A stretch of DNA of 64,000 nt from Candidatus Buchananbacteria bacterium CG10_big_fil_rev_8_21_14_0_10_33_19 (lineage in GTDB: Bacteria; Patescibacteriota; Patescibacteriia; 2-01-FULL-39-33): assembly GCA_002773855.1 (NCBI GenBank), contig PEZY01000012.1:4255-68254 (forward strand), read 5' to 3'. A program made the translations under genes and the position numbers. The notes below the pieces were generated by a model that saw only the letters and a list, made by a program, of their open reading frames with translations, did not search any database and was not told the origin of the DNA. Below, one piece after another: positions 1-64,000 of this stretch (within the stretch, counting starts at the first letter, position 1; each line of letters opens with the position of its first letter).

Positions 1-279
1 CCATTTATTGGTGCTATACCAGCTATTTTTATCGCTCTAACTCAGGCTCCAATTTTAGCCTTATTTGTCTTGATAGTTTATGTTATAATTCAGCAGTTGG
101 AAAATCATGTCATAGTGCCAAAGGTGATGCAAAAAGCCGTTGGCTTAAATCCAATCATAACTATTATTTCTATGATGATTGGCTTTAAATTAGCTGGAGT
201 ATTGGGTATTGTGATTGCCATTCCGGTGGCTACGGCTATAAGTATCGCTTTGAGCGATGTCTTGGAAATTAAAGAATAA
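1..279 (+). CDS. AI-2E family transporter (PerM/UPF0118-like), C-terminal fragment; the ORF is open from base 1
   Basis: Frame 1 is open from position 1 (PFIGAIPAIFIALTQAPILALFVLIVYVIIQQLENHVIVPKVM...). The C-terminal pattern iiQQ.EN..vvPkvm.k.vgL.P...ii....g..l.G..G...aiPv matches the conserved C-terminus of AI-2E/PerM permeases. Confidence 0.55.
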   Translation, partial: PFIGAIPAIFIALTQAPILALFVLIVYVIIQQLENHVIVPKVMQKAVGLNPIITIISMMIGFKLAGVLGIVIAIPVATAISIALSDVLEIKE

Positions 280-377
280 AAAAATAATTTATTAATTAAT
301 AAGTTTTTTGTGAACGCGGAATAGAATTTATTGATAATTATTATTCTGCCATTTGCGAAAAATAAGGGGAAAAAATA

Positions 378-935
378 ATGGCTTACAAAAAAAGAGGTGG
401 GCGTCAGGTTTCAGAAATAATTCCTGATGAGCAGGGTGATATAGATCAAGGAATACAGGATTTTGCATATGATGGTAATAGTGGCGGTGCAATGAAATTT
501 GTGATTGTTGCTTTGGTTGCAGTTATAATTTTAGTCGGTGGTTGGTATTTATTGGATAATTATACCAATATTAATTTGCCAGGCATGAGTAGTGATCAAA
601 ACTTATCTAACGGTTGGCAAGCTATATTCTTGTCTAATGGTCAGGTTTATTTTGGTAAGGTAGAAAAAATTACTGATCGAGATTTAGTTTTAACTGATAT
701 TTATTATCTTCAGGTTGTGACTAAGCCATTACAACAAAGTCAAGAAGCGCCAACAGTTGAACAGACTCAATCTCAACAAGAATTGACCTTAGCTAAATTA
801 GGTAATGAGTTACATGGTCCAGTTGATCGGATGGTAATTAATCGCGATCAGATTTTATTAACCGAACAATTAAAAGAAGACTCTAAAGTGGTGACCGCGA
901 TTACTGCTTATGTAACAGAGCAAGCTCAAAAGTAA
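378..935 (+). CDS. hypothetical membrane-anchored protein (single TM, then a Q/S-rich stretch)
   Basis: 185-aa ORF. The hydrophobic helix MKFVIVALVAVIILVGGWYLL follows a charged N-terminus. No recognisable catalytic motif. Confidence 0.45.
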   Translation: MAYKKRGGRQVSEIIPDEQGDIDQGIQDFAYDGNSGGAMKFVIVALVAVIILVGGWYLLDNYTNINLPGMSSDQNLSNGWQAIFLSNGQVYFGKVEKITDRDLVLTDIYYLQVVTKPLQQSQEAPTVEQTQSQQELTLAKLGNELHGPVDRMVINRDQILLTEQLKEDSKVVTAITAYVTEQAQK

Positions 936-957
936 TTATTGGTAATTTGTAAGTAAT

Positions 958-990
958 AAAAGGACGTGTAAAAGCACGTCCTTTTGTGTT
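958..990 (+). terminator. rho-independent terminator hairpin (AGGACGTG-taaaag-CACGTCCT plus T-rich tail)
   Basis: Perfect 8-bp stem with a 6-nt loop followed by TTTGTGTT, directly after the stop codon of the 378..935 gene. Confidence 0.6.
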
Positions 991-1025
991 ATAATTAATT
1001 TATAAATTAAGGTTTATTTATTCTT

Positions 1026-1763
1026 ATGTTACCTAATACTGCTAAAATTTTTAATGATGATAATGAATACGTTACTTTGGCTGATCTAGCAAAATCAGAG
1101 AGTTATAGTTTGGAATATTTATCTGATTTAGCTAGTCGTGGCAAGCTAAAATCTTTTAAAATGGGTGATGAGTGGATTACAACTTTGGATTGGTTTAATG
1201 ATCATAAAAAGTTCATTAAAAAAGCCATTGAATTAGAAATAGCTAACCATCCAATTCATTATGAAACTAATTGGGTCGATTATGTCACAGATCATAATCC
1301 ATTTTTGAGATTTTCTAGGCAGTTGGTTATCATATTAGTTATTTTTTCATTTATTTCTTTTTCTTTGAGTTGGTTAATATTTTCTCCAACTGGTCATAAA
1401 TTTGCGGTAAATAGTAGGGAATTAACTAATAAAAAATATGTAATTGGTAATTATTTTTTATATTATACTGATAAAGTTATGACCCATAGTAATAATTATT
1501 TTTCCTATGTGGTTACAAATTCAATTAATTCAGTTGATCGATTGTCTAAGTCATTGGCTGTAGCCAGTCAAGATACAATCTATTTAGTTAAAGTAGTTGA
1601 TCAAAATATTGGTCAAAATAAAATATCAGATGAAATCATTACCAATAAATTAGATCAGTTAGTTGAGGGGATTAAGGCTAAATATCAAGCAGTAGCCGGA
1701 GACAGCGCTATTAGGCAACAAATCTATTTTAATGAGTGGGAAAATATTGGGAATACTAAATAG
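1026..1763 (+). CDS. hypothetical membrane protein with N-terminal excisionase/MerR-like HTH-looking segment
   Basis: 245 aa. The N-terminus YVTLADLAKSESYSLEYLSDLASRGKLKSFKMGDEWITTLDWFNDH resembles HTH_17/excisionase-type DNA-binding domains. A central TM helix (LVIILVIFSFISFSLSWLIF) follows. Confidence 0.4.
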   Translation: MLPNTAKIFNDDNEYVTLADLAKSESYSLEYLSDLASRGKLKSFKMGDEWITTLDWFNDHKKFIKKAIELEIANHPIHYETNWVDYVTDHNPFLRFSRQLVIILVIFSFISFSLSWLIFSPTGHKFAVNSRELTNKKYVIGNYFLYYTDKVMTHSNNYFSYVVTNSINSVDRLSKSLAVASQDTIYLVKVVDQNIGQNKISDEIITNKLDQLVEGIKAKYQAVAGDSAIRQQIYFNEWENIGNTK

Positions 1764-1855
1764 TTAACTCAAGTTGTCAAAAGAGGTTTTTTTAGCTAAG
1801 ATAGTCTAGTTAGACTTTGGATTTTTAAGGTTAAGATAAATTATATAAAATACTT

Positions 1856-3232
1856 ATGTCGGTTAAAAAAGATGATTTAATGCAAAAAATAGTCTCTTTC
1901 TGTAAAAGAAGGGGCTTTGTTTTCCCTTCGTCAGAAATTTATGGTGGCTTTGCTAATGCTTATAGTTATGGTCCTTATGGCACAGAATTAAAAAACAATA
2001 TTAAAAAATTATGGTGGAAAAAATTTGTTCAAGATAGAGAGGATATTGTAGGTTTAGATGGTCCAATTATGCTTAATCCTAAATTGTGGCAAGCCTCTGG
2101 TCATACTAGTGGCTTTAATGATGCTATGGTTGATTGCAAGGACTGTAAAAAAAGATTTAGAGCTGATCATTTAGTTGAAGAATCAACCGGACAAGATTTA
2201 GAGGGGGATTTAGGGGCGATGTCTAAAACTTTAGTAACTGAAAAGGTTAAATGCCCTAATTGCGGTAAATCTAATTGGACTGAGGCCAGAAATTTTAACA
2301 TGATGTTTAAGACCGAAATGAATGGGATTGATGAGCCAGTTTATTTACGACCAGAAACAGCTGGTGCGATTTTTGTAGATTTTAAAAATGTCTTAGATTC
2401 TATGCGAGTTAAAATTCCATTTGGCATTGCTCAAATAGGTAAGGCTTTTCGTAACGAAATTATTGCTGGTAATTTTATTTTTCGTTTGCGGGAATTTGAA
2501 CAAATGGAAATAGAATATTTTATTGATCCAGAAATGAAATGGGAGCCATTGTTTGATAAGTGGTTGGATGTTCAGGAGGAATTTGTGTTAGCCTTGGGAG
2601 CTAATAAAGATGATATTAAGAGATACGAACATCCTAAAGAAAAATTATCACATTATTCTAAAAAAACCGTAGATATTCAGTATAATTTTCCATTTGGTTT
2701 TAGCGAACTTTATGGTTTGGCTCATCGTGGTGATTTTGATCTGTCTCAGCATGCCAAAGCATCTGGTGAAGATCTGGCTTATTTAGACCAGTCTGATAAT
2801 AATCGTAAATATATTCCTCATGTCTTAGAACCAACTTTTGGTGTTGATAGGAGCGTTCTAGTAGCGTTAACCGCTGCCTATACCGAAGAGGTAGTAGGTG
2901 ATGAAAGTCGAACGGTATTAAAATTTCCTAAGTCCATTGCTCCAATTAAAGTCGCTATTTTCCCATTATTAAAAAACAAAGAGAATTTAGTGTCCAAAGC
3001 TAAAGAAGTTTTTGATTCTTTAAAAGATAGTTTTATGTGTGAATTTGATGATAATGGTAACATTGGCAAAAGGTATAGACGACAAGATGAAATCGGCACA
3101 CCTTACTGTGTGACCATCGATTTTGATACCTTAGAAGACAACACAGTTACCATTCGTGATCGTGATAGTATGATTCAAGATAGAATATCTTTAGACTCGC
3201 TAAAAGATTATTTGGTTAAAAATCTTATTTAG
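1856..3232 (+). CDS. glyQS: glycine--tRNA ligase, dimeric class II type (GlyQS)
   Basis: 458 aa. N-terminal FVFPSSEIYGGFANAYSYGPYGTELKNNIKKLWW and later FRNEIIAGNFIFRLREFEQMEIEYF are hallmark class-II GlyRS motifs. The Zn-ribbon insertion CKDCKKRF...CPNCGK is present. Confidence 0.9.
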   Translation: MSVKKDDLMQKIVSFCKRRGFVFPSSEIYGGFANAYSYGPYGTELKNNIKKLWWKKFVQDREDIVGLDGPIMLNPKLWQASGHTSGFNDAMVDCKDCKKRFRADHLVEESTGQDLEGDLGAMSKTLVTEKVKCPNCGKSNWTEARNFNMMFKTEMNGIDEPVYLRPETAGAIFVDFKNVLDSMRVKIPFGIAQIGKAFRNEIIAGNFIFRLREFEQMEIEYFIDPEMKWEPLFDKWLDVQEEFVLALGANKDDIKRYEHPKEKLSHYSKKTVDIQYNFPFGFSELYGLAHRGDFDLSQHAKASGEDLAYLDQSDNNRKYIPHVLEPTFGVDRSVLVALTAAYTEEVVGDESRTVLKFPKSIAPIKVAIFPLLKNKENLVSKAKEVFDSLKDSFMCEFDDNGNIGKRYRRQDEIGTPYCVTIDFDTLEDNTVTIRDRDSMIQDRISLDSLKDYLVKNLI

Positions 3233-3316
3233 AATTTTTATTCTAAAAAATTAAATAGTTCTAGTGTTTTTTGACAATAGGAGTTATTTAATCATCTAAA
3301 AAATATTATTTAAATA

Positions 3317-4573
3317 ATGTATAAATTAAAAAAATTAGCCAACAATGTTCAATTAATTACTACGCCAATAGTTGGCACGCAAACTGCTAGTCTGCTAGTT
3401 ATGGTGAAAGTTGGTTCTCGTCAAGAATCAGGTAGGCTTATTGGTATTTCTCATTTTATTGAACACCTAATGTTTAAGGGTACTAAAAGGAGACCAACCA
3501 CTTCAGATATTTCTAAGGAACTAGATGGTGTTGGTGCTGAGTTTAATGCTTTTACTGGCAAGGATTATACTGGTTATTATATTAAATCTGATACCAAACA
3601 TTTATCACTGGCTATTGATATTTTATCTGACATGTTAACTGCTTCGAAATTTGATCCAAAGGAAATTGAAAGAGAGAAGGGTGTGATTGTAGAAGAAATT
3701 AATATGTACGAGGATAATCCAATTATGCACGTGGAAGATTTATTGGAAAATATTATGTATAGTCCTCATCAATTAAGCGTAGATATTATTGGTACTAGAG
3801 AGACTGTTAAAGGCATGAGTCGAGAAGATTTAGTAACGTTTAAAGAGCGATTTTACGGTGGCGATAATATAGTTATCTCTTTAGCTGGTAATTTTACTGA
3901 TGGTCATATTACAGAAATTGAAAACAGTTTTAATTTTAAAACTGAACATGAGACTGTAGAAATTGATAGAATTTTTATTGATCAGGAGTCACCACGAGTT
4001 TCTGTGTCCTATAAAGAAACAGAACAAACACAACTAGCTATGGGTTTTCCAGCCTATTCTCATACAGATGAACGCTTACCAGCTTTGAGTTTGTTGTCAT
4101 TAGTATTGGGGGGTAATATGAGTTCAAGATTATTTATTTCTATTAGAGAGCGTAGTGGCTTGGCATATTCGATTAGATCTGGTTTAGATGTTCATGAGGA
4201 TATTGGTGCTTTAGTAATTAGAGCTGGACTAGATAAGTCTCGAATTGATGACGCAATTAAATTGATTTTAGTTGAACTTAATAAAATAAAAGAAGGCGTA
4301 ACTGAAGATGAACTAGCTAAAGCTAAAGAATGCCTGTTTGGTCGTACTGCTATTGATTTGGAAGATAGCTCTAGTGTGTCTAGTTGGTATGCGACTCAGC
4401 ATTTAATGACAGGAGAAGTGTTAACTCCAGCTGAAAAAAACGCTAAAATTAGCGCAGTTACTTTAGATGATATTGTGAAGGTGGCTAATGATGTTATTAA
4501 TTTAAATAAACTTAGCCTAGCAATTATTGGACCATTTAAGGATGATGAAAAATTTAAAAATCTCTTAAAATAA
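3317..4573 (+). CDS. M16 family (pitrilysin/insulinase-like) zinc peptidase
   Basis: 418 aa. Inverted zinc-binding motif HxxEH is present as HFIEHLMFKGT near the N-terminus, followed by the downstream EREKGVIVEEI glutamate region typical of M16. Confidence 0.8.
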   Translation: MYKLKKLANNVQLITTPIVGTQTASLLVMVKVGSRQESGRLIGISHFIEHLMFKGTKRRPTTSDISKELDGVGAEFNAFTGKDYTGYYIKSDTKHLSLAIDILSDMLTASKFDPKEIEREKGVIVEEINMYEDNPIMHVEDLLENIMYSPHQLSVDIIGTRETVKGMSREDLVTFKERFYGGDNIVISLAGNFTDGHITEIENSFNFKTEHETVEIDRIFIDQESPRVSVSYKETEQTQLAMGFPAYSHTDERLPALSLLSLVLGGNMSSRLFISIRERSGLAYSIRSGLDVHEDIGALVIRAGLDKSRIDDAIKLILVELNKIKEGVTEDELAKAKECLFGRTAIDLEDSSSVSSWYATQHLMTGEVLTPAEKNAKISAVTLDDIVKVANDVINLNKLSLAIIGPFKDDEKFKNLLK

Positions 4574-4576
4574 AAT

Positions 4577-5842
4577 ATGAGAATAGGTATTGATTGCCGG
4601 ACAATTTTAAATGTTCAAAAAGGTGAAAGAGCTGGCGTTGGCCATTATACTTATTTTTTGGTTAAAAATCTTATTGCTATTGATAAAATAAATAGTTATG
4701 TATTATTTTTTGATGATCGCTTAAAAGAAGACGTTGAAGAATTTAGAAAATATAGTAACGTGACGGTTAAATTTTTTCCATTTTATAGATATAAAAAATA
4801 TTTACCAATAGTGTACTCTCAATTATTTGTGAGTTTTATACTAAACCAAGAGAACTTAGACATATATCATTCTCCAGCTAATGTTATTCCATTTTTTTAT
4901 AATAAAAAATCAGTTGTTACAGTTCATGATTTAGGAATATATAAATATCCAGAATTTTTTCCTAGAAAATCATTAAGTCGTCAGTGGTTACCTAAAAAAA
5001 TATTTGTTCCTAATTCATTAAAAAAATCCGAAATAATTATTGCGGTATCTAAAAATACTAAAAAAGATATTATTGAGCAATTTAATATTTCTGAGGAAAA
5101 AATTGAAGTTATTTATGAAGGTCGTCCTGATGATTTAGAATCTTGTTCGTCAATTGGCGATTTTCAAATCATTGCCGACAAATACGGTATTGGTGGTAAG
5201 TTTGTTTTGTTTTTAGGCACTATTGAACCACGTAAAAATATTGTTAACTTAATTAAAGCTTTTAGAAGCTTACATTTAAGTTTTGATTCACCTTTGTCTG
5301 ATTACCAGTTAATTATCGCTGGTAACCAAGGTTGGGATTATAGGCCGATTTATCAAACTATCTCTGATGCTAATGCTAGTATTTTGGGTATTAAAAATAA
5401 GAGAACTAGTATAGAGAGACGTAATCAAATAATAAATATTGAAAATGAGAGACGCAGTGGTAGTGGTCGCAGGAAAAAACAACCAATTAAATACATTGGT
5501 TATGTTACTCATGATGAGAAAATTGGTCTGTTATGTAATTCAAAATGTTTTGTTTTCCCAAGTTTTTATGAAGGTTTTGGTTTGCCGGTTTTAGAGGCTA
5601 TGAGCTTGGGAGTGCCAGTTATTACATCTAATTTAAGTTCATTGCCAGAAATAACCGGAGAAGATGGGGCTATATTAATAAATCCCAATAAAGAATCAGA
5701 AATCAGTGAAGCAATCCATCAGATTATTACTAATGAAACAACCAGAGAATTGCTAATTAAAAATGGCTTAAAACGAGCTGATCATTTCCATTGGCGTAAA
5801 TGTGCTAGAGAGACGATTGCAATATATAATTCTATTAAATAA
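4577..5842 (+). CDS. GT4-family glycosyltransferase (GT-B fold), with a low-complexity insert
   Basis: 421 aa. C-terminal FPSFYEGFGLPVLEAMSLGVPVITSN is the classic GT4 EX7E region. An R/K/S-rich insert (RRNQIINIENERRSGSGRRKKQP) is unusual. Confidence 0.8.
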   Translation: MRIGIDCRTILNVQKGERAGVGHYTYFLVKNLIAIDKINSYVLFFDDRLKEDVEEFRKYSNVTVKFFPFYRYKKYLPIVYSQLFVSFILNQENLDIYHSPANVIPFFYNKKSVVTVHDLGIYKYPEFFPRKSLSRQWLPKKIFVPNSLKKSEIIIAVSKNTKKDIIEQFNISEEKIEVIYEGRPDDLESCSSIGDFQIIADKYGIGGKFVLFLGTIEPRKNIVNLIKAFRSLHLSFDSPLSDYQLIIAGNQGWDYRPIYQTISDANASILGIKNKRTSIERRNQIINIENERRSGSGRRKKQPIKYIGYVTHDEKIGLLCNSKCFVFPSFYEGFGLPVLEAMSLGVPVITSNLSSLPEITGEDGAILINPNKESEISEAIHQIITNETTRELLIKNGLKRADHFHWRKCARETIAIYNSIK

Positions 5843-5843
5843 A

Positions 5844-5874
5844 AACTTCCCAATAGTAGGGAAGTTTTTATTTA
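5844..5874. terminator. bidirectional terminator hairpin between convergent genes
   Basis: AACTTCCC-aatagta-GGGAAGTT flanked by A-run and T-run; sits between the + gene ending at 5842 and the - gene ending at 5885. Confidence 0.6.
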
Positions 5875-5884
5875 ATATTTTAAT

Positions 5885-6385
5885 TTAAGAAATGAAGTAT
5901 ATAACCCAAGTTAGAAGCGTTAAAACAATTATTTGCATAAGTACACCGTATTGTAAAGGAAGGTCAAAGTTAATTTTATTAACTAAGATATTATGATTTT
6001 TGTTGTGGGCTTTATAAAACCATTTAATTGCTTTTAGTTCTTTGATTTTATAAAAAGCAACAGTGACGTCTGGAATAATACTACCAACTATCGCCCAGAT
6101 AACGTTATCGGCACGAGTAAATTCAAAGTTTTTAAAAATAAAAATAAGAAAGAAGGCTAAGACTAAACTATCAATGCTGCCGTAGAGAGCCATCATTTTT
6201 AGTTCACCATTGTCTTTTAGAAATTTAAGTTTTTCTGCCCAGAATTTTTTGCCCATGCGTGAGTCACCATGGGGTATTAAGTCTAGAATGAAGTGTGATA
6301 ACACACCAGCTAAAAATGCCAAAAAAGGATTGGGAATACTTTTACCAATAATGGTAGCTGCTGCAGCGTGTACAGTGATAAACAT
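5885..6385 (-). CDS. hypothetical polytopic membrane protein (His/Asp-containing, possibly a YdjM/DUF457-like membrane hydrolase)
   Basis: 166 aa with about 5 predicted TM helices. HFILDLIPHGD has spaced His/Asp residues. The family assignment is weak. Confidence 0.45.
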   Translation of the reverse strand: MFITVHAAAATIIGKSIPNPFLAFLAGVLSHFILDLIPHGDSRMGKKFWAEKLKFLKDNGELKMMALYGSIDSLVLAFFLIFIFKNFEFTRADNVIWAIVGSIIPDVTVAFYKIKELKAIKWFYKAHNKNHNILVNKINFDLPLQYGVLMQIIVLTLLTWVIYFIS

Positions 6386-6427
6386 ATATATAAAGGTTAA
6401 ATATAATCTATTGTATTATAGCAGATT

Positions 6428-6460
6428 TATTAAAATAAAAAAACGGCTTTAGCCGTTTTC
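6428..6460 (-). terminator. minus-strand terminator after tRNA-Leu (AAACGGC-ttta-GCCGTTT, then a T-run on the minus strand)
   Basis: Hairpin immediately 3' of tRNA-Leu(CAA) on the minus strand. The reverse complement gives the stem followed by TTTTTTTATTTT. Confidence 0.55.
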
Positions 6461-6545
6461 TGGTGCCGAAGGAGAGAATCGAACTCTCACTCCCGAAGGA
6501 ACACGATTTTGAGTCGTGCGCGTCTACCAATTCCGCCACTTCGGC
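6461..6545 (-). tRNA. tRNA-Leu(CAA), class II tRNA with long variable arm, CCA encoded
   Basis: The reverse complement folds as GCCGAAG/CTTCGGC acceptor, D-arm GCGGAATTGGTAGACGC, anticodon stem ACGAC/GTCGT with loop CUCAAAA, a long variable arm, T-arm GAGAGTTCGATTCTCTC, and 3' ACCA. Confidence 0.85.
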
Positions 6546-6552
6546 CAACTAG

Positions 6553-6624
6553 TAGCAGGGGCGGGAGTTGAACCCGCGACCAACGGCTTATGAGTCCGCT
6601 GCTCTACCACTGAGCTACCCTGCC
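6553..6624 (-). tRNA. tRNA-Met(CAT), elongator type (or tRNA-Ile2/lysidine type); CCA not encoded
   Basis: Reverse complement: GGCAGGG-TA-GCTC-AGTGGTA-GAGC-A-GCGGA-CUCAUAA-GCCGT-TGGTC-GCGGG-TTCAACT-CCCGC-CCCTGCT-A. Anticodon loop is CUCAUAA. There is a G1-U72 wobble and an A31-G39 mismatch. Confidence 0.75.
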
Positions 6625-6699
6625 ATACTAAATTTATTTTTTCTGAATTATTTCTCGCTACTTTCCAGAGTTAGCGTCAAATATCCTAGTTTAAAGTAA

Positions 6700-6743
6700 A
6701 AAGTTGAAAGGTAAAAGTAAGCACTTTATAGACTTTCAACTTT
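6700..6743. other. long inverted repeat (11-bp stem, about 22-nt loop) in the spacer between two minus-strand tRNA genes
   Basis: AAAGTTGAAAG...CTTTCAACTTT is a perfect 11-bp stem between the Met and fMet tRNA genes. It may be an RNA-processing or spacer structure in the tRNA operon. Confidence 0.4.
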
Positions 6744-6762
6744 CTAACTTTTAACTATCTTG

Positions 6763-6834
6763 TTGCGGGGGTGGGATTCGCACCCACGACCTCCAGGTTA
6801 TGGGCCTGGCGAGCTGCTACTGCTCTACCCCGCG
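6763..6834 (-). tRNA. initiator tRNA-fMet(CAT) with C1:A72 mismatch and A73; non-canonical C33 and G55
   Basis: Reverse complement: CGCGGGG-TA-GAGC-AGTAGCA-GCTC-G-CCAGG-CCCAUAA-CCTGG-AGGTC-GTGGG-TGCGAAT-CCCAC-CCCCGCA-A. The 5' CGCGGGG...CCCCGCAA closely matches E. coli tRNA-fMet acceptor features. The anticodon loop has C33 instead of U33, and the T-loop is TGCGAAT (G at position 55). Confidence 0.75.
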
Positions 6835-6839
6835 GAATA

Positions 6840-6868
6840 ATTGTAGCACATAAATATCATTTTGGCAA
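6840..6868 (-). promoter_or_regulatory. sigma70-like promoter for the minus-strand tRNA operon (TTGCCA-17-TACAAT)
   Basis: The reverse complement reads TTGCCA, then a 17-nt spacer, then TACAAT, ending 6 nt before C1 of tRNA-fMet. Confidence 0.5.
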
Positions 6869-6888
6869 GGTGTATTTGTATTTTTGTT

Positions 6889-6917
6889 TTGAAAGATTAG
6901 TATTTTTATGTTATAAT
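6889..6917 (+). promoter_or_regulatory. sigma70-like promoter for parA (TTGAAA-17-TATAAT); predicts a near-leaderless parA mRNA
   Basis: TTGAAA (6889-6894), 17-nt spacer, TATAAT (6912-6917). The parA ATG is at 6926, about 8 nt downstream of the -10 element. Confidence 0.5.
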
Positions 6918-6925
6918 AAAGTCAT

Positions 6926-7693
6926 ATGGGACAAGTAATTTCTGTTGTAAATCAAAAAGGCGGAGTTGGTAAAACAACTACAGCTGTTAATTTGGCGGCT
7001 TACCTTAGTCAATTAGGTAAGTTTGTTTTATTAATCGATTTAGATCCTCAAAGTAACGCCACTTCTAATTTAGGCGTTGCGAAGGATTTGGACAGGGGAG
7101 TTTATGAAGTTTTGACTGGACCATATTCCTTCAGGGAAGTAATGGTTGATACTGTTCATGAATATTATAAATTAATTCCAGCGACAGTTTCTTTGGCAGG
7201 TTCTAATGTGGAATTTGTTAATTTGGATCGTCGTGAGTTTAGGCTTTATGATAATTTATTAGAGATTAAAAATGATTTTGATTATATATTAATTGATTGT
7301 CCGCCATCGTTAGGTTTATTAACCATTAATGGTTTAGTAGCTTCTGATCGGGTTTTAATTCCCGTGCAGGCTGAGTATTTTGCTTTAGAAGGCTTGGGTC
7401 AGTTAATATCTACTATTGCTTTAATTCAAGAAAATGTTAAACCAGAGTTAGATGTTTTGGGAGCGGTCCTTACTATGTATGATAAGAGATTTAAATTAGC
7501 TAATGATGTGTTAATGGAGTTATATAAATATTTTCCTAATAAAATATTTAGATCAGTCATACCTCGTAATATTAAACTGTCAGAGGCACCTAGTCATGGT
7601 AAGACTATTTTAGCTTATGATCCAAAATCAAAAGGCGCGAAAGCCTATGATCGTTTGGCTAGAGAATTTGTTTATCATACTAATCATTATTAA
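6926..7693 (+). CDS. parA: chromosome partitioning ATPase ParA/Soj
   Basis: 255 aa. Deviant Walker A ISVVNQKGGVGKTTTAVNLA and Walker B ILIDCPPSLG are present. It lies directly upstream of parB. Confidence 0.9.
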   Translation: MGQVISVVNQKGGVGKTTTAVNLAAYLSQLGKFVLLIDLDPQSNATSNLGVAKDLDRGVYEVLTGPYSFREVMVDTVHEYYKLIPATVSLAGSNVEFVNLDRREFRLYDNLLEIKNDFDYILIDCPPSLGLLTINGLVASDRVLIPVQAEYFALEGLGQLISTIALIQENVKPELDVLGAVLTMYDKRFKLANDVLMELYKYFPNKIFRSVIPRNIKLSEAPSHGKTILAYDPKSKGAKAYDRLAREFVYHTNHY

Positions 7694-7718
7694 TTTTATT
7701 TAAAACTATAAAACTTCT

Positions 7719-8594
7719 ATGCAAAAAACATCTGGCCTCGGTCGAGGGTTGGGATCTTTAATCCCTAGCAAAAAACCAGTTAAAGAATTACTTGGCAGTG
7801 ATAGTGAAGTCGCTGATATTTTAGATACCAGAGAAAAAATTTCTCAATTGCCGGTTGGTCAAATTACACCAAATCCTCATCAGCCTAGGACTACTTTTAA
7901 TGAAGATGAATTACAAGAATTGGTTGATTCTATTAAAGAGCATGGCGTTATTCAACCAATTATTGTTACTAAGTTGGGAAATGGTTGGCAATTAATTGCC
8001 GGTGAAAGAAGATTACGTAGCTCTAAATTAGCTGGCTTGAATACAATCCCAGCTATTATTCGAGAGATGGACGAACAGAAAAAAATGGAGATTGCTTTGA
8101 TTGAAAATTTACAACGTAAAAATTTAAATTCACTGGAAACAGCTTTCGCTTATCAAAAATTAATAGATGAATTTAATTTAACTCAAGATCAATTATCTAA
8201 GCGAGTTGGTAAGAGTCGTAGTGCTGTAGCCAACACTCTTAGAATTTTAACAGTTATAGATGAAGTTAAAGAGGCGATTCGTGATGGTAAAATATCCGAA
8301 GGTCATGCCAGGGTTTTAGCTGGCTTGCCAGCAATCGATCAGTTGTCTACTTTGCAAAAAATTCTGTCAGATAGTCTAAGTGTGCGTGACACTGAGAAGG
8401 CTGGCAAAAAAGTGGTAGTAGAAAAACATATTCGTAAAGTAGCCTTTGATCCAGAGGTTAAAGCTAAAGAGGAATTGTTGCAATCAGCTTTGGGCACAAA
8501 AGTGGAAATTAAAAAAACTGGATCAACTGGACAAATTAACATTAAATTCTTTTCAGAAGAAGAGCTTAAAACTTTAATTGATAAATTAGTCTAA
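7719..8594 (+). CDS. parB: chromosome partitioning protein ParB/Spo0J
   Basis: 291 aa. ParB box QPRTTFNEDELQELVDSIKEHGVIQPIIV and the GERRLRSSKLAGL motif, plus an HTH segment (LTQDQLSKRVGKSRSAVANTLRIL). Confidence 0.9.
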   Translation: MQKTSGLGRGLGSLIPSKKPVKELLGSDSEVADILDTREKISQLPVGQITPNPHQPRTTFNEDELQELVDSIKEHGVIQPIIVTKLGNGWQLIAGERRLRSSKLAGLNTIPAIIREMDEQKKMEIALIENLQRKNLNSLETAFAYQKLIDEFNLTQDQLSKRVGKSRSAVANTLRILTVIDEVKEAIRDGKISEGHARVLAGLPAIDQLSTLQKILSDSLSVRDTEKAGKKVVVEKHIRKVAFDPEVKAKEELLQSALGTKVEIKKTGSTGQINIKFFSEEELKTLIDKLV

Positions 8595-8603
8595 GATAAT
8601 TTT

Positions 8604-8636
8604 AAAAAGCTACAGTTTATTATCTGTAGCTTTTTA
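8604..8636. terminator. bidirectional terminator between convergent parB (+) and rel (-)
   Basis: AAAAGCTACAG-tttattat-CTGTAGCTTTTT, an 11-bp stem with A/T runs on both sides. Confidence 0.6.
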
Positions 8637-10092
8637 ATTTAGATTTTTTTAAAGCCGATCTGATCTTGGATTTGGCCATAGATGTTTTAACGCTATCGAG
8701 CCAGTCCATACTAGGCATCTTCCTGTTTTTATCGGTAATTATTTCTACAATATCGCCACTTTTTAATTTGGAGTTTAAACTAACTAAGTGATCATTAACT
8801 CTAGCTCCTACACATTGATCACCAATTGATGAATGAACATGATAAGCAAAATCAATTGGAGTTGATTCTTCTGGTAAATCAATTACATCACCGGTTGGCG
8901 TAAATACAAAAATTCTGTTTTGAAAAATATCTAATTTAATGTCATTTAAAAATTGCTCGTTATCAGCAGTTTGTTTTTGCCATTTAACTAATTCTTGAAT
9001 CCACTTTATGCTTTTTTTATTGATATTGCCCTTGTTTTCTTTATAGTTCCAGTGAGCAGCAATACCAAATTCTGCTTCCTCATGCATTTCAGTAGTTCTG
9101 ATTTGAAACTCTACAATTTCACCATTTTCGGTAAAGACCGTGGTATGTAGTGATTGATAACCATTAGGCTTGGGTTGAGCAATGTAATCTTTAACTCTGC
9201 CAGGCATTGGTCTGTAAAGGTTGTGTAGTACGCCTAATGTAGAATAACAATCGGCCACCGTTGGCACAATTATTCTGAGGGCAATTAAATCGTAAACTTT
9301 AGATAAATCACGGTTGATTAGAGGTTTTAATAATTTTTTATATAGACTGTATAAATGTTTGGTACGGCCATGAATAGAAATATTTCTAAAAGTGATGCCA
9401 GCTTCGATTAATTTTTTGGTAACTCGTTTTTTTACTTTTTCTAAATGTTTTTCTTTTTCTTTATATTTATGTGGCAATATCTCTATTATCCATTTGTAAT
9501 CTTTAGGGTGAACATATTTAAAAGACAGGTCTTCTAGCTCACCTTTGATTTTACCAATGCCTAAGCGGTCGGCAATCGGCGCGTATATCTCAAGTGACTC
9601 AGTAGCAATTCTAATTTGTTTTTCTGGTGGCAAATAATCTAAGGTTTTTAGATTATGAATACGGTCAGCAAATTTAATTAGTATCACTCTAATGTCATTA
9701 CTCATAGCTACGAACATTCGCCTTAGGTTTTCGGCGTATCTTTCCATACCACGGTATTTTAGGGCGCCGAGTTTTGTAACACCAGAAACTAAAGTAGCCA
9801 CTTCTTTGCCAAAGTTCTTTTTAATATCTTCTATTGTCACGTCAGTGTCTTCTGGTACATCATGAAGTAGGCCAGCAATAATTGTGGGCATATCCATTTT
9901 AAATTCAGCTAAAAACTGAGCTGTAGCGATGGGGTGGATTATATAGTCGTTACCAGATTTTCTTTTTTGACCAGCATGAGCGTTATTGGCAAATTCATAA
10001 GCCAATTTAACCATATCTAAATCAGCATTAGGATGTGTTTCATTAATAGTTTTTAGAAGTTTTGTAAATTGTATTTCTTTATTGGTATCCAT
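8620..10092 (-). CDS. rel: bifunctional (p)ppGpp synthetase/hydrolase Rel/SpoT family, short form (HD + synthetase + TGS, no ACT domain)
   Basis: 490 aa. The HD hydrolase region has HDVPEDT. The synthetase region has RIIVPTVADCYSTLGVLHNLYRPMPGRVKDYIAQPKPNGYQSLHTTV. A C-terminal TGS-like segment (FVFTPTGDVIDLPEESTPIDFAYHVHSSIG) is present. The protein ends right after TGS. Confidence 0.85.
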   Translation of the reverse strand: MDTNKEIQFTKLLKTINETHPNADLDMVKLAYEFANNAHAGQKRKSGNDYIIHPIATAQFLAEFKMDMPTIIAGLLHDVPEDTDVTIEDIKKNFGKEVATLVSGVTKLGALKYRGMERYAENLRRMFVAMSNDIRVILIKFADRIHNLKTLDYLPPEKQIRIATESLEIYAPIADRLGIGKIKGELEDLSFKYVHPKDYKWIIEILPHKYKEKEKHLEKVKKRVTKKLIEAGITFRNISIHGRTKHLYSLYKKLLKPLINRDLSKVYDLIALRIIVPTVADCYSTLGVLHNLYRPMPGRVKDYIAQPKPNGYQSLHTTVFTENGEIVEFQIRTTEMHEEAEFGIAAHWNYKENKGNINKKSIKWIQELVKWQKQTADNEQFLNDIKLDIFQNRIFVFTPTGDVIDLPEESTPIDFAYHVHSSIGDQCVGARVNDHLVSLNSKLKSGDIVEIITDKNRKMPSMDWLDSVKTSMAKSKIRSALKKSKLKSYR

Positions 10093-10142
10093 ATTGTGAA
10101 GTATATTGTATTTTTAAAATTTAGGCAAAAAATAGAGATTAC

Positions 10143-10171
10143 AAAAACACTGCTGGTGGGCAGTGTTTTTA
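10143..10171 (-). terminator. terminator hairpin downstream of topA (AAAACACTGC-tggtgg-GCAGTGTTTT)
   Basis: 10-bp perfect stem flanked by A- and T-runs, between the topA stop (10187) and the rel start (10092). Confidence 0.55.
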
Positions 10172-10186
10172 TAGTGGTATTGAATT

Positions 10187-12427
10187 TTATTTACAGATTT
10201 TATTAGTACATTTAATGTTACCATTTTTGTCCTCACACATTGGGTAGCCACATTTCTCGCATTTTGTGTCTAGTGGTTTATACCAAGTAGCAAAATCACA
10301 TTTTGGATAAGTATCGCAACCGTAGAAAACTCCTTTTTTACTTCTTTTGGTCACTACATTACCATCTTTGCATTGTGGACATTTTAAATTTAAGTCCTTA
10401 GCTGCTTCATTTTTAATATACTTACACTTCGGATAATTAGAACAACCTTTAAATTCTCCATAGCGACCAGTTCTAAGTACTAAATGTGAACCACACTCAG
10501 GGCATTTCTCGTCTAATTTTTGAGGCTCAGCTCGTTCTTCGGTTTGACCATTGCTTAAAATCTTTTTGGTGTTTTTACAAGTTGGATAATTTGAACAGGC
10601 TAGAAATTTACCAAAACGACCGACTTTTATCACCATGTCCGATCCACATTTGTCACATTTTTCATCAGTCTTTTCTTCGGTGATTTCTTTTTTTGTTAGT
10701 TCTTGTTCTTTGGCCATAAGGTTTTGGTTAAAGGGTTCATAAAATTCTTTGATAACTGGTTGCCACTTTTTTTTGCCTTCGGATATATCGTCAAAATTGT
10801 CTTCCATTTTGGCGGTAAAATCGTAGTCAACTATATCTGCAAAATGTTTAACTAGTAGATCATTAACTACAAAAGCAATTTCGGTTGGCTTAAGCCGTCG
10901 ATTATCTATTCTTTCAGCATAACCTCTTTCGATGACTGTGGCAATAGTTGGAGCATAAGTAGATGGTCGACCAATACCTTTTTCTTCTAGAACTTTTACT
11001 AAACTAGCATCAGAATATCTGGCTGGTGGTTGAGTGAATTTTTGAATGGGTTTAATTGCAATTAATTCCGCTTTTTCGTTTTTATCCATTTGTGGCAAGA
11101 TTTCATCTTTGGTAGCAGTGGGGTATATTTTTAAGAAACCGTCAAATTTAATAACTTGACCACTAACTCGAAAGATATATTTATCATCTTTAGTGTTAAT
11201 ATCAACTGAAGTTGCTTCTAATCTAGCTGGTGACATTTGACTAGCCACAGCTCGTTGCCAAATTAATTGGTAAAGTTTAAATTGTTGATCGTTTAATGAT
11301 CTTGCAATAGATTCCGGAGTAATTACCACCGCTGTTGGACGAATCGCTTCATGAGCTTCTTGAGCACCTTTACTCTTGGTTTTAAATTCTTTACTACTTA
11401 AATAATCTTTACCTAGGTTATCTTTTATGTAGTCCGCTGCTTCAGCAGTAAATTTTTTAGATAGATTGGTGGAGTCGGTTCTCATATAAGTAATTAAACC
11501 CACAGAGTCACCATTTATTTCTATGCCTTCATAAAGTTTTTGAGCGACCATCATAGTTTGTTTAGCCGAAAAATGTAAGCGTCGATTAGCTTCTTGTTGT
11601 AGAGTGGAGGTGGTAAAAGGAGGATTAGAATTCCTTTTGGTTTCCTTTTTTACAATTTCAGAAATATAATAATCATTGCCTTCTAATTTTTCTTGTAGTT
11701 TTGTGGCTTCGGCTTCGTTTTTGATTGCTAATTTGTCCAAGGTTTTGCCACTTACTTTATGAAGTCTAGCAGTAAAGTCTTCTTGTTTTTCGGTTTTAAA
11801 GTCACCAGTTATTTCCCAATGCTCTTCAATTTTAAAATCTTGTATTTCCCTTTCTTTTTCTACTACTAGTCTTACTACTACTGATTGAACTCGACCAGCA
11901 GACAAGCCACGAGCTACTTTTTTCCACAAAAATGGTGATAGCTTATAACCAACTAGCCTGTCTAAAATTCTCCTAGCTTGTTGAGAATCTACCATATTAA
12001 TATCAATAGTACGGGGATTGTCTAAGGCCTCTTTGATAGCTTCCTCGGTAATTTCATGAAAAGTAATTCTCTTACTTTTGCTGGCTGGAGTTTTAAATAT
12101 TTGTGCTAAATGCCAAGAAATAGCTTCACCTTCACGGTCTTCGTCAGTAGCGAAATATACTAGGTCGGCTTTCTTGGCTAGTTCAGTCAATTCTTTGACT
12201 CGTTTTTTGGCTTTAGTAGGAATAGTATAGGTTGGTTCAAAATTGTTTTCAACATCGACACCGATTTTACTGGCTGGTAAATCTCGCACATGACCAAAAG
12301 AAGATTCTACTTTAAAATCTTTGGATAAAAATTTGGAGATTGTTTTGGCTTTAGTTGGTGACTCAACTATGACTAGATTTTTCATTTTGGTATGTTTAAT
12401 TTTTGATATAATTTTTCCCGCCAACAT
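10187..12427 (-). CDS. topA: DNA topoisomerase I with C-terminal zinc-ribbon repeats
   Basis: 746 aa. Toprim LVIVESPTKAKTI and FATDEDREGEAISWH are present, with the active-site Tyr region GLITYMRTDST. The C-terminus has three C4 zinc fingers (CDKCGS...C, CPECGS...C, CPQCKDG...C). Confidence 0.95.
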   Translation of the reverse strand: MLAGKIISKIKHTKMKNLVIVESPTKAKTISKFLSKDFKVESSFGHVRDLPASKIGVDVENNFEPTYTIPTKAKKRVKELTELAKKADLVYFATDEDREGEAISWHLAQIFKTPASKSKRITFHEITEEAIKEALDNPRTIDINMVDSQQARRILDRLVGYKLSPFLWKKVARGLSAGRVQSVVVRLVVEKEREIQDFKIEEHWEITGDFKTEKQEDFTARLHKVSGKTLDKLAIKNEAEATKLQEKLEGNDYYISEIVKKETKRNSNPPFTTSTLQQEANRRLHFSAKQTMMVAQKLYEGIEINGDSVGLITYMRTDSTNLSKKFTAEAADYIKDNLGKDYLSSKEFKTKSKGAQEAHEAIRPTAVVITPESIARSLNDQQFKLYQLIWQRAVASQMSPARLEATSVDINTKDDKYIFRVSGQVIKFDGFLKIYPTATKDEILPQMDKNEKAELIAIKPIQKFTQPPARYSDASLVKVLEEKGIGRPSTYAPTIATVIERGYAERIDNRRLKPTEIAFVVNDLLVKHFADIVDYDFTAKMEDNFDDISEGKKKWQPVIKEFYEPFNQNLMAKEQELTKKEITEEKTDEKCDKCGSDMVIKVGRFGKFLACSNYPTCKNTKKILSNGQTEERAEPQKLDEKCPECGSHLVLRTGRYGEFKGCSNYPKCKYIKNEAAKDLNLKCPQCKDGNVVTKRSKKGVFYGCDTYPKCDFATWYKPLDTKCEKCGYPMCEDKNGNIKCTNKICK

Positions 12428-13514
12428 CTTTTATTAGACCTTTTATTTCCATCATCGTCAAGGTGCTCAGTAAGACATTAATGTTAAGTGTACTCATTTT
12501 TTTGATTTTGTCAATGTGAAATGGTTCACGTGATAGTAAATTAAAAACAATTTTTTCGGCTTCGGTGTCAATTTTTGGTTCACATTTTATATCATCAAAG
12601 ACAGTTTGAATTTTTAATTCTTGTAGTATGTCGGCGGCATTGGTGACTAACTTGGCACCTTCTTTGATTAGATTATTAGTCCCTTCTGAATTATGATTAT
12701 AGATATTGCCTGGGATGGCAAAGATGTCTCTGTTTTGATCAAGAGCGTATTTGGCAGTAATTAACGAACCAGAGCTACGTGGCGCTTCTATAACCAGTAT
12801 AGCTTTGGATAAGCCAGAGACAATTCTGTTTCTCATAGGGAAAGTGTATTTGGTGGGATTGGTACCGACTGGATATTCACTAACAATACCACCGCCAGTA
12901 GCTAATATTCTGTCAGCGATATAGCGATTGCTGGAAGGATATACACATTGCTTGTCAGCGCCAGATCCTAGGACAGCCATAGTTTTGCCACTAGCGTCTA
13001 AACAGGTCTTATGCGCAATAACATCAATACCTAAGGCTAGACCAGAAATAATAGTAATGTTATTTTTGGTGAGTTGACCAACTATGTCTTCGGTTACTTG
13101 TTTGCCGTAGCTAGTAAATTTTCTGGTGCCAATAACTGCTAAACAAATATTGTTTAAAAAATCTAAAGAACCACGATAATATAAAATTGGTGGGGGATTA
13201 AATATTTCTTTTAAGTTAGTCGGATAATTATTATCAATTAAAGTAACAGCTAAAACATTTTCTTTGGCCATTAGTTCTATTTCAGCATCAGGATTTATGG
13301 CTGGACGGCTGATTATGATTTCGTTGACTAACTTTTCATCTAGGCCGGCCGATATTAATTCGTGGTGATTGGCTGCCCAGGCTTTTTTCATATCAGTAAA
13401 AAAATCGATCAGTTTTTTAAAATTTACTGGACCGATTTTGGAAATTTTAGAATAAGCCACCCAATATTTTAGGTGCTGATTAGTGTTTTTATTTTGTTCA
13501 TTTAATCCCTCCAC
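12396..13514 (-). CDS. dprA: DNA processing protein DprA (Smf), overlapping topA by 32 nt in the conserved dprA-topA arrangement
   Basis: 372 aa. Rossmann-like core ...IISGLALGIDVIAHKTCL...GKTMAVLGSGAD... plus a C-terminal winged-helix-like tail. Gene order dprA-topA is conserved. Confidence 0.85.
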   Translation of the reverse strand: MEGLNEQNKNTNQHLKYWVAYSKISKIGPVNFKKLIDFFTDMKKAWAANHHELISAGLDEKLVNEIIISRPAINPDAEIELMAKENVLAVTLIDNNYPTNLKEIFNPPPILYYRGSLDFLNNICLAVIGTRKFTSYGKQVTEDIVGQLTKNNITIISGLALGIDVIAHKTCLDASGKTMAVLGSGADKQCVYPSSNRYIADRILATGGGIVSEYPVGTNPTKYTFPMRNRIVSGLSKAILVIEAPRSSGSLITAKYALDQNRDIFAIPGNIYNHNSEGTNNLIKEGAKLVTNAADILQELKIQTVFDDIKCEPKIDTEAEKIVFNLLSREPFHIDKIKKMSTLNINVLLSTLTMMEIKGLIKDVGGKNYIKN

Positions 13515-13739
13515 TGGTTTAAATTATTAAAATAATTAATATTGACAAATGCGATTTAATGTGATAATGTCTGAAAATATAAGAAGGTAATAGATATTAT
13601 TCTGTCTGCTAGTTGATAGATCTAGTTATCCCCCCTCCTGGTGACTTGATTTATCGCCAAACTATGATTCATTCATTTATGGATGACTTCATATACTAGT
13701 AGGCAGTATAATATCTATTATTATTTGTACCTTTTCAAG

Positions 13740-13815
13740 GCGAGGGTAGCCAAATTGGTAAGGCGGAAGTCTGCAAAGCTTCTAATTGTTGGTTCGAGTC
13801 CAGCTCCTTGCTCCA
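13740..13815 (+). tRNA. tRNA-Cys(GCA), CCA encoded
   Basis: GCGAGGG-TA-GCC-AAATTGGTAA-GGC-G-GAAGT-CUGCAAA-GCTTC-TAATT-GTTGG-TTCGAGT-CCAGC-TCCTTGC-T-CCA. Canonical 76-nt cloverleaf with two G-U pairs in the acceptor stem. Confidence 0.85.
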
Positions 13816-13851
13816 AGCCTACAGTCGTGTTTTAAGACACGTTAGTTCTTA

Positions 13852-13927
13852 CGGGATATAGCTCAATGAATAGAGCGCTCTGCCTAGTGTAGAGAGGTTG
13901 GTGGTCCAAATCCACTTATCCCGACCA
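13852..13927 (+). tRNA. tRNA of uncertain identity; canonical 76-nt cloverleaf but atypical anticodon loop CCUAGUG (nominal anticodon UAG; C33 and U37)
   Basis: CGGGATA-TA-GCTC-AATGAATA-GAGC-G-CTCTG-CCTAGTG-TAGAG-AGGTT-GGTGG-TCCAAAT-CCACT-TATCCCG-A-CCA. The short variable arm argues against a standard tRNA-Leu despite the UAG triplet. An alternative fold gives a 6-bp stem with a 5-nt loop CUAGU. Confidence 0.65.
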
Positions 13928-13942
13928 ATAACATTAACCAGT

Positions 13943-14029
13943 GCTCGTGTGGTGAAATTGGCAGACACGACGGACTTAAAATCCGTTGATCGTAAGATCA
14001 TGAGGGTTCAAGTCCCTTCTCGAGCACCA
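13943..14029 (+). tRNA. tRNA-Leu(TAA), class II with long variable arm, CCA encoded
   Basis: GCTCGTG-TG-GTGAAATTGGCAGACAC-G-ACGGA-CUUAAAA-TCCGT-TGATCGTAAGATCATGA-GGGTTCAAGTCCCTT-CTCGAGC-A-CCA. One U-U mismatch in the acceptor stem. A T-run follows the gene. Confidence 0.85.
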
Positions 14030-14042
14030 TTTTTTATAAAGT

Positions 14043-14118
14043 GGGAGTGTTAATTCAATTGGTTAGAACGTCGGCCACTGCCGATTAATGGGGGTTCGAG
14101 TCCCTCACGCTCCCGCCA
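14043..14118 (+). tRNA. tRNA-like gene with canonical D and T arms but an anomalous anticodon arm (6-nt loop CCACUG; no position 26), possible G-1/C73 His-like acceptor; possible tRNA pseudogene
   Basis: It has a perfect B-box (GGTTCGAGTCC) and a D-loop AATTGGTTAGAAC. The acceptor GGAGTGT pairs with ACGCTCC. Positions 1-73 span only 71 nt. No canonical 5-bp/7-nt anticodon arm can be drawn. The 3' end is C-GCCA. Confidence 0.4.
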
Positions 14119-14119
14119 T

Positions 14120-14686
14120 TTAATTAAACTTGTTCATGGCACTAGTTAGCGAAACATTCGTCACCTCTTCAATTGCGGAGGTGACTTTTTTTATTACTTC
14201 TTTTGCCTTGCTAGATTGTAATAAGCCAATTTTGGTCATGACATAATTAGCGCTGCCGATTTTTTCTTTTTTAGGTGTAGTTATGCCAATTTTAATTCTG
14301 ATAAAATCTTGAGTTTTAAGATATTGAATTATAGATTTAATACCATTGTGGCCGCCGGCTGATGAATTTTTGATTATCTTTAGACGACCTAATGGCAAAT
14401 CAATGTCATCATGAATAACAATAATGTCTTCAGGGTTTAGTTTATAATATTTAGCTATGGTTAGAACTGCGGACCCAGAATTATTCATAAAAGTTAACGG
14501 TTTTACGAGAATAATTTTTTCGTCACCAATATGACCGGTGGTTATTTCGGCTTTAAATTTTTTGTCAGCTTTAAATTTTTCAAAATTAAAAACATCAGCA
14601 ATATTATCCAAAGCTAAAAAACCAATGTTGTGCCAAGTTTTTAAATATTCTTTGCCCGGATTACCCAGGCCGATAACAAGCTTCAT
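14120..14686 (-). CDS. pth: peptidyl-tRNA hydrolase
   Basis: 188 aa. The protein starts MKLVIGLGNPGKEYLKTWHNIGFLALD. The catalytic His is in HNIG, and later GGHNGIKS. Bacterial Pth family. Confidence 0.9.
   Translation of the reverse strand: MKLVIGLGNPGKEYLKTWHNIGFLALDNIADVFNFEKFKADKKFKAEITTGHIGDEKIILVKPLTFMNNSGSAVLTIAKYYKLNPEDIIVIHDDIDLPLGRLKIIKNSSAGGHNGIKSIIQYLKTQDFIRIKIGITTPKKEKIGSANYVMTKIGLLQSSKAKEVIKKVTSAIEEVTNVSLTSAMNKFN
14160..14193 (+). terminator. plus-strand terminator for the tRNA cluster, embedded inside the 3' coding end of convergent pth
   Basis: GTCACCTC-ttcaattgcg-GAGGTGAC followed by TTTTTTT, about 42 nt downstream of the last tRNA-like gene. It lies within the last roughly 25 codons of pth on the opposite strand. 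Confidence 0.55.
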
Positions 14687-14710
14687 AAATATTTTATTAA
14701 ATAATTTTAC

Positions 14711-14998
14711 TTAGTTATACAAACTGAAGTAATATAATATAACTGCCATATTAATAAAAACTAGAGAAGAAAAAATAATGATAAGTGGTCTGCTTTTTGA
14801 AATATCTTTAGTCCTAAAAATAATCGCAAGTAAAATTATTTGGAAAACATTAAAACAAACTGCAAACCAAAAAAATAATACTGAGTATCCTCTTAGTATT
14901 ATCGCTGCTGAAAATGCTATATTTGCTAGAAGTGATAAAGCAAATAAAACTAGTGAAATTGGAAAAAATATTGATAGAAAATTATTTAATAGTCGCAT
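14711..14998 (-). CDS. hypothetical small membrane protein (3 TM) between der and pth
   Basis: 95 aa, strongly hydrophobic with 3 predicted helices. Same strand and tight spacing as der and pth. No motif. The overlapping + ORF 14778..15020 is presumed spurious. Confidence 0.35.
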   Translation of the reverse strand: MRLLNNFLSIFFPISLVLFALSLLANIAFSAAIILRGYSVLFFWFAVCFNVFQIILLAIIFRTKDISKSRPLIIIFSSLVFINMAVILYYFSLYN

Positions 14999-15021
14999 TC
15001 TCTTTAAAATTAATTTTTAAA

Positions 15022-16488
15022 TTATTTTTTATTTTTCTTTTTTTCGTTTTTCTTTTTGCCCAGTCCAGATGATCTGCGTTTAGCAATGTCTTCAGTAGTG
15101 CCGTATTTTTTGTTTTCTTTGGATTCAATGGATACATTCCATTTTTTAGTTTCTAGTTGAATTGGTGTGCCTAAGATATTAAATTTAGTACGGATATTAT
15201 TTTGTAAAAATCTTAAATAAGAGAAATGTAGAATCACTGGATCATTAACGTAAACCAAAAATCTGGGAGGATTAATGCCAATTTGTTCTATTTTATAAAT
15301 GTATGGATTTTTTAAACCTCGGCCACGAGATGGTCGATGACGACTGATTTGATATTTTAGAAATTTATCTAATTGACTGTTAGAAATTTGAATTTGTTTG
15401 GATTTTTGAATGTCAATTATCATGTCTAATATTTTTCTGGTTCTGACCTCGTCTTTAGCCGAAACAAAAATAATTGGGGCCCACCACAAATAAGGAAATT
15501 GGTTGTAATAATATTCCACGTATTGATTAATAGTGTTGGTATCCTTCTCGGGAATTAAATCCCATTTATTGGCGACGATAATAAGTGATTTACCACTTTC
15601 TAATATTTCTTGAGTTACTTTTTTATCAATAGAATCAATTTTCTTTTGTGACTCAGTCACAAAAACCACTACATCAGCTTGATCAATAGTACTGATAGAT
15701 TTTTCGATAGATTTTCGTTCTAAAGTTTTATGACCAACTTTGCTTTTTCTAACAATACCAGCGGTATCAATTAAAATAAAATTATTGTCCTTGTAAGAGA
15801 ATTCAATATCATGTGATTCGCGAGTAGTGTGAGCCACATCGGTAACAATTACTCGTTCTTCGCCCAGAATAGAATTTAAAATAGAAGATTTACCAACATT
15901 GGGTTTGCCGACAATAGCCACTTTAACTTCTGGTTGTTTTTTTTCTGGTTTTATTTTTATTTTTCTTTTTGGTAGTAACCCAGACAATACATCTAGTAAA
16001 TCACCACAACCAGAGCCATTGGCCGCCGAGATCATATGAGGCTCGCCCAGATTAAGAGAATAAAGATCACCAGCCATTTGGTGATATTTTAGAGAGTCAG
16101 CTTTATTGCCAACTAGTACTACTTTGTCTCTTTTACCGTTTTTAATTATTTCTCTGGCTAGCTCTTTATCCATTGGCATAATGCCATCTTTAATATCAAT
16201 CATAAATAATATGATATCGGCGTCTTCGATGGCTTTGTAGGCTTGTTTGACGATATTCTTTTCGATTTTGCCGGCCTTGTTCTTTTCGATATCTAGACCA
16301 CCAGTATCAATTAAGATAAAGGTTTTACCCTGCCAAGAAACTTTATCAATATTACGGTCACGAGTCGTACCAGAGATAGGCGAAACAATCGCCTTGTTTT
16401 TTTCAACTAAGCGATTAAAGAGGGTGGATTTGCCAACATTGGCTCGGCCAACCATGGCAATTTGTGGTAATGTTGTTTTCATAATCAT
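15022..16488 (-). CDS. der: ribosome-associated GTPase Der/EngA (tandem GTPase domains + KH-like domain) with lysine-rich C-terminal tail
   Basis: 488 aa. Two G1 motifs (GRANVGKSTLFN and GKPNVGKSSILN), two DTGG/DTAG G3 motifs, and NKAD/NKWD G4 motifs. C-terminal basic tail GLGKKKNEKKKNKK. Confidence 0.9.
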   Translation of the reverse strand: MIMKTTLPQIAMVGRANVGKSTLFNRLVEKNKAIVSPISGTTRDRNIDKVSWQGKTFILIDTGGLDIEKNKAGKIEKNIVKQAYKAIEDADIILFMIDIKDGIMPMDKELAREIIKNGKRDKVVLVGNKADSLKYHQMAGDLYSLNLGEPHMISAANGSGCGDLLDVLSGLLPKRKIKIKPEKKQPEVKVAIVGKPNVGKSSILNSILGEERVIVTDVAHTTRESHDIEFSYKDNNFILIDTAGIVRKSKVGHKTLERKSIEKSISTIDQADVVVFVTESQKKIDSIDKKVTQEILESGKSLIIVANKWDLIPEKDTNTINQYVEYYYNQFPYLWWAPIIFVSAKDEVRTRKILDMIIDIQKSKQIQISNSQLDKFLKYQISRHRPSRGRGLKNPYIYKIEQIGINPPRFLVYVNDPVILHFSYLRFLQNNIRTKFNILGTPIQLETKKWNVSIESKENKKYGTTEDIAKRRSSGLGKKKNEKKKNKK

Positions 16489-16522
16489 TATAGTAGCTTA
16501 AATCGCCATTTTTAGCAATAGT

Positions 16523-17962
16523 TTGTCAAATAAAATTATTATTCAGAGTTTAATAAAATATTTGGGATATGCTATTATATATCATGTAAATAGAATTAAT
16601 ATTAATATGAATCCAGAAAAACAAAACAATATGCCAATAGAATCTTTGGGGTATTATAGTATGGACATGGAGCAGAAAACACCAGAGGAAAGAGAGATAA
16701 TTTTAGACCAAATGCTAGAAGCAGTTTTTAGTAGTGAAGCAGCTGTTAAAATTAATGAAGGTAATAATGGTGTTATTTTGGAATTAGATACTACTGATTT
16801 ACCAGCCGAAGTACGAGATTATTTTTTGACTGATTTAGAAGATGAAGGCGATGATGATGATAAAATAGCTGTGAAGTTACTAAAAATATATACCGGCACC
16901 GAAGGCCGCAAGGAATATGAACTTCAAAAAAAAGCCAGAAATATTTTAAAAGCCGAAGATATAGAAGGAGTTAAGGTGCCCAAACCTCGAAAATTTAGAG
17001 AACTAGAAATTAACAATGACGATGTAGCTAAACATTTAGAATCACTGGGTGTTAAAATTGGCAAGGATAGAATTGTTGAAATAATCGCGATGGACTTAGT
17101 AGCTGGTCAGGATTTAGCGACTATTATGTATGAGGCCTACGTTAAAAATCATGAGGCTGATTTTAAAGCTATGTATCCAGACTTAGAATTAGAATCTTAT
17201 TTAGAACAAATTAACATAGATGCCTTAATAGATTTAGTGCATAAAATGTCTGGCATTAAAAGTAAATATAATAATTTAGATAATTCGCCAGCCGCGGTTC
17301 AGGAACGGGCCCAAATTGCCAAGGCTATTAGTCAGGGCATAGCCTATAAAAGTGTTTTGGACAAAAAACATGCCAGTGGTTTGCTAGAAGCGGTAAATGC
17401 TTTGCACGCTCAGGGGCTTTATCATCGTGATTTGCATCCGCGTAATGTGATGGTTGATAATGATGGTAATTTAGAGATTATTGATTTTGGCTTAGCCAAA
17501 GAAATTGATCCAAAAAATTCACTAGAAGTCAAAAGTGTTTATGTGGCTGGCCCAGAGTCTAGTTATTTGTCTGATCAAGGTATTATAAATATTGCCCAAC
17601 AATTAGCTAAAACCGAAGCCGATTTAAAAGTAGAACAAAGGATTAGTCGATTAGGGGATCCAGAAACATTATTAAATAGATTAGCAGCTAGAAAGCCAGA
17701 AATTTGGCAAGACTTTATAAAAGATATTAATGACAATCAAGATATTGGTAGGATTTTAGGCTTGTATGAAAATAAATTTGGTGGTACCAATGATCATAAA
17801 GTACGAGTAGCTTTGTTATTAGAAATTTCTAAACAAAATAAAAAAAGTGAAGTGATAGATTTTCTAAAAGCCACTATTGAAAAAGAAAATGAGAGAAAAA
17901 AAGAATATCGTTCCGATTTTTTAATTAATCAGTATCAATCGTTGTTAGATTTTTTGTCTTAA
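16523..17962 (+). CDS. eukaryotic-like protein kinase (ePK) domain protein, divergent (no obvious Gly-rich loop)
   Basis: 479 aa. Catalytic loop HRDLHPRNVMV (HRDLKPxN-like), DFG in IIDFGLAKE, an APE-like AGPES, and a VAIK-like IAVKLLK. The true start may be the internal Met at 16607 (MNPEKQNN). Confidence 0.55.
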   Translation: MSNKIIIQSLIKYLGYAIIYHVNRININMNPEKQNNMPIESLGYYSMDMEQKTPEEREIILDQMLEAVFSSEAAVKINEGNNGVILELDTTDLPAEVRDYFLTDLEDEGDDDDKIAVKLLKIYTGTEGRKEYELQKKARNILKAEDIEGVKVPKPRKFRELEINNDDVAKHLESLGVKIGKDRIVEIIAMDLVAGQDLATIMYEAYVKNHEADFKAMYPDLELESYLEQINIDALIDLVHKMSGIKSKYNNLDNSPAAVQERAQIAKAISQGIAYKSVLDKKHASGLLEAVNALHAQGLYHRDLHPRNVMVDNDGNLEIIDFGLAKEIDPKNSLEVKSVYVAGPESSYLSDQGIINIAQQLAKTEADLKVEQRISRLGDPETLLNRLAARKPEIWQDFIKDINDNQDIGRILGLYENKFGGTNDHKVRVALLLEISKQNKKSEVIDFLKATIEKENERKKEYRSDFLINQYQSLLDFLS

Positions 17963-18171
17963 GATTTTATTTGAAAAATATTTTTAGTACTTAGTATTTT
18001 TTATTTTTAAAATTAATGCTATAATAATCTTAAGTCAAACTCACCAGGAGGTGTCTATGCTTGTCTTCAACTAGTGTTGAAAAAATAATTTTATTTTTTA
18101 GTCTCGATAATTTAGATTATTGAGATTTTTTTTATTAATTATTAGACTGTCTTACTTTTACTAAATTATTT

Positions 18172-18180
18172 TGGTATAAT
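18172..18180 (+). promoter_or_regulatory. extended -10 promoter element TGGTATAAT upstream of the 18209 gene
   Basis: TGnTATAAT consensus match 29 nt upstream of the start codon, in a 246-nt AT-rich intergenic region. Confidence 0.4.
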
Positions 18181-18208
18181 TAAATAGTAAAATAATAATC
18201 TTAAATTT

Positions 18209-19045
18209 ATGAATCCATTGCCACAATCACCGCTGATGGCTCCACCTCAGCCAGATTATACCTATACTGGTCCGGAGCAGGTAGATTACAAGGACCGTCA
18301 AATCCATTACGAAAGAAAAAAGCGTCATTGGCAACGTTGGGTGTTTTATGTAGTTTTGTCCGTGGTTTTTTTGGCGATGACAGCTTATGCTGTTTACATT
18401 TATAGCGAAAATACTAAATTAGTAAATAGTATTACCGAGGCCAATGCTAGTTTAAAGATTACCACTCAAAATTTAAGTGATTCCGAAAAGCAATCACTAG
18501 AAAGACAACGCAAAGTGGCAGAGTTAGAAAAATCTTTAGCTGATAGTCAGGCCGATTTGGACAAACAGACTGCCGATTTACAAAAAGCCGGTGAAGATAA
18601 AACCAAACTACTAAGTAGCTACAATGATTTTAAAGTTTCTTTGGGTTCTTCGGATGCTAATATTTATTCTTTCTTGATAAATTATGGGGTGGGTGTGACC
18701 GCAGATAATTTGATAAAAATTCCATTGGCCGATTATAATTTGGGTGGTTTAGATACCGATGGCGATGGTTTGTCGGATACTATTGAAGTGGCTATTGGTA
18801 CCGATGCTAGTAAGAGTGATAGTGACGGCGATGGCTTTTCTGATCGTGATGAATTATTGGCTGGCTACAACGCTTTGGGCGAAGGCAAATTGCCAGTTGA
18901 TGCGGCTTTTGTCGATTTGAATCGCGGTTCTATTTTAATACAAGTAGAACAAAACCAAGGCGCTTGGTATATTAATCCTAAAGATGGCAAACGCTACTTC
19001 CTAGGCAACCCAGCCAAGGCACTGCAAGCGATAGAGAAGTTGTAA
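18209..19045 (+). CDS. membrane-anchored coiled-coil protein with TSP3-type (DxDxDG) calcium-binding repeats
   Basis: 278 aa. Pro-rich N-terminus, one TM (VFYVVLSVVFLAMTAYAVYIY), then a coiled coil (LQKAGEDKTKLL...). It has DTDGDGLSDTIE and DSDGDGFSDRDE repeats. Paralogous in architecture to the genes at 57066 and 57845. Confidence 0.55.
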   Translation: MNPLPQSPLMAPPQPDYTYTGPEQVDYKDRQIHYERKKRHWQRWVFYVVLSVVFLAMTAYAVYIYSENTKLVNSITEANASLKITTQNLSDSEKQSLERQRKVAELEKSLADSQADLDKQTADLQKAGEDKTKLLSSYNDFKVSLGSSDANIYSFLINYGVGVTADNLIKIPLADYNLGGLDTDGDGLSDTIEVAIGTDASKSDSDGDGFSDRDELLAGYNALGEGKLPVDAAFVDLNRGSILIQVEQNQGAWYINPKDGKRYFLGNPAKALQAIEKL

Positions 19046-19056
19046 TTTGATTAATC

Positions 19057-19087
19057 AAAAACAGCTGACATATTCAGCTGTTTTTTG
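19057..19087 (+). terminator. rho-independent terminator (AAAACAGCTGA-catatt-TCAGCTGTTTT)
   Basis: 11-bp stem followed by TTTTTTG, immediately after the stop codon at 19045. Confidence 0.65.
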
Positions 19088-19098
19088 TTATATATTTT

Positions 19099-19154
19099 AA
19101 CACTTCAAGCTAGGCTTGAAGTGTTCAATTTGGCTAAATTTAGGGGTTGATTTT
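19099..19154 (+). repeat. palindromic repeat element copy 1 (AACACTTCAAGC-TAG-GCTTGAAGTGTT plus conserved tail CAATTTGGCTAAATTTAGGGGTTGATTTT), followed by AATACTTGACAAA -35-like box
   Basis: Perfect 12-bp inverted repeat with a 3-nt loop. The same element recurs at 21162, 23775, 33909 and 35689 in the same orientation. Confidence 0.8.
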
Positions 19155-19283
19155 AATTAATGGAATACTTGACAAAATTTTTAAAAAAGGGTAGTCTAGT
19201 TGTAGTTGTATTATGGTAATACACATCAAGAAAACCAGACTAATACATAAGGTATAAGTCTACAACCAGAAAAGGGTATAGGT

Positions 19284-19571
19284 ATGTCAAACATTACCGA
19301 CATCCAAGAAGATGACAAGAAGCACCTTCGCAATGTAAAATTTGAGAATACTGATTTTCGAAAAGCCAGGCCAACCTTGATGCGCAGAATTTGTGTCATG
19401 GTGGCGTATCGTGATGGCGCTATTGGGGTTCGAGATTCCAAAGACGCCTCCAGAACGACACTTGTCTTCAATGAAGATGAGTGGAATGCCTTCATCACTG
19501 GCGTTAAGGATGGCGAATTTGATATTGATGTTTTAAAGGTTGCTTTACCTGGCGCATTAGAACGCGTTTAA
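19284..19571 (+). CDS. DUF397-like small protein
   Basis: 95 aa. VAYRDGAIGVRDSKDASRTTLVFNEDEWNAFITGVKDGEFD matches the DUF397 signature (VRDSK...LvF...eW.aFl.gvK.GeFD) known from actinobacterial XRE-associated pairs. Confidence 0.5.
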   Translation: MSNITDIQEDDKKHLRNVKFENTDFRKARPTLMRRICVMVAYRDGAIGVRDSKDASRTTLVFNEDEWNAFITGVKDGEFDIDVLKVALPGALERV

Positions 19572-19667
19572 TTTTAATTCCGAAATGGAATGTGTAGGAG
19601 TAGTTGAAATATATTGCTCCTTTTTTATTTACATTTAAACATATATATATTAATATACTAGTATATT

Positions 19668-20408
19668 ATGCAAGAAAAAAATCTTAAAATTAAATTAGCA
19701 GACGGCCACACTTTGTATGGTAAATTTTCTGGTTCATTTACTGAACCATTGTTTATTGTTTTGCACGGCATGACTGGTGATATGGAAGATGAGCTTTATA
19801 CTATGGCTGTAAACTGGTTTCAAAAAAAACAGTTTGCTACTTTTAGATTTAATTTTTATGGTTTTCAAAAAGACGCTCGTCAGTTGATGGATTCGACTAT
19901 TAAAATTCAAAGTTCGGATTTAGATAGAGTGGTTAAATATTTTAGAAATAAAGGCGTCAAGAAAATTTTTATTGTGGCCCATAGTTTTTCTGGGCCTGTT
20001 GTCTTGTCTTCGGTTGATCGCGACTTTGACGCTGTAGTTTTTTGGGATCCGACGTATAGAATTTCGTTTACCAAGGGTACCAAGGATTTTCCAAGCGGCA
20101 AATATATAAAAGAAGTTGATGCCTATGCTATGCATTGGGGGGTAAATATATTAATCAGTCGAGCATTGGCCAAAGAAGTGGATTCATTCCCTTGGAATAC
20201 AATTACTAAAGATTTGGCAGTGCCATTAAAAATTATTATTGGTGACAATAGTGAATTAAAAGGTTCTAAGAAATATTTAAATGTTTTGAAAGCCGAAAAA
20301 GAATTTGAGGCGCTCAAGGGTGGCACTCATACTTTTAATGATTCAGACAAGATTAGAGAGGCACTATTTAAATCCACTTATTCATGGTTTAAAAAGTTTT
20401 TAAAATAA
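19668..20408 (+). CDS. alpha/beta-fold hydrolase (esterase/dienelactone-hydrolase-like)
   Basis: 246 aa. Nucleophile elbow VAHSFSGPV (GxSxG-type), a preceding HG motif (FIVLHGMTG), and a C-terminal His region (GGTHTF). Confidence 0.65.
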   Translation: MQEKNLKIKLADGHTLYGKFSGSFTEPLFIVLHGMTGDMEDELYTMAVNWFQKKQFATFRFNFYGFQKDARQLMDSTIKIQSSDLDRVVKYFRNKGVKKIFIVAHSFSGPVVLSSVDRDFDAVVFWDPTYRISFTKGTKDFPSGKYIKEVDAYAMHWGVNILISRALAKEVDSFPWNTITKDLAVPLKIIIGDNSELKGSKKYLNVLKAEKEFEALKGGTHTFNDSDKIREALFKSTYSWFKKFLK

Positions 20409-20420
20409 TTAAAATCAAAA

Positions 20421-20453
20421 AACCTCTAGTTAATTTAGCTAGAGGTTTTTTAT
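20421..20453. terminator. bidirectional terminator (CCTCTAG-ttaatttag-CTAGAGG with a T-run); part of a roughly 107-nt segment duplicated at 35455..35560
   Basis: Hairpin with flanking A6 and T6 runs between the convergent hydrolase (+) and TPR (-) genes. Confidence 0.6.
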
Positions 20454-21041
20454 TTGGTTTTCTAAATCACTAATGATTTCTTTTTCTGTTTTTGATAGTT
20501 TCTGTGACCGACTTAATTTTTTGCCATGATCTAGTATCTCCTGGGCTTTTTTCTTTTGATTGGTTCGAATTAGAAGTCTGACAAAATTAAAGTAAGTGCC
20601 ATATGTTGCTTGGGAGGTGGCAATAGCCTTTTGATAGTATTGTTGTGCTTGTTTATCATCCCCGGACATTTTATAGACATTAGCCATGGAGTTTAATATT
20701 TGAGCGTCATTAGGTGTTATGGCTAAAGCTTGATTGTAATAACTTAAGGATTTGGAGGCCTTATTTTTGTGCCAGTATATTCGACCCAGGCCAATTAAGC
20801 CTTTTTTAGATTTTGGATAGTGCTTTAAAATTTGTTGATAAATATTTTTGGCTTTGTGATGTAATAATAATTTTTTACATATAATTTTTTTAGTTTGAGC
20901 TAGGTGGTCATATAAAATTCCCAAACTATAAAGTAGGTCCTCGTTTTGCGGATCGGTTTTTAGAGCGCTCTTTATTTGAGGTATTGGCTCTTTGTAGTTA
21001 CCATTTTTGAGAGCTGAGTCTATTAATTTTTCGAGTTTTTT
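20439..21041 (-). pseudogene. TPR-repeat protein gene, apparently 5'-truncated; the frame is open for about 39 codons upstream of the first possible start (TTG at 20924) and abuts a repeat-element copy
   Basis: The ORF-track protein (161 aa) shows TPR-like helices (YYNQALAITPNDAQILNSMANVYKMSGDDKQAQQYYQKAIA). The upstream in-frame translation LEYDKKLEKLIDSALKNGNYKEPIPQIKSALKTDPQNEDLLYSLG continues TPR-like sequence with no ATG/GTG/TTG before a stop at about 21042. The repeat element begins at about 21110. Confidence 0.45.
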
Positions 21042-21109
21042 ATCATATTCTAATTATAGTTGGAATGTGTTAATAAAACAATATTTTTTCTTTTCTTTGT
21101 TACCTTTCA

Positions 21110-21226
21110 TATTATTGTCATTGTGAGCTCGCGAAGCAATCTCATTTTATTACACTTTTCTAACACTTTACACTAGGCTTGAAGTGTTCGATTTGGCTAA
21201 ATTTAGGGGTTGATTTTTTGGGTAAT
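21110..21226 (+). repeat. palindromic repeat element copy 2, long form (GTCATTGyGAG...GAAGCAATCyCATTTT... plus degenerate hairpin plus GGCTAAATTTAGGGGTTGATTTT tail)
   Basis: About 120 nt alignable to 23730..23848. Here the left hairpin arm is degenerate (AACACTTTACAC vs GCTTGAAGTGTT). Confidence 0.75.
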
Positions 21227-21228
21227 AC

Positions 21229-21260
21229 TTGACAAATCTAATTAATCATGATAATAATAT
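21229..21260 (+). promoter_or_regulatory. repeat-borne sigma70-like promoter (TTGACA-17-TAATAA) reading into the graspetide precursor gene
   Basis: TTGACA at 21229-21234 lies within the conserved AATACTTGACAAA box at the element's end. A -10-like TAATAA is at 21252-21257. Confidence 0.45.
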
Positions 21261-21407
21261 AACTATAAGTTGTACATTATATAAATTCAAGAGTTTTGGC
21301 GACTTATTTATCTTTATTTCTGGCGCATATCGCTAATATAAAACCAATGTTGGTTTTTAGCCAGTGATTAGGATAATAAGTATAACAGAATAGAAAGGAC
21401 TAGTATT

Positions 21408-21524
21408 ATGTGCGCAAAAGCTAACCTACCATTTATTCTTGGTTATTTAGAGCATCATGTCGGCGCTATGTCTGCGACTACCAGTGGTACTCCAGGCGAT
21501 ATCGACTGTTTTGATGAGACTTAG
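21408..21524 (+). CDS. candidate graspetide (microviridin-like RiPP) precursor peptide, 38 aa; absent from the supplied ORF track
   Basis: ATG at 21408 is preceded by AAAGGA 8 nt upstream. Translation: MCAKANLPFILGYLEHHVGAMSATTSGTPGDIDCFDET. The leader motif LPFILGYL resembles the microviridin PFFARFL recognition helix. The C-terminal core is rich in Thr/Ser donors and Asp/Glu acceptors. The gene sits immediately upstream of the ATP-grasp gene. Confidence 0.5.
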   Translation: MCAKANLPFILGYLEHHVGAMSATTSGTPGDIDCFDET

Positions 21525-21535
21525 GAAATTATAAT

Positions 21536-21572
21536 GGGAGGTGGAAATACATATTCACCTCCCATTTTTTTT
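21536..21572 (+). terminator. intrinsic terminator/attenuator between precursor and ATP-grasp genes (GGGAGGTG-12 nt-CACCTCCC-A-T8)
   Basis: Perfect 8-bp GC-rich stem followed by TTTTTTTT, placed 12 nt after the precursor stop and 26 nt before the ATP-grasp start. This precursor-attenuator-enzyme layout is typical of RiPP operons. Confidence 0.6.
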
Positions 21573-21597
21573 CATAAAAAACAAAAGGAGAGTAAAG

Positions 21598-22560
21598 ATG
21601 ATATTAGCTATTGGTAATTCAGGCTCATATGAGGTAGCAGCATTTAATTCCGTCTTAGAAGAATTGAAGAAAAATGGCGAAGAAGCAGTTCTATTTAAAC
21701 AAGATAAATGTCTCGATGGTGAATATTTAGTATTTGAAAGTAATAATGGAGTTACTGTTTATAACGTAATTATTGATGGTAAAGAATATAATATTGATTC
21801 CTTTTCTGCTATTTGGTATATGAAACCTCATCTACCATTAGAGCTAATGGAATTTGAGCCAGCCAAATATCAGCAATTTATTCAGCGTCAGTTTATTGCC
21901 ATGCGAAAAGCACTTTGGTATCTTTTTAAAGATAAAAAATGGATTGATGATCCAATTGTTATTGATAGGGCGGAAAATAAAATATTTCAATTAACCCTAG
22001 CAGAAAAGGCAGGCCTTTTATTGCCAGATACACTAATAACCTCTGATCCAGATAGAATAAGAAAATTTTATGTCGATACCAGTGGCGATTTGGTTGTTAA
22101 ATTATTAGGGTCTAGTCCAATGGTTAATGAAGTCATTTTTACTAATGTGGTAACGCCTGAGTATATGGTTAAAATAGATTCGGTAAAAATGTCACCCTCT
22201 ATTTTTCAACGACGTATTCTAAAAGCCTATGAATTGAGGATAACAATTGTTGGTGATAAAATTTTCCCGATAAAAATTTATTCTCAGGGCGATGAACAAT
22301 TGGAATTGGATTGGCGTAGAAAGCCCAAACTTAATGATTTTGAAGCTAAGATGGAATTAACATCTCTGCCCAGTGAGGTAGAGAAAAAATTAGTATCATT
22401 TATGAAATTAATTGGTTTGCGTTTTGGCTGTATTGATATGATAGTTACTCCAGATGGGGAATATGTCTTTTTAGAAATTAATCCAAATGGGCAGTGGTAT
22501 TTTATCCAACTTCGTATTGAAGTTGAAATAGCCAAAGCGATAGCTACACTTTTACTATAA
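21598..22560 (+). CDS. ATP-grasp ligase, RimK/MdnC-like (candidate graspetide macrocyclase)
   Basis: 321 aa from ATG 21598 (RBS AAAGGAG). The track's 21541 start overlaps the terminator hairpin. N-terminal pre-ATP-grasp domain MILAIGNSGSYEVAAFNSVLEELKKNGEEAVLF, a central ATP-grasp region, and C-terminal GCIDMIVTPDGEYVFLEINPNGQW (E-x-N plus NGQW, as in microviridin-type ligases). Confidence 0.6.
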   Translation: MILAIGNSGSYEVAAFNSVLEELKKNGEEAVLFKQDKCLDGEYLVFESNNGVTVYNVIIDGKEYNIDSFSAIWYMKPHLPLELMEFEPAKYQQFIQRQFIAMRKALWYLFKDKKWIDDPIVIDRAENKIFQLTLAEKAGLLLPDTLITSDPDRIRKFYVDTSGDLVVKLLGSSPMVNEVIFTNVVTPEYMVKIDSVKMSPSIFQRRILKAYELRITIVGDKIFPIKIYSQGDEQLELDWRRKPKLNDFEAKMELTSLPSEVEKKLVSFMKLIGLRFGCIDMIVTPDGEYVFLEINPNGQWYFIQLRIEVEIAKAIATLLL

Positions 22561-22563
22561 AAT

Positions 22564-22606
22564 AAGAGGGAGGGATTAATACATCTTTACCTCTTTTATT
22601 TTCTAT
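22564..22606 (+). terminator. weak terminator-like hairpin after the ATP-grasp gene
   Basis: AAGAGG...CCTCTT stem with a long loop followed by TTATTTT. Confidence 0.3.
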
Positions 22607-22645
22607 ATATTATTGATATTATACTAATATAGATACAAATAAATT

Positions 22646-23209
22646 ATGAAACAAAAAATTAATGAAAATTTATTAAAGAACATCAAAGAGATGTTTGATG
22701 CTGACCAAGATTTAAGGAATCTTTGGGATAATAAAGATCTAACCAAACCACTTGCGCAGTGGAGTGGTAAAAATTCGGCAAAAAATAAATTAAATTTTGG
22801 CTTAATTAATTATTTAGTTTATTTTGTCGATGCAGCGCACAATCCTAGACTTCATCGAATAATAGAACAATATGGCTATCCCACCACCAAGTTACTTGGC
22901 AAGAAAGGGATGTTATATTTTTTTGTTTTAATTGATCATCAGGATTATGATATTGATTTACAAAAAGCGTGTTTGGCAAAATGTGATTTCGAAAAAAAAC
23001 ATATAGCCAATTTAACAGATAGAATTTTACTTCACGAAGGTAAAAAGCAGATATATGGCACAATGTTCCAGCGAGATTCTAAGGGTCAGAAAATAATTTC
23101 TCAACCAATTGCCGATAAGAAAAATGTTGATAAGAAAAGAAAAGAAATGGGCCTTGGGCCACTGCAGATTGCTTTGGATTCTATGAATAAAAAGTTTTAT
23201 AAAAAATAA
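22646..23209 (+). CDS. hypothetical protein of unknown family (paralog of 23246..23644)
   Basis: 187 aa. It shares ...A.L.DRI...KKQIYGT.F......Q.I..P.........KRKEMGL.P... with the neighbouring minus-strand ORF. No motif is recognised. Confidence 0.45.
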   Translation: MKQKINENLLKNIKEMFDADQDLRNLWDNKDLTKPLAQWSGKNSAKNKLNFGLINYLVYFVDAAHNPRLHRIIEQYGYPTTKLLGKKGMLYFFVLIDHQDYDIDLQKACLAKCDFEKKHIANLTDRILLHEGKKQIYGTMFQRDSKGQKIISQPIADKKNVDKKRKEMGLGPLQIALDSMNKKFYKK

Positions 23210-23245
23210 TATTTAGTAAATAAAAAGTGATAACTGTAATTATTA

Positions 23246-23644
23246 TCACTTTTTTTGTAGATTTTTTTGAGATTCTGATAATTTATTTTTATATTTTTCA
23301 AATGGCTCCAGACCCATTTCTTTTCTTCGCTTGTTGAGTGTCGATTTATTTTTGATTGGCCGATTTATAAACCTTCTATTTTTTGTTAAATAAAATTGAG
23401 TGCCATAGATTTGCGGCAGTTTTTTGTTGGTTTGAATTCGGTCTGTTAAATAGGCTAGTTGCCATAGTGGCACTTGTTTGGCTTTCATTAGTTCTAGACA
23501 TTGTTCCTGAAATTTAATGTCTTTGTCAGCATGTTGTGCGATAAGCCAAGCACCAGATGACGCCTTCTCGCCAACAATTTTAATATCGGGCCAGCCATAT
23601 TTGTCTATTATTTTTTTGTCATCCCGCACCCAACCACTTGTCAT
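23246..23644 (-). pseudogene. N-terminally truncated paralog of the 22646 gene, abutting a repeat element
   Basis: 132 aa aligning to the C-terminal ~130 residues of the 187-aa paralog (IIDKYGWPDIKIVGEK... vs IIEQYGYPTTKLLGKK...; QIYGTQF..RKEMGLEP). The 5' end coincides with repeat-derived sequence (TTGTCATCTC...). Confidence 0.4.
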
Positions 23645-23681
23645 CTCGACCCCATTCGACTACGCTCAAGGTAAACTCCGC

Positions 23682-23706
23682 GGAGCGGAGTGGAGTGGAG
23701 TGGAGT
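23682..23706. repeat. pentanucleotide tandem repeat (GGAGY)x5 adjacent to a 10-bp palindrome CTCCGCGGAG
   Basis: GGAGC GGAGT GGAGT GGAGT GGAGT read directly; it lies inside the repeat-element mosaic. Confidence 0.7.
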
Positions 23707-23729
23707 GATCCCTTTTCTATTTGTCATCT

Positions 23730-23848
23730 CATCTATCACCGTCATTGCGAGGGACGAAGCAATCCCATTTTTATCGCACTCTAGCGAACACTTCAATCTA
23801 GGCTTGAAGTGTTTGTTTTTGGCTTAATTTAGGGGTTTATAGTTATTG
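23730..23848 (+). repeat. palindromic repeat element copy 3, long form (GTCATTGCGAGGGACGAAGCAATCCCATTTT...AACACTTCAATC-TAG-GCTTGAAGTGTT...GGCTTAATTTAGGGGTTTATAG)
   Basis: Alignable over about 120 nt with copy 2. Partial extra fragments (TTGTCATCTC) lie upstream at 23637 and 23717. Confidence 0.75.
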
Positions 23849-23849
23849 T

Positions 23850-23878
23850 TTGACTTATTGTAATAAATACTGTATAGT
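23850..23878 (+). promoter_or_regulatory. sigma70-like promoter TTGACT-17-TATAGT; predicts a leaderless transcript of the half-size hsdS gene
   Basis: The -10 TATAGT ends at 23878. The hsdS-half ATG is at 23885, about 7 nt downstream, so the A of the ATG is at the expected +1. Confidence 0.5.
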
Positions 23879-23884
23879 ACCTAC

Positions 23885-24469
23885 ATGTATAAAAAAATAA
23901 AAGAATTAACTAATATATCATCTGGGTATACTTTTCGCGGATCTATCAAAAATGATTCAAAAGGAAATATTTTTGTAATCCAGGCAAAAAATATTTATGC
24001 TAATAAAGATATTATAAATATTGATGGCTTTTCGACAATATTAGATGATTCTATAAGAAATCCATTTTTTTTAGAATATAATGATATATTACTGGTTAGT
24101 AGAGGTTCTGGCTTTAATTCTTTTCGTTCTGCTGTTTTTACATCTAATATAAAGAATGTAATGCCATCGTCTTCAGTACATGTGATTCGTGTTAAAGATG
24201 TGAATATAATTCCAAAATATCTGTCTTTATATTTAAATTCAGATATTGGACAAAAATCATTATATCAAATTGTTACTGGTGGTGCATATATTCAGAGTAT
24301 GCTCATTAAGGATTTAAATGAATTAGAAATTCCAATACCACCTATTAATACCCAAAAATCTATTATAGCAATTCACGAAAACGCAGCAAAACAAGAATTA
24401 TTGTATACAAGAAAACAAGAGATTCAAAAAAACATTATTAATTCAATATTTATTAATCTGACAAAATAA
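23885..24469 (+). CDS. hsdS: Type I R-M specificity subunit, half-size (single target-recognition domain)
   Basis: 194 aa, a single TRD followed by the conserved HsdS helical region LNELEIPIPPINTQKSIIAIHENAAKQELL (compare LP.L.EQ..I). It is half the length of the downstream hsdS. Confidence 0.65.
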   Translation: MYKKIKELTNISSGYTFRGSIKNDSKGNIFVIQAKNIYANKDIINIDGFSTILDDSIRNPFFLEYNDILLVSRGSGFNSFRSAVFTSNIKNVMPSSSVHVIRVKDVNIIPKYLSLYLNSDIGQKSLYQIVTGGAYIQSMLIKDLNELEIPIPPINTQKSIIAIHENAAKQELLYTRKQEIQKNIINSIFINLTK

Positions 24470-24473
24470 TTTT

Positions 24474-24704
24474 ATGAAGAACAAGCCATACAAGACAATT
24501 AAAGAAACACCTTCTGGTCGCAATAAGAAAAGTATTAATTTAAATAATCTTTCAAGGGAAAAGAATAAAGAACTGATTAAAAAAGTAGAGACTGTAGGCG
24601 TACCAGGTTATCACGTTGTAAAGCGTAAAGGTGAGAAAAAATTTTTACGATCTAATCTTGATCGAAGGAAAAAGAATAATCTAGATCCTAAAATTAATAA
24701 ATAA
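24474..24704 (+). CDS. hypothetical small lysine-rich protein
   Basis: 76 aa, 30% K/R, tightly packed between hsdS-half and hsdM. No motif. Confidence 0.3.
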   Translation: MKNKPYKTIKETPSGRNKKSINLNNLSREKNKELIKKVETVGVPGYHVVKRKGEKKFLRSNLDRRKKNNLDPKINK

Positions 24705-24705
24705 T

Positions 24706-26217
24706 ATGACTACAAAAAAATACACACAAGAAGATTTGAATAAAATCCTCTGGCAAGCAGCGGATTCTTCACGCACTCAAGTAGATGCAGGGATCTATAA
24801 AGACTATGTGCTTGTAATGCTTTTTTTTAAATATCTTTCTGACCTTTCAAAGAAAAAGCATAATGAGTATAAAGAGCGTTTTGGTAATGACGAAAAGCGT
24901 ATTGAAGAGAAGATGAAACTCGATCGTTTTTATCTACCGCCAAAAGTTTCTTTTGATTATATTTATAAAGTTATTGAACAAGACAATCTCGGAGAAGAAA
25001 TAGACAAAGCACTTCACGCAATCGAAGACGCAAACAAAGAAAAACTTGAGAATATGTTTTTAAATGTGTCATTTAATTCTGAAGTCTTAGGGAAAAGCCA
25101 AGAACGAAACAAGATGCTTCGGCACCTTGTGCATGATTTTGCAAAAATAGATTTGTCAGATGTAAAAGACGACATCATTGGTAATTCATATATGTATATG
25201 ATCGAACGCTTTGGAGCCGATGCGGGCAAAAAAGCGGGAGAATTCTTTACTGTCAGAAATGTTGCACATCTTGTAGCAAAATTCGCTGAACCAAAGGCAG
25301 GAAGTCGTATTTGTGATCCTTGTATGGGTTCAGGTGGACTACTCCTTCTTGCGGGTGAAGAGGTAGAAAAACTAGGCTCAAAAAATTATGCTCTGTATGG
25401 ACAAGAATCTACTGGTTCAACCTATCAATTAGCACGGATGAACATGTTCCTTCATGGAAAAGATTCTGCACGACTGGAGTGGGGCGACACACTAAACAAT
25501 CCACTCCTTGTTGAAAATGACAAGTTGATGAAATTTGACACCATTGTTGCTAATATGCCATTTTCTCTCAGCAAATGGGGTGCTGAAAATGCCGGCGGAG
25601 ATAAATATAACCGCTTTTGGAGAGGTGTTCCGCCAAAGGACAAAGGAGATTTTGCTTTCATAACTCATATGGTTGAAACACTTAAGGCAAAAACTGGACG
25701 AATGGTGGCCATTGCTCCTCACGGGGTACTCTTTAGAGGTGGTGCCGAGGGGAAGATTCGAGAACAATTACTTAAAGAAAATGTGATCGATGCAGTGATC
25801 GGACTTCCTGCAGGACTTTTCCAAACAACTGGTATTCCTGTGGCAATTCTTATTCTTGATCGAACGCGTGAAAAAGGTGGAGAAAATGAAAAAACAAAAG
25901 ATGTCTTCTTTATTGAAGCATCAAAAGAATTCAAAGCACAAAAGGCTCAGAATATTTTGACTGATGAGAATATTGAAAAAATTTATTCTACCTACAAAAA
26001 GCGCAAGGATGTAGAAAAACTTGCTCGTAAGGTTTCTATCAAAGAGATTGAAGAAAATGATTTCAATCTTAATATAACTCGGTATGTTGACACCTTTGTC
26101 GAAGAAGAACCTGTCGACATCAAGGCAAACCTTGAGGAATTGGCGAAACTTGAACCAGAACTTCAAAAACTTGAAAAACAAATGGTCGAATATTTAAAGG
26201 AATTAGGAATCAAATAA
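24706..26217 (+). CDS. hsdM: Type I R-M N6-adenine DNA methyltransferase subunit
   Basis: 503 aa. N-terminal HsdM_N-like region (LWQAADSSR...[16 protein letters not shown]), AdoMet motif [13 protein letters not shown], and motif IV VANMPFS (NPPF-like). Confidence 0.9.
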
Positions 26218-26221
26218 ATAT

Positions 26222-27511
26222 ATGAATGAAATAATATGTCCAAATTGTAGTAAAGCATTTAAAGTTGACGAAGCAGGGTTTGCTGAGATTTTGAAGCAAG
26301 TTCGTGATCATCAGTTTGATGAAGAGTTACAAAAGAGGCTAAGTCTTGCAGACAAAGAAAAAGAAAGTGCAGTAAAATTAGCAGAAGCAAATATTAAAAA
26401 TTCTTTTCAAGAGCAACTTGCAAAAAAAGATAATGAGTTAACAGAATTAAAATCTCAAAGTGAGTTAGAGTTATCTGAAAAACTTGGCAAAAAAGAAGCT
26501 GAGATAACTCAACTAAAAGCAAAAATTGACAACATTGAAGTTGAAAAAAAACTTGCTATGAATGAAGCGGTGCAAAAGATTGAGAAAGAACGGGACATCT
26601 TATCTAATGATCTGAAAACAATAGAATTAGAAAAACAAAACCTTGAAAGTTCTTTGAAGCAACAATTTTCAACAGAACTGCAAAATAAAGATGCAATAAT
26701 AAAATATAAAGATGATGAAATTGCTCGTGTGAGAGATATGAAGTTAAAACTCTCGACTAAAATGTTAGGAGAAACACTTGAACAACATTGTGAAATTGAA
26801 TTTAACAAACTTCGTGCAACAGCATTTCAAAAAGCATATTTTGAAAAAGATAATGACTCAAAGTCTGGTAGTAAGGGAGACTTTATTTATAGAGAGAATG
26901 ACGAATTAGGAAATGAAATTATTTCAATAATGTTTGAAATGAAAAATGAGGGTGATGAAACAGCAACCAAGAAAAAGAATGAAGATTTTTTAAAGGAGCT
27001 TGACAAAGACCGTACAGAGAAAAATTGTGAGTATGCTGTTCTTGTTTCTCTCTTAGAATCAGAGAGTGAATTTTATAATTCAGGTATTGTGGATGTCTCA
27101 CATAAATACAGTAAGATGTATGTTGTTAGACCTCAATTTTTTATTCCCATAATAACCTTACTTCGAAATGCTGCAGTGAACTCTATGCAGTATAAAGCAG
27201 AACTCTCATTAGTTAGAAATCAAAATATTGATATTACTAACTTTGAAGAAAAAATGAACAAGTTTAAGGAAGGGTTTGCAAAGAATTACGATTTGGCAAG
27301 TCGTAAATTCAAGGAAGCAATAGACGGAATTGATAAAACAATAAAGGAATTAGAAAAAACCAAGCTTGCTTTGTTGTCGTCTGAAAATAATTTGCGACTT
27401 GCAAATGATAAAACAGAAGAGTTAACTATTAAGAAATTAACTCATGATAATCCCACAATGAAAGATAAATTTAAAAAACTAAGTAATTCCAATGAAAATT
27501 TAGAATTATAA
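26222..27511 (+). CDS. DUF2130-like protein (N-terminal zinc ribbon, long coiled coil, C-terminal globular domain) embedded in the R-M operon
   Basis: 429 aa. It starts [15 protein letters not shown] (C-x2-C ribbon), then an extensive heptad-rich region, then a conserved C-terminal block ([24 protein letters not shown]). This is the architecture of DUF2130 proteins commonly found in R-M and defence loci. Confidence 0.55.
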
Positions 27512-27563
27512 AAATTCGACTGAATAGTCGCTAAACTAATTATTAATTAATAAAATATTATTT

Positions 27564-27887
27564 ATGCAAAATAAAGAAAATTTTCTAAAGGCAATTGATG
27601 AAAAGTTGAAAATAAAAATAACTTTTAACTCAATTGAAAAAGGAGAAATCACTAGAACTTGTGTTCCTTTTGATTTTGGTCCATCACAAAAAGATGATGC
27701 AATTGATAAATCAAATAAATATCATGTTCTAGATTTAGATTCGCCAGAAGGAAAACCGCATAATCTTGCTGTCGCAGAAGACAAAATGATTAATATTGAA
27801 ATTCTTCAAGAAAAATTTAATCCAGATGATTATGTAACTTGGACTCCTAACTGGATTTACCCAAGAGATTGGGGTAATAAATCATAG
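27564..27887 (+). CDS. hypothetical protein
   Basis: 107 aa ORF between DUF2130 and hsdS, with no motif. Codon usage is similar to the surrounding R-M genes. Confidence 0.35.
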   Translation: MQNKENFLKAIDEKLKIKITFNSIEKGEITRTCVPFDFGPSQKDDAIDKSNKYHVLDLDSPEGKPHNLAVAEDKMINIEILQEKFNPDDYVTWTPNWIYPRDWGNKS

Positions 27888-27952
27888 TTTTAAGTTAGTT
27901 AGATACACGTATTTAAATAGGTGTATCTATACTGTTTTAAAACAGTAATTTT

Positions 27953-29146
27953 ATGAAAACTAATCAAACACAAAAAAATATTCCTACTGAATGGCAAGAA
28001 ACAAGGCTTGTTGATATTGGCGTATTTTCAAAAGGTTCTGGGATAACGAAAGATCAACTTATAGTGACTGGTCATAACGCTATTCGATATGGTGAATTAT
28101 ATACAAAATATAATTTTAAAATTGAAAAAGTTTATTCACATATACCGACAGAAATAATACCCACAACAACTAAAATTAAATATGGAGACATCTTGCTTGC
28201 AGGGTCTGGTGAAACTAATGAAGAAATTGGAAAATCAGCAACCTATCTTTTACATGAAGACTGTTACGCTGGGGGTGATTTAATTATATTTAGTCCTAAA
28301 AATGCAAATAGTTTATTTCTATCGTATTTTTTAAACATCGGAGAAGGTAGGAAAAAATTAACTGAGTTAGGGCAAGGTCAGTCCGTTGTGCATATCTATA
28401 AAAGTGAAGTTGAGAAATTAAAACTACATTTACCATCTCTTCCTGAACAGAATAGGATTGTTTCAGTTATAGAAACTTGGGATAAATCTATTGAAAAACT
28501 TTCAAATAAAATTGAAATTAAAAAACAAATAAAAAAAGGTTTGATGCAAGATTTGTTGACCGGAAAGAAGAGGTTGCAGGGATTTAATGATAAATGGAGA
28601 TTTGTAAATCTTGGTGGTACTTGTCAGGAGATTAAAACTGGAAAGTTGGATGCAAATGCAATGGTAAAAAATGGTAAGTATAGATTTTATACTTGTGCTA
28701 AAGATTTTTATCTTATTGATGATTATGCTTTTGATACAGAGGCACTACTTGTATCTGGCAACGGTGCAAATGTTGGATATGTTCATTATTACAAAGGCAA
28801 GTTCAATGCGTACCAAAGGACATACGTATTGTATGAATTTAATGAAAATATTCTATTTATTAAATATTTATTAGATATATTTCTAAAGATTCGAATAAAA
28901 GAAGAAGTTCGTGAAGGTAATACACCTTATATAACTATGGATACGCTGACGGATATGAGTTTGAAAATACCGTCGAAGAAAGAACAGCAAAGAATTGTAA
29001 ATATATTAAGCACTGCAGACGAAGAAATAAAAAGACTTGAGAATAAATTAAAGATACTAAAAGAACAAAAACGATACCTCCTCAACAATCTCATCACTGG
29101 CACAATTCGTACACCAGAAACTTTATTAGCAAAATTAACCAAATAA
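27953..29146 (+). CDS. hsdS: Type I R-M specificity subunit, full length (two TRDs)
   Basis: 397 aa with two repeats of the conserved HsdS spacer helices: LPSLPEQNRIVSVIETWDKSIEKL and IPSKKEQQRIVNILSTADEEIKRLE. Confidence 0.85.
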   Translation: MKTNQTQKNIPTEWQETRLVDIGVFSKGSGITKDQLIVTGHNAIRYGELYTKYNFKIEKVYSHIPTEIIPTTTKIKYGDILLAGSGETNEEIGKSATYLLHEDCYAGGDLIIFSPKNANSLFLSYFLNIGEGRKKLTELGQGQSVVHIYKSEVEKLKLHLPSLPEQNRIVSVIETWDKSIEKLSNKIEIKKQIKKGLMQDLLTGKKRLQGFNDKWRFVNLGGTCQEIKTGKLDANAMVKNGKYRFYTCAKDFYLIDDYAFDTEALLVSGNGANVGYVHYYKGKFNAYQRTYVLYEFNENILFIKYLLDIFLKIRIKEEVREGNTPYITMDTLTDMSLKIPSKKEQQRIVNILSTADEEIKRLENKLKILKEQKRYLLNNLITGTIRTPETLLAKLTK

Positions 29147-29150
29147 ATAT

Positions 29151-32100
29151 ATGTCACTAGAAAAAGTAAATTTCGATGAAGCAAGGCAATCACAACTCGC
29201 ACTAGTAGAGCTTCTTTTGAATATGGGATATGAATATATATCTGCAGAAGATACGCTTAAACAGCGTGGTGACACAACAAACTTCATTCTTGCTGATATT
29301 GCATCTGAAAAACTGATGGAGATAAACAGTTATGAGGTTGGCGGTACCGAGTATAAATTTAGTGAGAAAGATGTTCGAGATGCAGTCGATGAACTGGAAC
29401 ATATCCAATACGAAGGATTAATTGATACGGCTCAGAAGATATACAACATCATCATGCCAACGAGTGGTGGTAAAACTATTAAGGTAAATCATGGAGGCAA
29501 GAAAGTATCGAAGAACTTTAAGTTTATTGATTTCCAGAACCCTAAAAATAATGCGTTCCACGTAACTGTCGAATTCCAAGCGACAGGTAAGCAAAATATT
29601 CGTCCCGATATCGTATGTTTTATAAATGGTATTCCTTTTGCGGTTATTGAGAACAAGAAGTCTAGCGTACCTGTAGCTGAAGCTTTGAATCAAATGAATC
29701 GCAATCAAGGTCCAGAATTTTGTCCGAAATTATATACCTACACTCAACTTCTTGTTGGTACAAATGGTAAGGATTTGCAGTATGGAACAACGGGTACTCC
29801 AAATAAGTTTTATGCATTATGGAAAGAAAAAGGATCTGATGTTGAAATTCTGAATAAAGAAATTAGTGATCTAATTCAAAAACCAATTAATATAGAGGTA
29901 TATGCAAAAGTATTACAAGATTTGAACGGATACACACAGAGACATACTCAAAGAACTAATCGTATTCCGACTGAACAAGATCGAGGGGTATATTCATTAT
30001 TCCGCCCAGAAAGACTTCTTGATCTTACTAAAAATTACATCCTGTTTGATGCAGGTGTAAAAAAGCTTTCACGTTATCAGCAGTATTTTGCAATACATAA
30101 AATGCTAGGGCGTGTGGAAGAAACAGAAACTACGGAACAAGGTATTACTCGCAGAAAAGGTGGGCTTGTTTGGCATACTCAAGGATCAGGAAAGTCTTTA
30201 ACCATGGTTATGTTTGTGAAGGCACTTATTGAAAATCCCAACATCTTGAATCCTAGGGTTATTATTGTTACCGACCGTCGAGACTTGGATAAACAGATAA
30301 AGGATACTTTCAAAAACTGTAATCTTAAGAAGGAAGTCATCCAAGCTACAAGTGGTCAGAACTTGATCGATTTAATTAAAGAGAAAAATCTTTCTGTTGT
30401 AACAACGCTTGTTCATAAATTTGAATCCGCCGCAAAGAAAAGTTCAGGACTGGTTGATACTGATGAAAATATATTCGTTCTTATTGATGAAGCTCACCGC
30501 AGTCAAAATGGTGTAGCGAACTTTGAAATGAACCGTATTATTCCAAATGCATGCTATATCGGGTTTACTGGTACTCCACTCATGAAAGATGAGAAAGAGA
30601 GTTGGAGAAAGTTTGGTGGCTATATTGATAAATATACGATTGACGATGCGTTAGCAGACAACATTATTCTTCCTCTGATTTATGAGGGTCGTTACGTTGA
30701 TCTTATTCAGAATGCAGAACAGATTGATCGTCATGTGGAACGTATTACAGAAGTATTAAACGACAAGCAAAAGAAAGAATTACAGAGATATGTTGGAAGT
30801 AAGATAATTAAGGATAATCCACAGCGTATTGTTGAGATTGCTTATGATATTGAAAAACACTTCACTGAGAATTTTCAGAACACTGGGTTAAAAGCACAGA
30901 TTGTTGCTCCATCTAAATATTCAGCGATTCTATTCCAGAAGTTTTTTGAGAATCGTGGAAACATCAGAACGGCGGTTATCATTTCTGATGAACACGAGGA
31001 TGGCGATGAGGTTAATCTTCATAAGAAAGAAGTGGTTTTATATCTTGATGGTGTTAGGAAAAACCACAGTAATGTTGATAAATATGAGAAAGATGTGGTT
31101 GATAGTTTTAAGCACAATGAAGATGGAATTGAAATGATTATTGTTTGCGATAAACTGCTTACTGGATTTGATGCCCCTAGGAATACTGTTTTATATTTGG
31201 CCAAAGATTTGCGCGATCATAATTTACTTCAGGCCATTGCTCGCGTAAATCGCTTATTTGAAAATAAAAAAGAAAAACCAAAAACCGCTGGATACATTGT
31301 GGACTATTCAGAAAATGCTAAAAATATAGACACAGCAATGAAGCTTTTTGGTAATTATGATGAAAATGATGTTAAGGGAACCTTGATTGATGTCTCTGAA
31401 AAAATCCAAGAGCTTGAGCAAAGTTACTCACTGGTCCATGACCTATTCAAAAAGATTAAAGGTTCAAATGATGACGAAGTATATCTGCAATTCCTAGCTG
31501 ATCAACCAAAGAGAGAAATATTCTATAAAACACTCAATTCGTTTATTAAAAACCTAAGTGAATGTTTTGTCTTACAAGATTTTGTACATGAATTCAAACA
31601 CCTTGATCTCTACAAGCGTGAGTTGAAGAAATTTGCTGAACTTCGTAAAGCGGCTAGTTTGCAATACGCTGATCGTGTAGATCTTCTGGAATATAAACAA
31701 TCACTTATTAATATTCTTGATAAGTATGTTGATGCTCGTGGTGTTGAATTGCTTACCAAACAAGTAAATATTACAGATAGGAAAATGTTTGAAGAAGCAA
31801 TAGAAAATCTCGGATCTGATAAATCAAAAGCAGAAGCTATTGCTGCACAAACACAAAAAACTATTACAGAGAAGATTAACACAGATCCTGAATTTTATGA
31901 GAAGTTTTCTAAAAAGATTTTCGAGATTCTTGAAAAGATGCGACAAGGAAAACTTGCTGACGTTGAGACCTTGAAACAAATGAAGTTAATTCATGAGGAC
32001 GTAGTTAATAAAAAGGACGATAGTCTTCCAGAGAAGATTGAGTTAGAAAAAGGATCAGATGTGTTTTATAGAAATCTACGAACACAGTTTGAGGGTCTTA

Positions 32101-32342
32101 AAATCGATGAGAAAACTTATATTTCTGTAATTCTGGATATCTTCTCAATCATAAAAAATGAAGCTATTGTTGATTGGTATAAAAATATTGATGTAAAAAG
32201 AAAGATGAGAAATAGCATAGATGATTACTTATATGATATTGTTAAAGGAGATAAAAGAATTACTATTACAAATGATGATATAAAAATTATTATTGATACA
32301 GCAATACAGTTGGCGGAAAATAATTATGATTTATTTTTATAA
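29151..32342 (+). CDS. hsdR: Type I restriction enzyme R subunit (endonuclease + SF2 helicase)
   Basis: 1063 aa. N-terminal nuclease region, helicase motif I HTQGSGKSLTM, motif II VLIDEAHRSQ (DEAH), motif III GFTGTP, and motif VI region QAIARVNR. Confidence 0.9.
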   Translation: MSLEKVNFDEARQSQLALVELLLNMGYEYISAEDTLKQRGDTTNFILADIASEKLMEINSYEVGGTEYKFSEKDVRDAVDELEHIQYEGLIDTAQKIYNIIMPTSGGKTIKVNHGGKKVSKNFKFIDFQNPKNNAFHVTVEFQATGKQNIRPDIVCFINGIPFAVIENKKSSVPVAEALNQMNRNQGPEFCPKLYTYTQLLVGTNGKDLQYGTTGTPNKFYALWKEKGSDVEILNKEISDLIQKPINIEVYAKVLQDLNGYTQRHTQRTNRIPTEQDRGVYSLFRPERLLDLTKNYILFDAGVKKLSRYQQYFAIHKMLGRVEETETTEQGITRRKGGLVWHTQGSGKSLTMVMFVKALIENPNILNPRVIIVTDRRDLDKQIKDTFKNCNLKKEVIQATSGQNLIDLIKEKNLSVVTTLVHKFESAAKKSSGLVDTDENIFVLIDEAHRSQNGVANFEMNRIIPNACYIGFTGTPLMKDEKESWRKFGGYIDKYTIDDALADNIILPLIYEGRYVDLIQNAEQIDRHVERITEVLNDKQKKELQRYVGSKIIKDNPQRIVEIAYDIEKHFTENFQNTGLKAQIVAPSKYSAILFQKFFENRGNIRTAVIISDEHEDGDEVNLHKKEVVLYLDGVRKNHSNVDKYEKDVVDSFKHNEDGIEMIIVCDKLLTGFDAPRNTVLYLAKDLRDHNLLQAIARVNRLFENKKEKPKTAGYIVDYSENAKNIDTAMKLFGNYDENDVKGTLIDVSEKIQELEQSYSLVHDLFKKIKGSNDDEVYLQFLADQPKREIFYKTLNSFIKNLSECFVLQDFVHEFKHLDLYKRELKKFAELRKAASLQYADRVDLLEYKQSLINILDKYVDARGVELLTKQVNITDRKMFEEAIENLGSDKSKAEAIAAQTQKTITEKINTDPEFYEKFSKKIFEILEKMRQGKLADVETLKQMKLIHEDVVNKKDDSLPEKIELEKGSDVFYRNLRTQFEGLKIDEKTYISVILDIFSIIKNEAIVDWYKNIDVKRKMRNSIDDYLYDIVKGDKRITITNDDIKIIIDTAIQLAENNYDLFL

Positions 32343-32345
32343 TTT

Positions 32346-33050
32346 ATGAAATTTATTTTTGGAACATTTATATATGACTATCAGAGAATAACTCAAAATC
32401 GTAAAACTTTGAGTTTAACTGTTTCCCCTGATTCCAGTATTACTCTTAAATGTCCGGATAATATTGATAATGAAAAAATACAGTTATTTTTACAAAAAAA
32501 GTGGTTTTGGCTGGAAAAGCAATTATCTTTTTTTAAGCAATATCAGCGGAAAATTTATAAAAGAGAATATATTTCTGGTGAGGGATGTTTATATCTAGGA
32601 AGACAATATAAAATTGTTATCAAAAATAGCACCGAAGATAAAGTTGTTCTTACTAGGGGTCAGCTTATTGTTAATACCAGAAGACAGGTTTCAAATAGTA
32701 GTTATAATAAGAAACTTATTGATGAGTGGTTTTTAAACAGAATAAAAGTTGTTTTTGATGACAGATTTTCAGAAATACAGTCAAAATTTGGTTATCATGA
32801 CACATCAGGATACTCTATTAGAGAAATGAGACGTCGATGGGGTAGTATTTTAAAACAGAAAAAGGTTTTATTAAATCCAAAATTAATTCATGCATCAAAA
32901 GATTGTATTGACTATGTGATAACTCATGAATTATGTCATAGAAAATATAAAAATCACGATAAAAGATTTTATAAATATCTTCAAGAAAAATATCCAAGAT
33001 GGGAAAAAGTAAAGGATAAGTTGGAGATATTAGGATCAATGATTTATTAA
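32346..33050 (+). CDS. DUF45/YgjP-family predicted zinc metallohydrolase (frequently linked to hsdR)
   Basis: 234 aa. C-terminal HELCHRKYKNHDKRFY matches the YgjP HExxH...NH motif. The gene starts 4 nt after the hsdR stop. Confidence 0.7.
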   Translation: MKFIFGTFIYDYQRITQNRKTLSLTVSPDSSITLKCPDNIDNEKIQLFLQKKWFWLEKQLSFFKQYQRKIYKREYISGEGCLYLGRQYKIVIKNSTEDKVVLTRGQLIVNTRRQVSNSSYNKKLIDEWFLNRIKVVFDDRFSEIQSKFGYHDTSGYSIREMRRRWGSILKQKKVLLNPKLIHASKDCIDYVITHELCHRKYKNHDKRFYKYLQEKYPRWEKVKDKLEILGSMIY

Positions 33051-33065
33051 TTATTTATTGTAATA

Positions 33066-33524
33066 ATGGATCTAAAAAAAATAAATGAATTTTCTGCAGC
33101 AAAGATATATATTAGATCGTTAAAATTAAATTTCTCTGATAAAGATTTTGAATTTCCACCACAATACGATAATATCGATATTGTTTATAAACCATTAAAT
33201 TTTAAATTTCAGATAACTTCTGTCGATGGAGGACCAAATAAATTACTGCGTCATGGTCAATATGAATATCAAATTAAAGTCGATAAACTAATTGAGGAAT
33301 ATGTTTTATTTCCTATAAATAAAAAATATGATGCGTATAAAGGAGGTGGAGTTGATGATATTATTTTGTTAATACATGTATTAAGAAAACCATTTAGAGA
33401 TAATTTATTTGATTTAGAAATTGATAAAAATATAGGTATAATAAAAGAATGTGCTTTAAGGAGCAAATTTAAGTCAATTTATTTAGTATTTGATTTTAAA
33501 AATGAAGTAATTCGTATTTGGTAA
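33066..33524 (+). CDS. hypothetical protein
   Basis: 152 aa, no recognisable motif. Tightly linked downstream of DUF45. Confidence 0.35.
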   Translation: MDLKKINEFSAAKIYIRSLKLNFSDKDFEFPPQYDNIDIVYKPLNFKFQITSVDGGPNKLLRHGQYEYQIKVDKLIEEYVLFPINKKYDAYKGGGVDDIILLIHVLRKPFRDNLFDLEIDKNIGIIKECALRSKFKSIYLVFDFKNEVIRIW

Positions 33525-33549
33525 AATTTTAATTATTAATCATAATCCC

Positions 33550-33903
33550 ATGCTTCAATCTCTCTTTGCCATCTCTATTATCCTCCTAATTTTGGCCCTC
33601 TTTAAAATTAAATCTTTAAAGCAGGAAATTACGGCCCTAACTGCCGAAGCTTCCAGCGAGCACAAAGAATTATCCTATTTATCGGAGTATAATAATAAGG
33701 TGCAGGAAATTAAAACGCAAAAAGAGAATCAGATTTTGGAACTTTTTACTAAAGAGGCTAAAGTGTCTAATCGGGATGTGGTAAAATTATTACAAATTTC
33801 TAGTGCCACGGCTTTTCGGTATTTGGACGATTTAGAAAAAGCGGGTAAAATCGCCCAAAACGGCAAATTTGGTAAAACGGTATTTTATAGTAAAATTAAA
33901 TAA
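33550..33903 (+). CDS. membrane-anchored protein with C-terminal winged-helix/HTH-like domain
   Basis: 117 aa. N-terminal TM (LFAISIILLILALF), a coiled segment, and a C-terminal VVKLLQISSATAFRYLDDLEKAGKI resembling an HTH recognition helix. Confidence 0.35.
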   Translation: MLQSLFAISIILLILALFKIKSLKQEITALTAEASSEHKELSYLSEYNNKVQEIKTQKENQILELFTKEAKVSNRDVVKLLQISSATAFRYLDDLEKAGKIAQNGKFGKTVFYSKIK

Positions 33904-33908
33904 ATTCT

Positions 33909-33940
33909 AACACTTCAAGCCTAGTCTGAAGTGTTCGAAA
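33909..33940 (+). repeat. palindromic repeat element copy 4 (hairpin only: AACACTTCAAGCC-TAG-TCTGAAGTGTT)
   Basis: Same hairpin with 2 mismatches, 14 nt upstream of the sppA start codon. Confidence 0.7.
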
Positions 33941-33953
33941 TTAATATCAATAT

Positions 33954-34829
33954 ATGATCACTAAAATCAAAAAAATCATGTTTATGAAAATCGACTTGGC
34001 TGGGCTTAAAAAGCTTGCCATTGGCCTAGTTGTTTTAGCCGCTTTTATTACTGTCGCCAATGAAGCCTATTACTGGTTTGGCGATAGCTCTAGTTATGAT
34101 GAGTTAAGTGAGGAGAGTTTGGCCGAAAATGATTGTAATGTTATTGGCATTGAACTGCATGGTGATTTATATACATATTTAAGTCCAGATAATAAAGATG
34201 CCGATGGCTTGCCCCTAGTAAATGAAGTGGCTTCGGAAAGTATTATGGGGATGATTAATAGCGCTGAAGAAGATGAAAACATAAAAGCCATTTTATTAGA
34301 AGTGGATTCCTATGGCGGTTTGCCTGTAGCCGGTGAAGAAGTGGCTAAGGCTATGAAGAATACCACCAAGCCAACCGTTACTATGATTCGTAGCGCTGGC
34401 ACCTCGGCCGCTTATTGGGCGGCGACTGGCGCCGATATTATTTTTGCATCTCGTAATTCTGATGTGGGCGGGATTGGCGTGACGATGTCGTATGTGGATA
34501 ATGTGACACAAAATAAAAATGACGGTCTAACTTATAATAGTTTGAGTACTGGCAAGTATAAAGACTATGGCGATCCTAATAAGCCATTAACTGTAGAAGA
34601 AAAGCAACTTTTCCAGCGTGATTTAAATATCCTGCATCAAAATTTTATAGAGGCAGTAGCGGAGAGCCGGAATTTGGATATTAAGACCGTGGCCAAATTA
34701 GCCGATGGTTCTACAATGTTAGGGGCAATGGCTTTGGAAAATGGTTTGATTGATAGAATTGGCGGTATAATCGAAGTAAATAATTATCTTAAAGAACAGA
34801 TTGGCGGAGAGCCGGAAATTTGTTGGTAA
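33954..34829 (+). CDS. sppA: signal peptide peptidase SppA (S49 family, 36K type)
   Basis: 291 aa. N-terminal TM, and the S49 core LLEVDSYGGLPVAGEEVAKAM...SAGTSAAYWAATGADIIFASRNSDVGGIGV with the catalytic Ser/Lys context. Confidence 0.75.
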   Translation: MITKIKKIMFMKIDLAGLKKLAIGLVVLAAFITVANEAYYWFGDSSSYDELSEESLAENDCNVIGIELHGDLYTYLSPDNKDADGLPLVNEVASESIMGMINSAEEDENIKAILLEVDSYGGLPVAGEEVAKAMKNTTKPTVTMIRSAGTSAAYWAATGADIIFASRNSDVGGIGVTMSYVDNVTQNKNDGLTYNSLSTGKYKDYGDPNKPLTVEEKQLFQRDLNILHQNFIEAVAESRNLDIKTVAKLADGSTMLGAMALENGLIDRIGGIIEVNNYLKEQIGGEPEICW

Positions 34830-34844
34830 TAAATAATATAAATT

Positions 34845-35447
34845 ATGAAACAAGTTTTAATAATAAATGGTGGCAGTACTTTTGATTCTGATGAAGACTA
34901 TTTAGAATCTCTTAAAAATAAAGTTTTGTCATTAAATAAAATGAAGCTTCAATTAGATTGGAAAAATAGTCTGCAGGCTGATTTGGGCGATAAATATCAA
35001 GTCTTGGTGCCAAGAATGCCAAATACTAGTAATGCTAAATATAATGAATGGAAGATTTGGTTTGAAAAGACAGTCGCTATACTAAATGATAATTTTATTT
35101 TGATTGGCCATTCGTTGGGTGGAATTTTTATAGCTAAATATTTATCGGAAAATAAAATTGCTAAAAAAATTATAGCTACTATTTTAGTCGCGCCTCCACA
35201 TGGTGATATTATTGGTGGTGAAAGTCTAGGATCTTTTAATTTACTAAATGATTTAAAATTATTTGGCGAACAGGCTAGCAGTATTACAATATTTTTTAGC
35301 CGTGATGATGTCGTCGTGCCAATTGAACATATGGCAAAATATCAAAATGATTTGCCAGAGGCTAAGTATATTGTTTTTGATGACCGTGGTCATTTTAATA
35401 CGTTGGAATTTTCTGAATTAGTGGAGGAGATTAAAAGTTTAAATTAG
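34845..35447 (+). CDS. alpha/beta hydrolase, RBBP9/YdeN-like serine hydrolase
   Basis: 200 aa. Nucleophile elbow LIGHSLGG, then later D (DDVV) and H (GHF) for the triad. The size and motif spacing fit the YdeN/DUF1234-type hydrolases. Confidence 0.6.
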   Translation: MKQVLIINGGSTFDSDEDYLESLKNKVLSLNKMKLQLDWKNSLQADLGDKYQVLVPRMPNTSNAKYNEWKIWFEKTVAILNDNFILIGHSLGGIFIAKYLSENKIAKKIIATILVAPPHGDIIGGESLGSFNLLNDLKLFGEQASSITIFFSRDDVVVPIEHMAKYQNDLPEAKYIVFDDRGHFNTLEFSELVEEIKSLN

Positions 35448-35454
35448 TTATAAT

Positions 35455-35560
35455 AAAAAATCCCTAGTTAATTTAACTAGAGATTTTTTATTTGGTTTTC
35501 TAAGTCAATTATGATTTCTTTTTCAGTTTTTGATAGTTTTTGTAACTGACTTAATTTTTT
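35455..35560. repeat. duplicated ~107-nt segment (about 90% identical to 20416..20522): terminator hairpin plus a relic of the TPR gene 3' end
   Basis: AAAAAATCCCTAGTTAATTTAACTAGAGATTTTTTATTTGGTTTTCTAAGTCAATTATGATTTCTTTTTCAGTTTTTGATAGTTTTTGTAACTGACTTAATTTTTTT versus the sequence downstream of the 19668 hydrolase gene. In this copy the minus-strand TPR reading frame is not maintained as an ORF. Confidence 0.7.
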
Positions 35561-35688
35561 TAATTGTTTGGTCATGTGTAGATTATAATTGGATTTTTTT
35601 AATGTGACAATGATTAATACATATGGTAAAAATAGCCTAAAATAGTAGTATTTTCTATGCTATGTTTTATGGTAAAATAAGCCAAAAT

Positions 35689-35722
35689 TTAACACTTCAA
35701 GCATAGGTTGAAGTGTTAGAAT
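35689..35722 (+). repeat. palindromic repeat element copy 5 (AACACTTCAAGC-ATAG-GTTGAAGTGTT)
   Basis: Same hairpin family, followed 10 nt later by a TTGACA box. Confidence 0.7.
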
Positions 35723-35731
35723 ATTTTTGTC

Positions 35732-35760
35732 TTGACATTTTGTTAATTTTATGATAAATA
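35732..35760 (+). promoter_or_regulatory. sigma70-like promoter TTGACA-17-TAAATA downstream of repeat copy 5
   Basis: Read directly; it predicts a transcription start near 35767 for the gene starting at 35805 (RBS AGGGAGA). Confidence 0.45.
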
Positions 35761-35804
35761 TATTTAAGGACATTTTTAACTGCAACAGTAAAGGGAGAAC
35801 ACAA

Positions 35805-36146
35805 ATGTCAATCCTCAATACTAATAGAGCACTGTTTGACGGAAAACTAAAAGACAATAGTGTGGTAGTGACTTATCATGAAGTTAAATGTGAGTTTTGT
35901 GGCAGTAAATATAATCCGGGTATTAATGAGGATAGTGAAAAAACTGGTGCTCCAATTCTAGTCACTGATTTCGCCAACAAACAAGTATGTGCCTGTTGTT
36001 TTCCGGCTATCGAGGAATCAGTAAAAAGATTAATGCCAGATGTAATTAATTGGTATGCTAATTATTTGCAAAGGTCAAAACTTGAATTATATGATGCTAT
36101 TGCTTCTCTGAAGCCTCTTATTGCGATAAAAAACTCGTTGAGTTAA
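35805..36146 (+). CDS. hypothetical Cys-rich small protein (putative zinc ribbon)
   Basis: Preferred start at Met 35805 (MSILNTN; SD AGGGAGA 7 nt upstream) rather than the track's 35751. It has CEFCGSKY...CACCFP cysteine pairs. Confidence 0.4.
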   Translation: MSILNTNRALFDGKLKDNSVVVTYHEVKCEFCGSKYNPGINEDSEKTGAPILVTDFANKQVCACCFPAIEESVKRLMPDVINWYANYLQRSKLELYDAIASLKPLIAIKNSLS

Positions 36147-36160
36147 TAATGATCAGGAAT

Positions 36161-36197
36161 ATATCTCTCTTTCAACGTAAGGAGAGATTTTTTTATT
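36161..36197 (+). terminator. rho-independent terminator (ATCTCTC-loop-GAGAGAT-T7)
   Basis: 7-bp stem followed by TTTTTTT, 15 nt after the stop of the 35805..36146 gene. Confidence 0.6.
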
Positions 36198-36310
36198 GTT
36201 TAATTAATAGCTTGTTGTGGTTTACTGTTTATTATATAATTACCAAATAATATTAATTATATTTTTGTGTTTAATATTTAAATAAGTAAATGTTATAGTA
36301 AAATAATATA

Positions 36311-36625
36311 ATGAAAAACTCCGAAAACAATATTATTCCCTTTCCATCCAGAGAAGTTAAGCAAGAAACTATAGAGTCTGGCTCAAATTTGGATTTAAAT
36401 AATCTAACTAAAATGTTGGAGTATTTAACGGCCTTGATAAATAGTAGTGGTAAGCCCAGCACCTATAGTTTGGAATTTAAAAAAGAAATATTGGACAATA
36501 AGAATGATGAAGAATTAATAGATATTTTAAATAGCAGTAGCGAAACTAATTGGCAATCTCATCCCGCTTATTATCAGGCGTTAGTAGCTGTATTGATTAG
36601 TCGAAAGTTAATTCCCAAGTTATAA
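36311..36625 (+). CDS. hypothetical protein
   Basis: 104 aa, no motif. Immediately upstream of the GIY-YIG gene, with a 2-nt gap. Confidence 0.35.
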   Translation: MKNSENNIIPFPSREVKQETIESGSNLDLNNLTKMLEYLTALINSSGKPSTYSLEFKKEILDNKNDEELIDILNSSSETNWQSHPAYYQALVAVLISRKLIPKL

Positions 36626-36627
36626 TA

Positions 36628-36882
36628 ATGTATTACCTCTATATTTTAAAATGCACTGATCAGACACTTTATACTGGTATCACCACGGATTTGGAGCGTC
36701 GACTAAAAGAACATAATTCCTCGGCTTTGGGCGCCAAATATACTCGTGGTCGTCGGCCAACTAAATTAGTTTATAGTCAAAAATTTAAAAATCGCTCGTT
36801 AGCTCAACAGGCCGAGGCCAAAATTAAAAAATTATCACGCCTAGATAAATTGAAATTAATAAAAAGTATAGTAGCCGCCTAA
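36628..36882 (+). CDS. GIY-YIG nuclease superfamily protein (UPF0213-like)
   Basis: 84 aa. The protein starts MYYLYILKCTDQTLYTGITTDLERRLKEHN, the canonical GIY-(10-11)-YIG plus Arg/Glu/Asn core. Confidence 0.8.
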   Translation: MYYLYILKCTDQTLYTGITTDLERRLKEHNSSALGAKYTRGRRPTKLVYSQKFKNRSLAQQAEAKIKKLSRLDKLKLIKSIVAA

Positions 36883-36929
36883 ATGGCGGTTTTGTGGTAT
36901 AATTAATTGGTACAAATAATCATAAATAT

Positions 36930-37292
36930 ATGGCTTATACTAAATTAACTCCCGAGGAGGAAAGAGTAATATTACACAAGGGGACCGAAACACCGTTTAG
37001 TGGCGAGTACGAAAAACATTCTGAACAGGGCATTTATATTTGTAAGCAGTGTGGTGCTGAACTATTTAAATCTGACGACAAGTTTGATGCCCATTGTGGC
37101 TGGCCTAGTTTTGACGACGAAATTTCTGGGGCCATCTTAAAGACGCCAGATGCTGATGGTAGTCGGACGGAGATTCAATGTGCCAAATGCCAAGGTCATT
37201 TGGGGCATGTGTTTACTGGTGAAAACATGACCGAAAAAAATAAACGCTATTGTGTTAATTCTATCTCTTTGAAATTTAACGCTGTTAAGTAA
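36930..37292 (+). CDS. msrB: peptide-methionine (R)-S-oxide reductase
   Basis: 120 aa. CxxC zinc pairs (CKQCGAELF; [12 protein letters not shown]) and the catalytic RYCVNS with the CGWPSF motif. Confidence 0.9.
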
Positions 37293-37310
37293 ATTTTTAA
37301 TTTTATTTAG

Positions 37311-37844
37311 ATGAAAAATAATCAAGAAATAATTTTGGGCGGCGGTTGTTTCTGGTGCACCGAGGCGGTTTTTGCTGGTATGGCAGGCGTTATCGAAACT
37401 TACCCTGGGTATAGCGGTGGCACCACTGCTAATCCAACTTATGAACAAGTATGTAGTGGCACGACTGGCCACGCCGAAGTAATGAAACTAGTTTACGATG
37501 AAGAGGTTTTGCCACCTCATAAAATATTGCAAATATTTTTTACGATGCACGATCCCACATCATTAAACAAGCAAGGTAACGATACCGGTACTCAGTATCG
37601 CTCGGTGATTTATTATACAAGCCCAGATCAACAGAAAATAATTGAAGATTTTATAGCCGAAGCAGCCAAAGATTATACCAAGCCAATTGTGACCGAGGTA
37701 AAGCCACTGGATCAGTTTTATTCAGCCGAAGACTATCATTATAATTATTTTAAAAATAATCCAGAACAAGCTTATTGTTCATTTGTCATAGCCCCCAAAG
37801 TTAAAAAAATTCAAGAAAAATTCACCCTGTCAAATAATATTTAA
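37311..37844 (+). CDS. msrA: peptide-methionine (S)-S-oxide reductase
   Basis: 177 aa. N-terminal active-site GGGCFWC, and later HDPT and QYRS motifs. Confidence 0.9.
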   Translation: MKNNQEIILGGGCFWCTEAVFAGMAGVIETYPGYSGGTTANPTYEQVCSGTTGHAEVMKLVYDEEVLPPHKILQIFFTMHDPTSLNKQGNDTGTQYRSVIYYTSPDQQKIIEDFIAEAAKDYTKPIVTEVKPLDQFYSAEDYHYNYFKNNPEQAYCSFVIAPKVKKIQEKFTLSNNI

Positions 37845-37863
37845 TAGAATAAAACTAAAAAAT

Positions 37864-38415
37864 ATGAAAAAAATAATTTTTATTAGTTTACTGGTTATTT
37901 TGGTGGTAACAGCTATTGGGTTATTAGTCTATTTTGGTAATTACAATAGCCAAAATTACAAACTAGAATTAAAATCGGTGAATACTTTTCAGGAGTGTGC
38001 AGATGCTGGCCAGCCAATTATGGAAAGCTACCCCCGACAGTGTAATTATGGTGGCAAGAATTTTGTCGAGGATATTGGCAATGAACTAGAAAAGACTAAT
38101 TTAATTAGACTAGATAATCCACGACCTAATCAAAAAATTACTAGTCCACTAGTAGTAGCTGGTGAGGCTCGGGGTAATTGGTTTTTTGAAGCTAGTTTTC
38201 CAGTTGAATTACATGATAGTAATAATAATTTGCTCGGCACTGGTATTGCCACGGCTCAAGGTGATTGGATGACTACCAATTTCGTGCCATTTTATGTGTC
38301 GATGACTTTTACAACTCCACAAACTTCAAATGGCAATTTAATTTTAAAAAAGGACAATCCATCTGGTTTACCAGAGCATGATGATCAGTTAATTGTGCCA
38401 GTTTTGTTTCAGTAA
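37864..38415 (+). CDS. hypothetical secreted/membrane-anchored protein
   Basis: 183 aa. N-terminal signal-anchor (IIFISLLVILVVTAIGLLVYF), no catalytic motif. Confidence 0.4.
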   Translation: MKKIIFISLLVILVVTAIGLLVYFGNYNSQNYKLELKSVNTFQECADAGQPIMESYPRQCNYGGKNFVEDIGNELEKTNLIRLDNPRPNQKITSPLVVAGEARGNWFFEASFPVELHDSNNNLLGTGIATAQGDWMTTNFVPFYVSMTFTTPQTSNGNLILKKDNPSGLPEHDDQLIVPVLFQ

Positions 38416-38459
38416 AATATAAGTTATAATTAATAACATAAATAATTTTTGTTAATTTT

Positions 38460-39266
38460 ATGAGTGAAAAATCAAGCAATAAAGACTATAAACCATTTAA
38501 TGATGACAATTTTGCAGGTGAAAAAGAGTATTTAGATGATTTAAAGAAACAAGAATCAGAAAGTGTAAGTGAAGAGTTTGAAAAATATGATGATGATTTG
38601 AAAGTTGGTCTTATTGAATCGATGGTTGATAAAAATAAAAATCAACCGGATTATTCTAAGCCACCAAAATTAGAATTAAAAGATATGATGAACAAAGAAG
38701 GTGAAGTCGTAGATTTTAGTAAAGCTAAAAATTATCATGAATTAATTGAAATGATTACTAGAGAAGGTACTATCTCTAATCAATTGGGCCAGGAATTGCC
38801 AGCTGAGTCAGTAATTAATTTAATTTATAAATTAACTTATCAAGATTTAAAAAAGCATCAAAAGGAGGACTGGACCAATATTACTTTGCGTCATAAATTG
38901 CGTGAAACAGTAGCTAAATTAATTTATGAATATAAGAAAACTGATGAGTATAAAACTTTAATGAATGTTGATTTGAGTGGCGCCAGTAGTATTGAGGCAG
39001 TATTAGATATCGTAGATCAACAACAAGAATTAATTGATGCACAAGGTAATCACGTAGAGCCAGAAATTATACTTGATAATATTAAAGAGGGCAGGCTACA
39101 TTTGTTGCCAGAGCCGATTAGGTTTAAAGTTATAGAAATTAATAGACGAAATAATGAGCAAGAGATGATAGATAATGAAAAAAATAAATCAACTAGTAAA
39201 TCCGGCTCATCGTTGTTTGGACGTTTAGGTAGGGCTCTATCTCAATTAAAATTCTGGGGTAAATAA
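38460..39266 (+). CDS. hypothetical acidic protein
   Basis: 268 aa, D/E/K-rich, no motif. Confidence 0.35.
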   Translation: MSEKSSNKDYKPFNDDNFAGEKEYLDDLKKQESESVSEEFEKYDDDLKVGLIESMVDKNKNQPDYSKPPKLELKDMMNKEGEVVDFSKAKNYHELIEMITREGTISNQLGQELPAESVINLIYKLTYQDLKKHQKEDWTNITLRHKLRETVAKLIYEYKKTDEYKTLMNVDLSGASSIEAVLDIVDQQQELIDAQGNHVEPEIILDNIKEGRLHLLPEPIRFKVIEINRRNNEQEMIDNEKNKSTSKSGSSLFGRLGRALSQLKFWGK

Positions 39267-39320
39267 ATTTATTAATCAAAAAACCACTAAAGTTATTAGT
39301 GGTTTTTTGGCGGCCTTATT

Positions 39321-40916
39321 TTAATTTCTGCCCAAGATGATTAGGAAATTAGCTTTAGAGGTAATAGTAATTGGCAACAGAGTGGTAATTTTAACACCAT
39401 AAGTTTTAGCTAGTTCGTCAGCAGTGCCAGGATTTTTGCCATTAGATAAATCGTAAATAATAGTTTTTTCATAGTCATGATTGTCAGCATTGCCAGTGCT
39501 AATTACATCTAGACCCTTCTTTTCTAATTGAGTTTGTTGTTGTCCAGCATAACCAGTTATCCAAGTGCCGTTTTGAATTTCGATAGTGGCGCTTTCATTT
39601 TGGTAATCATTACTACTGCTAACTGGCAAAGTATTTGTTACTTCGGTTTCTACTGCTTCTGCAGTTTTTGTGGTGTTATTAATTTTATCTTCTAAAACAG
39701 TTGGCTTAATGTCACCTTTAATAATCAGTTCAGCGCCCTCACTATAGAAAATATTTTTCCATAGGGCTTTAATAGCCGCAAAATTACCATCGTTGGGAAT
39801 TAAAACATAAGCCCCATTAACAATTTGGGAATGAACTAAGCCACCTGATGCATCAGATAGAGTATGACTAATTATTTTACTAGTATCAATATCTTTAGAC
39901 ATTTGAGCTAGCTTTAATAATTGCCAAATTTCTAAATTAGTATCAATGTGGTCGTTGTAGGCACTAAGGAGGCTGTTTATTTTTTTAGGATTTAAAATAG
40001 TATCAACGGTAAAAATCTTTTCTTTTAAGGCGGATAAAATCTTTTGTTGTCTTTTAGATCTAGCAAAATCAGAACCCTCTCCACCTAAAGCGTGACGTGA
40101 CCGGGCATATTTTAGGGCGAGCGCTCCATCCATATGTTGTTGGCCTTGTTTGATGTTTAAGGTTTCGTAGCGATTTTCGATAGGGAAAATATCTTCTTTA
40201 CCACGAGTAGGGTATTCATAATCAATTAAATCTCTTTCTACATAAATATCAACTCCACCAAATTCATCAATTAATCTTTCAAAGCCAGAAAAATCAACAG
40301 TGACATAATAGGCTATGTTGGTTTCTAGGAGATCGTTTATAGCGTTAATCATTTCACCGCCACCGCTACCCTCGGCTTTTCTTTCGGCGTAGGCGTTAAT
40401 GGCGTTAATTTTTGTCCAATCGTAGCTGCTAGTTTTAATACTGAGGTCTCGAGGGATAGACAGCATCGCTACTTGATTGGCGCTAGGTTTTAAAGAACCA
40501 AGAATTATAGTATCGGCTAGGGTGCCACCTTCATGGCCTTTACCGCCAATGCCAATTAGTAAAATATTAATACGGTCTTCTGGTTCACCAACTAGTTCTT
40601 TGCTACCGGAACCAATTAATTTACCCATTTGTTGGAGTAGATTTAGTTTGGATAGGTTTCTGACTAAATTCTCATCAGAAAAAACTATTGAAGAAGAAAA
40701 AACTGCCAAGCAGATTATTATGACTATAACTATGCTGGCAATTAATTTTTTGATATTATATTTTCTTTTTGGCCTATAGTGTTTTGTTGGTTCAGTGTTT
40801 ATTGAGGTTTCAGCGGTTTTTATGTCCTCTTTGTTTTCTTCTGATAATAGGTTAACCTTGACTTTTTCCATTATTTTTTGTAAATTAAGTTTTCTTGTAT
40901 GTATTAATTCAAACAC
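39321..40916 (-). CDS. LytR-CpsA-Psr (LCP) family cell-envelope phosphotransferase with C-terminal LytR_C-like domain
   Basis: 531 aa. N-terminal TM, and the LCP core INILLIGIGGKGHEGGTLADTIILGSL...MLSIPRDL...GGGE... . The C-terminal extension resembles the LytR C-terminal attenuator domain. Confidence 0.75.
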   Translation of the reverse strand: MFELIHTRKLNLQKIMEKVKVNLLSEENKEDIKTAETSINTEPTKHYRPKRKYNIKKLIASIVIVIIICLAVFSSSIVFSDENLVRNLSKLNLLQQMGKLIGSGSKELVGEPEDRINILLIGIGGKGHEGGTLADTIILGSLKPSANQVAMLSIPRDLSIKTSSYDWTKINAINAYAERKAEGSGGGEMINAINDLLETNIAYYVTVDFSGFERLIDEFGGVDIYVERDLIDYEYPTRGKEDIFPIENRYETLNIKQGQQHMDGALALKYARSRHALGGEGSDFARSKRQQKILSALKEKIFTVDTILNPKKINSLLSAYNDHIDTNLEIWQLLKLAQMSKDIDTSKIISHTLSDASGGLVHSQIVNGAYVLIPNDGNFAAIKALWKNIFYSEGAELIIKGDIKPTVLEDKINNTTKTAEAVETEVTNTLPVSSSNDYQNESATIEIQNGTWITGYAGQQQTQLEKKGLDVISTGNADNHDYEKTIIYDLSNGKNPGTADELAKTYGVKITTLLPITITSKANFLIILGRN

Positions 40917-41031
40917 ATCTTTTATTGTAGTTGATTAGTTGATATTTGACAAGGTTTTGTGTTATAACAAAACTTGTAAAATATCGTTTTAACTGCTATA
41001 ATTTCACTATTAATAGTTTAGATTAAAATCA

Positions 41032-41664
41032 GTGGATAATTTTTCAGATTACAATTCAAGTATGGGTCAGTATTCATTTGGTGAACCACCCAAAAGTCGT
41101 TTAAAGAAAACTTTAGAGTTTGTTTGGGAGATGACCAAAATCACTTGTATCTCTTTGGTAATCATATTACCAATCAGATATTTTTTGATTCAGCCTTTTT
41201 ATGTTAAAGGAGCTTCCATGGAGCCAAATTTTTATGACCATGAATACTTAATTATTGATGAAATCACTTATCGTTTTAACGAGCCTAAGCGTGGTGATAT
41301 TATAGTGTTTAAATATCCTAAAGATCCTAGACAATTTTTTATTAAAAGAGTGATTGGTTTACCTGGTGAAACTGTTAAAATTAAAGATGGTTTGATTTTT
41401 ATTACTTCAGTTGACGGTCAGGAGAATGTTTTATCAGAAGATTATTTGCCTAGTGATATTGAAAATGTATTACCAGTTAGTGGTTATGGCGAGGTGGTTT
41501 TAAATAATGATGAATATTATTTGATGGGTGATAACCGTGATCAAAGTTTGGATTCACGAGTTTTCGGTCCAGTAAAGGCTGACTACATTATTGGTCGGAC
41601 TTGGCTACGCGGTTGGCCGTTTAATCGGTTGACTTTATTTAATACTCCAGAGTACGGATTTTAA
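41032..41664 (+). CDS. lepB: signal peptidase I
   Basis: 210 aa. Box B GASMEPNF (catalytic Ser), box D KRVIGLPGE (catalytic Lys), box E GDNRDQSLDSRVFG. Confidence 0.85.
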   Translation: MDNFSDYNSSMGQYSFGEPPKSRLKKTLEFVWEMTKITCISLVIILPIRYFLIQPFYVKGASMEPNFYDHEYLIIDEITYRFNEPKRGDIIVFKYPKDPRQFFIKRVIGLPGETVKIKDGLIFITSVDGQENVLSEDYLPSDIENVLPVSGYGEVVLNNDEYYLMGDNRDQSLDSRVFGPVKADYIIGRTWLRGWPFNRLTLFNTPEYGF

Positions 41665-41691
41665 TTATAAATATATCAACACAATTACAGT

Positions 41692-43191
41692 ATGCCTAAG
41701 AAAAAAGTAGTGATCACTAAAAAAACTGACAAGCCAGCCGAAAAAAAAGTGGCCAAGGAAGTTAAAAAAACCAAAAGATCTAAAAAAGATTTGATTACCG
41801 TTACCGGTATGCGTGATATTTTGCCTCAAGATCAGAGGTATTGGGAAAAAGTTCGCGCAGTAGCTAAACAAATTTCTAAGGACTATGGCTATGATCGAAT
41901 TGATACGCCAATTTTGGAGTACGCAGATTTATTTACTAGAGGTATTGGTTCACAAACTGATGTGGTTGAAAAAGAAATGTTTGCTTTTACCGATCAGGGT
42001 GGTGACGATTTAGCTTTGCGGCCAGAAGGCACTGCTTCGGTAGTTAGAGCTTATATTCAGCATGGCATGTTAAATAATACCCAGCCAGTAAAATTTTTTT
42101 ACATGGGGCCATTGTTTAGACACGAAAAGCCTCAGTCTGGCCGATACAGACAGTTTTTCCAATTTGGTTTTGAAGCCATTGGTGAAGATAATCCAGCCTT
42201 AGATGCCCAGTTGATTTTAATGGGTTGGAATGCTTTAAATGATTTGGGTATTGAATCAGTAATCCAGGTTAACAGTATTGGTTGTCGTGATTGTCGAGAA
42301 GAATACAAAAAGGCTTTGGTTAAATATTATAAAACCAAATCTAAATCATTGTGTGAAAGTTGTAAGACTAGAATTTCTAAAAATCCTCTAAGATTGTTAG
42401 ACTGTAAGGAAGATAGTTGTAAGGAAATTAAAAAAGACGCTCCACAGATATTGGATTATTTAGACAATAATTGTAAGGATCATTTTATGAAAGTAATTGG
42501 TTATTTAGATGAACTCGATTTGCCTTATGTGCTTAGTCCGTTTACAGTTAGAGGCTTGGATTATTATACTAGAACTATATTTGAATACTGGGCTGTTGAT
42601 GATAGTGAAGGTAAAAACGCCTTAGGTGGTGGTGGCAGGTATGATAGTCTGGTGAAAATATTAGGCGGCCGTGAAGAAACTCCAGCTTGTGGCTTGGCAA
42701 TGGGTGTTGATAGAATTGTGGCTAAAATGCGAGAAAAAAATATAGAAGTTGCTGAAGAAAGAATTGATGTTTTTGTAGCTCAGCTGGGCGATGCGGCTAA
42801 AAAGAAAGCTATGGTGATGTATGAGACTCTCAGAAAAAATGGTAGCTTTACAGTGTCTCAGGCTTTTCATAAGGATAGTTTAAAAAAGCAGTTGGAAATT
42901 GCCAATAAAATGCGAGTTAAGTTTACAGTGATTATTGGTCAAAAAGAAGTTGGCGATGGCACTATTATGCTAAGAGATATGCAGGGTGGTGTTCAGGAGG
43001 TGATTGATTTTAATAAAATAGAAAGAGAGTTAAAAAAACGGTTAGAAAAGTATCGCGAAGGCGCAGTTATCGACTTAACTCAAGGTGAAGAAAATAATAA
43101 TAAAATGTCTGGCAATGTTTCTGGTGGCATTAATGAAAATGAAGAAAAAAATGAAGAAATAGAAGCAACAGAGAGATTGGACTTAGAATAA
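41692..43191 (+). CDS. hisS: histidine--tRNA ligase with a lysine-rich N-terminal extension and a Cys-rich insertion
   Basis: 499 aa. Class II motifs are present (GMRDILP; FAFTDQGGDDLALRPEGTA; GGGGRYD). About 35 extra basic residues precede the conserved GMRD start (MPKKKVVITKKTDKPAEKKVAKEVKKTKRSKKD). Confidence 0.9.
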   Translation: MPKKKVVITKKTDKPAEKKVAKEVKKTKRSKKDLITVTGMRDILPQDQRYWEKVRAVAKQISKDYGYDRIDTPILEYADLFTRGIGSQTDVVEKEMFAFTDQGGDDLALRPEGTASVVRAYIQHGMLNNTQPVKFFYMGPLFRHEKPQSGRYRQFFQFGFEAIGEDNPALDAQLILMGWNALNDLGIESVIQVNSIGCRDCREEYKKALVKYYKTKSKSLCESCKTRISKNPLRLLDCKEDSCKEIKKDAPQILDYLDNNCKDHFMKVIGYLDELDLPYVLSPFTVRGLDYYTRTIFEYWAVDDSEGKNALGGGGRYDSLVKILGGREETPACGLAMGVDRIVAKMREKNIEVAEERIDVFVAQLGDAAKKKAMVMYETLRKNGSFTVSQAFHKDSLKKQLEIANKMRVKFTVIIGQKEVGDGTIMLRDMQGGVQEVIDFNKIERELKKRLEKYREGAVIDLTQGEENNNKMSGNVSGGINENEEKNEEIEATERLDLE

Positions 43192-43250
43192 TAATAAATA
43201 ATAAGTTATAATTAGTATAATATAACTCATAGAAAGCGAGGTGAAACCCA

Positions 43251-43487
43251 GTGGCGGAAGTTAAAAGAAAAAAAGGTGAAACATTTGAAGCTTTAGTTAG
43301 AAGATTCAGTAAGAAGATTCAACAAAGTGGACGATTGATTCAATCAAGAAAAATTAGATATTACGAACCAAAAAAGAATAAAACAGCTGTTAGATCAGCA
43401 GCTTCTCGAAGAGAAGAAATATCTGAAAAAAGAGAATATTTAAAGAAAATCGGCAAACTAGTTGATGAAAGAGATAAGAGAAGATAA
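43251..43487 (+). CDS. rpsU: 30S ribosomal protein bS21, GTG start
   Basis: 78 aa. MAEVKRKKGETFEALVRRFSKKIQQSGRLIQSRKIRYYEPKKNK is the bS21 signature. SD GAGGTG lies 8 nt upstream of the GTG at 43251. Confidence 0.85.
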   Translation: MAEVKRKKGETFEALVRRFSKKIQQSGRLIQSRKIRYYEPKKNKTAVRSAASRREEISEKREYLKKIGKLVDERDKRR

Positions 43488-43563
43488 TCAAGTTTGTAGA
43501 GCATATTAGGCTGAGAAAATGTTTTTCAGCCTCATAGCCTTATAAGTTTAATTAGTAATTACC

Positions 43564-44022
43564 ATGTCCTTAGCCGAACAAATTAATCAAGATTTTTTAG
43601 TAGCGTTTAAAAGTAAAAATAGTGATGTGGTGGCTGTTTTGCGTATGCTTAAATCATCATTGACTAATAAAGAAATTGAAAAAAAATTACCCAAGAGTGA
43701 AGCTTTGTCTGATGATGATGTAATAGCTATTATAAAATCAGAAATTAAAAAAAGAAAAGATTCTTATACATCATATACTGAAGCTAATAGAAATGATCTA
43801 GCCGAAAAAGAAGAACAGGAAATTAAAATTTTAGAAAAATATTTACCAGAGCAGATGTCCGATGATCAGATAAAAGATATTGTTTTACAAGTTGTCACAG
43901 AAACCGGCGCCAGTAGTCCAGCTGATTTTGGTAAAGTGATGGGAGCAGTTATGGCCCAAACTAAAAATCAGGCCGATGGTCAATTAGTATCTAGTCTAGT
44001 GAAGGCAGTACTAGCCAAATAA
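43564..44022 (+). CDS. GatB/YqeY domain protein
   Basis: 152 aa. The protein starts MSLAEQINQDFLVAFKSKNSDVVAVLRMLKSSL..., the YqeY family pattern. This gene is commonly linked to rpsU. Confidence 0.8.
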   Translation: MSLAEQINQDFLVAFKSKNSDVVAVLRMLKSSLTNKEIEKKLPKSEALSDDDVIAIIKSEIKKRKDSYTSYTEANRNDLAEKEEQEIKILEKYLPEQMSDDQIKDIVLQVVTETGASSPADFGKVMGAVMAQTKNQADGQLVSSLVKAVLAK

Positions 44023-44049
44023 CAAGAACTAAATAAATTAACATGCTTT

Positions 44050-46974
44050 ATGTTTAGGACACGACTTTCAACCATGCAAAAGTCGAAAATCGCTAAAAAG
44101 ATGATCTTAGCGTCTTTTTTGGTGGTTTTTTTGGTTTTAATTTTGCCAAATGTCGGTTTGGCTCAAACTACCGCTGATAATCGTTTTGGCTTAGCTGATG
44201 CAGCGAGTATTGGCTTGGGACAAACTGATTTAAGAGTGGCCATCGTTAGAATTATTCAAATAATTTTAAGTTTCGTGGGTATTATTGCGGTGATTATGGT
44301 TTTATATGGTGGTTTTATTTGGATGACTTCCGGTGGGGATCCAGCCAAAATTGAAAAGGCCAAAAAAATCTTAATTAACACTATTATTGGTATAATTGTT
44401 ATTTTATCGTCTTATATTATTACCGCGTTTATTATCGGCGCTTTGACTGGTGCTGGCGGTGGCGGTGGTGGTTGGGGTCCTGGTGGCGGTGGCCCAGATG
44501 ATTTCGGGCGTTGGGGTATTGGCGTGGGGCCAATTGAAAGTGTTTATCCAGAACCAGGTCAAATTGATGTGCCAATTAATACGGCTTTAGCTGTCACCTT
44601 TAAAGAGGTGATTAATCCACAAACTATTTGCGGTGCTTCTGCTTGTGACGGTTTAACTACCAAGATTTCTAATGTCGAAATTTGTCAGGTAGATAACAGT
44701 GGTATTTGTCAGCCAGAAGGTGAAGAATTTTCTGCTCAGGCTTTTGTTGATAGCGTGGTCAAGAGTAATGACAATAGAACTTTTACTATTGTTCCTAATA
44801 AATATTTAGGTTTGGAAGATTTTATCAATAGAAGATTTAAGGTGACTTTAAAGTCTGGTATTGAGACAGTGGCCGAACCGGGAAAATCAGTTTTTGATAG
44901 CTTATTTAATAGTGAGTATGCTTGGCATTTTACTACTAATGGGGCTCTAGATTTGGATCCACCAGAAGTGATTGATATTACTGGTATTTATCCATATCCA
45001 GACAACGAAATAGATACTTACGGTGTAGCAACTGGTCCAACCGCTACGGAGTTTTCGGTAACTTTAATCCCAGCTAATATTAAAAAAGAAGTTTTGGCAT
45101 CATATGATAGTGACGCTATTGAAGGAGCAGGCACTACGATTAAGGGAACTTTAACTGGTAATTATGGTGGAGCCGGTAGTGGTGTGGTGACTGTTAATGT
45201 TAATTCGGCTACTGGCGAAATAAAGACTACTTGGCCAGCTGGGATGGGCACGTTTTCTAGTGGTCAATTCGATCCAACAGGCGCAGTATTAAATATTGGT
45301 CCTTATGGTTTAGTTTTTAATGTTGATGGTGTAGTGTCTCGAGGTAATTCTTGGACTTTTAATGTGACGGCTCATCAAACTGGTGATCAATTAGAACTTA
45401 AAGACAATAGTAATGTCATTAAAACTTATACTTTTGGCACCGATATCCCTAATCCGGTAGATTTTGATGATAAATTAATTAGCGATACTAGTTTATTTGA
45501 AACTTGTGGTATTAATTGTATTAAAACCAAACAAACAGGAGATGGTAGCGCTAGGTATAATTTAAATTATACGGGAGCGAGTGGTAATTTTGTGATCACT
45601 AAAACTAGTGGTCAAGACGAGCAGCCCAATAGACAACAAAATGGCTTATTAGATGCTTATCGTAATACTGTTATTCAAATTAATTTTAACGAAGCAATTA
45701 ACCCAGCCACTATTGCTGACAATATTTATGTTGGTAAGGTAGGTGGTGGTGAAGTAACTGGTTATACTATGCAAATATCTAATCAGTATAAAACCGTAGA
45801 ATTAACAGGCCCCGATCAATGTGGTACAAATAGCTGTGGTGACGAAATATTTTGTTGGCCGGTTAACAATGATTCTGAACCATATGAAGTAAAAATATCG
45901 GCAGCCACATTAATGAATGCTAGTGATGCTAAATGTTCGGCCTGGGGTGGTGTTGGCGACGGCAATGGTCGTTGTGTCAAAGAAATAAATAACAAACAAG
46001 TCTTTTATCCATTATCACCATCAGTAGATGGTTTAGTAGATATGAGTTTTAATTCTTTTAATGGTAGTTTTGATACTTATCAATCTAGTAATAAGACCTT
46101 AGGTATTGCCCAGGGCAAATCTGGTGCTGGTAGTGGCTATTCGGGACGAGATAAATATAATTTAAATTTGGGCATAGAGTGTACACCGGGGGCTTGTGGT
46201 ACGGCTGGATCTAGAGTGGTTAGTTATGGCGTATCAACTCCAGTGTATAATGCCAGTGGTTTTGGTGATGATTTTTATTGGTCATTTTTTATGTCTAGTG
46301 AAATAGATACCAAGGCTCCATTAATTAAAACCGATTCACCAACTGGTGATGAGGACGTTAGTAGTCCAGAGACTAAAATTAATTTTCATTTTGATAGATT
46401 AATGCGAAGCTCTACCTTAAAACCAGGCTGGAATTATGGTTCTAATTCAAAAGAAAAATCAGTTAGGTATTTAGTTTTACAAACTATTTCTGAATCAGCT
46501 TTACCAGTTGGCTATTGGACGGTTAAAACTGATTTAGATGAGAATTTTGATGGCTGGGCAGATTATACTAGAGCTGTTTTAAATCATAATAATTTTGATT
46601 TGGCTACCAAATATGGTCCACTCTCTGGTTCTGGTATTCAGTCCATTACTCAAAATTGCTTCTTACCTAGTGCTGGTCCTAAAGAAGCGGCTCAGGCTGG
46701 TCAGGAATGTGTTTATAATGGTGATGCTTTATCTGGTGGCTGTGCTTCAGTGGTGCCGACCAATCCAGCTTCTTATGGTTATTTAAATTGTTCAGAAATT
46801 GTCAATGCTACAACTTGTGCGGCAACGACTCAGGATTGTAAGGTCTTATACTATAATGTAAGTGATGCTACTACTGATTTGGGCGGTAGTTGGATTATTA
46901 CTAAAGATTTTAGTTCGGTAGCTGGTGATGGTAGTACTGGTTGTTGTTTTGGTACTTGCGTAGGTAAGCCTTAA
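44050..46974 (+). CDS. large secreted protein (974 aa) with N-terminal VirB2/TrbC-pilin-like double-TM domain, Gly-rich linker and beta-rich extracellular region
   Basis: Signal/TM (ILASFLVVFLVLILPNVGLAQ), then RVAIVRIIQIILSFVGIIAVIMVLYGGFIWMTSGGDPAKIEKAKKILINTIIGIIVILSSYIITAFIIGALTGAGGGGGG. That is two hydrophobic helices around a short WM..GG loop ending LTG-Gly-run, as in conjugative T-pilins. The N-terminal ~130 aa are paralogous to the next gene. Confidence 0.65.
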   Translation: MFRTRLSTMQKSKIAKKMILASFLVVFLVLILPNVGLAQTTADNRFGLADAASIGLGQTDLRVAIVRIIQIILSFVGIIAVIMVLYGGFIWMTSGGDPAKIEKAKKILINTIIGIIVILSSYIITAFIIGALTGAGGGGGGWGPGGGGPDDFGRWGIGVGPIESVYPEPGQIDVPINTALAVTFKEVINPQTICGASACDGLTTKISNVEICQVDNSGICQPEGEEFSAQAFVDSVVKSNDNRTFTIVPNKYLGLEDFINRRFKVTLKSGIETVAEPGKSVFDSLFNSEYAWHFTTNGALDLDPPEVIDITGIYPYPDNEIDTYGVATGPTATEFSVTLIPANIKKEVLASYDSDAIEGAGTTIKGTLTGNYGGAGSGVVTVNVNSATGEIKTTWPAGMGTFSSGQFDPTGAVLNIGPYGLVFNVDGVVSRGNSWTFNVTAHQTGDQLELKDNSNVIKTYTFGTDIPNPVDFDDKLISDTSLFETCGINCIKTKQTGDGSARYNLNYTGASGNFVITKTSGQDEQPNRQQNGLLDAYRNTVIQINFNEAINPATIADNIYVGKVGGGEVTGYTMQISNQYKTVELTGPDQCGTNSCGDEIFCWPVNNDSEPYEVKISAATLMNASDAKCSAWGGVGDGNGRCVKEINNKQVFYPLSPSVDGLVDMSFNSFNGSFDTYQSSNKTLGIAQGKSGAGSGYSGRDKYNLNLGIECTPGACGTAGSRVVSYGVSTPVYNASGFGDDFYWSFFMSSEIDTKAPLIKTDSPTGDEDVSSPETKINFHFDRLMRSSTLKPGWNYGSNSKEKSVRYLVLQTISESALPVGYWTVKTDLDENFDGWADYTRAVLNHNNFDLATKYGPLSGSGIQSITQNCFLPSAGPKEAAQAGQECVYNGDALSGGCASVVPTNPASYGYLNCSEIVNATTCAATTQDCKVLYYNVSDATTDLGGSWIITKDFSSVAGDGSTGCCFGTCVGKP

Positions 46975-46998
46975 AATATTTTTCGATTCTAATATTCT

Positions 46999-49900
46999 AT
47001 GATATTTAAAAAGACAATTCAAAAAAATATTTTAGCTTTGCTTTTGATGCTAATGATTTTTGGAGTTTTTGGTTTTTTTGGAGTGGCTTTGGCTCAGGAT
47101 AGATTCGGACTAGAAACAGCTACTGGCGTGGGCTTAGCTCAAACTGATTTACGAGTAGCGATAGTTAATATTGTTAGAATTATTTTAGGCTTTTTAGGAA
47201 TTGTAGCCGTGGGTATTATTATGTGGGGTGGCTATCTTTGGATGACTGCCGGTGGTGATGCAACCAAAGTAGATAAGGCTAAAAAAACTTTAATTTCAGC
47301 GGTAATTGGGTTAGTGATTATTTTGTCAGCTTTTATTATTGCTTCTTTTATTATTAATTCATTGCAAGGTGCTTTGTGTGAGGGTGATAATTGTCCAACA
47401 GCAACTTGTCCATCACCACCATGTTCGCCTACTTGTACTACACCACCATGTACTCCTGGTTCATCAACTCAATATACTTATATTAATAAATTTAGAGATA
47501 TTTCTATTCCATGGACCAGACTAATTGGCTCAGGTTTTAATGGTGTGGTTAATATACCAAATAGTGAAACCTTAGAAGTTGGTGGCTATGCTAAAAATTT
47601 GAGTGGTACAATTTCGAGCATGGAATTATTTACAGCACCACTTGCTGATATTTTTGTCGCTCAAAGTGTCTTTATTGATGTGCCAGCCGATCAGGAGATA
47701 GTCGATAATGTTTTTGCTTCTTGGAATACGTTAGCTTATACTATTGGCGATCAATTTAAATCTAGGATTTCGGCTTTATTGTCTGGGGGCTCGACTGTTG
47801 AATCTAAAGAAGTAAAAACTATTATCAAACCATTACACTGCTTTAATAATGTTCAAGACCAAGGTGAAACTGGAGTTGATTGCGGCGGTGATCCAGATGT
47901 CTTAGGTGATGATTATTGTGGTGCTTGTGGCGGTGGCACTTGTCAAAACGACAGTGATTGTTCTTCTGGGGTCTGTTTGCCAGAAGGCGTTTGTGCTATT
48001 GCTCCATTTATTTCTAGTGTTAGTCCAGACAATGGTGCTAGTGGTAATTATATTACTATTTGGGGTAGTAACTTTGGTGAAACGCCAGGTTCAGTGATGA
48101 TTGTCAAAGACGATGCCGTGATAGCTTTTGCTAATATTAATTTAAATTCCCAGTGCTTGAATGGTTGGAATGACACTCAAATTATTTTTGAGGTGCCAGA
48201 TATTTTGTTAGATAATTATGAGGTAGTGGTAGAAAATAGTATTGGCTTAACTAGTAATTCTGAAACTTTTGAGATTAATGAAACTCAACGACCTGGTATA
48301 TGTTCGGTTAATCCAAATTTTGGTATTAATCCAGATCCAATAACTATTATTGGTAATAATTTCCCATCTAGCCCAGATGGTGAGATTCAGTGGAATTTTA
48401 CTCCTGAAGTTTTTTCTAGTTCAGAAGTTAGTTGGTTAAGTGATACCGAGGCTAGTGATGTGGTACCAGCCAGTGGGGTGGGTGCAACTAGTATCAGAAT
48501 TTATTCTGGCACAGAATATAGTAATTATTTTAATTTTGTTATCAGTCACGGTGAAATAGGTGACCCTTGTGGTGAGCCGGGGGCGGCTGTGTGTTCAGCC
48601 GAGAATGCTTGTAGCACTGGCTTGTCCTGTGATCCTAATCAGGATTGTACTTGCCAGGCTATCATTAATGCTTGTGAGCCTGGTTTTTCTAGACCATGTG
48701 ATATCGATGGTAATACTTGTGCAGCTACTGAAGTGTGTCCAACTAGTGGTAACTGGGATGATGCAACGTGTACGCAAGTTGATTCGACTTGTACTCCAGG
48801 GGTGACAGTGGCACCGGCCACTCAATCGATTTTTGCTTGGGCTTTTACTTATAGTAATGGTTATGGCTTTGAGCCGCCACAGATTGTGGAGGATTGTAGC
48901 CGTGTTCGTGACTGTTTTCCTAATCAAAAATTACCTAGTCCAGCTCCTTGGTATGAGGGTAGCAATGCTAGTGAAGGTTGGGATCCAGTAATTCATCCTG
49001 GTTTATATATTGAAGATCCTAAGGCTTGTGTGAATGCGACTATTACTGCTCGGTTTACCGAAGTTATGGATGATCAATCTGTTAAAGATAATATAACAGT
49101 TTTGAAGTGTACAGAAAAAGAAGGCACTTCTTGTACTAAGGTTAATGGTGAAGTGGCAGTTTATCCAACTGATGCTGGAGATTATTTTGTCTTTGGTAGT
49201 CCAACTATAGTTAATCAAGCGGCTTTTGAGTCTAAATTTTGGTATAAGGTGGTTGTAACCAAAGGAGTTAAAAGTTTGGTTAATGTGGAAATGGAAACTA
49301 ATGAACAGGTAGTTAATAATCGGTTTTGTAATGTCGCTGGTATTGGTGATGCGGTTTATTGTTGGAATTTTAAAACCAGAGATGATGCTACCTATTGTGA
49401 TGCTGGTTGTCCAGAATGTAATCCAGATTTTAAAACTTTAAATTATTATTTCCAAACTCAGCAGTTTAACACAGAACTAGTAAGTGATGATAATGTATGT
49501 TTGACCATTGATCCTTGGGCGTATACTTGGGATTGGTCATCAGAGGATGATACTAAAGTCCAAATTACTAATGATGGTGGCAATCCTCAGCAAACTGGTA
49601 CGGCTTATGGTGAGAATTATAATATCGCGCCTTATTATACCAAGGTTTTTGCGGAACTAACGCAAAATGGTAACAACGATTATTGTCGAGTGATTACTGA
49701 TTTTACTAATCCCGTAGTCATAGAAAATTCATATTGTTCACCGGGGATTATTCAAAGTCCAACGCCATGGATTAATTCTAAAGACGCTTGCCGTAATGCT
49801 TTAATAGCGGCTAAGTTTAGCCGGGATATGAATGATCCAAGTTTAACTTTAAATACAGTTACTGGCCTTAAAGAGGGTAATAATGGTAATAATGGTAATA

Positions 49901-52900
49901 TTATTGTCGAACAATGTGATAGTAGTGATGAATTTGAAGGTGCTTTTACAAGTTGTAAAAGTATTAAAATTACTGATTCTTCAAATTTAACTATTTTTAC
50001 TTATAGTCATAATGTTGATGTTCAGGGCTTGTTGACTGGCGATAATAGTTTTGGTGATGGTTTGGCTGAAGGTTTTGTCATTGATGTTACTAGTAAAGAT
50101 CTAGAAGGTAAAAAAGCCGCTAATGGTTATTTGGCTGATAATACATGGTATCGAGTGATTATTTTGGGTGGTCCAAATGGTGTGGGTGGGGCTGATAATA
50201 CCGGAGATGGGATTCCAGACGGAATTCTGTTAACTGATAATAGTATTATTTCAACAGTTAAAGCTGGCTGGGATTATAATGGTGATGGTTTTGATGATTA
50301 TTATTGGGTATTTAAGACTAGCAACCAAATTTGTGATGTAAATAGTATTCAAGTTACTCCAGCCGAGAATTTCTTAGAATTTACCGATCAAACTAGCAAA
50401 TATAATGCTTTTCCACAAGCCGCTAATTGTAATTTATTGGCGCGTTGTTTGTTGAATTGGACTTGGAAGTCATTAATAGAATTAGGAGATAACACTGAAA
50501 GTGGTGATCCAATTGCCTCAATCACCAAATTAGCTAATCAAGCTGGTGTTTGTGGTGGTTTTGATGATGGTATTGTGGATCCAGTTCAGACGGCAACTGC
50601 TAAGTTAGATGGTGAAACTAATATTGTGGCTAATGAACCAGGTGGTAAATCTGGCTCTGGTCATTTACAAGTTGGTTATGGTCAGTTAGCAGTGATCAAA
50701 TACAATCCTAGTAATCTAGTTCATTTTGAAGAAAGAAATATTGATACTTACTTTAATATTGACGCCAAAACAAATTCAGTTCGTTTGAATAATGTAGTCA
50801 ATCATAATGTTAATTTGTATAAGTGTACCAATGCCTTAGCTTACTACAAATTAAATGGTAATACTAATGACAGTTCTGGTAATAAATATAATGGTGATAA
50901 TAAATCAACATCATTTGTGTCTGGTTATCTAAATGAAGCGGCTAGGTTTAATGGAGCGGCTGGCCGTTATATTCAGCTTAATAATCCAGCTTTAAAAATT
51001 GCCGGAGCCATGACAGTTTCAGCTTGGGTGAAGCCAATGGCTCCCGCTCAGGGTGTCGGACAGGTTATAATTTCTAGTTATTATGGTGGAGATCATCCAG
51101 AGAATCAAAGGGGCTGGACACTTGGTCAAATATCTGGTTGTAATCTTGCTAATCCTAACTGTGATTCAGTTACTGATCGCATTTACTTTTCAGTTAATGA
51201 TAGTAATGGTAATAATACATTAGCCCCAGTTCCTAATTTCTTTGCCACCTATCAAGATCAATGGGTGCATGTTACCGGTGTGTTTAAGCCAGGCGTATCA
51301 GTGGCTATTTATATTAATGGTAAATTAGTTAGTTCAAAAAGTACTACTATTTCTACTATCGGTTATCAGCCAGATATTTTTACTAGAATTGGTTATATGG
51401 CTGATCGTGATAATCAGGGTATGTGGATTGGTTTAATTGATGAAGTGAAAATTTATAATAGTGCTTTGTCTGATGTTGATGTTAGTAGAATGTATTCTGC
51501 TAATAATGAATGTCCAGTTTATGACTTAGTTGCTAAAACTTTAGAGCCGGTCTTGCCAGCTCCCGGTAATAATCCAGAGTTATCTAAAAAATTAGCTGTT
51601 AAATACAATGCTAATTATCAAGTGGGAGCTGAATACCGCATGATATTAAAGGGTGGACCAAACGGTCTGATTGCTTGGAATGATACAGAATTATCTAGAT
51701 TAAATTTTAATAGTACTGGTGAAGGTGGTGGCGAAGAATGTGAGCCAGGTATTTATCCTTGGAATGATGCAACTAATATTTGCACTAATAGTTGTTTGCT
51801 TAATTCGTCGTTTAATTTATGTACTTTAGATAATGGTCGGTTTGCCGAATGTAAAGAGGGCTCTGACTATTGTAGTGGTACTTGTCATAATGAAGGTAAT
51901 AACAATGCCGATTCTTGCGGTGATAACGTAGTGGGACCAAATGAAGAATGTGATGATGGCAACGCTAACAATGGTGATGGTTGTACTTCTAGTTGTTTAT
52001 GGGAAGGGGCTGATGATAGCTGGGGTTCTATTTGTGGTAACGCGGTTATTGAATATGGTGAGAGCTGTGATGATGGCAATGCGGGTAATTGTGAGGCTAA
52101 TTGTTTAAAGAAATCTAATATATCAACTGGTTCTCAATCTAATGTCCCAGTTTGTGGTAATGGTATTAAAGAACAGGGTGAAGATTGTGATGATAGTAAT
52201 AAGACTAGCGGCGATGGTTGTTCTAATAAATGTTTATTAGAAGGCTTTAGCTCGGCCTATGGTTCTACTTGTAATAATGATTTAGTAGAGACAGGTCAGG
52301 CTGATAGTTTTTCTTGGACTTTTACTGCGGTTAATGATCCGTCGGTTAATATTAATATGAATAATTGTAGTAATGGTATTTGGCAGGTAGAAGTAAAACG
52401 GGGAAACATTACTGCTGATGATATATATATATGTAAACGAAATCCAGCTGTCGCTTTTTCGGAAAATAATGTTTGGGGTAAAATTATTGCCAAAATAAAA
52501 TTAGTTATTGCTAAAGTTTTTGGTAGTAGTCAGGCTTTAGCTGGCAGTGGTGATGGCTGTGGAGCTGGCTATGAATTAGTGACTCAGAATACTACTAATT
52601 TTGAAGAGCGTTTAGAGTATATGAATCAAGATAGTCATATTTATGCTTATATTAAAAATGGTTATTGGGATATTGATGCAAAATACAAAATAAATGTTTA
52701 TGAAGGAGCTTATGATCCAATTACTAATAATACCTCAAAGGCTTCTAGTGAGGTAACTATTAAGGAATATTGTGTTTTAGATGATGTTAGAGTAGAAATT
52801 TGGCCTCGTGGTGAAGTAAGTTCTAATGATAATTTCTTTTGTATTGGTGATGATTGTGGTTCTAGTACGACTAATTTGTATGATGATGATATTTCTTCGG

Positions 52901-55900
52901 CCACTAATAATGACGCGCCAGATCCTAATTATGATTTTCCATATTTGAAGGTTAATGGTGCTAATAAAACCGATCCTAATTTAGGCGGTAATCAGCATTT
53001 ATATATGGCTTGGGGGGTTAATGAGTTTGGTTATCTAATTAAAGCCGAAGGTGGTTTTAATTGGAGCTTGGCTAATTTACCAATATTTGATTTAGCGGTG
53101 ACATCTTATGATGGTACTAGTTATACTGGTGATCAATGGTTAAGTTTAAAGGGCTATAAAGCCACTGGAGAAATTGATGGTCGTGATGTGGTAACAGTAT
53201 CAGCGACTCAGTCTGGAGTAAATCCAACTCCCGTTATTGAATCAAAAGACATAGATGTTAGAGTTTTCTTATGTAATAATCCTTGGCCAGCACCAGAAAA
53301 TTTCCCATATCAAGATTCTTTAAATAATTGTACTAATGGCAATTGTCCAAATACTAATTTTGAGATTTATTATTGTCGTGATAATGGTGTAGTCGGTGAA
53401 GCGGAAGATTTGGCTGCTCTAGATACTAGCACTATTGTTTACGATGCTAATCCATTTAAAAAAGAATTTTTATTGCAACGTGATGATAATAATGATGCTG
53501 TGGGTATTAGAGTAGTAGCTAATAATAATCATTACTCACCACTAGCTTGGTATCAAGAAAACTTTGATCAGGAAAGACAGGGCAATTCTAGGAGCATTAA
53601 AGTTAATGGTTATGAGGCCATAGCCGAAGGCCGAACGATTTATGTTAATGCGGTTAATGTTGAAAATACAATTTCTTCACCAAAATCGCTGTATTCACAA
53701 ATTTATGTGATGTCTTATAATGATGGTGCTGATAATAATACTAAAAATATTTATGATCAGATGGCCAAATTTATGAAGTTTAATGTGGGCACTTCACTCG
53801 AAGGCGGTTTATCAGACGTTGGGGTATGTAAAGATAATTCTAGTTACAATTGTATTAATGATAGCGATTGTCAGGCAGTTAATGCTGGAGTTTGTTTATC
53901 GCCAAAAGGCAGTGCAACTCGTGATATTAAACGTTTATCTGATTTACAAGATATTAATTTATTGTTGGATGAATATCATAGTCAAAAACGTTGTAGTAAT
54001 GACAAGTTTACTACTTGTTATAGTAACGCTCAATGTTATGGTGGTGGTACTTGTGGTAATTACTATCCAGACTTGCCGGCTGGTACTTATATTTCGGCTC
54101 GTAGTTTTAGTGTTTGGCCTTCTTGGCAAGCTACCTTGGGCAATGTTTTAGGCTCGGCTTTACCAGTTGACCCATTAAATAATGGTGCTAGTACTGATTA
54201 TTTTGCTGTGGATGGTTATGGTTTTAACGGTTGTTCTGAGCCATATGATTCAATTACTTGTTGGGATGATGTTAATAAGAAAATGCAGTGCCCAAATACA
54301 GCCCAGGCTTACGCTTATTTCTCTAACAATAATGGTAATAATAAGGGTGTTTATGCTTTTGCTGAATTTCCTAAATCTGGTTCTGGATCGGCTATCTGGT
54401 TGCCTATAAATTGGGACAATGTCAGATTTTTTGGTAATCAGGATGGGAATAATACTAATGATAATAACCCATTTAGTTTTACTGTTAGTAATACTTGTGA
54501 AGTTTATTCTAGTTCTTGTGGTAATGGCACAATTCAAGCTGGCGAAAATTGTCATAGTTGTCCGTTTGATGTGAGTTGCGGGGCTGGTACTTCTTGTCGA
54601 GAAGCTAGTGGTAGTTGGTCCTGTACTCCAGACTCGACGGTTATTGATTCAGACGGCGACAGTATTATAAATAATAATGATAATTGTCCGTTTATTGCTA
54701 ATACTAATCAAGTGGATTCTGATGGTGATGGCATTGGTGATGTCTGTGATAATTGTTTTAGTATTAAAAATGGTTCAACTAATTCGACTGCCACTTGTCT
54801 GGATAAAAATAATAACGGTAATTTAAGTGTGGCTGAAAAAGCGGTTTGTAATCAAGCAGACAAAGACGGTGATACTTATGGTGATGCTTGTGATACTTGT
54901 CCTGCTGATTACAATCAAGATCAAAGTGTGAAACCTTGCGTGTTGGCTGGTTGTGGTGACGATGTAATACAGGCTGGTGAGTTTTGTGACGAATTAGAAA
55001 ATCCACCGACTGATGCTGGTACTTGTAATGCCACTTGTAGTGCGGCTACTTTTTGTGGTGATGGTGTAATCCAGAGTTTAAATGGTTATGGTGATTTAGA
55101 AACCTGTGATGATGGTAATAGTTTTAACGGTGATGGTTGCTCTAAAACCTGTACTATCGAAGCTGGTTGGGAGTGCTCTGGTACACCAAGTAGTTGTAAT
55201 GTGCCATTTTGTGGTGACGGCATAAAACAGGCTTCTGAGACTTGTGATTGTGGCGATGCTCCAGGTCCACTAGGTGCTCCGTCTAATTGTGGTAATTCTG
55301 GTCAAACTTACACTACTCATAATATTCCTCCAAAAGCTAATCTGGACACTTACTTTAATCCTTTCTGGAATATTACTTCAGTATCAAAGAATTATTGTAG
55401 TAGTTCTTGTAAGAATATGTCTATAGATTTGTTATATTGCGGTGATAGTGAATGGAAACAGTCTCAAGAAGAATGTGAAAAAAATGGTGCTGGTGATGGT
55501 AGTTTTGGTTGGGGATTAGCCACTGGGGCTGATAATCAGTGGTCTTGTAGCACTACTTGTACAGATACTGGTGGTTGGTGTGGTGATGGCACGGTTCAAA
55601 CTGCCAAGGAACAATGTGATCCTAGTGATAGTGGAATTAACAATATTTACAATAGTCTTTGCCAAACTGATGGCGTCAATAAATGTAAATGGGAAGCTTG
55701 TCCACCGTATATTACTAATCAAGCAGTTAATTTTGAATCACCAACTGGTGGAGCGTTAGTGGCTGGTAACAGTGTTAAGTTCACTGACAATGGTCAAACC
55801 GTTAACATAGTTTTTCCTAATTGTAGTTTGGTAGAAAATAATCAATTAAATACTACTGTCACAGTTGTAGGTGAAGTGCCAACAACTGATGTGGTGTTTG

Positions 55901-57009
55901 TAACTTCTCTATCTCAGACTATGAATCCAACAAGTATAACATCTTATGATTGTCAATGTGGTTTTTTTGGCTGTGACACTTGTAATGAAACTTGTCGGCT
56001 AACTGATTGGGGTAATAACAGTAGATATCCTGTAGATATTGGTAATACAAATTTAAGTTTTTGTAATCCAAAGGCATTTTTTAATGGTAGTAGTGGTGAT
56101 GGTTGTTGGTTTGCATCATCTAGCTATGATGCTTGTCAAGCTCCGCCAGGTAATAATTTGCAATCATACTTAAAAAATTCAGTAGCTAATTTGTTTAATG
56201 GTGTATCTAGTTATCCTATTTCAGTGTTAAAGATTGGTTTAGTCGAGTTTAGTGACGTAGCTTCTAATTCTAGTATTGTTACGAGTAATAATTTAGGCAC
56301 GTTAAATAATAGAATTAATAATTATATAACTATGGATGCGTCTCGCACTGATTTGGGTATTAAAAAGGCCAGAGAAATGTTGGCTGGTAGTTCAGCTGAT
56401 AATAAGATTATTGTTTTATTGAGTAATGGTAATACTGATAATGCCACAGCAACTTTAAATGAGGCTAATACGGCTAAAAACACTACCAATAAAATAAAAA
56501 TTTATTCAGTGGCTTTTGGTGCTTCCAATGTAGGAAATATGAATAGTTGGTCGTCTAATAATGGTCAATATCAATGTAATTATGACTATTGTTTTCAGTC
56601 TACTGATACTAATACTAGTATTATTTCTGATATCTTAGGTAACCTTAAATTAAATGCGACTTTGAGTATTGGCGGACAAGATACGAGTTATACTCTTGAT
56701 TATTCAGACGGTGGTACAGCGATTTATAGTAACCAGATTATGAAATTACCAAGTAATATTTGTACTTCTGATAATAAAACCGTTGCCATTAGTGGTTTAA
56801 AAGCTGGTAACACTATTACTTTCTCTAGTCCGACTTTTAACTATTGTCCATATCATCCACCAGTATCTGCTATTTTTACTAGCAATGAAATTGATGGTAA
56901 TGTAGCTGGAGCTTCTGATAACATACTTAATAACTCATTCAATAGATTCTTAAATTTAGGCAGTGATCTTAAAAAAATATTTATCAGTTTACTAAGTATG
57001 ATATTTTAA
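46999..57009 (+). CDS. giant surface protein (3336 aa): VirB2/TrbC-pilin-like N-terminal anchor followed by a multidomain extracellular region (IPT/TIG, LamG, Myxococcus-type Cys-rich repeats/DUF4215, TSP3 Ca-binding repeats, vWA); putative adhesin
   Basis: N-terminus RVAIVNIVRIILGFLGIVAVGIIMWGGYLWMTAGGDATKVDKAKKTLISAVIGLVIILSAFIIASFIINSL. IPT/TIG at about 48.0 kb (PFISSVSPDNGASGNYITIWGSNFG). LamG at about 50.85-51.5 kb (YYKLNGNTNDSSGN...MTVSAWVKP...IDEVKIYNSALS). Cys-rich repeats at about 51.9-52.3 kb (CGDNVVGPNEECDDGNANNGDGCTSSC, three copies). TSP3 at about 54.65-54.92 kb (DSDGDGIGDVCDNC; DKDGDTYGDACDTC). vWA at about 55.9-56.5 kb (VVFVTSLSQTM...IIVLLSNGNTDNA). Single uninterrupted ORF. 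Confidence 0.75.
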   Translation: MIFKKTIQKNILALLLMLMIFGVFGFFGVALAQDRFGLETATGVGLAQTDLRVAIVNIVRIILGFLGIVAVGIIMWGGYLWMTAGGDATKVDKAKKTLISAVIGLVIILSAFIIASFIINSLQGALCEGDNCPTATCPSPPCSPTCTTPPCTPGSSTQYTYINKFRDISIPWTRLIGSGFNGVVNIPNSETLEVGGYAKNLSGTISSMELFTAPLADIFVAQSVFIDVPADQEIVDNVFASWNTLAYTIGDQFKSRISALLSGGSTVESKEVKTIIKPLHCFNNVQDQGETGVDCGGDPDVLGDDYCGACGGGTCQNDSDCSSGVCLPEGVCAIAPFISSVSPDNGASGNYITIWGSNFGETPGSVMIVKDDAVIAFANINLNSQCLNGWNDTQIIFEVPDILLDNYEVVVENSIGLTSNSETFEINETQRPGICSVNPNFGINPDPITIIGNNFPSSPDGEIQWNFTPEVFSSSEVSWLSDTEASDVVPASGVGATSIRIYSGTEYSNYFNFVISHGEIGDPCGEPGAAVCSAENACSTGLSCDPNQDCTCQAIINACEPGFSRPCDIDGNTCAATEVCPTSGNWDDATCTQVDSTCTPGVTVAPATQSIFAWAFTYSNGYGFEPPQIVEDCSRVRDCFPNQKLPSPAPWYEGSNASEGWDPVIHPGLYIEDPKACVNATITARFTEVMDDQSVKDNITVLKCTEKEGTSCTKVNGEVAVYPTDAGDYFVFGSPTIVNQAAFESKFWYKVVVTKGVKSLVNVEMETNEQVVNNRFCNVAGIGDAVYCWNFKTRDDATYCDAGCPECNPDFKTLNYYFQTQQFNTELVSDDNVCLTIDPWAYTWDWSSEDDTKVQITNDGGNPQQTGTAYGENYNIAPYYTKVFAELTQNGNNDYCRVITDFTNPVVIENSYCSPGIIQSPTPWINSKDACRNALIAAKFSRDMNDPSLTLNTVTGLKEGNNGNNGNIIVEQCDSSDEFEGAFTSCKSIKITDSSNLTIFTYSHNVDVQGLLTGDNSFGDGLAEGFVIDVTSKDLEGKKAANGYLADNTWYRVIILGGPNGVGGADNTGDGIPDGILLTDNSIISTVKAGWDYNGDGFDDYYWVFKTSNQICDVNSIQVTPAENFLEFTDQTSKYNAFPQAANCNLLARCLLNWTWKSLIELGDNTESGDPIASITKLANQAGVCGGFDDGIVDPVQTATAKLDGETNIVANEPGGKSGSGHLQVGYGQLAVIKYNPSNLVHFEERNIDTYFNIDAKTNSVRLNNVVNHNVNLYKCTNALAYYKLNGNTNDSSGNKYNGDNKSTSFVSGYLNEAARFNGAAGRYIQLNNPALKIAGAMTVSAWVKPMAPAQGVGQVIISSYYGGDHPENQRGWTLGQISGCNLANPNCDSVTDRIYFSVNDSNGNNTLAPVPNFFATYQDQWVHVTGVFKPGVSVAIYINGKLVSSKSTTISTIGYQPDIFTRIGYMADRDNQGMWIGLIDEVKIYNSALSDVDVSRMYSANNECPVYDLVAKTLEPVLPAPGNNPELSKKLAVKYNANYQVGAEYRMILKGGPNGLIAWNDTELSRLNFNSTGEGGGEECEPGIYPWNDATNICTNSCLLNSSFNLCTLDNGRFAECKEGSDYCSGTCHNEGNNNADSCGDNVVGPNEECDDGNANNGDGCTSSCLWEGADDSWGSICGNAVIEYGESCDDGNAGNCEANCLKKSNISTGSQSNVPVCGNGIKEQGEDCDDSNKTSGDGCSNKCLLEGFSSAYGSTCNNDLVETGQADSFSWTFTAVNDPSVNINMNNCSNGIWQVEVKRGNITADDIYICKRNPAVAFSENNVWGKIIAKIKLVIAKVFGSSQALAGSGDGCGAGYELVTQNTTNFEERLEYMNQDSHIYAYIKNGYWDIDAKYKINVYEGAYDPITNNTSKASSEVTIKEYCVLDDVRVEIWPRGEVSSNDNFFCIGDDCGSSTTNLYDDDISSATNNDAPDPNYDFPYLKVNGANKTDPNLGGNQHLYMAWGVNEFGYLIKAEGGFNWSLANLPIFDLAVTSYDGTSYTGDQWLSLKGYKATGEIDGRDVVTVSATQSGVNPTPVIESKDIDVRVFLCNNPWPAPENFPYQDSLNNCTNGNCPNTNFEIYYCRDNGVVGEAEDLAALDTSTIVYDANPFKKEFLLQRDDNNDAVGIRVVANNNHYSPLAWYQENFDQERQGNSRSIKVNGYEAIAEGRTIYVNAVNVENTISSPKSLYSQIYVMSYNDGADNNTKNIYDQMAKFMKFNVGTSLEGGLSDVGVCKDNSSYNCINDSDCQAVNAGVCLSPKGSATRDIKRLSDLQDINLLLDEYHSQKRCSNDKFTTCYSNAQCYGGGTCGNYYPDLPAGTYISARSFSVWPSWQATLGNVLGSALPVDPLNNGASTDYFAVDGYGFNGCSEPYDSITCWDDVNKKMQCPNTAQAYAYFSNNNGNNKGVYAFAEFPKSGSGSAIWLPINWDNVRFFGNQDGNNTNDNNPFSFTVSNTCEVYSSSCGNGTIQAGENCHSCPFDVSCGAGTSCREASGSWSCTPDSTVIDSDGDSIINNNDNCPFIANTNQVDSDGDGIGDVCDNCFSIKNGSTNSTATCLDKNNNGNLSVAEKAVCNQADKDGDTYGDACDTCPADYNQDQSVKPCVLAGCGDDVIQAGEFCDELENPPTDAGTCNATCSAATFCGDGVIQSLNGYGDLETCDDGNSFNGDGCSKTCTIEAGWECSGTPSSCNVPFCGDGIKQASETCDCGDAPGPLGAPSNCGNSGQTYTTHNIPPKANLDTYFNPFWNITSVSKNYCSSSCKNMSIDLLYCGDSEWKQSQEECEKNGAGDGSFGWGLATGADNQWSCSTTCTDTGGWCGDGTVQTAKEQCDPSDSGINNIYNSLCQTDGVNKCKWEACPPYITNQAVNFESPTGGALVAGNSVKFTDNGQTVNIVFPNCSLVENNQLNTTVTVVGEVPTTDVVFVTSLSQTMNPTSITSYDCQCGFFGCDTCNETCRLTDWGNNSRYPVDIGNTNLSFCNPKAFFNGSSGDGCWFASSSYDACQAPPGNNLQSYLKNSVANLFNGVSSYPISVLKIGLVEFSDVASNSSIVTSNNLGTLNNRINNYITMDASRTDLGIKKAREMLAGSSADNKIIVLLSNGNTDNATATLNEANTAKNTTNKIKIYSVAFGASNVGNMNSWSSNNGQYQCNYDYCFQSTDTNTSIISDILGNLKLNATLSIGGQDTSYTLDYSDGGTAIYSNQIMKLPSNICTSDNKTVAISGLKAGNTITFSSPTFNYCPYHPPVSAIFTSNEIDGNVAGASDNILNNSFNRFLNLGSDLKKIFISLLSMIF

Positions 57010-57065
57010 ATGTAAATATATCAAAAATATTGTATAATGTAATTAATATATATTTAATCAAAATT

Positions 57066-57818
57066 ATGTTTGACCAAAATCCCAATAAACCATCTGGACA
57101 AATGTCCAATTCAACTCAAAGACAATCTCCGCCGCCACCAGGTTTGCCAGCAGAGCCAAAATCAGTTCCTCAGCCACCACCAGTGGAGGATATATTTTCT
57201 AAAACAGAAAATTTCTCACAGGCTCAAATTACTAGACCAATGCAACCGGGTCAGGCGACTCAAATGCAAGTTTCAGGTGATATGTACGGCGGTAAATCTA
57301 TTTGGGATAATAAAATTTTGTTAGTACTACTAATAGTTATTGGTTTGGCTGTAATTGGTGGTGTAGTATTTGCGGCAATTATGTTTTTTAGTAACCAAAG
57401 TTCTACACCAAATACCAATATAGATGATAATATGACAACCAATATTAACACTAATGATAATGTCAATAGCGTTAATAACAATACTAATGACAACACTAAT
57501 ACAGAAGTTAATACTAATACCGAAGTTAATATTAATGCTGAAATTAATACTAATACTGAAGTCAACACTAATACAGTTGTTGGTAAAGACAGTGATAACG
57601 ATGGCTTAAGTGATGAAGAGGAAAAACAATTAAGTACTAATCCTAATAATTTTGATACTGATGGTGATGGTTTGATTGATAGAGTAGAGGTGCGGATATA
57701 CCATACTGATCCACTTAAGAAAGATACTGATGGTGATGGTTATAATGATGGTGATGAAGTGGTAAATGGTTTTGATCCAGCTTTAGGTGGTGGCGCCAGG
57801 TTATTTGATGTGCCTTAA
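57066..57818 (+). CDS. membrane protein with Pro-rich N-terminus, one TM, N/T-rich tandem repeats and TSP3-type Ca-binding repeats
   Basis: Preferred start at Met 57066 (MFDQNPNKP) rather than the track's 57030. TM ILLVLLIVIGLAVIGGVVFAAIMFF. Six-residue repeats NTNTEV/NINAEI (18-nt DNA period). DSDNDGLSDEEE, DTDGDGLIDRVE and DTDGDGYNDGDE motifs. Confidence 0.5.
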   Translation: MFDQNPNKPSGQMSNSTQRQSPPPPGLPAEPKSVPQPPPVEDIFSKTENFSQAQITRPMQPGQATQMQVSGDMYGGKSIWDNKILLVLLIVIGLAVIGGVVFAAIMFFSNQSSTPNTNIDDNMTTNINTNDNVNSVNNNTNDNTNTEVNTNTEVNINAEINTNTEVNTNTVVGKDSDNDGLSDEEEKQLSTNPNNFDTDGDGLIDRVEVRIYHTDPLKKDTDGDGYNDGDEVVNGFDPALGGGARLFDVP

Positions 57819-57844
57819 TTTATAATTATAAATATATAAGTATT

Positions 57845-58915
57845 ATGTTTGGTTCTAAAAAAAATAATATTACACCGCTTAAAGATGTTATGCCAGCTTC
57901 CTCCGAAGACGTTTATGTTATGCCAGAGAAATTTCATTCACAGAGGTCAGGCGGTTCTTCTGATAAAACTTTAATGATCGTGATTATTATCTTGGTGTTG
58001 ATAATGACTGCCATTGGTTCTTATTTTATTTATAATAGTTGGCAAAAAAATCAAAACCAAACCAATCAAAACATCAATCAAAATATTGCCATTGTTAATC
58101 AAAATGTTAACGATAATCAAAATATTAATGGTTCCAGAAATTTTAATAGTAATGAAAACATTAATGTAAATGGCAATGAAAATGTTAATAGTAATTTAAA
58201 TGCTAATTCTGATGGTAGTGATAATCAAAATAGCACTAGCACCGCTCCAGTTATTAATGAATTAGTGCCACCAGCTATAAGTGGTGATGCTGATAAGGAC
58301 GGCTTAACTGATTTAGAAGAGTCACTAATTGGTACTTCAGCTAGTTCACCCGATTCAGATTTAGATGGTTATTTAGATAGTGATGAATTAATTGGTGGCT
58401 ACAATCCTATTATTAATCCTAATAGTGGTAGTCTTATTAAATTAATTGATGCCAGTTTTGTAAGTAAATTAATGACAGATTTTCCAACTAATAATTTTAA
58501 AACACTTTACATTAAGGGCTGGTCCGTAAGTATGATTGAAGCTTTACATGAGGCTAGAATTATTACGGGCACTGGCGAGATGATTAAAATATCTGTAATT
58601 AACAATGCAGATCAAGTCTCAGCCGCTAATTGGTATTTGCTTGGTCATCCTCAGATTACTTTAAGTCAATTGGGCAATTTGGAATTTGGTAACTTCAAGG
58701 GTATTAGAGCACCGAATGGCTTGGCAGTGTATTTAACCGATCAAAAACGCGAGAAGATATATGTTATAGAATATGATTTAGATACGTCAACAGAGTTTAG
58801 ATACCCATCTATTTTTGAAATGGTAATTAGAAATTTTGATTTAATTGGTGAGTCAATAAAGGTAATTGATGATACTACTAATAATAATTCAGCTTCGACT
58901 TCACCAGTGCTGTAA
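57845..58915 (+). CDS. membrane protein with N/Q-rich low-complexity region, TSP3-type repeats and C-terminal globular domain (paralogous architecture to 18209 and 57066)
   Basis: 356 aa. TM LMIVIIILVLIMTAIGSYFIY, a NQNQTNQNINQNIAIVNQNVNDNQNIN stretch, and DADKDGLTDLEE / DSDLDGYLDSDE motifs. Confidence 0.5.
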   Translation: MFGSKKNNITPLKDVMPASSEDVYVMPEKFHSQRSGGSSDKTLMIVIIILVLIMTAIGSYFIYNSWQKNQNQTNQNINQNIAIVNQNVNDNQNINGSRNFNSNENINVNGNENVNSNLNANSDGSDNQNSTSTAPVINELVPPAISGDADKDGLTDLEESLIGTSASSPDSDLDGYLDSDELIGGYNPIINPNSGSLIKLIDASFVSKLMTDFPTNNFKTLYIKGWSVSMIEALHEARIITGTGEMIKISVINNADQVSAANWYLLGHPQITLSQLGNLEFGNFKGIRAPNGLAVYLTDQKREKIYVIEYDLDTSTEFRYPSIFEMVIRNFDLIGESIKVIDDTTNNNSASTSPVL

Positions 58916-58923
58916 GTTATACT

Positions 58924-59412
58924 ATGTTATCATTTGAAATCAATAAACAAACTAGCATTATCATTTCTGGTGAATGGTTAAAGAAAATAGCTGATACTTT
59001 TTATCGAGAAAATAAGTTAAGGGGCCATTGGTATTTTTCGTTAGCTTTTGTTGATGATAAAACTATCAAGAAACTTAACAAAACTTATCGTGGTAAAAAT
59101 AAGGTCACTGATGTTTTAAGCTTTGAAGACAATTTTGAAAATTTTATTGACCTCTCTTCAAAAGAAAAATATTTGGGAGAAATTGTAATTTGCGTGCCTC
59201 AAGCCAAAAGGCAGGCTAAAGATGTGGGGTGTAGCTTAAATAATGAGGTGACTAGATTATTGATCCACGGTTTAGCTCATATATCTGGTTATGATCATGA
59301 GAATGTTAGTAAAATTGAAGCTGATAAAATGCTTAGATTAGAAAAGAAAATATTAATTAAATTAAAATTGTGGGATGTATTTAAATTTGAAGAGGAGCAG
59401 ATTGATGATTAA
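58924..59412 (+). CDS. ybeY: rRNA maturation endoribonuclease YbeY
   Basis: 162 aa. The zinc-binding H3xH5xH motif reads HGLAHISGYDH. Confidence 0.85.
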   Translation: MLSFEINKQTSIIISGEWLKKIADTFYRENKLRGHWYFSLAFVDDKTIKKLNKTYRGKNKVTDVLSFEDNFENFIDLSSKEKYLGEIVICVPQAKRQAKDVGCSLNNEVTRLLIHGLAHISGYDHENVSKIEADKMLRLEKKILIKLKLWDVFKFEEEQIDD

Positions 59413-59534
59413 TTTGATGCTGAACACATTTTTTATTCGATTGTTCACTTATTAACATTTGAGGTGAACACTTTTTTTTACTATAATTAAGGTAGCTTGA
59501 AATTAGTCACTGATTTCTAGTTTAATATAAACCC

Positions 59535-60785
59535 ATGCCTAGAGATAACTTAATAACTGGTTTAGATATTGGCTCGACTGCTATACGTATTGTGGTTGGT
59601 CAAAAATCTAAAGGAGAAGAAAAATTAAAAATCATTGGAGCTATAGAAGTACCTGCTCAAGGTATTAGCAAAGGTGTTGTAACTAGCGTGGAGGACGCCG
59701 TGTCTTCTATTTCTTCGTCATTAGAAAAAGTTGAACGTATGATTGGTCAACCAATAGAACACGCTTGGGTGGGTATTTCCGGTAGCCATATTATTGATCA
59801 GGAAAGTAAAGGTGTAGTCGCTGTGTCTAAAGCTGATGGTGAAATCAGAGAAGAAGATGTTGAACGTGTAGTTGAGGCAGCTAAGGCTATTGCGACACCG
59901 CCTAATTATGAAATTCTTCATGTCATTCCTAAAAGCTTTACTGTTGATTCTCAAACCGGTATTAAAGACCCCATTGGCATGAATGGCATTCGATTGGAAG
60001 TAGAAACCCAAATTATTCAAGGGTTGATTTCTCAGATTAAAAATTTAACTAAGTGCATTTATAGAACTGGCATTGATATTGATGATCTAGTTCTTTCTAT
60101 TTTAGCTACTTCGGAAAGTGTTTTAACTAATCGCCAAAAAGAATTAGGAGTTGTGGTAGTTAATTTAGGTGGCGCCACTTCTAGTATGGCAGTTTTTGAA
60201 GAGAACGATGTTTTGCATACAGCGGTTTTACCAGTTGGTTCTGATTATGTGACCAACGATATTGCTTTGGGTTTGAAGATTTCTATTGATACTGCTGAGA
60301 AAATAAAAATTAGAGAAGGTAGTTGTTCTCCAAAGGAATTCAGGAAAAATGATTATATTAAATATTCAGAATTAGGGGCTATTGAAGACGGAGAATTTAG
60401 TCAAAAAGAAGTAGCGGAAATTATTGAAGCCAGAATTGAAGAGATTATGGAAAGTGTTGATAAGGAATTAAAAAAGATAGGCAAGTCTGGTATGTTACCA
60501 GCTGGCGTAGTGTTGACTGGTGGTGGAGCTAAATTAGATGGTATTGTGGAAGTGGCTAAAAATGTTTTAAGATTGCCTGCTTCTCTAGGTCAGCCACAGG
60601 AGCTAGTATCTAATATTGGAAAAGTTAGTGATTTGTCATTTACTACGGCTATTGGGTTGGTATTGTGGGGTAGTCAATTACAAGATCGTGGACGACGCGG
60701 TGGTAAAATACCATCACAAATCGGTGGTAGTATAAATAATGTTACAAATCAAATGAAGAAGTGGTTTAGAAATATACTACCATAA
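59535..60785 (+). CDS. ftsA: cell division protein FtsA (actin-like ATPase)
   Basis: 416 aa. The protein starts LITGLDIGSTAIRIVVGQ... (phosphate 1). It has VVVNLGGATSSMAVF and a VLTGGGAKLDGI adenosine motif. It lies immediately upstream of ftsZ. Confidence 0.9.
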   Translation: MPRDNLITGLDIGSTAIRIVVGQKSKGEEKLKIIGAIEVPAQGISKGVVTSVEDAVSSISSSLEKVERMIGQPIEHAWVGISGSHIIDQESKGVVAVSKADGEIREEDVERVVEAAKAIATPPNYEILHVIPKSFTVDSQTGIKDPIGMNGIRLEVETQIIQGLISQIKNLTKCIYRTGIDIDDLVLSILATSESVLTNRQKELGVVVVNLGGATSSMAVFEENDVLHTAVLPVGSDYVTNDIALGLKISIDTAEKIKIREGSCSPKEFRKNDYIKYSELGAIEDGEFSQKEVAEIIEARIEEIMESVDKELKKIGKSGMLPAGVVLTGGGAKLDGIVEVAKNVLRLPASLGQPQELVSNIGKVSDLSFTTAIGLVLWGSQLQDRGRRGGKIPSQIGGSINNVTNQMKKWFRNILP

Positions 60786-60809
60786 TAAATATTAATTACT
60801 GTAAAATAT

Positions 60810-62003
60810 ATGCCAGAAGTAAGACTGGAAGTAGAACCATTTGCTAAAATTAAAGTTGTCGGAGTTGGTGGATCAGGTGGATCCGCTGTTAACCGTATGA
60901 TCGCCTCTAAAATAAAAGGGGTTGAGTTTATTGCTGTTAATACTGATATTCAAGCTTTGCATCATAATGATGCTAAACACAAGCTTCATATTGGCGAAGC
61001 AACTACCAAAGGTCTAGGCGCCGGAATGGATCCTAATGTTGGTTTTCAGGCTGCTCAAGAAAGTATTAATGAACTGCGGGAGATTCTAAAGGGTGCTGAC
61101 ATGGTATTTATTACTTGTGGCTTGGGCGGTGGTACTGGTACTGGTGCTTCACCAGTGGTCGCTCAAATTGCCAAAGAAATTGGCGCTTTGGTCATTGCCG
61201 TTGTTACTAAACCTTTTGCTTTTGAAGGAGCTAAAAGAAAAGAAATAGCGGAAAATGGCTATAAAGAATTAGAATCTAGAGTTGATACGATTATTACTAT
61301 TCCTAATGATAAAATTTTACAGATAATTGATAAAAAAACATCTTTACTTGATGCCTTTAAAACAGTTGATGATGTATTACGTCAAGGTATTCAGGGAATT
61401 TCTGAGGCGATTACTATTCCCGGTATTATTAATGTAGACTTTGCTGACGTTAAGGCAATTATGAATAACGCTGGCTCATCTTTAATGGGTATTGGTGAGG
61501 CCACTGGCGAAAATAGAGCTATCTCGGCTGCTAAAAAAGCCATATCTTCTCCGCTACTAGATATTTCTATTGATGGGGCTAGAGGTGTGATGTTTATTTT
61601 GACTGGTGGATCTAATTTAACTATGAATGAGGTCAATGATGTTGGTAATATCATAGCCGAAAGTGTTGATGCTAATGCGAAGATAATTTTTGGCACAGTG
61701 ATTGATGAGAATATGAAAGATAAAGTTAGGGTAACAGTAGTGGCTACTGGTTTTGATGATAATCGTCAGTCACAACCAATGTCTAGATCCACAACTTCTT
61801 TAGAAGAGCCAAAATATCATGTTAATAGACTTTTTTCTAAAAAGAATATCGATGATCGTATAGAAGAAGTCAAAAAAACCATTGAATCACCAAAAGAAGA
61901 AATTATTAAGCCAGCGACCATAGAATCAAAGCCATTTAAGCGAGTAGTGCCAGAAGAAGATGATTTGGAAATTCCCGCTTTTATTAGAAGAAAAATGAAA
62001 TAA
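60810..62003 (+). CDS. ftsZ: cell division GTPase FtsZ
   Basis: 397 aa. Tubulin signature GGGTGTGASPVVA, a T7 loop (NVDFADV), and a C-terminal conserved peptide DDLEIPAFIRRK. Confidence 0.95.
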   Translation: MPEVRLEVEPFAKIKVVGVGGSGGSAVNRMIASKIKGVEFIAVNTDIQALHHNDAKHKLHIGEATTKGLGAGMDPNVGFQAAQESINELREILKGADMVFITCGLGGGTGTGASPVVAQIAKEIGALVIAVVTKPFAFEGAKRKEIAENGYKELESRVDTIITIPNDKILQIIDKKTSLLDAFKTVDDVLRQGIQGISEAITIPGIINVDFADVKAIMNNAGSSLMGIGEATGENRAISAAKKAISSPLLDISIDGARGVMFILTGGSNLTMNEVNDVGNIIAESVDANAKIIFGTVIDENMKDKVRVTVVATGFDDNRQSQPMSRSTTSLEEPKYHVNRLFSKKNIDDRIEEVKKTIESPKEEIIKPATIESKPFKRVVPEEDDLEIPAFIRRKMK

Positions 62004-62101
62004 AATTATTTTATAATTCACCTCCGCTAGTGGAGGTGTTTTTGGTTTAGGCTTAATTAAAGCAAATGTGTTATAATAATTACAAATAATATTTTAAAAA
62101 T

Positions 62102-62407
62102 ATGGAAGAAGAATTTAATAGTTTAGATAAAAATAGTGTCAATAATAAATCGAGTATAGAAGATTTATTACGCGAAAATATCAGATATAACCGAGCAATT
62201 TTTTCTGATATGCAAAAAATTAAGCGTCATATGATGTGGCGAACAATCTTTAATGTTATTTGGTTGATATTGTTTGTCGCCCCACTTATTGTGGCCGCTA
62301 TTTGGTTGCCGTCATTTATTTCTGATTTTACTGCTCAGTTTCAGGGTTTCACTGGTAATAGTTCTAATACAATAGATCTCTTACAGCAATTACAGCAACT
62401 TAAATAA
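62102..62407 (+). CDS. hypothetical small membrane protein
   Basis: 101 aa with one TM (IFNVIWLILFVAPLIVAAIWL). No motif. Confidence 0.35.
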   Translation: MEEEFNSLDKNSVNNKSSIEDLLRENIRYNRAIFSDMQKIKRHMMWRTIFNVIWLILFVAPLIVAAIWLPSFISDFTAQFQGFTGNSSNTIDLLQQLQQLK

Positions 62408-62416
62408 GTCCAATAT

Positions 62417-63511
62417 ATGAAAGACGAAATAATAAAACTTAAGGAATTACAGGATTCTATTTTTGGCATTTGGCGTTTATTAAGTTTAGATAAACAAAAA
62501 GCAGAATTAATTGATTTGGAAATTAAAATATCAGCACCTGGCTTTTGGGATGATGTAGAAAATGCTAAAACTTTGTCCAAAAAATATGAAGATATTAAAT
62601 CAGAAATAGAAGCTTGGGGAAATTTAAAAAAAGAAGTTGATGAATTATTGTCTCTAGCAGAAATTACCAAAGACGCGGGTGAATTACAAGATGAAATAAC
62701 TTCCAAGTTAGAAAAATTAATAGAAAATTTTAAAAAATTAGAATTTTCTGTTTTGTTTTCTGGCGAGCATGATAAGGGTAGTGCTTTACTTTCTATTCAC
62801 GCTGGGACTGGTGGCGTGGATGCTCAGGATTGGTCTCAAATTTTACTACGAATGTATTTTCGGTTTTGTGAAAAACATAATTTTGCATTTAAAATAATTG
62901 ATCAGGTAGATGGTGCCGAAGCAGGCATTAAAAGTGTGGTTATAGAAGTAACCGGTCGTTACAGTTATGGCTGGTTAAAAAGTGAAAACGGGGTTCATCG
63001 GTTGGTGCGAATTTCGCCATTTGATGGTGAAGGTTTGCGTCACACCTCCTTTGCTTTGGTAGAAGTTTTACCAGAAATGGAAGATTCTATCAGTATAGAA
63101 ATTAAAGATGATGATTTAAGAATAGATGTGATGCGAGCTGGTGGTAATGGCGGTCAATCGGTTAATACGACTGATAGTGCTGTGCGAATTACTCACTTGC
63201 CAACAAATATAGTGGTTAAGTGTCAAACCGAACGCTCTCAATTACAAAACAAAAATAATGCTATGAAGATTTTAAAAGCTAAACTACTAAAGCATTATGA
63301 ATTAGAAGAAGAAAAAAGAATTCAGAGAATAAAAGGGGAGTACCAAAAAGCGGAGTGGGGCAACCAGGCTAGATCTTATGTGATGCAACCTTACAAATTA
63401 GTTAAAGATCATCGAACTGGTTATGAAACGCAAGAGGTGGATAAAGTTTTAGATGGTGATTTAAATGATTTTGTAGAGGAATACCTTAGGTCTCAGGTGC
63501 CACTGATATAA
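62417..63511 (+). CDS. prfB: peptide chain release factor 2, contiguous ORF (no programmed +1 frameshift site)
   Basis: 364 aa. SPF tripeptide in LVRISPFDGEG (RF2-type stop recognition), GGQ in GGNGGQSVNTTDSAVRITHLPT. The ORF runs uninterrupted from an N-terminus typical of RF2. Confidence 0.9.
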   Translation: MKDEIIKLKELQDSIFGIWRLLSLDKQKAELIDLEIKISAPGFWDDVENAKTLSKKYEDIKSEIEAWGNLKKEVDELLSLAEITKDAGELQDEITSKLEKLIENFKKLEFSVLFSGEHDKGSALLSIHAGTGGVDAQDWSQILLRMYFRFCEKHNFAFKIIDQVDGAEAGIKSVVIEVTGRYSYGWLKSENGVHRLVRISPFDGEGLRHTSFALVEVLPEMEDSISIEIKDDDLRIDVMRAGGNGGQSVNTTDSAVRITHLPTNIVVKCQTERSQLQNKNNAMKILKAKLLKHYELEEEKRIQRIKGEYQKAEWGNQARSYVMQPYKLVKDHRTGYETQEVDKVLDGDLNDFVEEYLRSQVPLI

Positions 63512-63526
63512 TTTATGATAAAATAT

Positions 63527-63551
63527 AAAACCGCTATTTAGCGGTTTTTAT
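63527..63551 (+). terminator. rho-independent terminator (AAACCGCTA-ttt-AGCGGTTTTT)
   Basis: 9-bp stem followed by TTTTT, 16 nt after the prfB stop. Confidence 0.6.
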
Positions 63552-64000
63552 AAATTTATGACAAAATCAAAAATATTTGTTTTGACTCTAATTAGTTTTG
63601 TGACTGGCATTGCGATAGCTAATTTTTTTATTTTAAATTTATTTTTTATTTTTTGTGCCCTTTTAATTTTAATATTTTTTTTAATAGTTTTTTGGTCAAA
63701 ATATAAATTAAGAATTTTTTTTATATTATTAATATTTTTGGGATTGGGAATTTATCGCTACCAAATATCACTGCCAAATATTAATGATGATAGTAAAATT
63801 TATTATTATAATAATAATCAGTCAATAGAGTTTTCTGGTCGAATACAAAAAGTAGACACTAGAATTGATCATCAAAAAATAACTATTGATGTTAAAAAAA
63901 TAACTAATAATTCTAAATCAGTTTCTGGTTTAGTGTTGGTGAATACTAATTTATACCCAGCCTATAATGTTGGTGATATAGTTAGTATTCAGTGTCAATT
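63548..64000 (+). CDS. comEC: competence protein ComEC/Rec2, N-terminal part (runs off the window end)
   Basis: N-terminal polytopic membrane region (MTKSKIFVLTLISFVTGIAIANFF...) followed by the OB-fold-like segment (IEFSGRIQKVDTRIDHQKITIDVKKI) typical of the ComEC N-terminal DUF4131 domain. The ORF is open to the window end. Confidence 0.5.

Follow-up and report, generated by a model that had tools for sequence, protein, structure and literature searches.

A conserved gene pair joining VirB2-type pilin modules to adhesin-type ectodomains in a Patescibacterium of the class ABY1

VirB2-type pilins are usually regarded as small proteins. In the DNA analysed here (a stretch of 64,000 nucleotides from Candidatus Buchananbacteria bacterium, referred to as the window), two adjacent open reading frames (ORFs) begin with pilin-like segments and continue into very large regions, which raises the question of whether these segments are genuine pilin modules and what such a module does at the N-terminus of a giant surface protein. 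An earlier note, made from the sequence only, had attributed the DNA to a CPR-like bacterium, which agrees with the assignment of the organism to class ABY1. Both ORFs were present in the ORF list and the translations exactly as that note gave them:

44050..46974, + strand: protein 1, pilin fusion of 974 aa, conserved partner of the pair (ORF)
46999..57009, + strand: protein 2, giant pilin fusion of 3336 aa, variable partner of the pair (ORF)

In the JGI and NCBI gene calls, protein 1 starts at Met9 (nt 44074; 966 aa). The note had also cautioned that the 10-kb ORF might be an artefact of assembly or gene calling, generated by collapsed repeats or a chimeric join. No evidence in favour of this caveat was found. 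The window DNA recurred with 100% identity in contigs of two further metagenome samples, along stretches of 13,974 nt and 6,655 nt, and an orthologue of the giant (3275 aa, locus L003) was colinear from end to end with 46-48% identity. Furthermore, the 10-kb ORF contained no DNA tandem repeats except for one 25-nt run, and dozens of species carry intact giants 3' of protein 1 homologues. The artefact explanation is thereby refuted. Promoter and terminator scans around the locus gave results at chance level.

The N-terminal parts of the two proteins comprise the following features:

44050..44163, + strand: signal peptide of protein 1, aa 1-38 (hydrophobic segment 12-42; AlphaFold2 (AF2) helix 13-36)
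44182..44454, + strand: VirB2/T4SS_pilin module of protein 1, aa ~45-135 (PF18895 over aa 65-127)
46999..47094, + strand: signal peptide of protein 2, aa 1-32 (hydrophobicity, AF2 model)
47101..47376, + strand: VirB2/T4SS_pilin module of protein 2, aa ~35-126 (PF18895 44.3 bits, PF04956 23.9 bits, AF2, hhalign)

The two N-termini, which had been read as paralogous, aligned over 94 aa with no gap and with 57% identity (E 3e-38). Each protein has three hydrophobic segments, all in the first ~136 residues and corresponding to a signal peptide and two helices; both are directly predicted to be exported by a Sec-type route, with these three hydrophobic segments only. Signal peptidase I cleavage is predicted at G-L-A↓Q in protein 1 and at A-L-A↓Q in protein 2. 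A class III signal peptide or prepilin-peptidase motif (G↓F/M-T-L-I-E) was absent from the first 60 residues of both proteins, and neither an LPxTG sorting signal, as in sortase-anchored (PrgB-like) adhesins, nor a C-terminal transmembrane segment was found in either. As anticipated, AF2 predicted the N-terminal module as a helical hairpin (residues 51-82 and 88-126, pLDDT >90), and the model of protein 1 showed helices 61-93 and 98-132 around a W-M-T-S-G-G-D...K-A-K-K loop.

The likeness of the module to VirB2/TrbC, originally noticed by eye, was borne out by profile comparison. Against PF18895 (T4SS_pilin; Pfam gathering score 26.6 bits), proteins 1 and 2 scored 37.7 and 37.5 bits as whole proteins and 42.2 and 44.3 bits as isolated modules, all above the cut-off. 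Against PF04956 (TrbC/VirB2; gathering score 27.9 bits), the scores were under the cut-off: the whole proteins reached 13.8 and 16.8 bits, and their modules alone 17.9 and 23.9 bits (E 3.7e-3 and 4.8e-5); a PF04956 match at E<=1e-3 was obtained for 48 of 90 close relatives of the module. Comparison of the module with genuine MPF_T VirB2 by hhalign gave a probability of 76% (E 2.3e-5). Residues G67, G78, W81, M82, G86, and G104 were invariant across 90 sequences including both fusions, and all invariant residues of stand-alone pilins were retained in both. When the module profile was searched against PDB sequences, the sole match was A. tumefaciens VirB2, in the correct register but not significant (E 7.9). 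Foldseek with the isolated module against the PDB gave no match under E 0.36; since a bare helical hairpin is not discriminating, this result speaks neither for nor against VirB2 homology. Taken together, these comparisons support the module as a genuine member of the VirB2/TrbC-type pilin superfamily, with a distant homology to true VirB2/TrbC.

This distant homology to the A. tumefaciens T-pilin (PDB 8cue) covers both helices. Common elements are the pattern G-x-D...ILG-FG...G--WM, a signal peptidase site of the A-x-A↓Q type, and ..LTG-G where helix 2 ends; the motifs ISWMFGRA and LTGG, which the earlier note had cited, indeed occur in real VirB2. The modules differ from VirB2/TrbC in that the inter-helix loop is 8 residues longer, VirB1, B3, and B4 neighbours are missing, and the organism is a monoderm. 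Both modules also resembled weakly the pilin-like conjugal transfer protein of Mycoplasma integrative and conjugative elements (NF045849 in NCBIfam, Mbov_0395 family), a T4SS protein of a wall-less monoderm, with 22-27 bits (E 7.5e-5 and 2.6e-6), far under the 40-bit cut-off; those proteins are small, stand alone, and lie on mobile elements.

The closest described relatives are the VirB2-like pilins of Patescibacteria (PF18895, including the array of Ca. Southlakia epibionticum; PMC10633639, PMC12102498, PMC12857230), which belong to the same family by the curated cut-off. The signal peptide, two-helix hairpin, invariant residues, phylum, and tandem arrangement of pilin-module genes are shared, and the modules are ~50% identical to many stand-alone members. 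Unlike the described members, which stand alone (~120-140 aa; 101-235 aa among the top matches), the present proteins of 974 and 3336 aa carry large ectodomains (840 and 3210 aa, respectively), composed as follows:

44455..44529, + strand: Gly-rich linker of protein 1, aa 136-160 (sequence; pLDDT <50 at 132-140)
44530..46971, + strand: ectodomain of protein 1, an all-beta string of Ig-like domains (profile scans, AF2)
47377..47466, + strand: Cys/Pro-rich linker of protein 2 (CEGDNCPTATCPSPPCSPTCTTPPC; sequence)
48004..48273, + strand: IPT/TIG domain of protein 2, aa 336-425 (PF01833 34.3 bits, cut-off 20.9)
49027..49284, + strand: Big_5 Ig-like domain of protein 2, aa 677-762 (PF13205 24.5 bits, cut-off 23.6)
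50962..51483, + strand: Laminin_G_3 / concanavalin-A-like lectin domain of protein 2, aa 1322-1495 (PF13385 76.4 bits)
51916..52260, + strand: three Myxococcus-type Cys-rich acidic repeats of protein 2 (cluster 1), aa 1640-1754 (PF13948 38.9 bits, TIGR02232, motif)
54715..54741, + strand: thrombospondin type 3 (TSP3)-like Ca-binding motif DSDGDGIGD of protein 2 (PF02412 24.5 bits, cut-off 25; motif)
54952..55689, + strand: four Cys-rich acidic repeats of protein 2 (cluster 2), aa 2652-2897 (TIGR02232, motif)
56164..56430, + strand: von Willebrand A (vWA)-like region of protein 2, aa 3056-3144 (PF13519 (VWA_2) 22.1 bits, below the cut-off of 27)

The domains of the giant were located by segment-wise profile scans and the cores of its Cys-rich repeats by regular expression. 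In the domain list proposed earlier, TIG, LamG, and the Cys-rich repeats passed their cut-offs, and the TSP3 match (PF02412, aa 2550-2571) and VWA_2 fell just below; an orthologue of the giant at locus L005 has a clear PF00092 VWA match. Instead of the three Cys-rich repeats first counted, seven cores in two clusters were detected, and TIGR02232 passed its cut-off with 88.7 bits over the whole of protein 2 (best stretch 2685-2726). The ectodomain of protein 1 contains two Big_5 matches (48.8 bits in Pfam), 22 Cys, and a conserved C-terminal G-C-C-F-G-x-C, and the AF2 model of the protein had a pLDDT of 84 and a pTM of 0.70. Foldseek with the whole model returned generic multi-Ig matches only (TM <0.11), the best including cadherins and Sap, an S-layer protein of B. 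anthracis. An SLH or other domain known to anchor S-layers was found in neither protein; the only matches of this kind were to Big_5 ('SbsA Ig-like'). Both acidic and rich in Cys, the ectodomains consist of Ig-like, LamG lectin, Cys-rich repeat, TSP3, and vWA-like units in series, an adhesin-type content, and the domain scans agree with the fusion of pilin module and adhesin that had been proposed.

The junction between module and ectodomain bears on a possible processing of the proteins. In TrbC and VirB2, both ends of the precursor are processed, and in RP4 TrbC a C-terminal trimming precedes cyclisation. In the present proteins, the C-terminal ectodomain rules out head-to-tail cyclisation unless it is cleaved. 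By analogy, the module might be cut from the ectodomain after export to give a mature pilin and a giant that is released or associated with the wall, and single ORFs with 2-14 pilin modules ('polypilins'), which exist among the relatives, might be processed likewise. The ectodomain begins at the very point at which VirB2 terminates (..LTGGS; protein 1 has ..LTGAGGGG), the linkers after the module are flexible and rich in Gly or in Cys and Pro, and a conserved neighbour is a signal-peptidase-family gene. However, no conserved cleavage motif follows helix 2, the linkers being wholly different in protein 1, protein 2, and other fusions; the conserved block past the linker of protein 1 is the start of a Big_5 domain; and the neighbouring peptidase looks like an ordinary housekeeping LepB. 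Such a precursor function is accordingly considered improbable.

The fusion is not peculiar to this genome. For the 974-aa protein, at least 597 relatives were found in species-representative genomes, and 74 homologous clusters of 850-1160 aa share the architecture of protein 1. A homologue search with a 1201-aa ectodomain segment of the giant gave five matches only; the conservation of the giant was therefore established via synteny. A synteny survey covered 80 loci. In 69 of 77 loci with a complete protein 1 homologue, the ~1000-aa fusion is directly followed by a larger, variable pilin fusion (median gap 20 nt), and the orthologous giants 3' of protein 1 homologues range from 1458 to 6360 aa. 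Protein 1 is the conserved partner, and protein 2 varies in length and domain content. The pair lies inside a fixed housekeeping block, in which LepB, HisS, S21, and YqeY precede it and two TSP3 membrane proteins, YbeY, and FtsA follow. Its immediate surroundings include:

41032..41664, + strand: LepB, signal peptidase I, upstream neighbour (PF10502 153 bits)
57030..57818, + strand: downstream neighbour, single-pass membrane protein with bacterial TSP3 Ca-binding repeats (PF18884 71.7 bits)
57845..58915, + strand: second downstream single-pass membrane protein, with TSP3-like D-x-D-x-D-G motifs (sequence, synteny; 26-nt gap)

LepB and HisS were upstream of the pair in most of the 80 loci, and LepB is plausibly the processing enzyme for the pilin signal peptides. 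The first downstream gene follows the giant after 20 nt and has a counterpart in most loci that reach that far; judged by this synteny, its product may be part of the surface apparatus of the pair, and synteny likewise suggests an association of the second. No T4SS genes were found in the window (64 kb) or, at seven Pfam-annotated loci, within 10 kb of the pair, and the position in a housekeeping block differs from that of the described Patescibacteria pilins, which are often encoded near virB4. In Table S1 of PMC12102498, three pair-carrying genomes are VirB4-positive; since VirB4 occurs in most Patescibacteria, this co-occurrence carries little weight. An origin of the pair from a mobile element was rejected because the housekeeping block lies on chromosomal contigs of 0.3-0.96 Mb and no relaxase, VirB4, or integrase is nearby.

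These observations raise a serious, if tentative, possibility: the pilin hairpin may have been exapted as a plain membrane anchor, the two proteins being constitutive envelope or S-layer-like proteins and adhesins that act independently of a T4SS and never enter a pilus. The module would then be conserved because membrane insertion, sorting, or oligomerisation within the membrane requires it. The lack of adjoining T4SS genes at the examined loci and the core block with LytR, LepB, and cell-division genes are consistent with this explanation, as are the very large size of the ectodomains and the conserved Ig-like string of protein 1, with Sap and cadherins among its best structural matches. Moreover, the giant's module had 91 N-terminal fusions (500-6217 aa) and only 6 stand-alone pilins among its 150 closest relatives, suggesting that this subfamily serves mainly as an N-terminal anchor. 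On the other hand, the fold matches are generic with TM-scores <0.1, and a known S-layer anchoring domain is lacking. A plain anchor would have no need to retain all invariant pilin residues, the W-M-T-x-G-G loop included, and would not be expected to be the best-conserved region of its protein, as the module is in protein 1 (44-56% identity, against 27-33% for the ectodomain).

The evolution of the paired modules provides a further point. Module identity was 66.3% within the genome, 47.8% across genomes, and 48-50% between orthologues, and the partner from the same genome was the best module match in 48 of 69 genomes. The ectodomains of the pair were unrelated in 67 of the 69. Codon sharing between paired modules was also higher than expected (0.510 observed, 0.433 expected). 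By comparison, described Patescibacteria pilin arrays have a mean identity of 25% (published), the stand-alone array at locus L011 has a mean of 40%, and the extra fusion at locus L029 is 25-30% identical to the members of the pair, which are 68% alike. The homogenisation is therefore specific to the pair. Concerted evolution limited to the module keeps the paired modules alike, and gene conversion that is likewise confined to the module contributes to it. Such partner-specific homogenisation is not expected of a plain anchor.

We therefore favour, with a probability of about 0.45, the reading that each protein is a modular VirB2-type pilin, displaying an adhesin ectodomain and assembling by way of its pilin module, at a pilus tip or a membrane platform. 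Family membership, the hairpin, topology, the lack of other anchors, pairing, and concerted evolution support it. The loop between the helices (WMT-GGD..K..KAKK) is net positive, so that the N-terminus and the C-terminal ectodomain are expected to face outward. After cleavage by signal peptidase I, the hairpins would reside in the cytoplasmic membrane, where the two proteins would associate through their matched modules, probably joined in the same way by the stand-alone VirB2-like pilins that are also encoded by these bacteria. Protein 1 would thus act as a conserved adaptor and protein 2 as a variable adhesin at the cell surface. Because a helical filament could not accommodate an ectodomain of 800-6000 aa on each of its subunits, the most that can be assumed is a tip or sparse position. 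The most plausible site is the tip of a T4SS-type pilus, the end assembled first, or the membrane platform of the pilus, where the pair would provide contact with a substrate or a host cell. Fusion work on the F-pilin C-terminus indicates that C-terminal display on conjugative pili is topologically possible. Against this reading, no T4SS machinery lies near the pair and the locus is in a housekeeping block; the concerted evolution could be mere gene conversion between adjacent repeats, with no selection for compatibility; and fold searches with the predicted models gave no specific match.

The pair is conserved with co-evolving anchors across a whole bacterial class, which makes it a good candidate for the attachment of these host-dependent bacteria to other cells. 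T4SS and VirB2-like pilins are essential for epibiotic growth of the one genetically tractable Patescibacterium, the pilin array of S. epibionticum being essential (PMC10633639), and T4SS_pilin genes are among the highest-expressed genes of unknown function in host-attached Paceibacteria (PMC10936435). Pilus formation by PF18895 proteins has not been demonstrated in any Patescibacterium (PMC12857230), and no PrgB-like T4SS adhesin was found in the phylum (PMC12102498). A bolder and rather unlikely extension is that the pair is the missing adhesin of the Patescibacteria T4SS, in which matched modules load a conserved adaptor and a fast-diversifying giant adhesin onto the T4SS-type pilus of a monoderm, at its tip; it would then represent an unrecognised class of conjugative-type (VirB2) modular pilins and a conserved host-contact organelle of ABY1.

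The same principle, with adhesive modules at the C-terminus of a pilin, is known from the type IV pilins PilB (vWA) and PilC (lectin) of Streptococcus sanguinis (PMC8179133, PMC9934059), also a monoderm, and the module types match (vWA and concanavalin-A-like lectin). However, the scaffold there is unrelated, with a class III signal peptide and a single N-terminal helix, indicating analogy rather than homology, and the present ectodomains are 10-50 times larger. Comparable sizes are found in the epibiotic CPR bacterium Vampirococcus lugosii, whose ten giant surface proteins (1392-4163 aa) are likewise membrane-localised, rich in adhesion domains, and proposed to function in host recognition; their published description contains no pilin-type anchor or gene pairing (PMC8080830).

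The earlier note had called the arrangement an undescribed system. This was overstated. The pilin family has a curated entry (PF18895), and for Patescibacteria both VirB2-like pilins and tandem arrays of pilins are already published (PMC12102498, PMC10633639, PMC12857230). In the searchable literature, no treatment was found of the fusion of pilin and ectodomain, of the conserved gene pair, or of its concerted evolution. In a large CPR class, a VirB2-type module is routinely joined to ectodomains of adhesin type that can reach several thousand residues, and a conserved-plus-variable pair is held at a fixed chromosomal position with its pilin modules kept alike. The pair offers concrete host-contact candidates and connects pilin modules with adhesion in a way that can be tested. 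The fusion is very common in sequence databases, where some members are named 'TrbC/VirB2 family protein' or 'pilin' by NCBI, and counts of 'VirB2 homologues' by hidden Markov models mix true small pilins with giant surface proteins. A 135-aa sequence (P0001), recorded in no contig and 75% identical to the giant's module, was rejected as a stand-alone pilin of this genome, as its sequence looks like that of a truncated giant.

The two pilin-fusion genes lie in a chromosomal stretch of low GC content (30-39%) occupied by housekeeping genes (ParAB, RelA, TopA, DprA, Pth, Der, MsrAB, LytR, LepB, HisS, YqeY, YbeY, FtsA, FtsZ, and PrfA) and a type I restriction-modification (R-M) system. Both ORFs have exactly the coordinates given in the earlier note, and the pair and its neighbours are as follows.

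41032-41664, same strand as the pair: signal peptidase I (LepB), three genes upstream and kept in related loci
43191-43564: the 372-nt hisS-yqeY gap, which contains a small S21-like ORF (rpsU)
44050-46974, + strand: protein 1, the 974-aa pilin fusion
46999-57009, + strand: protein 2, the 3336-aa pilin fusion (the giant)
57030-57818 and 57845-58915: two single-pass membrane proteins with Asn-rich linkers and bacterial thrombospondin type 3 (TSP3) Ca-binding repeats

Protein 1 has a 100% identical counterpart that NCBI places in Candidatus Falkowbacteria (contigs up to 438 kb); in the JGI and NCBI gene calls, protein 1 starts at Met9, giving 966 aa. The two fusion ORFs are 24 nt apart, and with intergenic gaps of 8-27 nt throughout, the stretch from yqeY to ybeY looks like a single transcription unit. 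The S21-like ORF fell below the limit of the window ORF lists (ORFs of at least 80 aa); in related contigs a gene of 78-88 aa is called in the same gap, once with a weak PF01165 match. In RP4, the TrbC pilin is matured and cyclised by TraF, a LepB-like peptidase. A gene similar to those of the two TSP3-repeat proteins is found at 18209-19045.

The earlier note had raised the caveat that the giant ORF might be an assembly artefact. This was rejected, because contigs of two other metagenome samples contain identical DNA (13,974 nt in one match and 6,655 nt in the other), the giant is colinear with an orthologue of 3275 aa at 46-48% identity, and no tandem DNA repeats were found in the giant gene.

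Each protein has exactly three hydrophobic segments, all before residue 137. An AlphaFold2 model of the N-terminal module, built from 90 aligned sequences, consisted of a signal-peptide helix followed by a hairpin (51-82 and 88-126) with pLDDT above 90. The loop between the two helices (WMT-GGD..K..KAKK) carries four basic and two acidic residues, and the sequence beyond helix 2 is acidic and Cys-rich, with 22 Cys in protein 1 and 146 in protein 2. By the positive-inside rule, the loop would face the cytoplasm, leaving the large C-terminal region on the outside of the cell; both proteins are predicted from their sequences to be exported. Scanning the two proteins for LPxTG, a type IV prepilin motif, and a C-terminal membrane segment returned none of them. 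It is improbable that the fusions are precursors from which the module is cut off the ectodomain; no conserved cleavage motif supports this reading. The model of full-length protein 1 (pLDDT 84, pTM 0.70) showed the hairpin, a disordered Gly linker, and an all-beta string of Ig-like domains, whose structural neighbours were nothing beyond generic multi-Ig proteins.

The N-termini of the two proteins are paralogous, as had been noticed earlier, with 57% identity over 94 ungapped residues (E 3e-38). Against PF18895 (T4SS_pilin), proteins 1 and 2 scored 37.7 and 37.5 bits, respectively, above the gathering score of 26.6, and the isolated modules 42-44 bits. With PF04956 (TrbC/VirB2), both remained under the gathering score (best 23.9 bits against 27.9; E 4.8e-5 across the whole profile). 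Among 90 aligned relatives of the module, all matched PF18895 and 48 matched PF04956 at E<=1e-3. With hhalign, the module profile was compared with that of a small set of aligned, genuine MPF_T VirB2/TrbC pilins encoded by Ti-type plasmids; the probability was 76% (E 2.3e-5), and both helices and the G-x-D...ILG-FG...G--WM motifs were aligned, although the loop of the CPR module is eight residues longer. Two motifs quoted in the earlier note, ISWMFGRA and LTGG, do occur in real VirB2, and the end of VirB2 coincides exactly with the start of the protein 1 ectodomain. A search of PDB sequences with the module profile gave a sole, non-significant match, the A. tumefaciens T-pilin (E 7.9), and a fold search with the hairpin was uninformative, as expected of two helices. 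The profile evidence thus places the module, at the superfamily level, among VirB2/TrbC-type pilins; the finding is real and the homology proposed earlier is correct.

Fusion of this module to a large ectodomain is very common. When the 134-aa module of the giant was searched exhaustively with phmmer against 1.84 billion cluster representatives, 5,205 proteins matched at E<=1e-10 and 31,887 at E<=1e-3; in this set, long and fast-diverging proteins are over-represented as a result of the clustering at 50% identity. Among the best 150, 113 had a single module; 91 of these were at least 500 aa, 41 at least 2,000 aa, and 18 at least 3,000 aa, the longest being 6,217 aa, whereas only six of the 113 were 160 aa or shorter. 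The module ended before residue 170 in all 91 long proteins. A word-index search with the same query returned almost only stand-alone pilins of 101-235 aa. The other 37 of the best 150 carried 2-14 modules per ORF. Such "polypilins", single ORFs with 2-14 or more tandem T4SS_pilin modules (proteins P0207, P0209, P0204, P0219, and others), include one of 1775 aa, in which the HMM finds 14 modules and phmmer 17 stretches, and one of 820 aa with eight; these are pilin arrays linked covalently or else precursors cut into separate pilins.

The protein 1 family is well defined, with 74 clusters, mostly of 850-1160 aa, containing PF18895 and Big_5. Numerous positions are invariant across the family, six Cys and a C-terminal G-C-C-F-G-x-C motif among them. 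On metagenome contigs of 0.2-0.96 Mb, homologues with as little as 29% identity sit in the same block: DprA-Pth-Der-LytR and LepB-HisS-(S21)-YqeY, followed by a fusion of ~1000 aa and a giant of 2241-6360 aa that starts with PF18895 and carries LamG, VWA, TIG, DUF4215, or LTD domains. One locus has three consecutive fusions. With one genome scanned per species, relatives of protein 1 numbered at least 597. In the best 80 of these loci, a complete protein 1 homologue was present in 77, and a second pilin-module ORF lay directly 3' in 69 of the 77, after a median gap of 20 nt. Complete downstream partners were 496-3385 aa (median 1954), and those cut by contig ends reached more than 3657 aa. LepB and HisS upstream, and the two TSP3-repeat membrane proteins, YbeY, and FtsA downstream, were widely conserved in these 80 loci. 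Because their genes directly follow the giant gene in most related loci, the TSP3-repeat proteins may be part of the same surface apparatus as the pair. The eight partnerless loci were too short or were separate orphan copies. Orphan fusions of ~900 aa, outside the LepB-HisS block and with no giant downstream, were observed next to recA (loci L035, L048, L077, and L094) and next to an ftsK-like gene (L033 and L050).

The two modules were compared over 86 aligned columns in the 69 genomes. Within a genome, mean identity was 66.3%, against 47.8% between protein 1 and protein 2 across genomes and 49.8% (protein 1) and 48.0% (protein 2) between orthologous modules. The best match was the partner in the same genome in 48/69 genomes, and for 91% of ordered genome pairs the within-genome identity was higher than either of the two orthologue values. 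The ectodomains are orthologous, so the pair clearly predates these divergences; the modules have therefore been homogenised repeatedly, an unexpected case of concerted evolution. At identical residues, codon identity was 0.510, compared with 0.433 expected from the codon usage of each genome (2,079 identical codons against 1,768 expected, of 4,079 positions; roughly 10 SD), which indicates that gene conversion contributes. This contribution is episodic: the per-genome ratio had a median of 1.14 and reached 1.5-1.74 in six genomes. Conversion is confined to the module; BLASTP between the two ectodomains gave no match in 67/69 genomes. Homogenisation is also specific to the pair. At locus L029, an extra fusion 6 kb away is 25-30% identical to both partners, which are 68% alike, and at the triple-fusion locus the first and last are 72% alike, with the middle one at 51-53% to each. 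Seven stand-alone T4SS_pilin genes in a Ca. Falkowbacteria relative (L011, 7383-12510; six in a tight tandem array) have 27-58% mutual identity (mean 40%); VirB4 was absent within 10 kb of them.

In each protein, a large region predicted to be extracellular is anchored by a genuine pilin-family hairpin. Protein 1 is conserved, protein 2 is variable with lectin-, vWA-, Ig-, and Ca-binding-type domains, and their two modules are kept alike. We favour a pilus- or T4SS-linked reading, with a probability of roughly 0.45: the modules would contact each other, and probably also stand-alone pilins, so as to present a conserved adaptor (protein 1) together with a variable adhesin (protein 2), either where assembly of a T4SS-type pilus begins, at its first-assembled end, or at the membrane platform of the pilus. 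The main rival, in which the hairpin is merely an exapted membrane anchor for envelope proteins, is somewhat less probable but a serious contender. It accords with the housekeeping context, the sheer size of the ectodomains, and the lack of T4SS machinery within 10 kb of the pair in 7/7 Pfam-annotated loci; a plain anchor, however, would hardly be expected to retain all invariant residues of the pilin family in both fusions, to be the most conserved region of the protein 1 family, or to be homogenised specifically within the pair. Three pair-carrying genomes are VirB4-positive in Table S1 of PMC12102498, which discriminates little because that survey found 2,474 virB4 genes in 3,035 genomes. 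S. sanguinis offers a parallel to the pilus-linked reading in its modular type IV pilins, PilB with a vWA module and PilC with a lectin module (PMC8179133, PMC9934059), whose pilin scaffold is unrelated.

The pilin family itself is already known. VirB2-like pilins were detected with PF18895/PF04956 in 1,948 Patescibacteria assemblies, arrays of 2-11 divergent pilin genes (mean identity 25%) have been described, and a PrgB-like adhesin was not found in that T4SS survey (PMC12102498). In Ca. Southlakia epibionticum, both the T4SS and the pilin array are essential (PMC10633639); in host-attached Paceibacteria, T4SS_pilin genes rank with the most highly expressed genes of unknown function (PMC10936435); and a 2025 review regards Patescibacteria T4SSs as the only monoderm ones with potential pili (PMC12857230). 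For CPR bacteria, giant membrane proteins have been mentioned in a general way (PMC8080830). In our searches of the literature, fusions of pilin modules to large ectodomains did not come up; as far as could be found, this abundant, machine-annotated architecture is yet to be described. What is new here is that the pair is conserved and that its pilin modules evolve in concert.

The R-M system of the window is complete and occupies the 23885-33050 region, just downstream of two convergent DUF6624 genes:

22646-23209, + strand: DUF6624 gene
23246-23644, - strand: DUF6624 gene
23885-24469: extra half-size HsdS
24706-26217: HsdM
26222-27511: DUF2130
27953-29146: HsdS
29151-32342: HsdR
32346-33050: YgjP-like metallopeptidase, beside HsdR

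Among L016-L093, many contigs with this Falkowbacteria/Buchananbacteria-type locus bear the title "uncultured Gammaproteobacteria bacterium", in bulk MAG submissions of the TPA_asm kind; judged by gene content, these titles look wrong.
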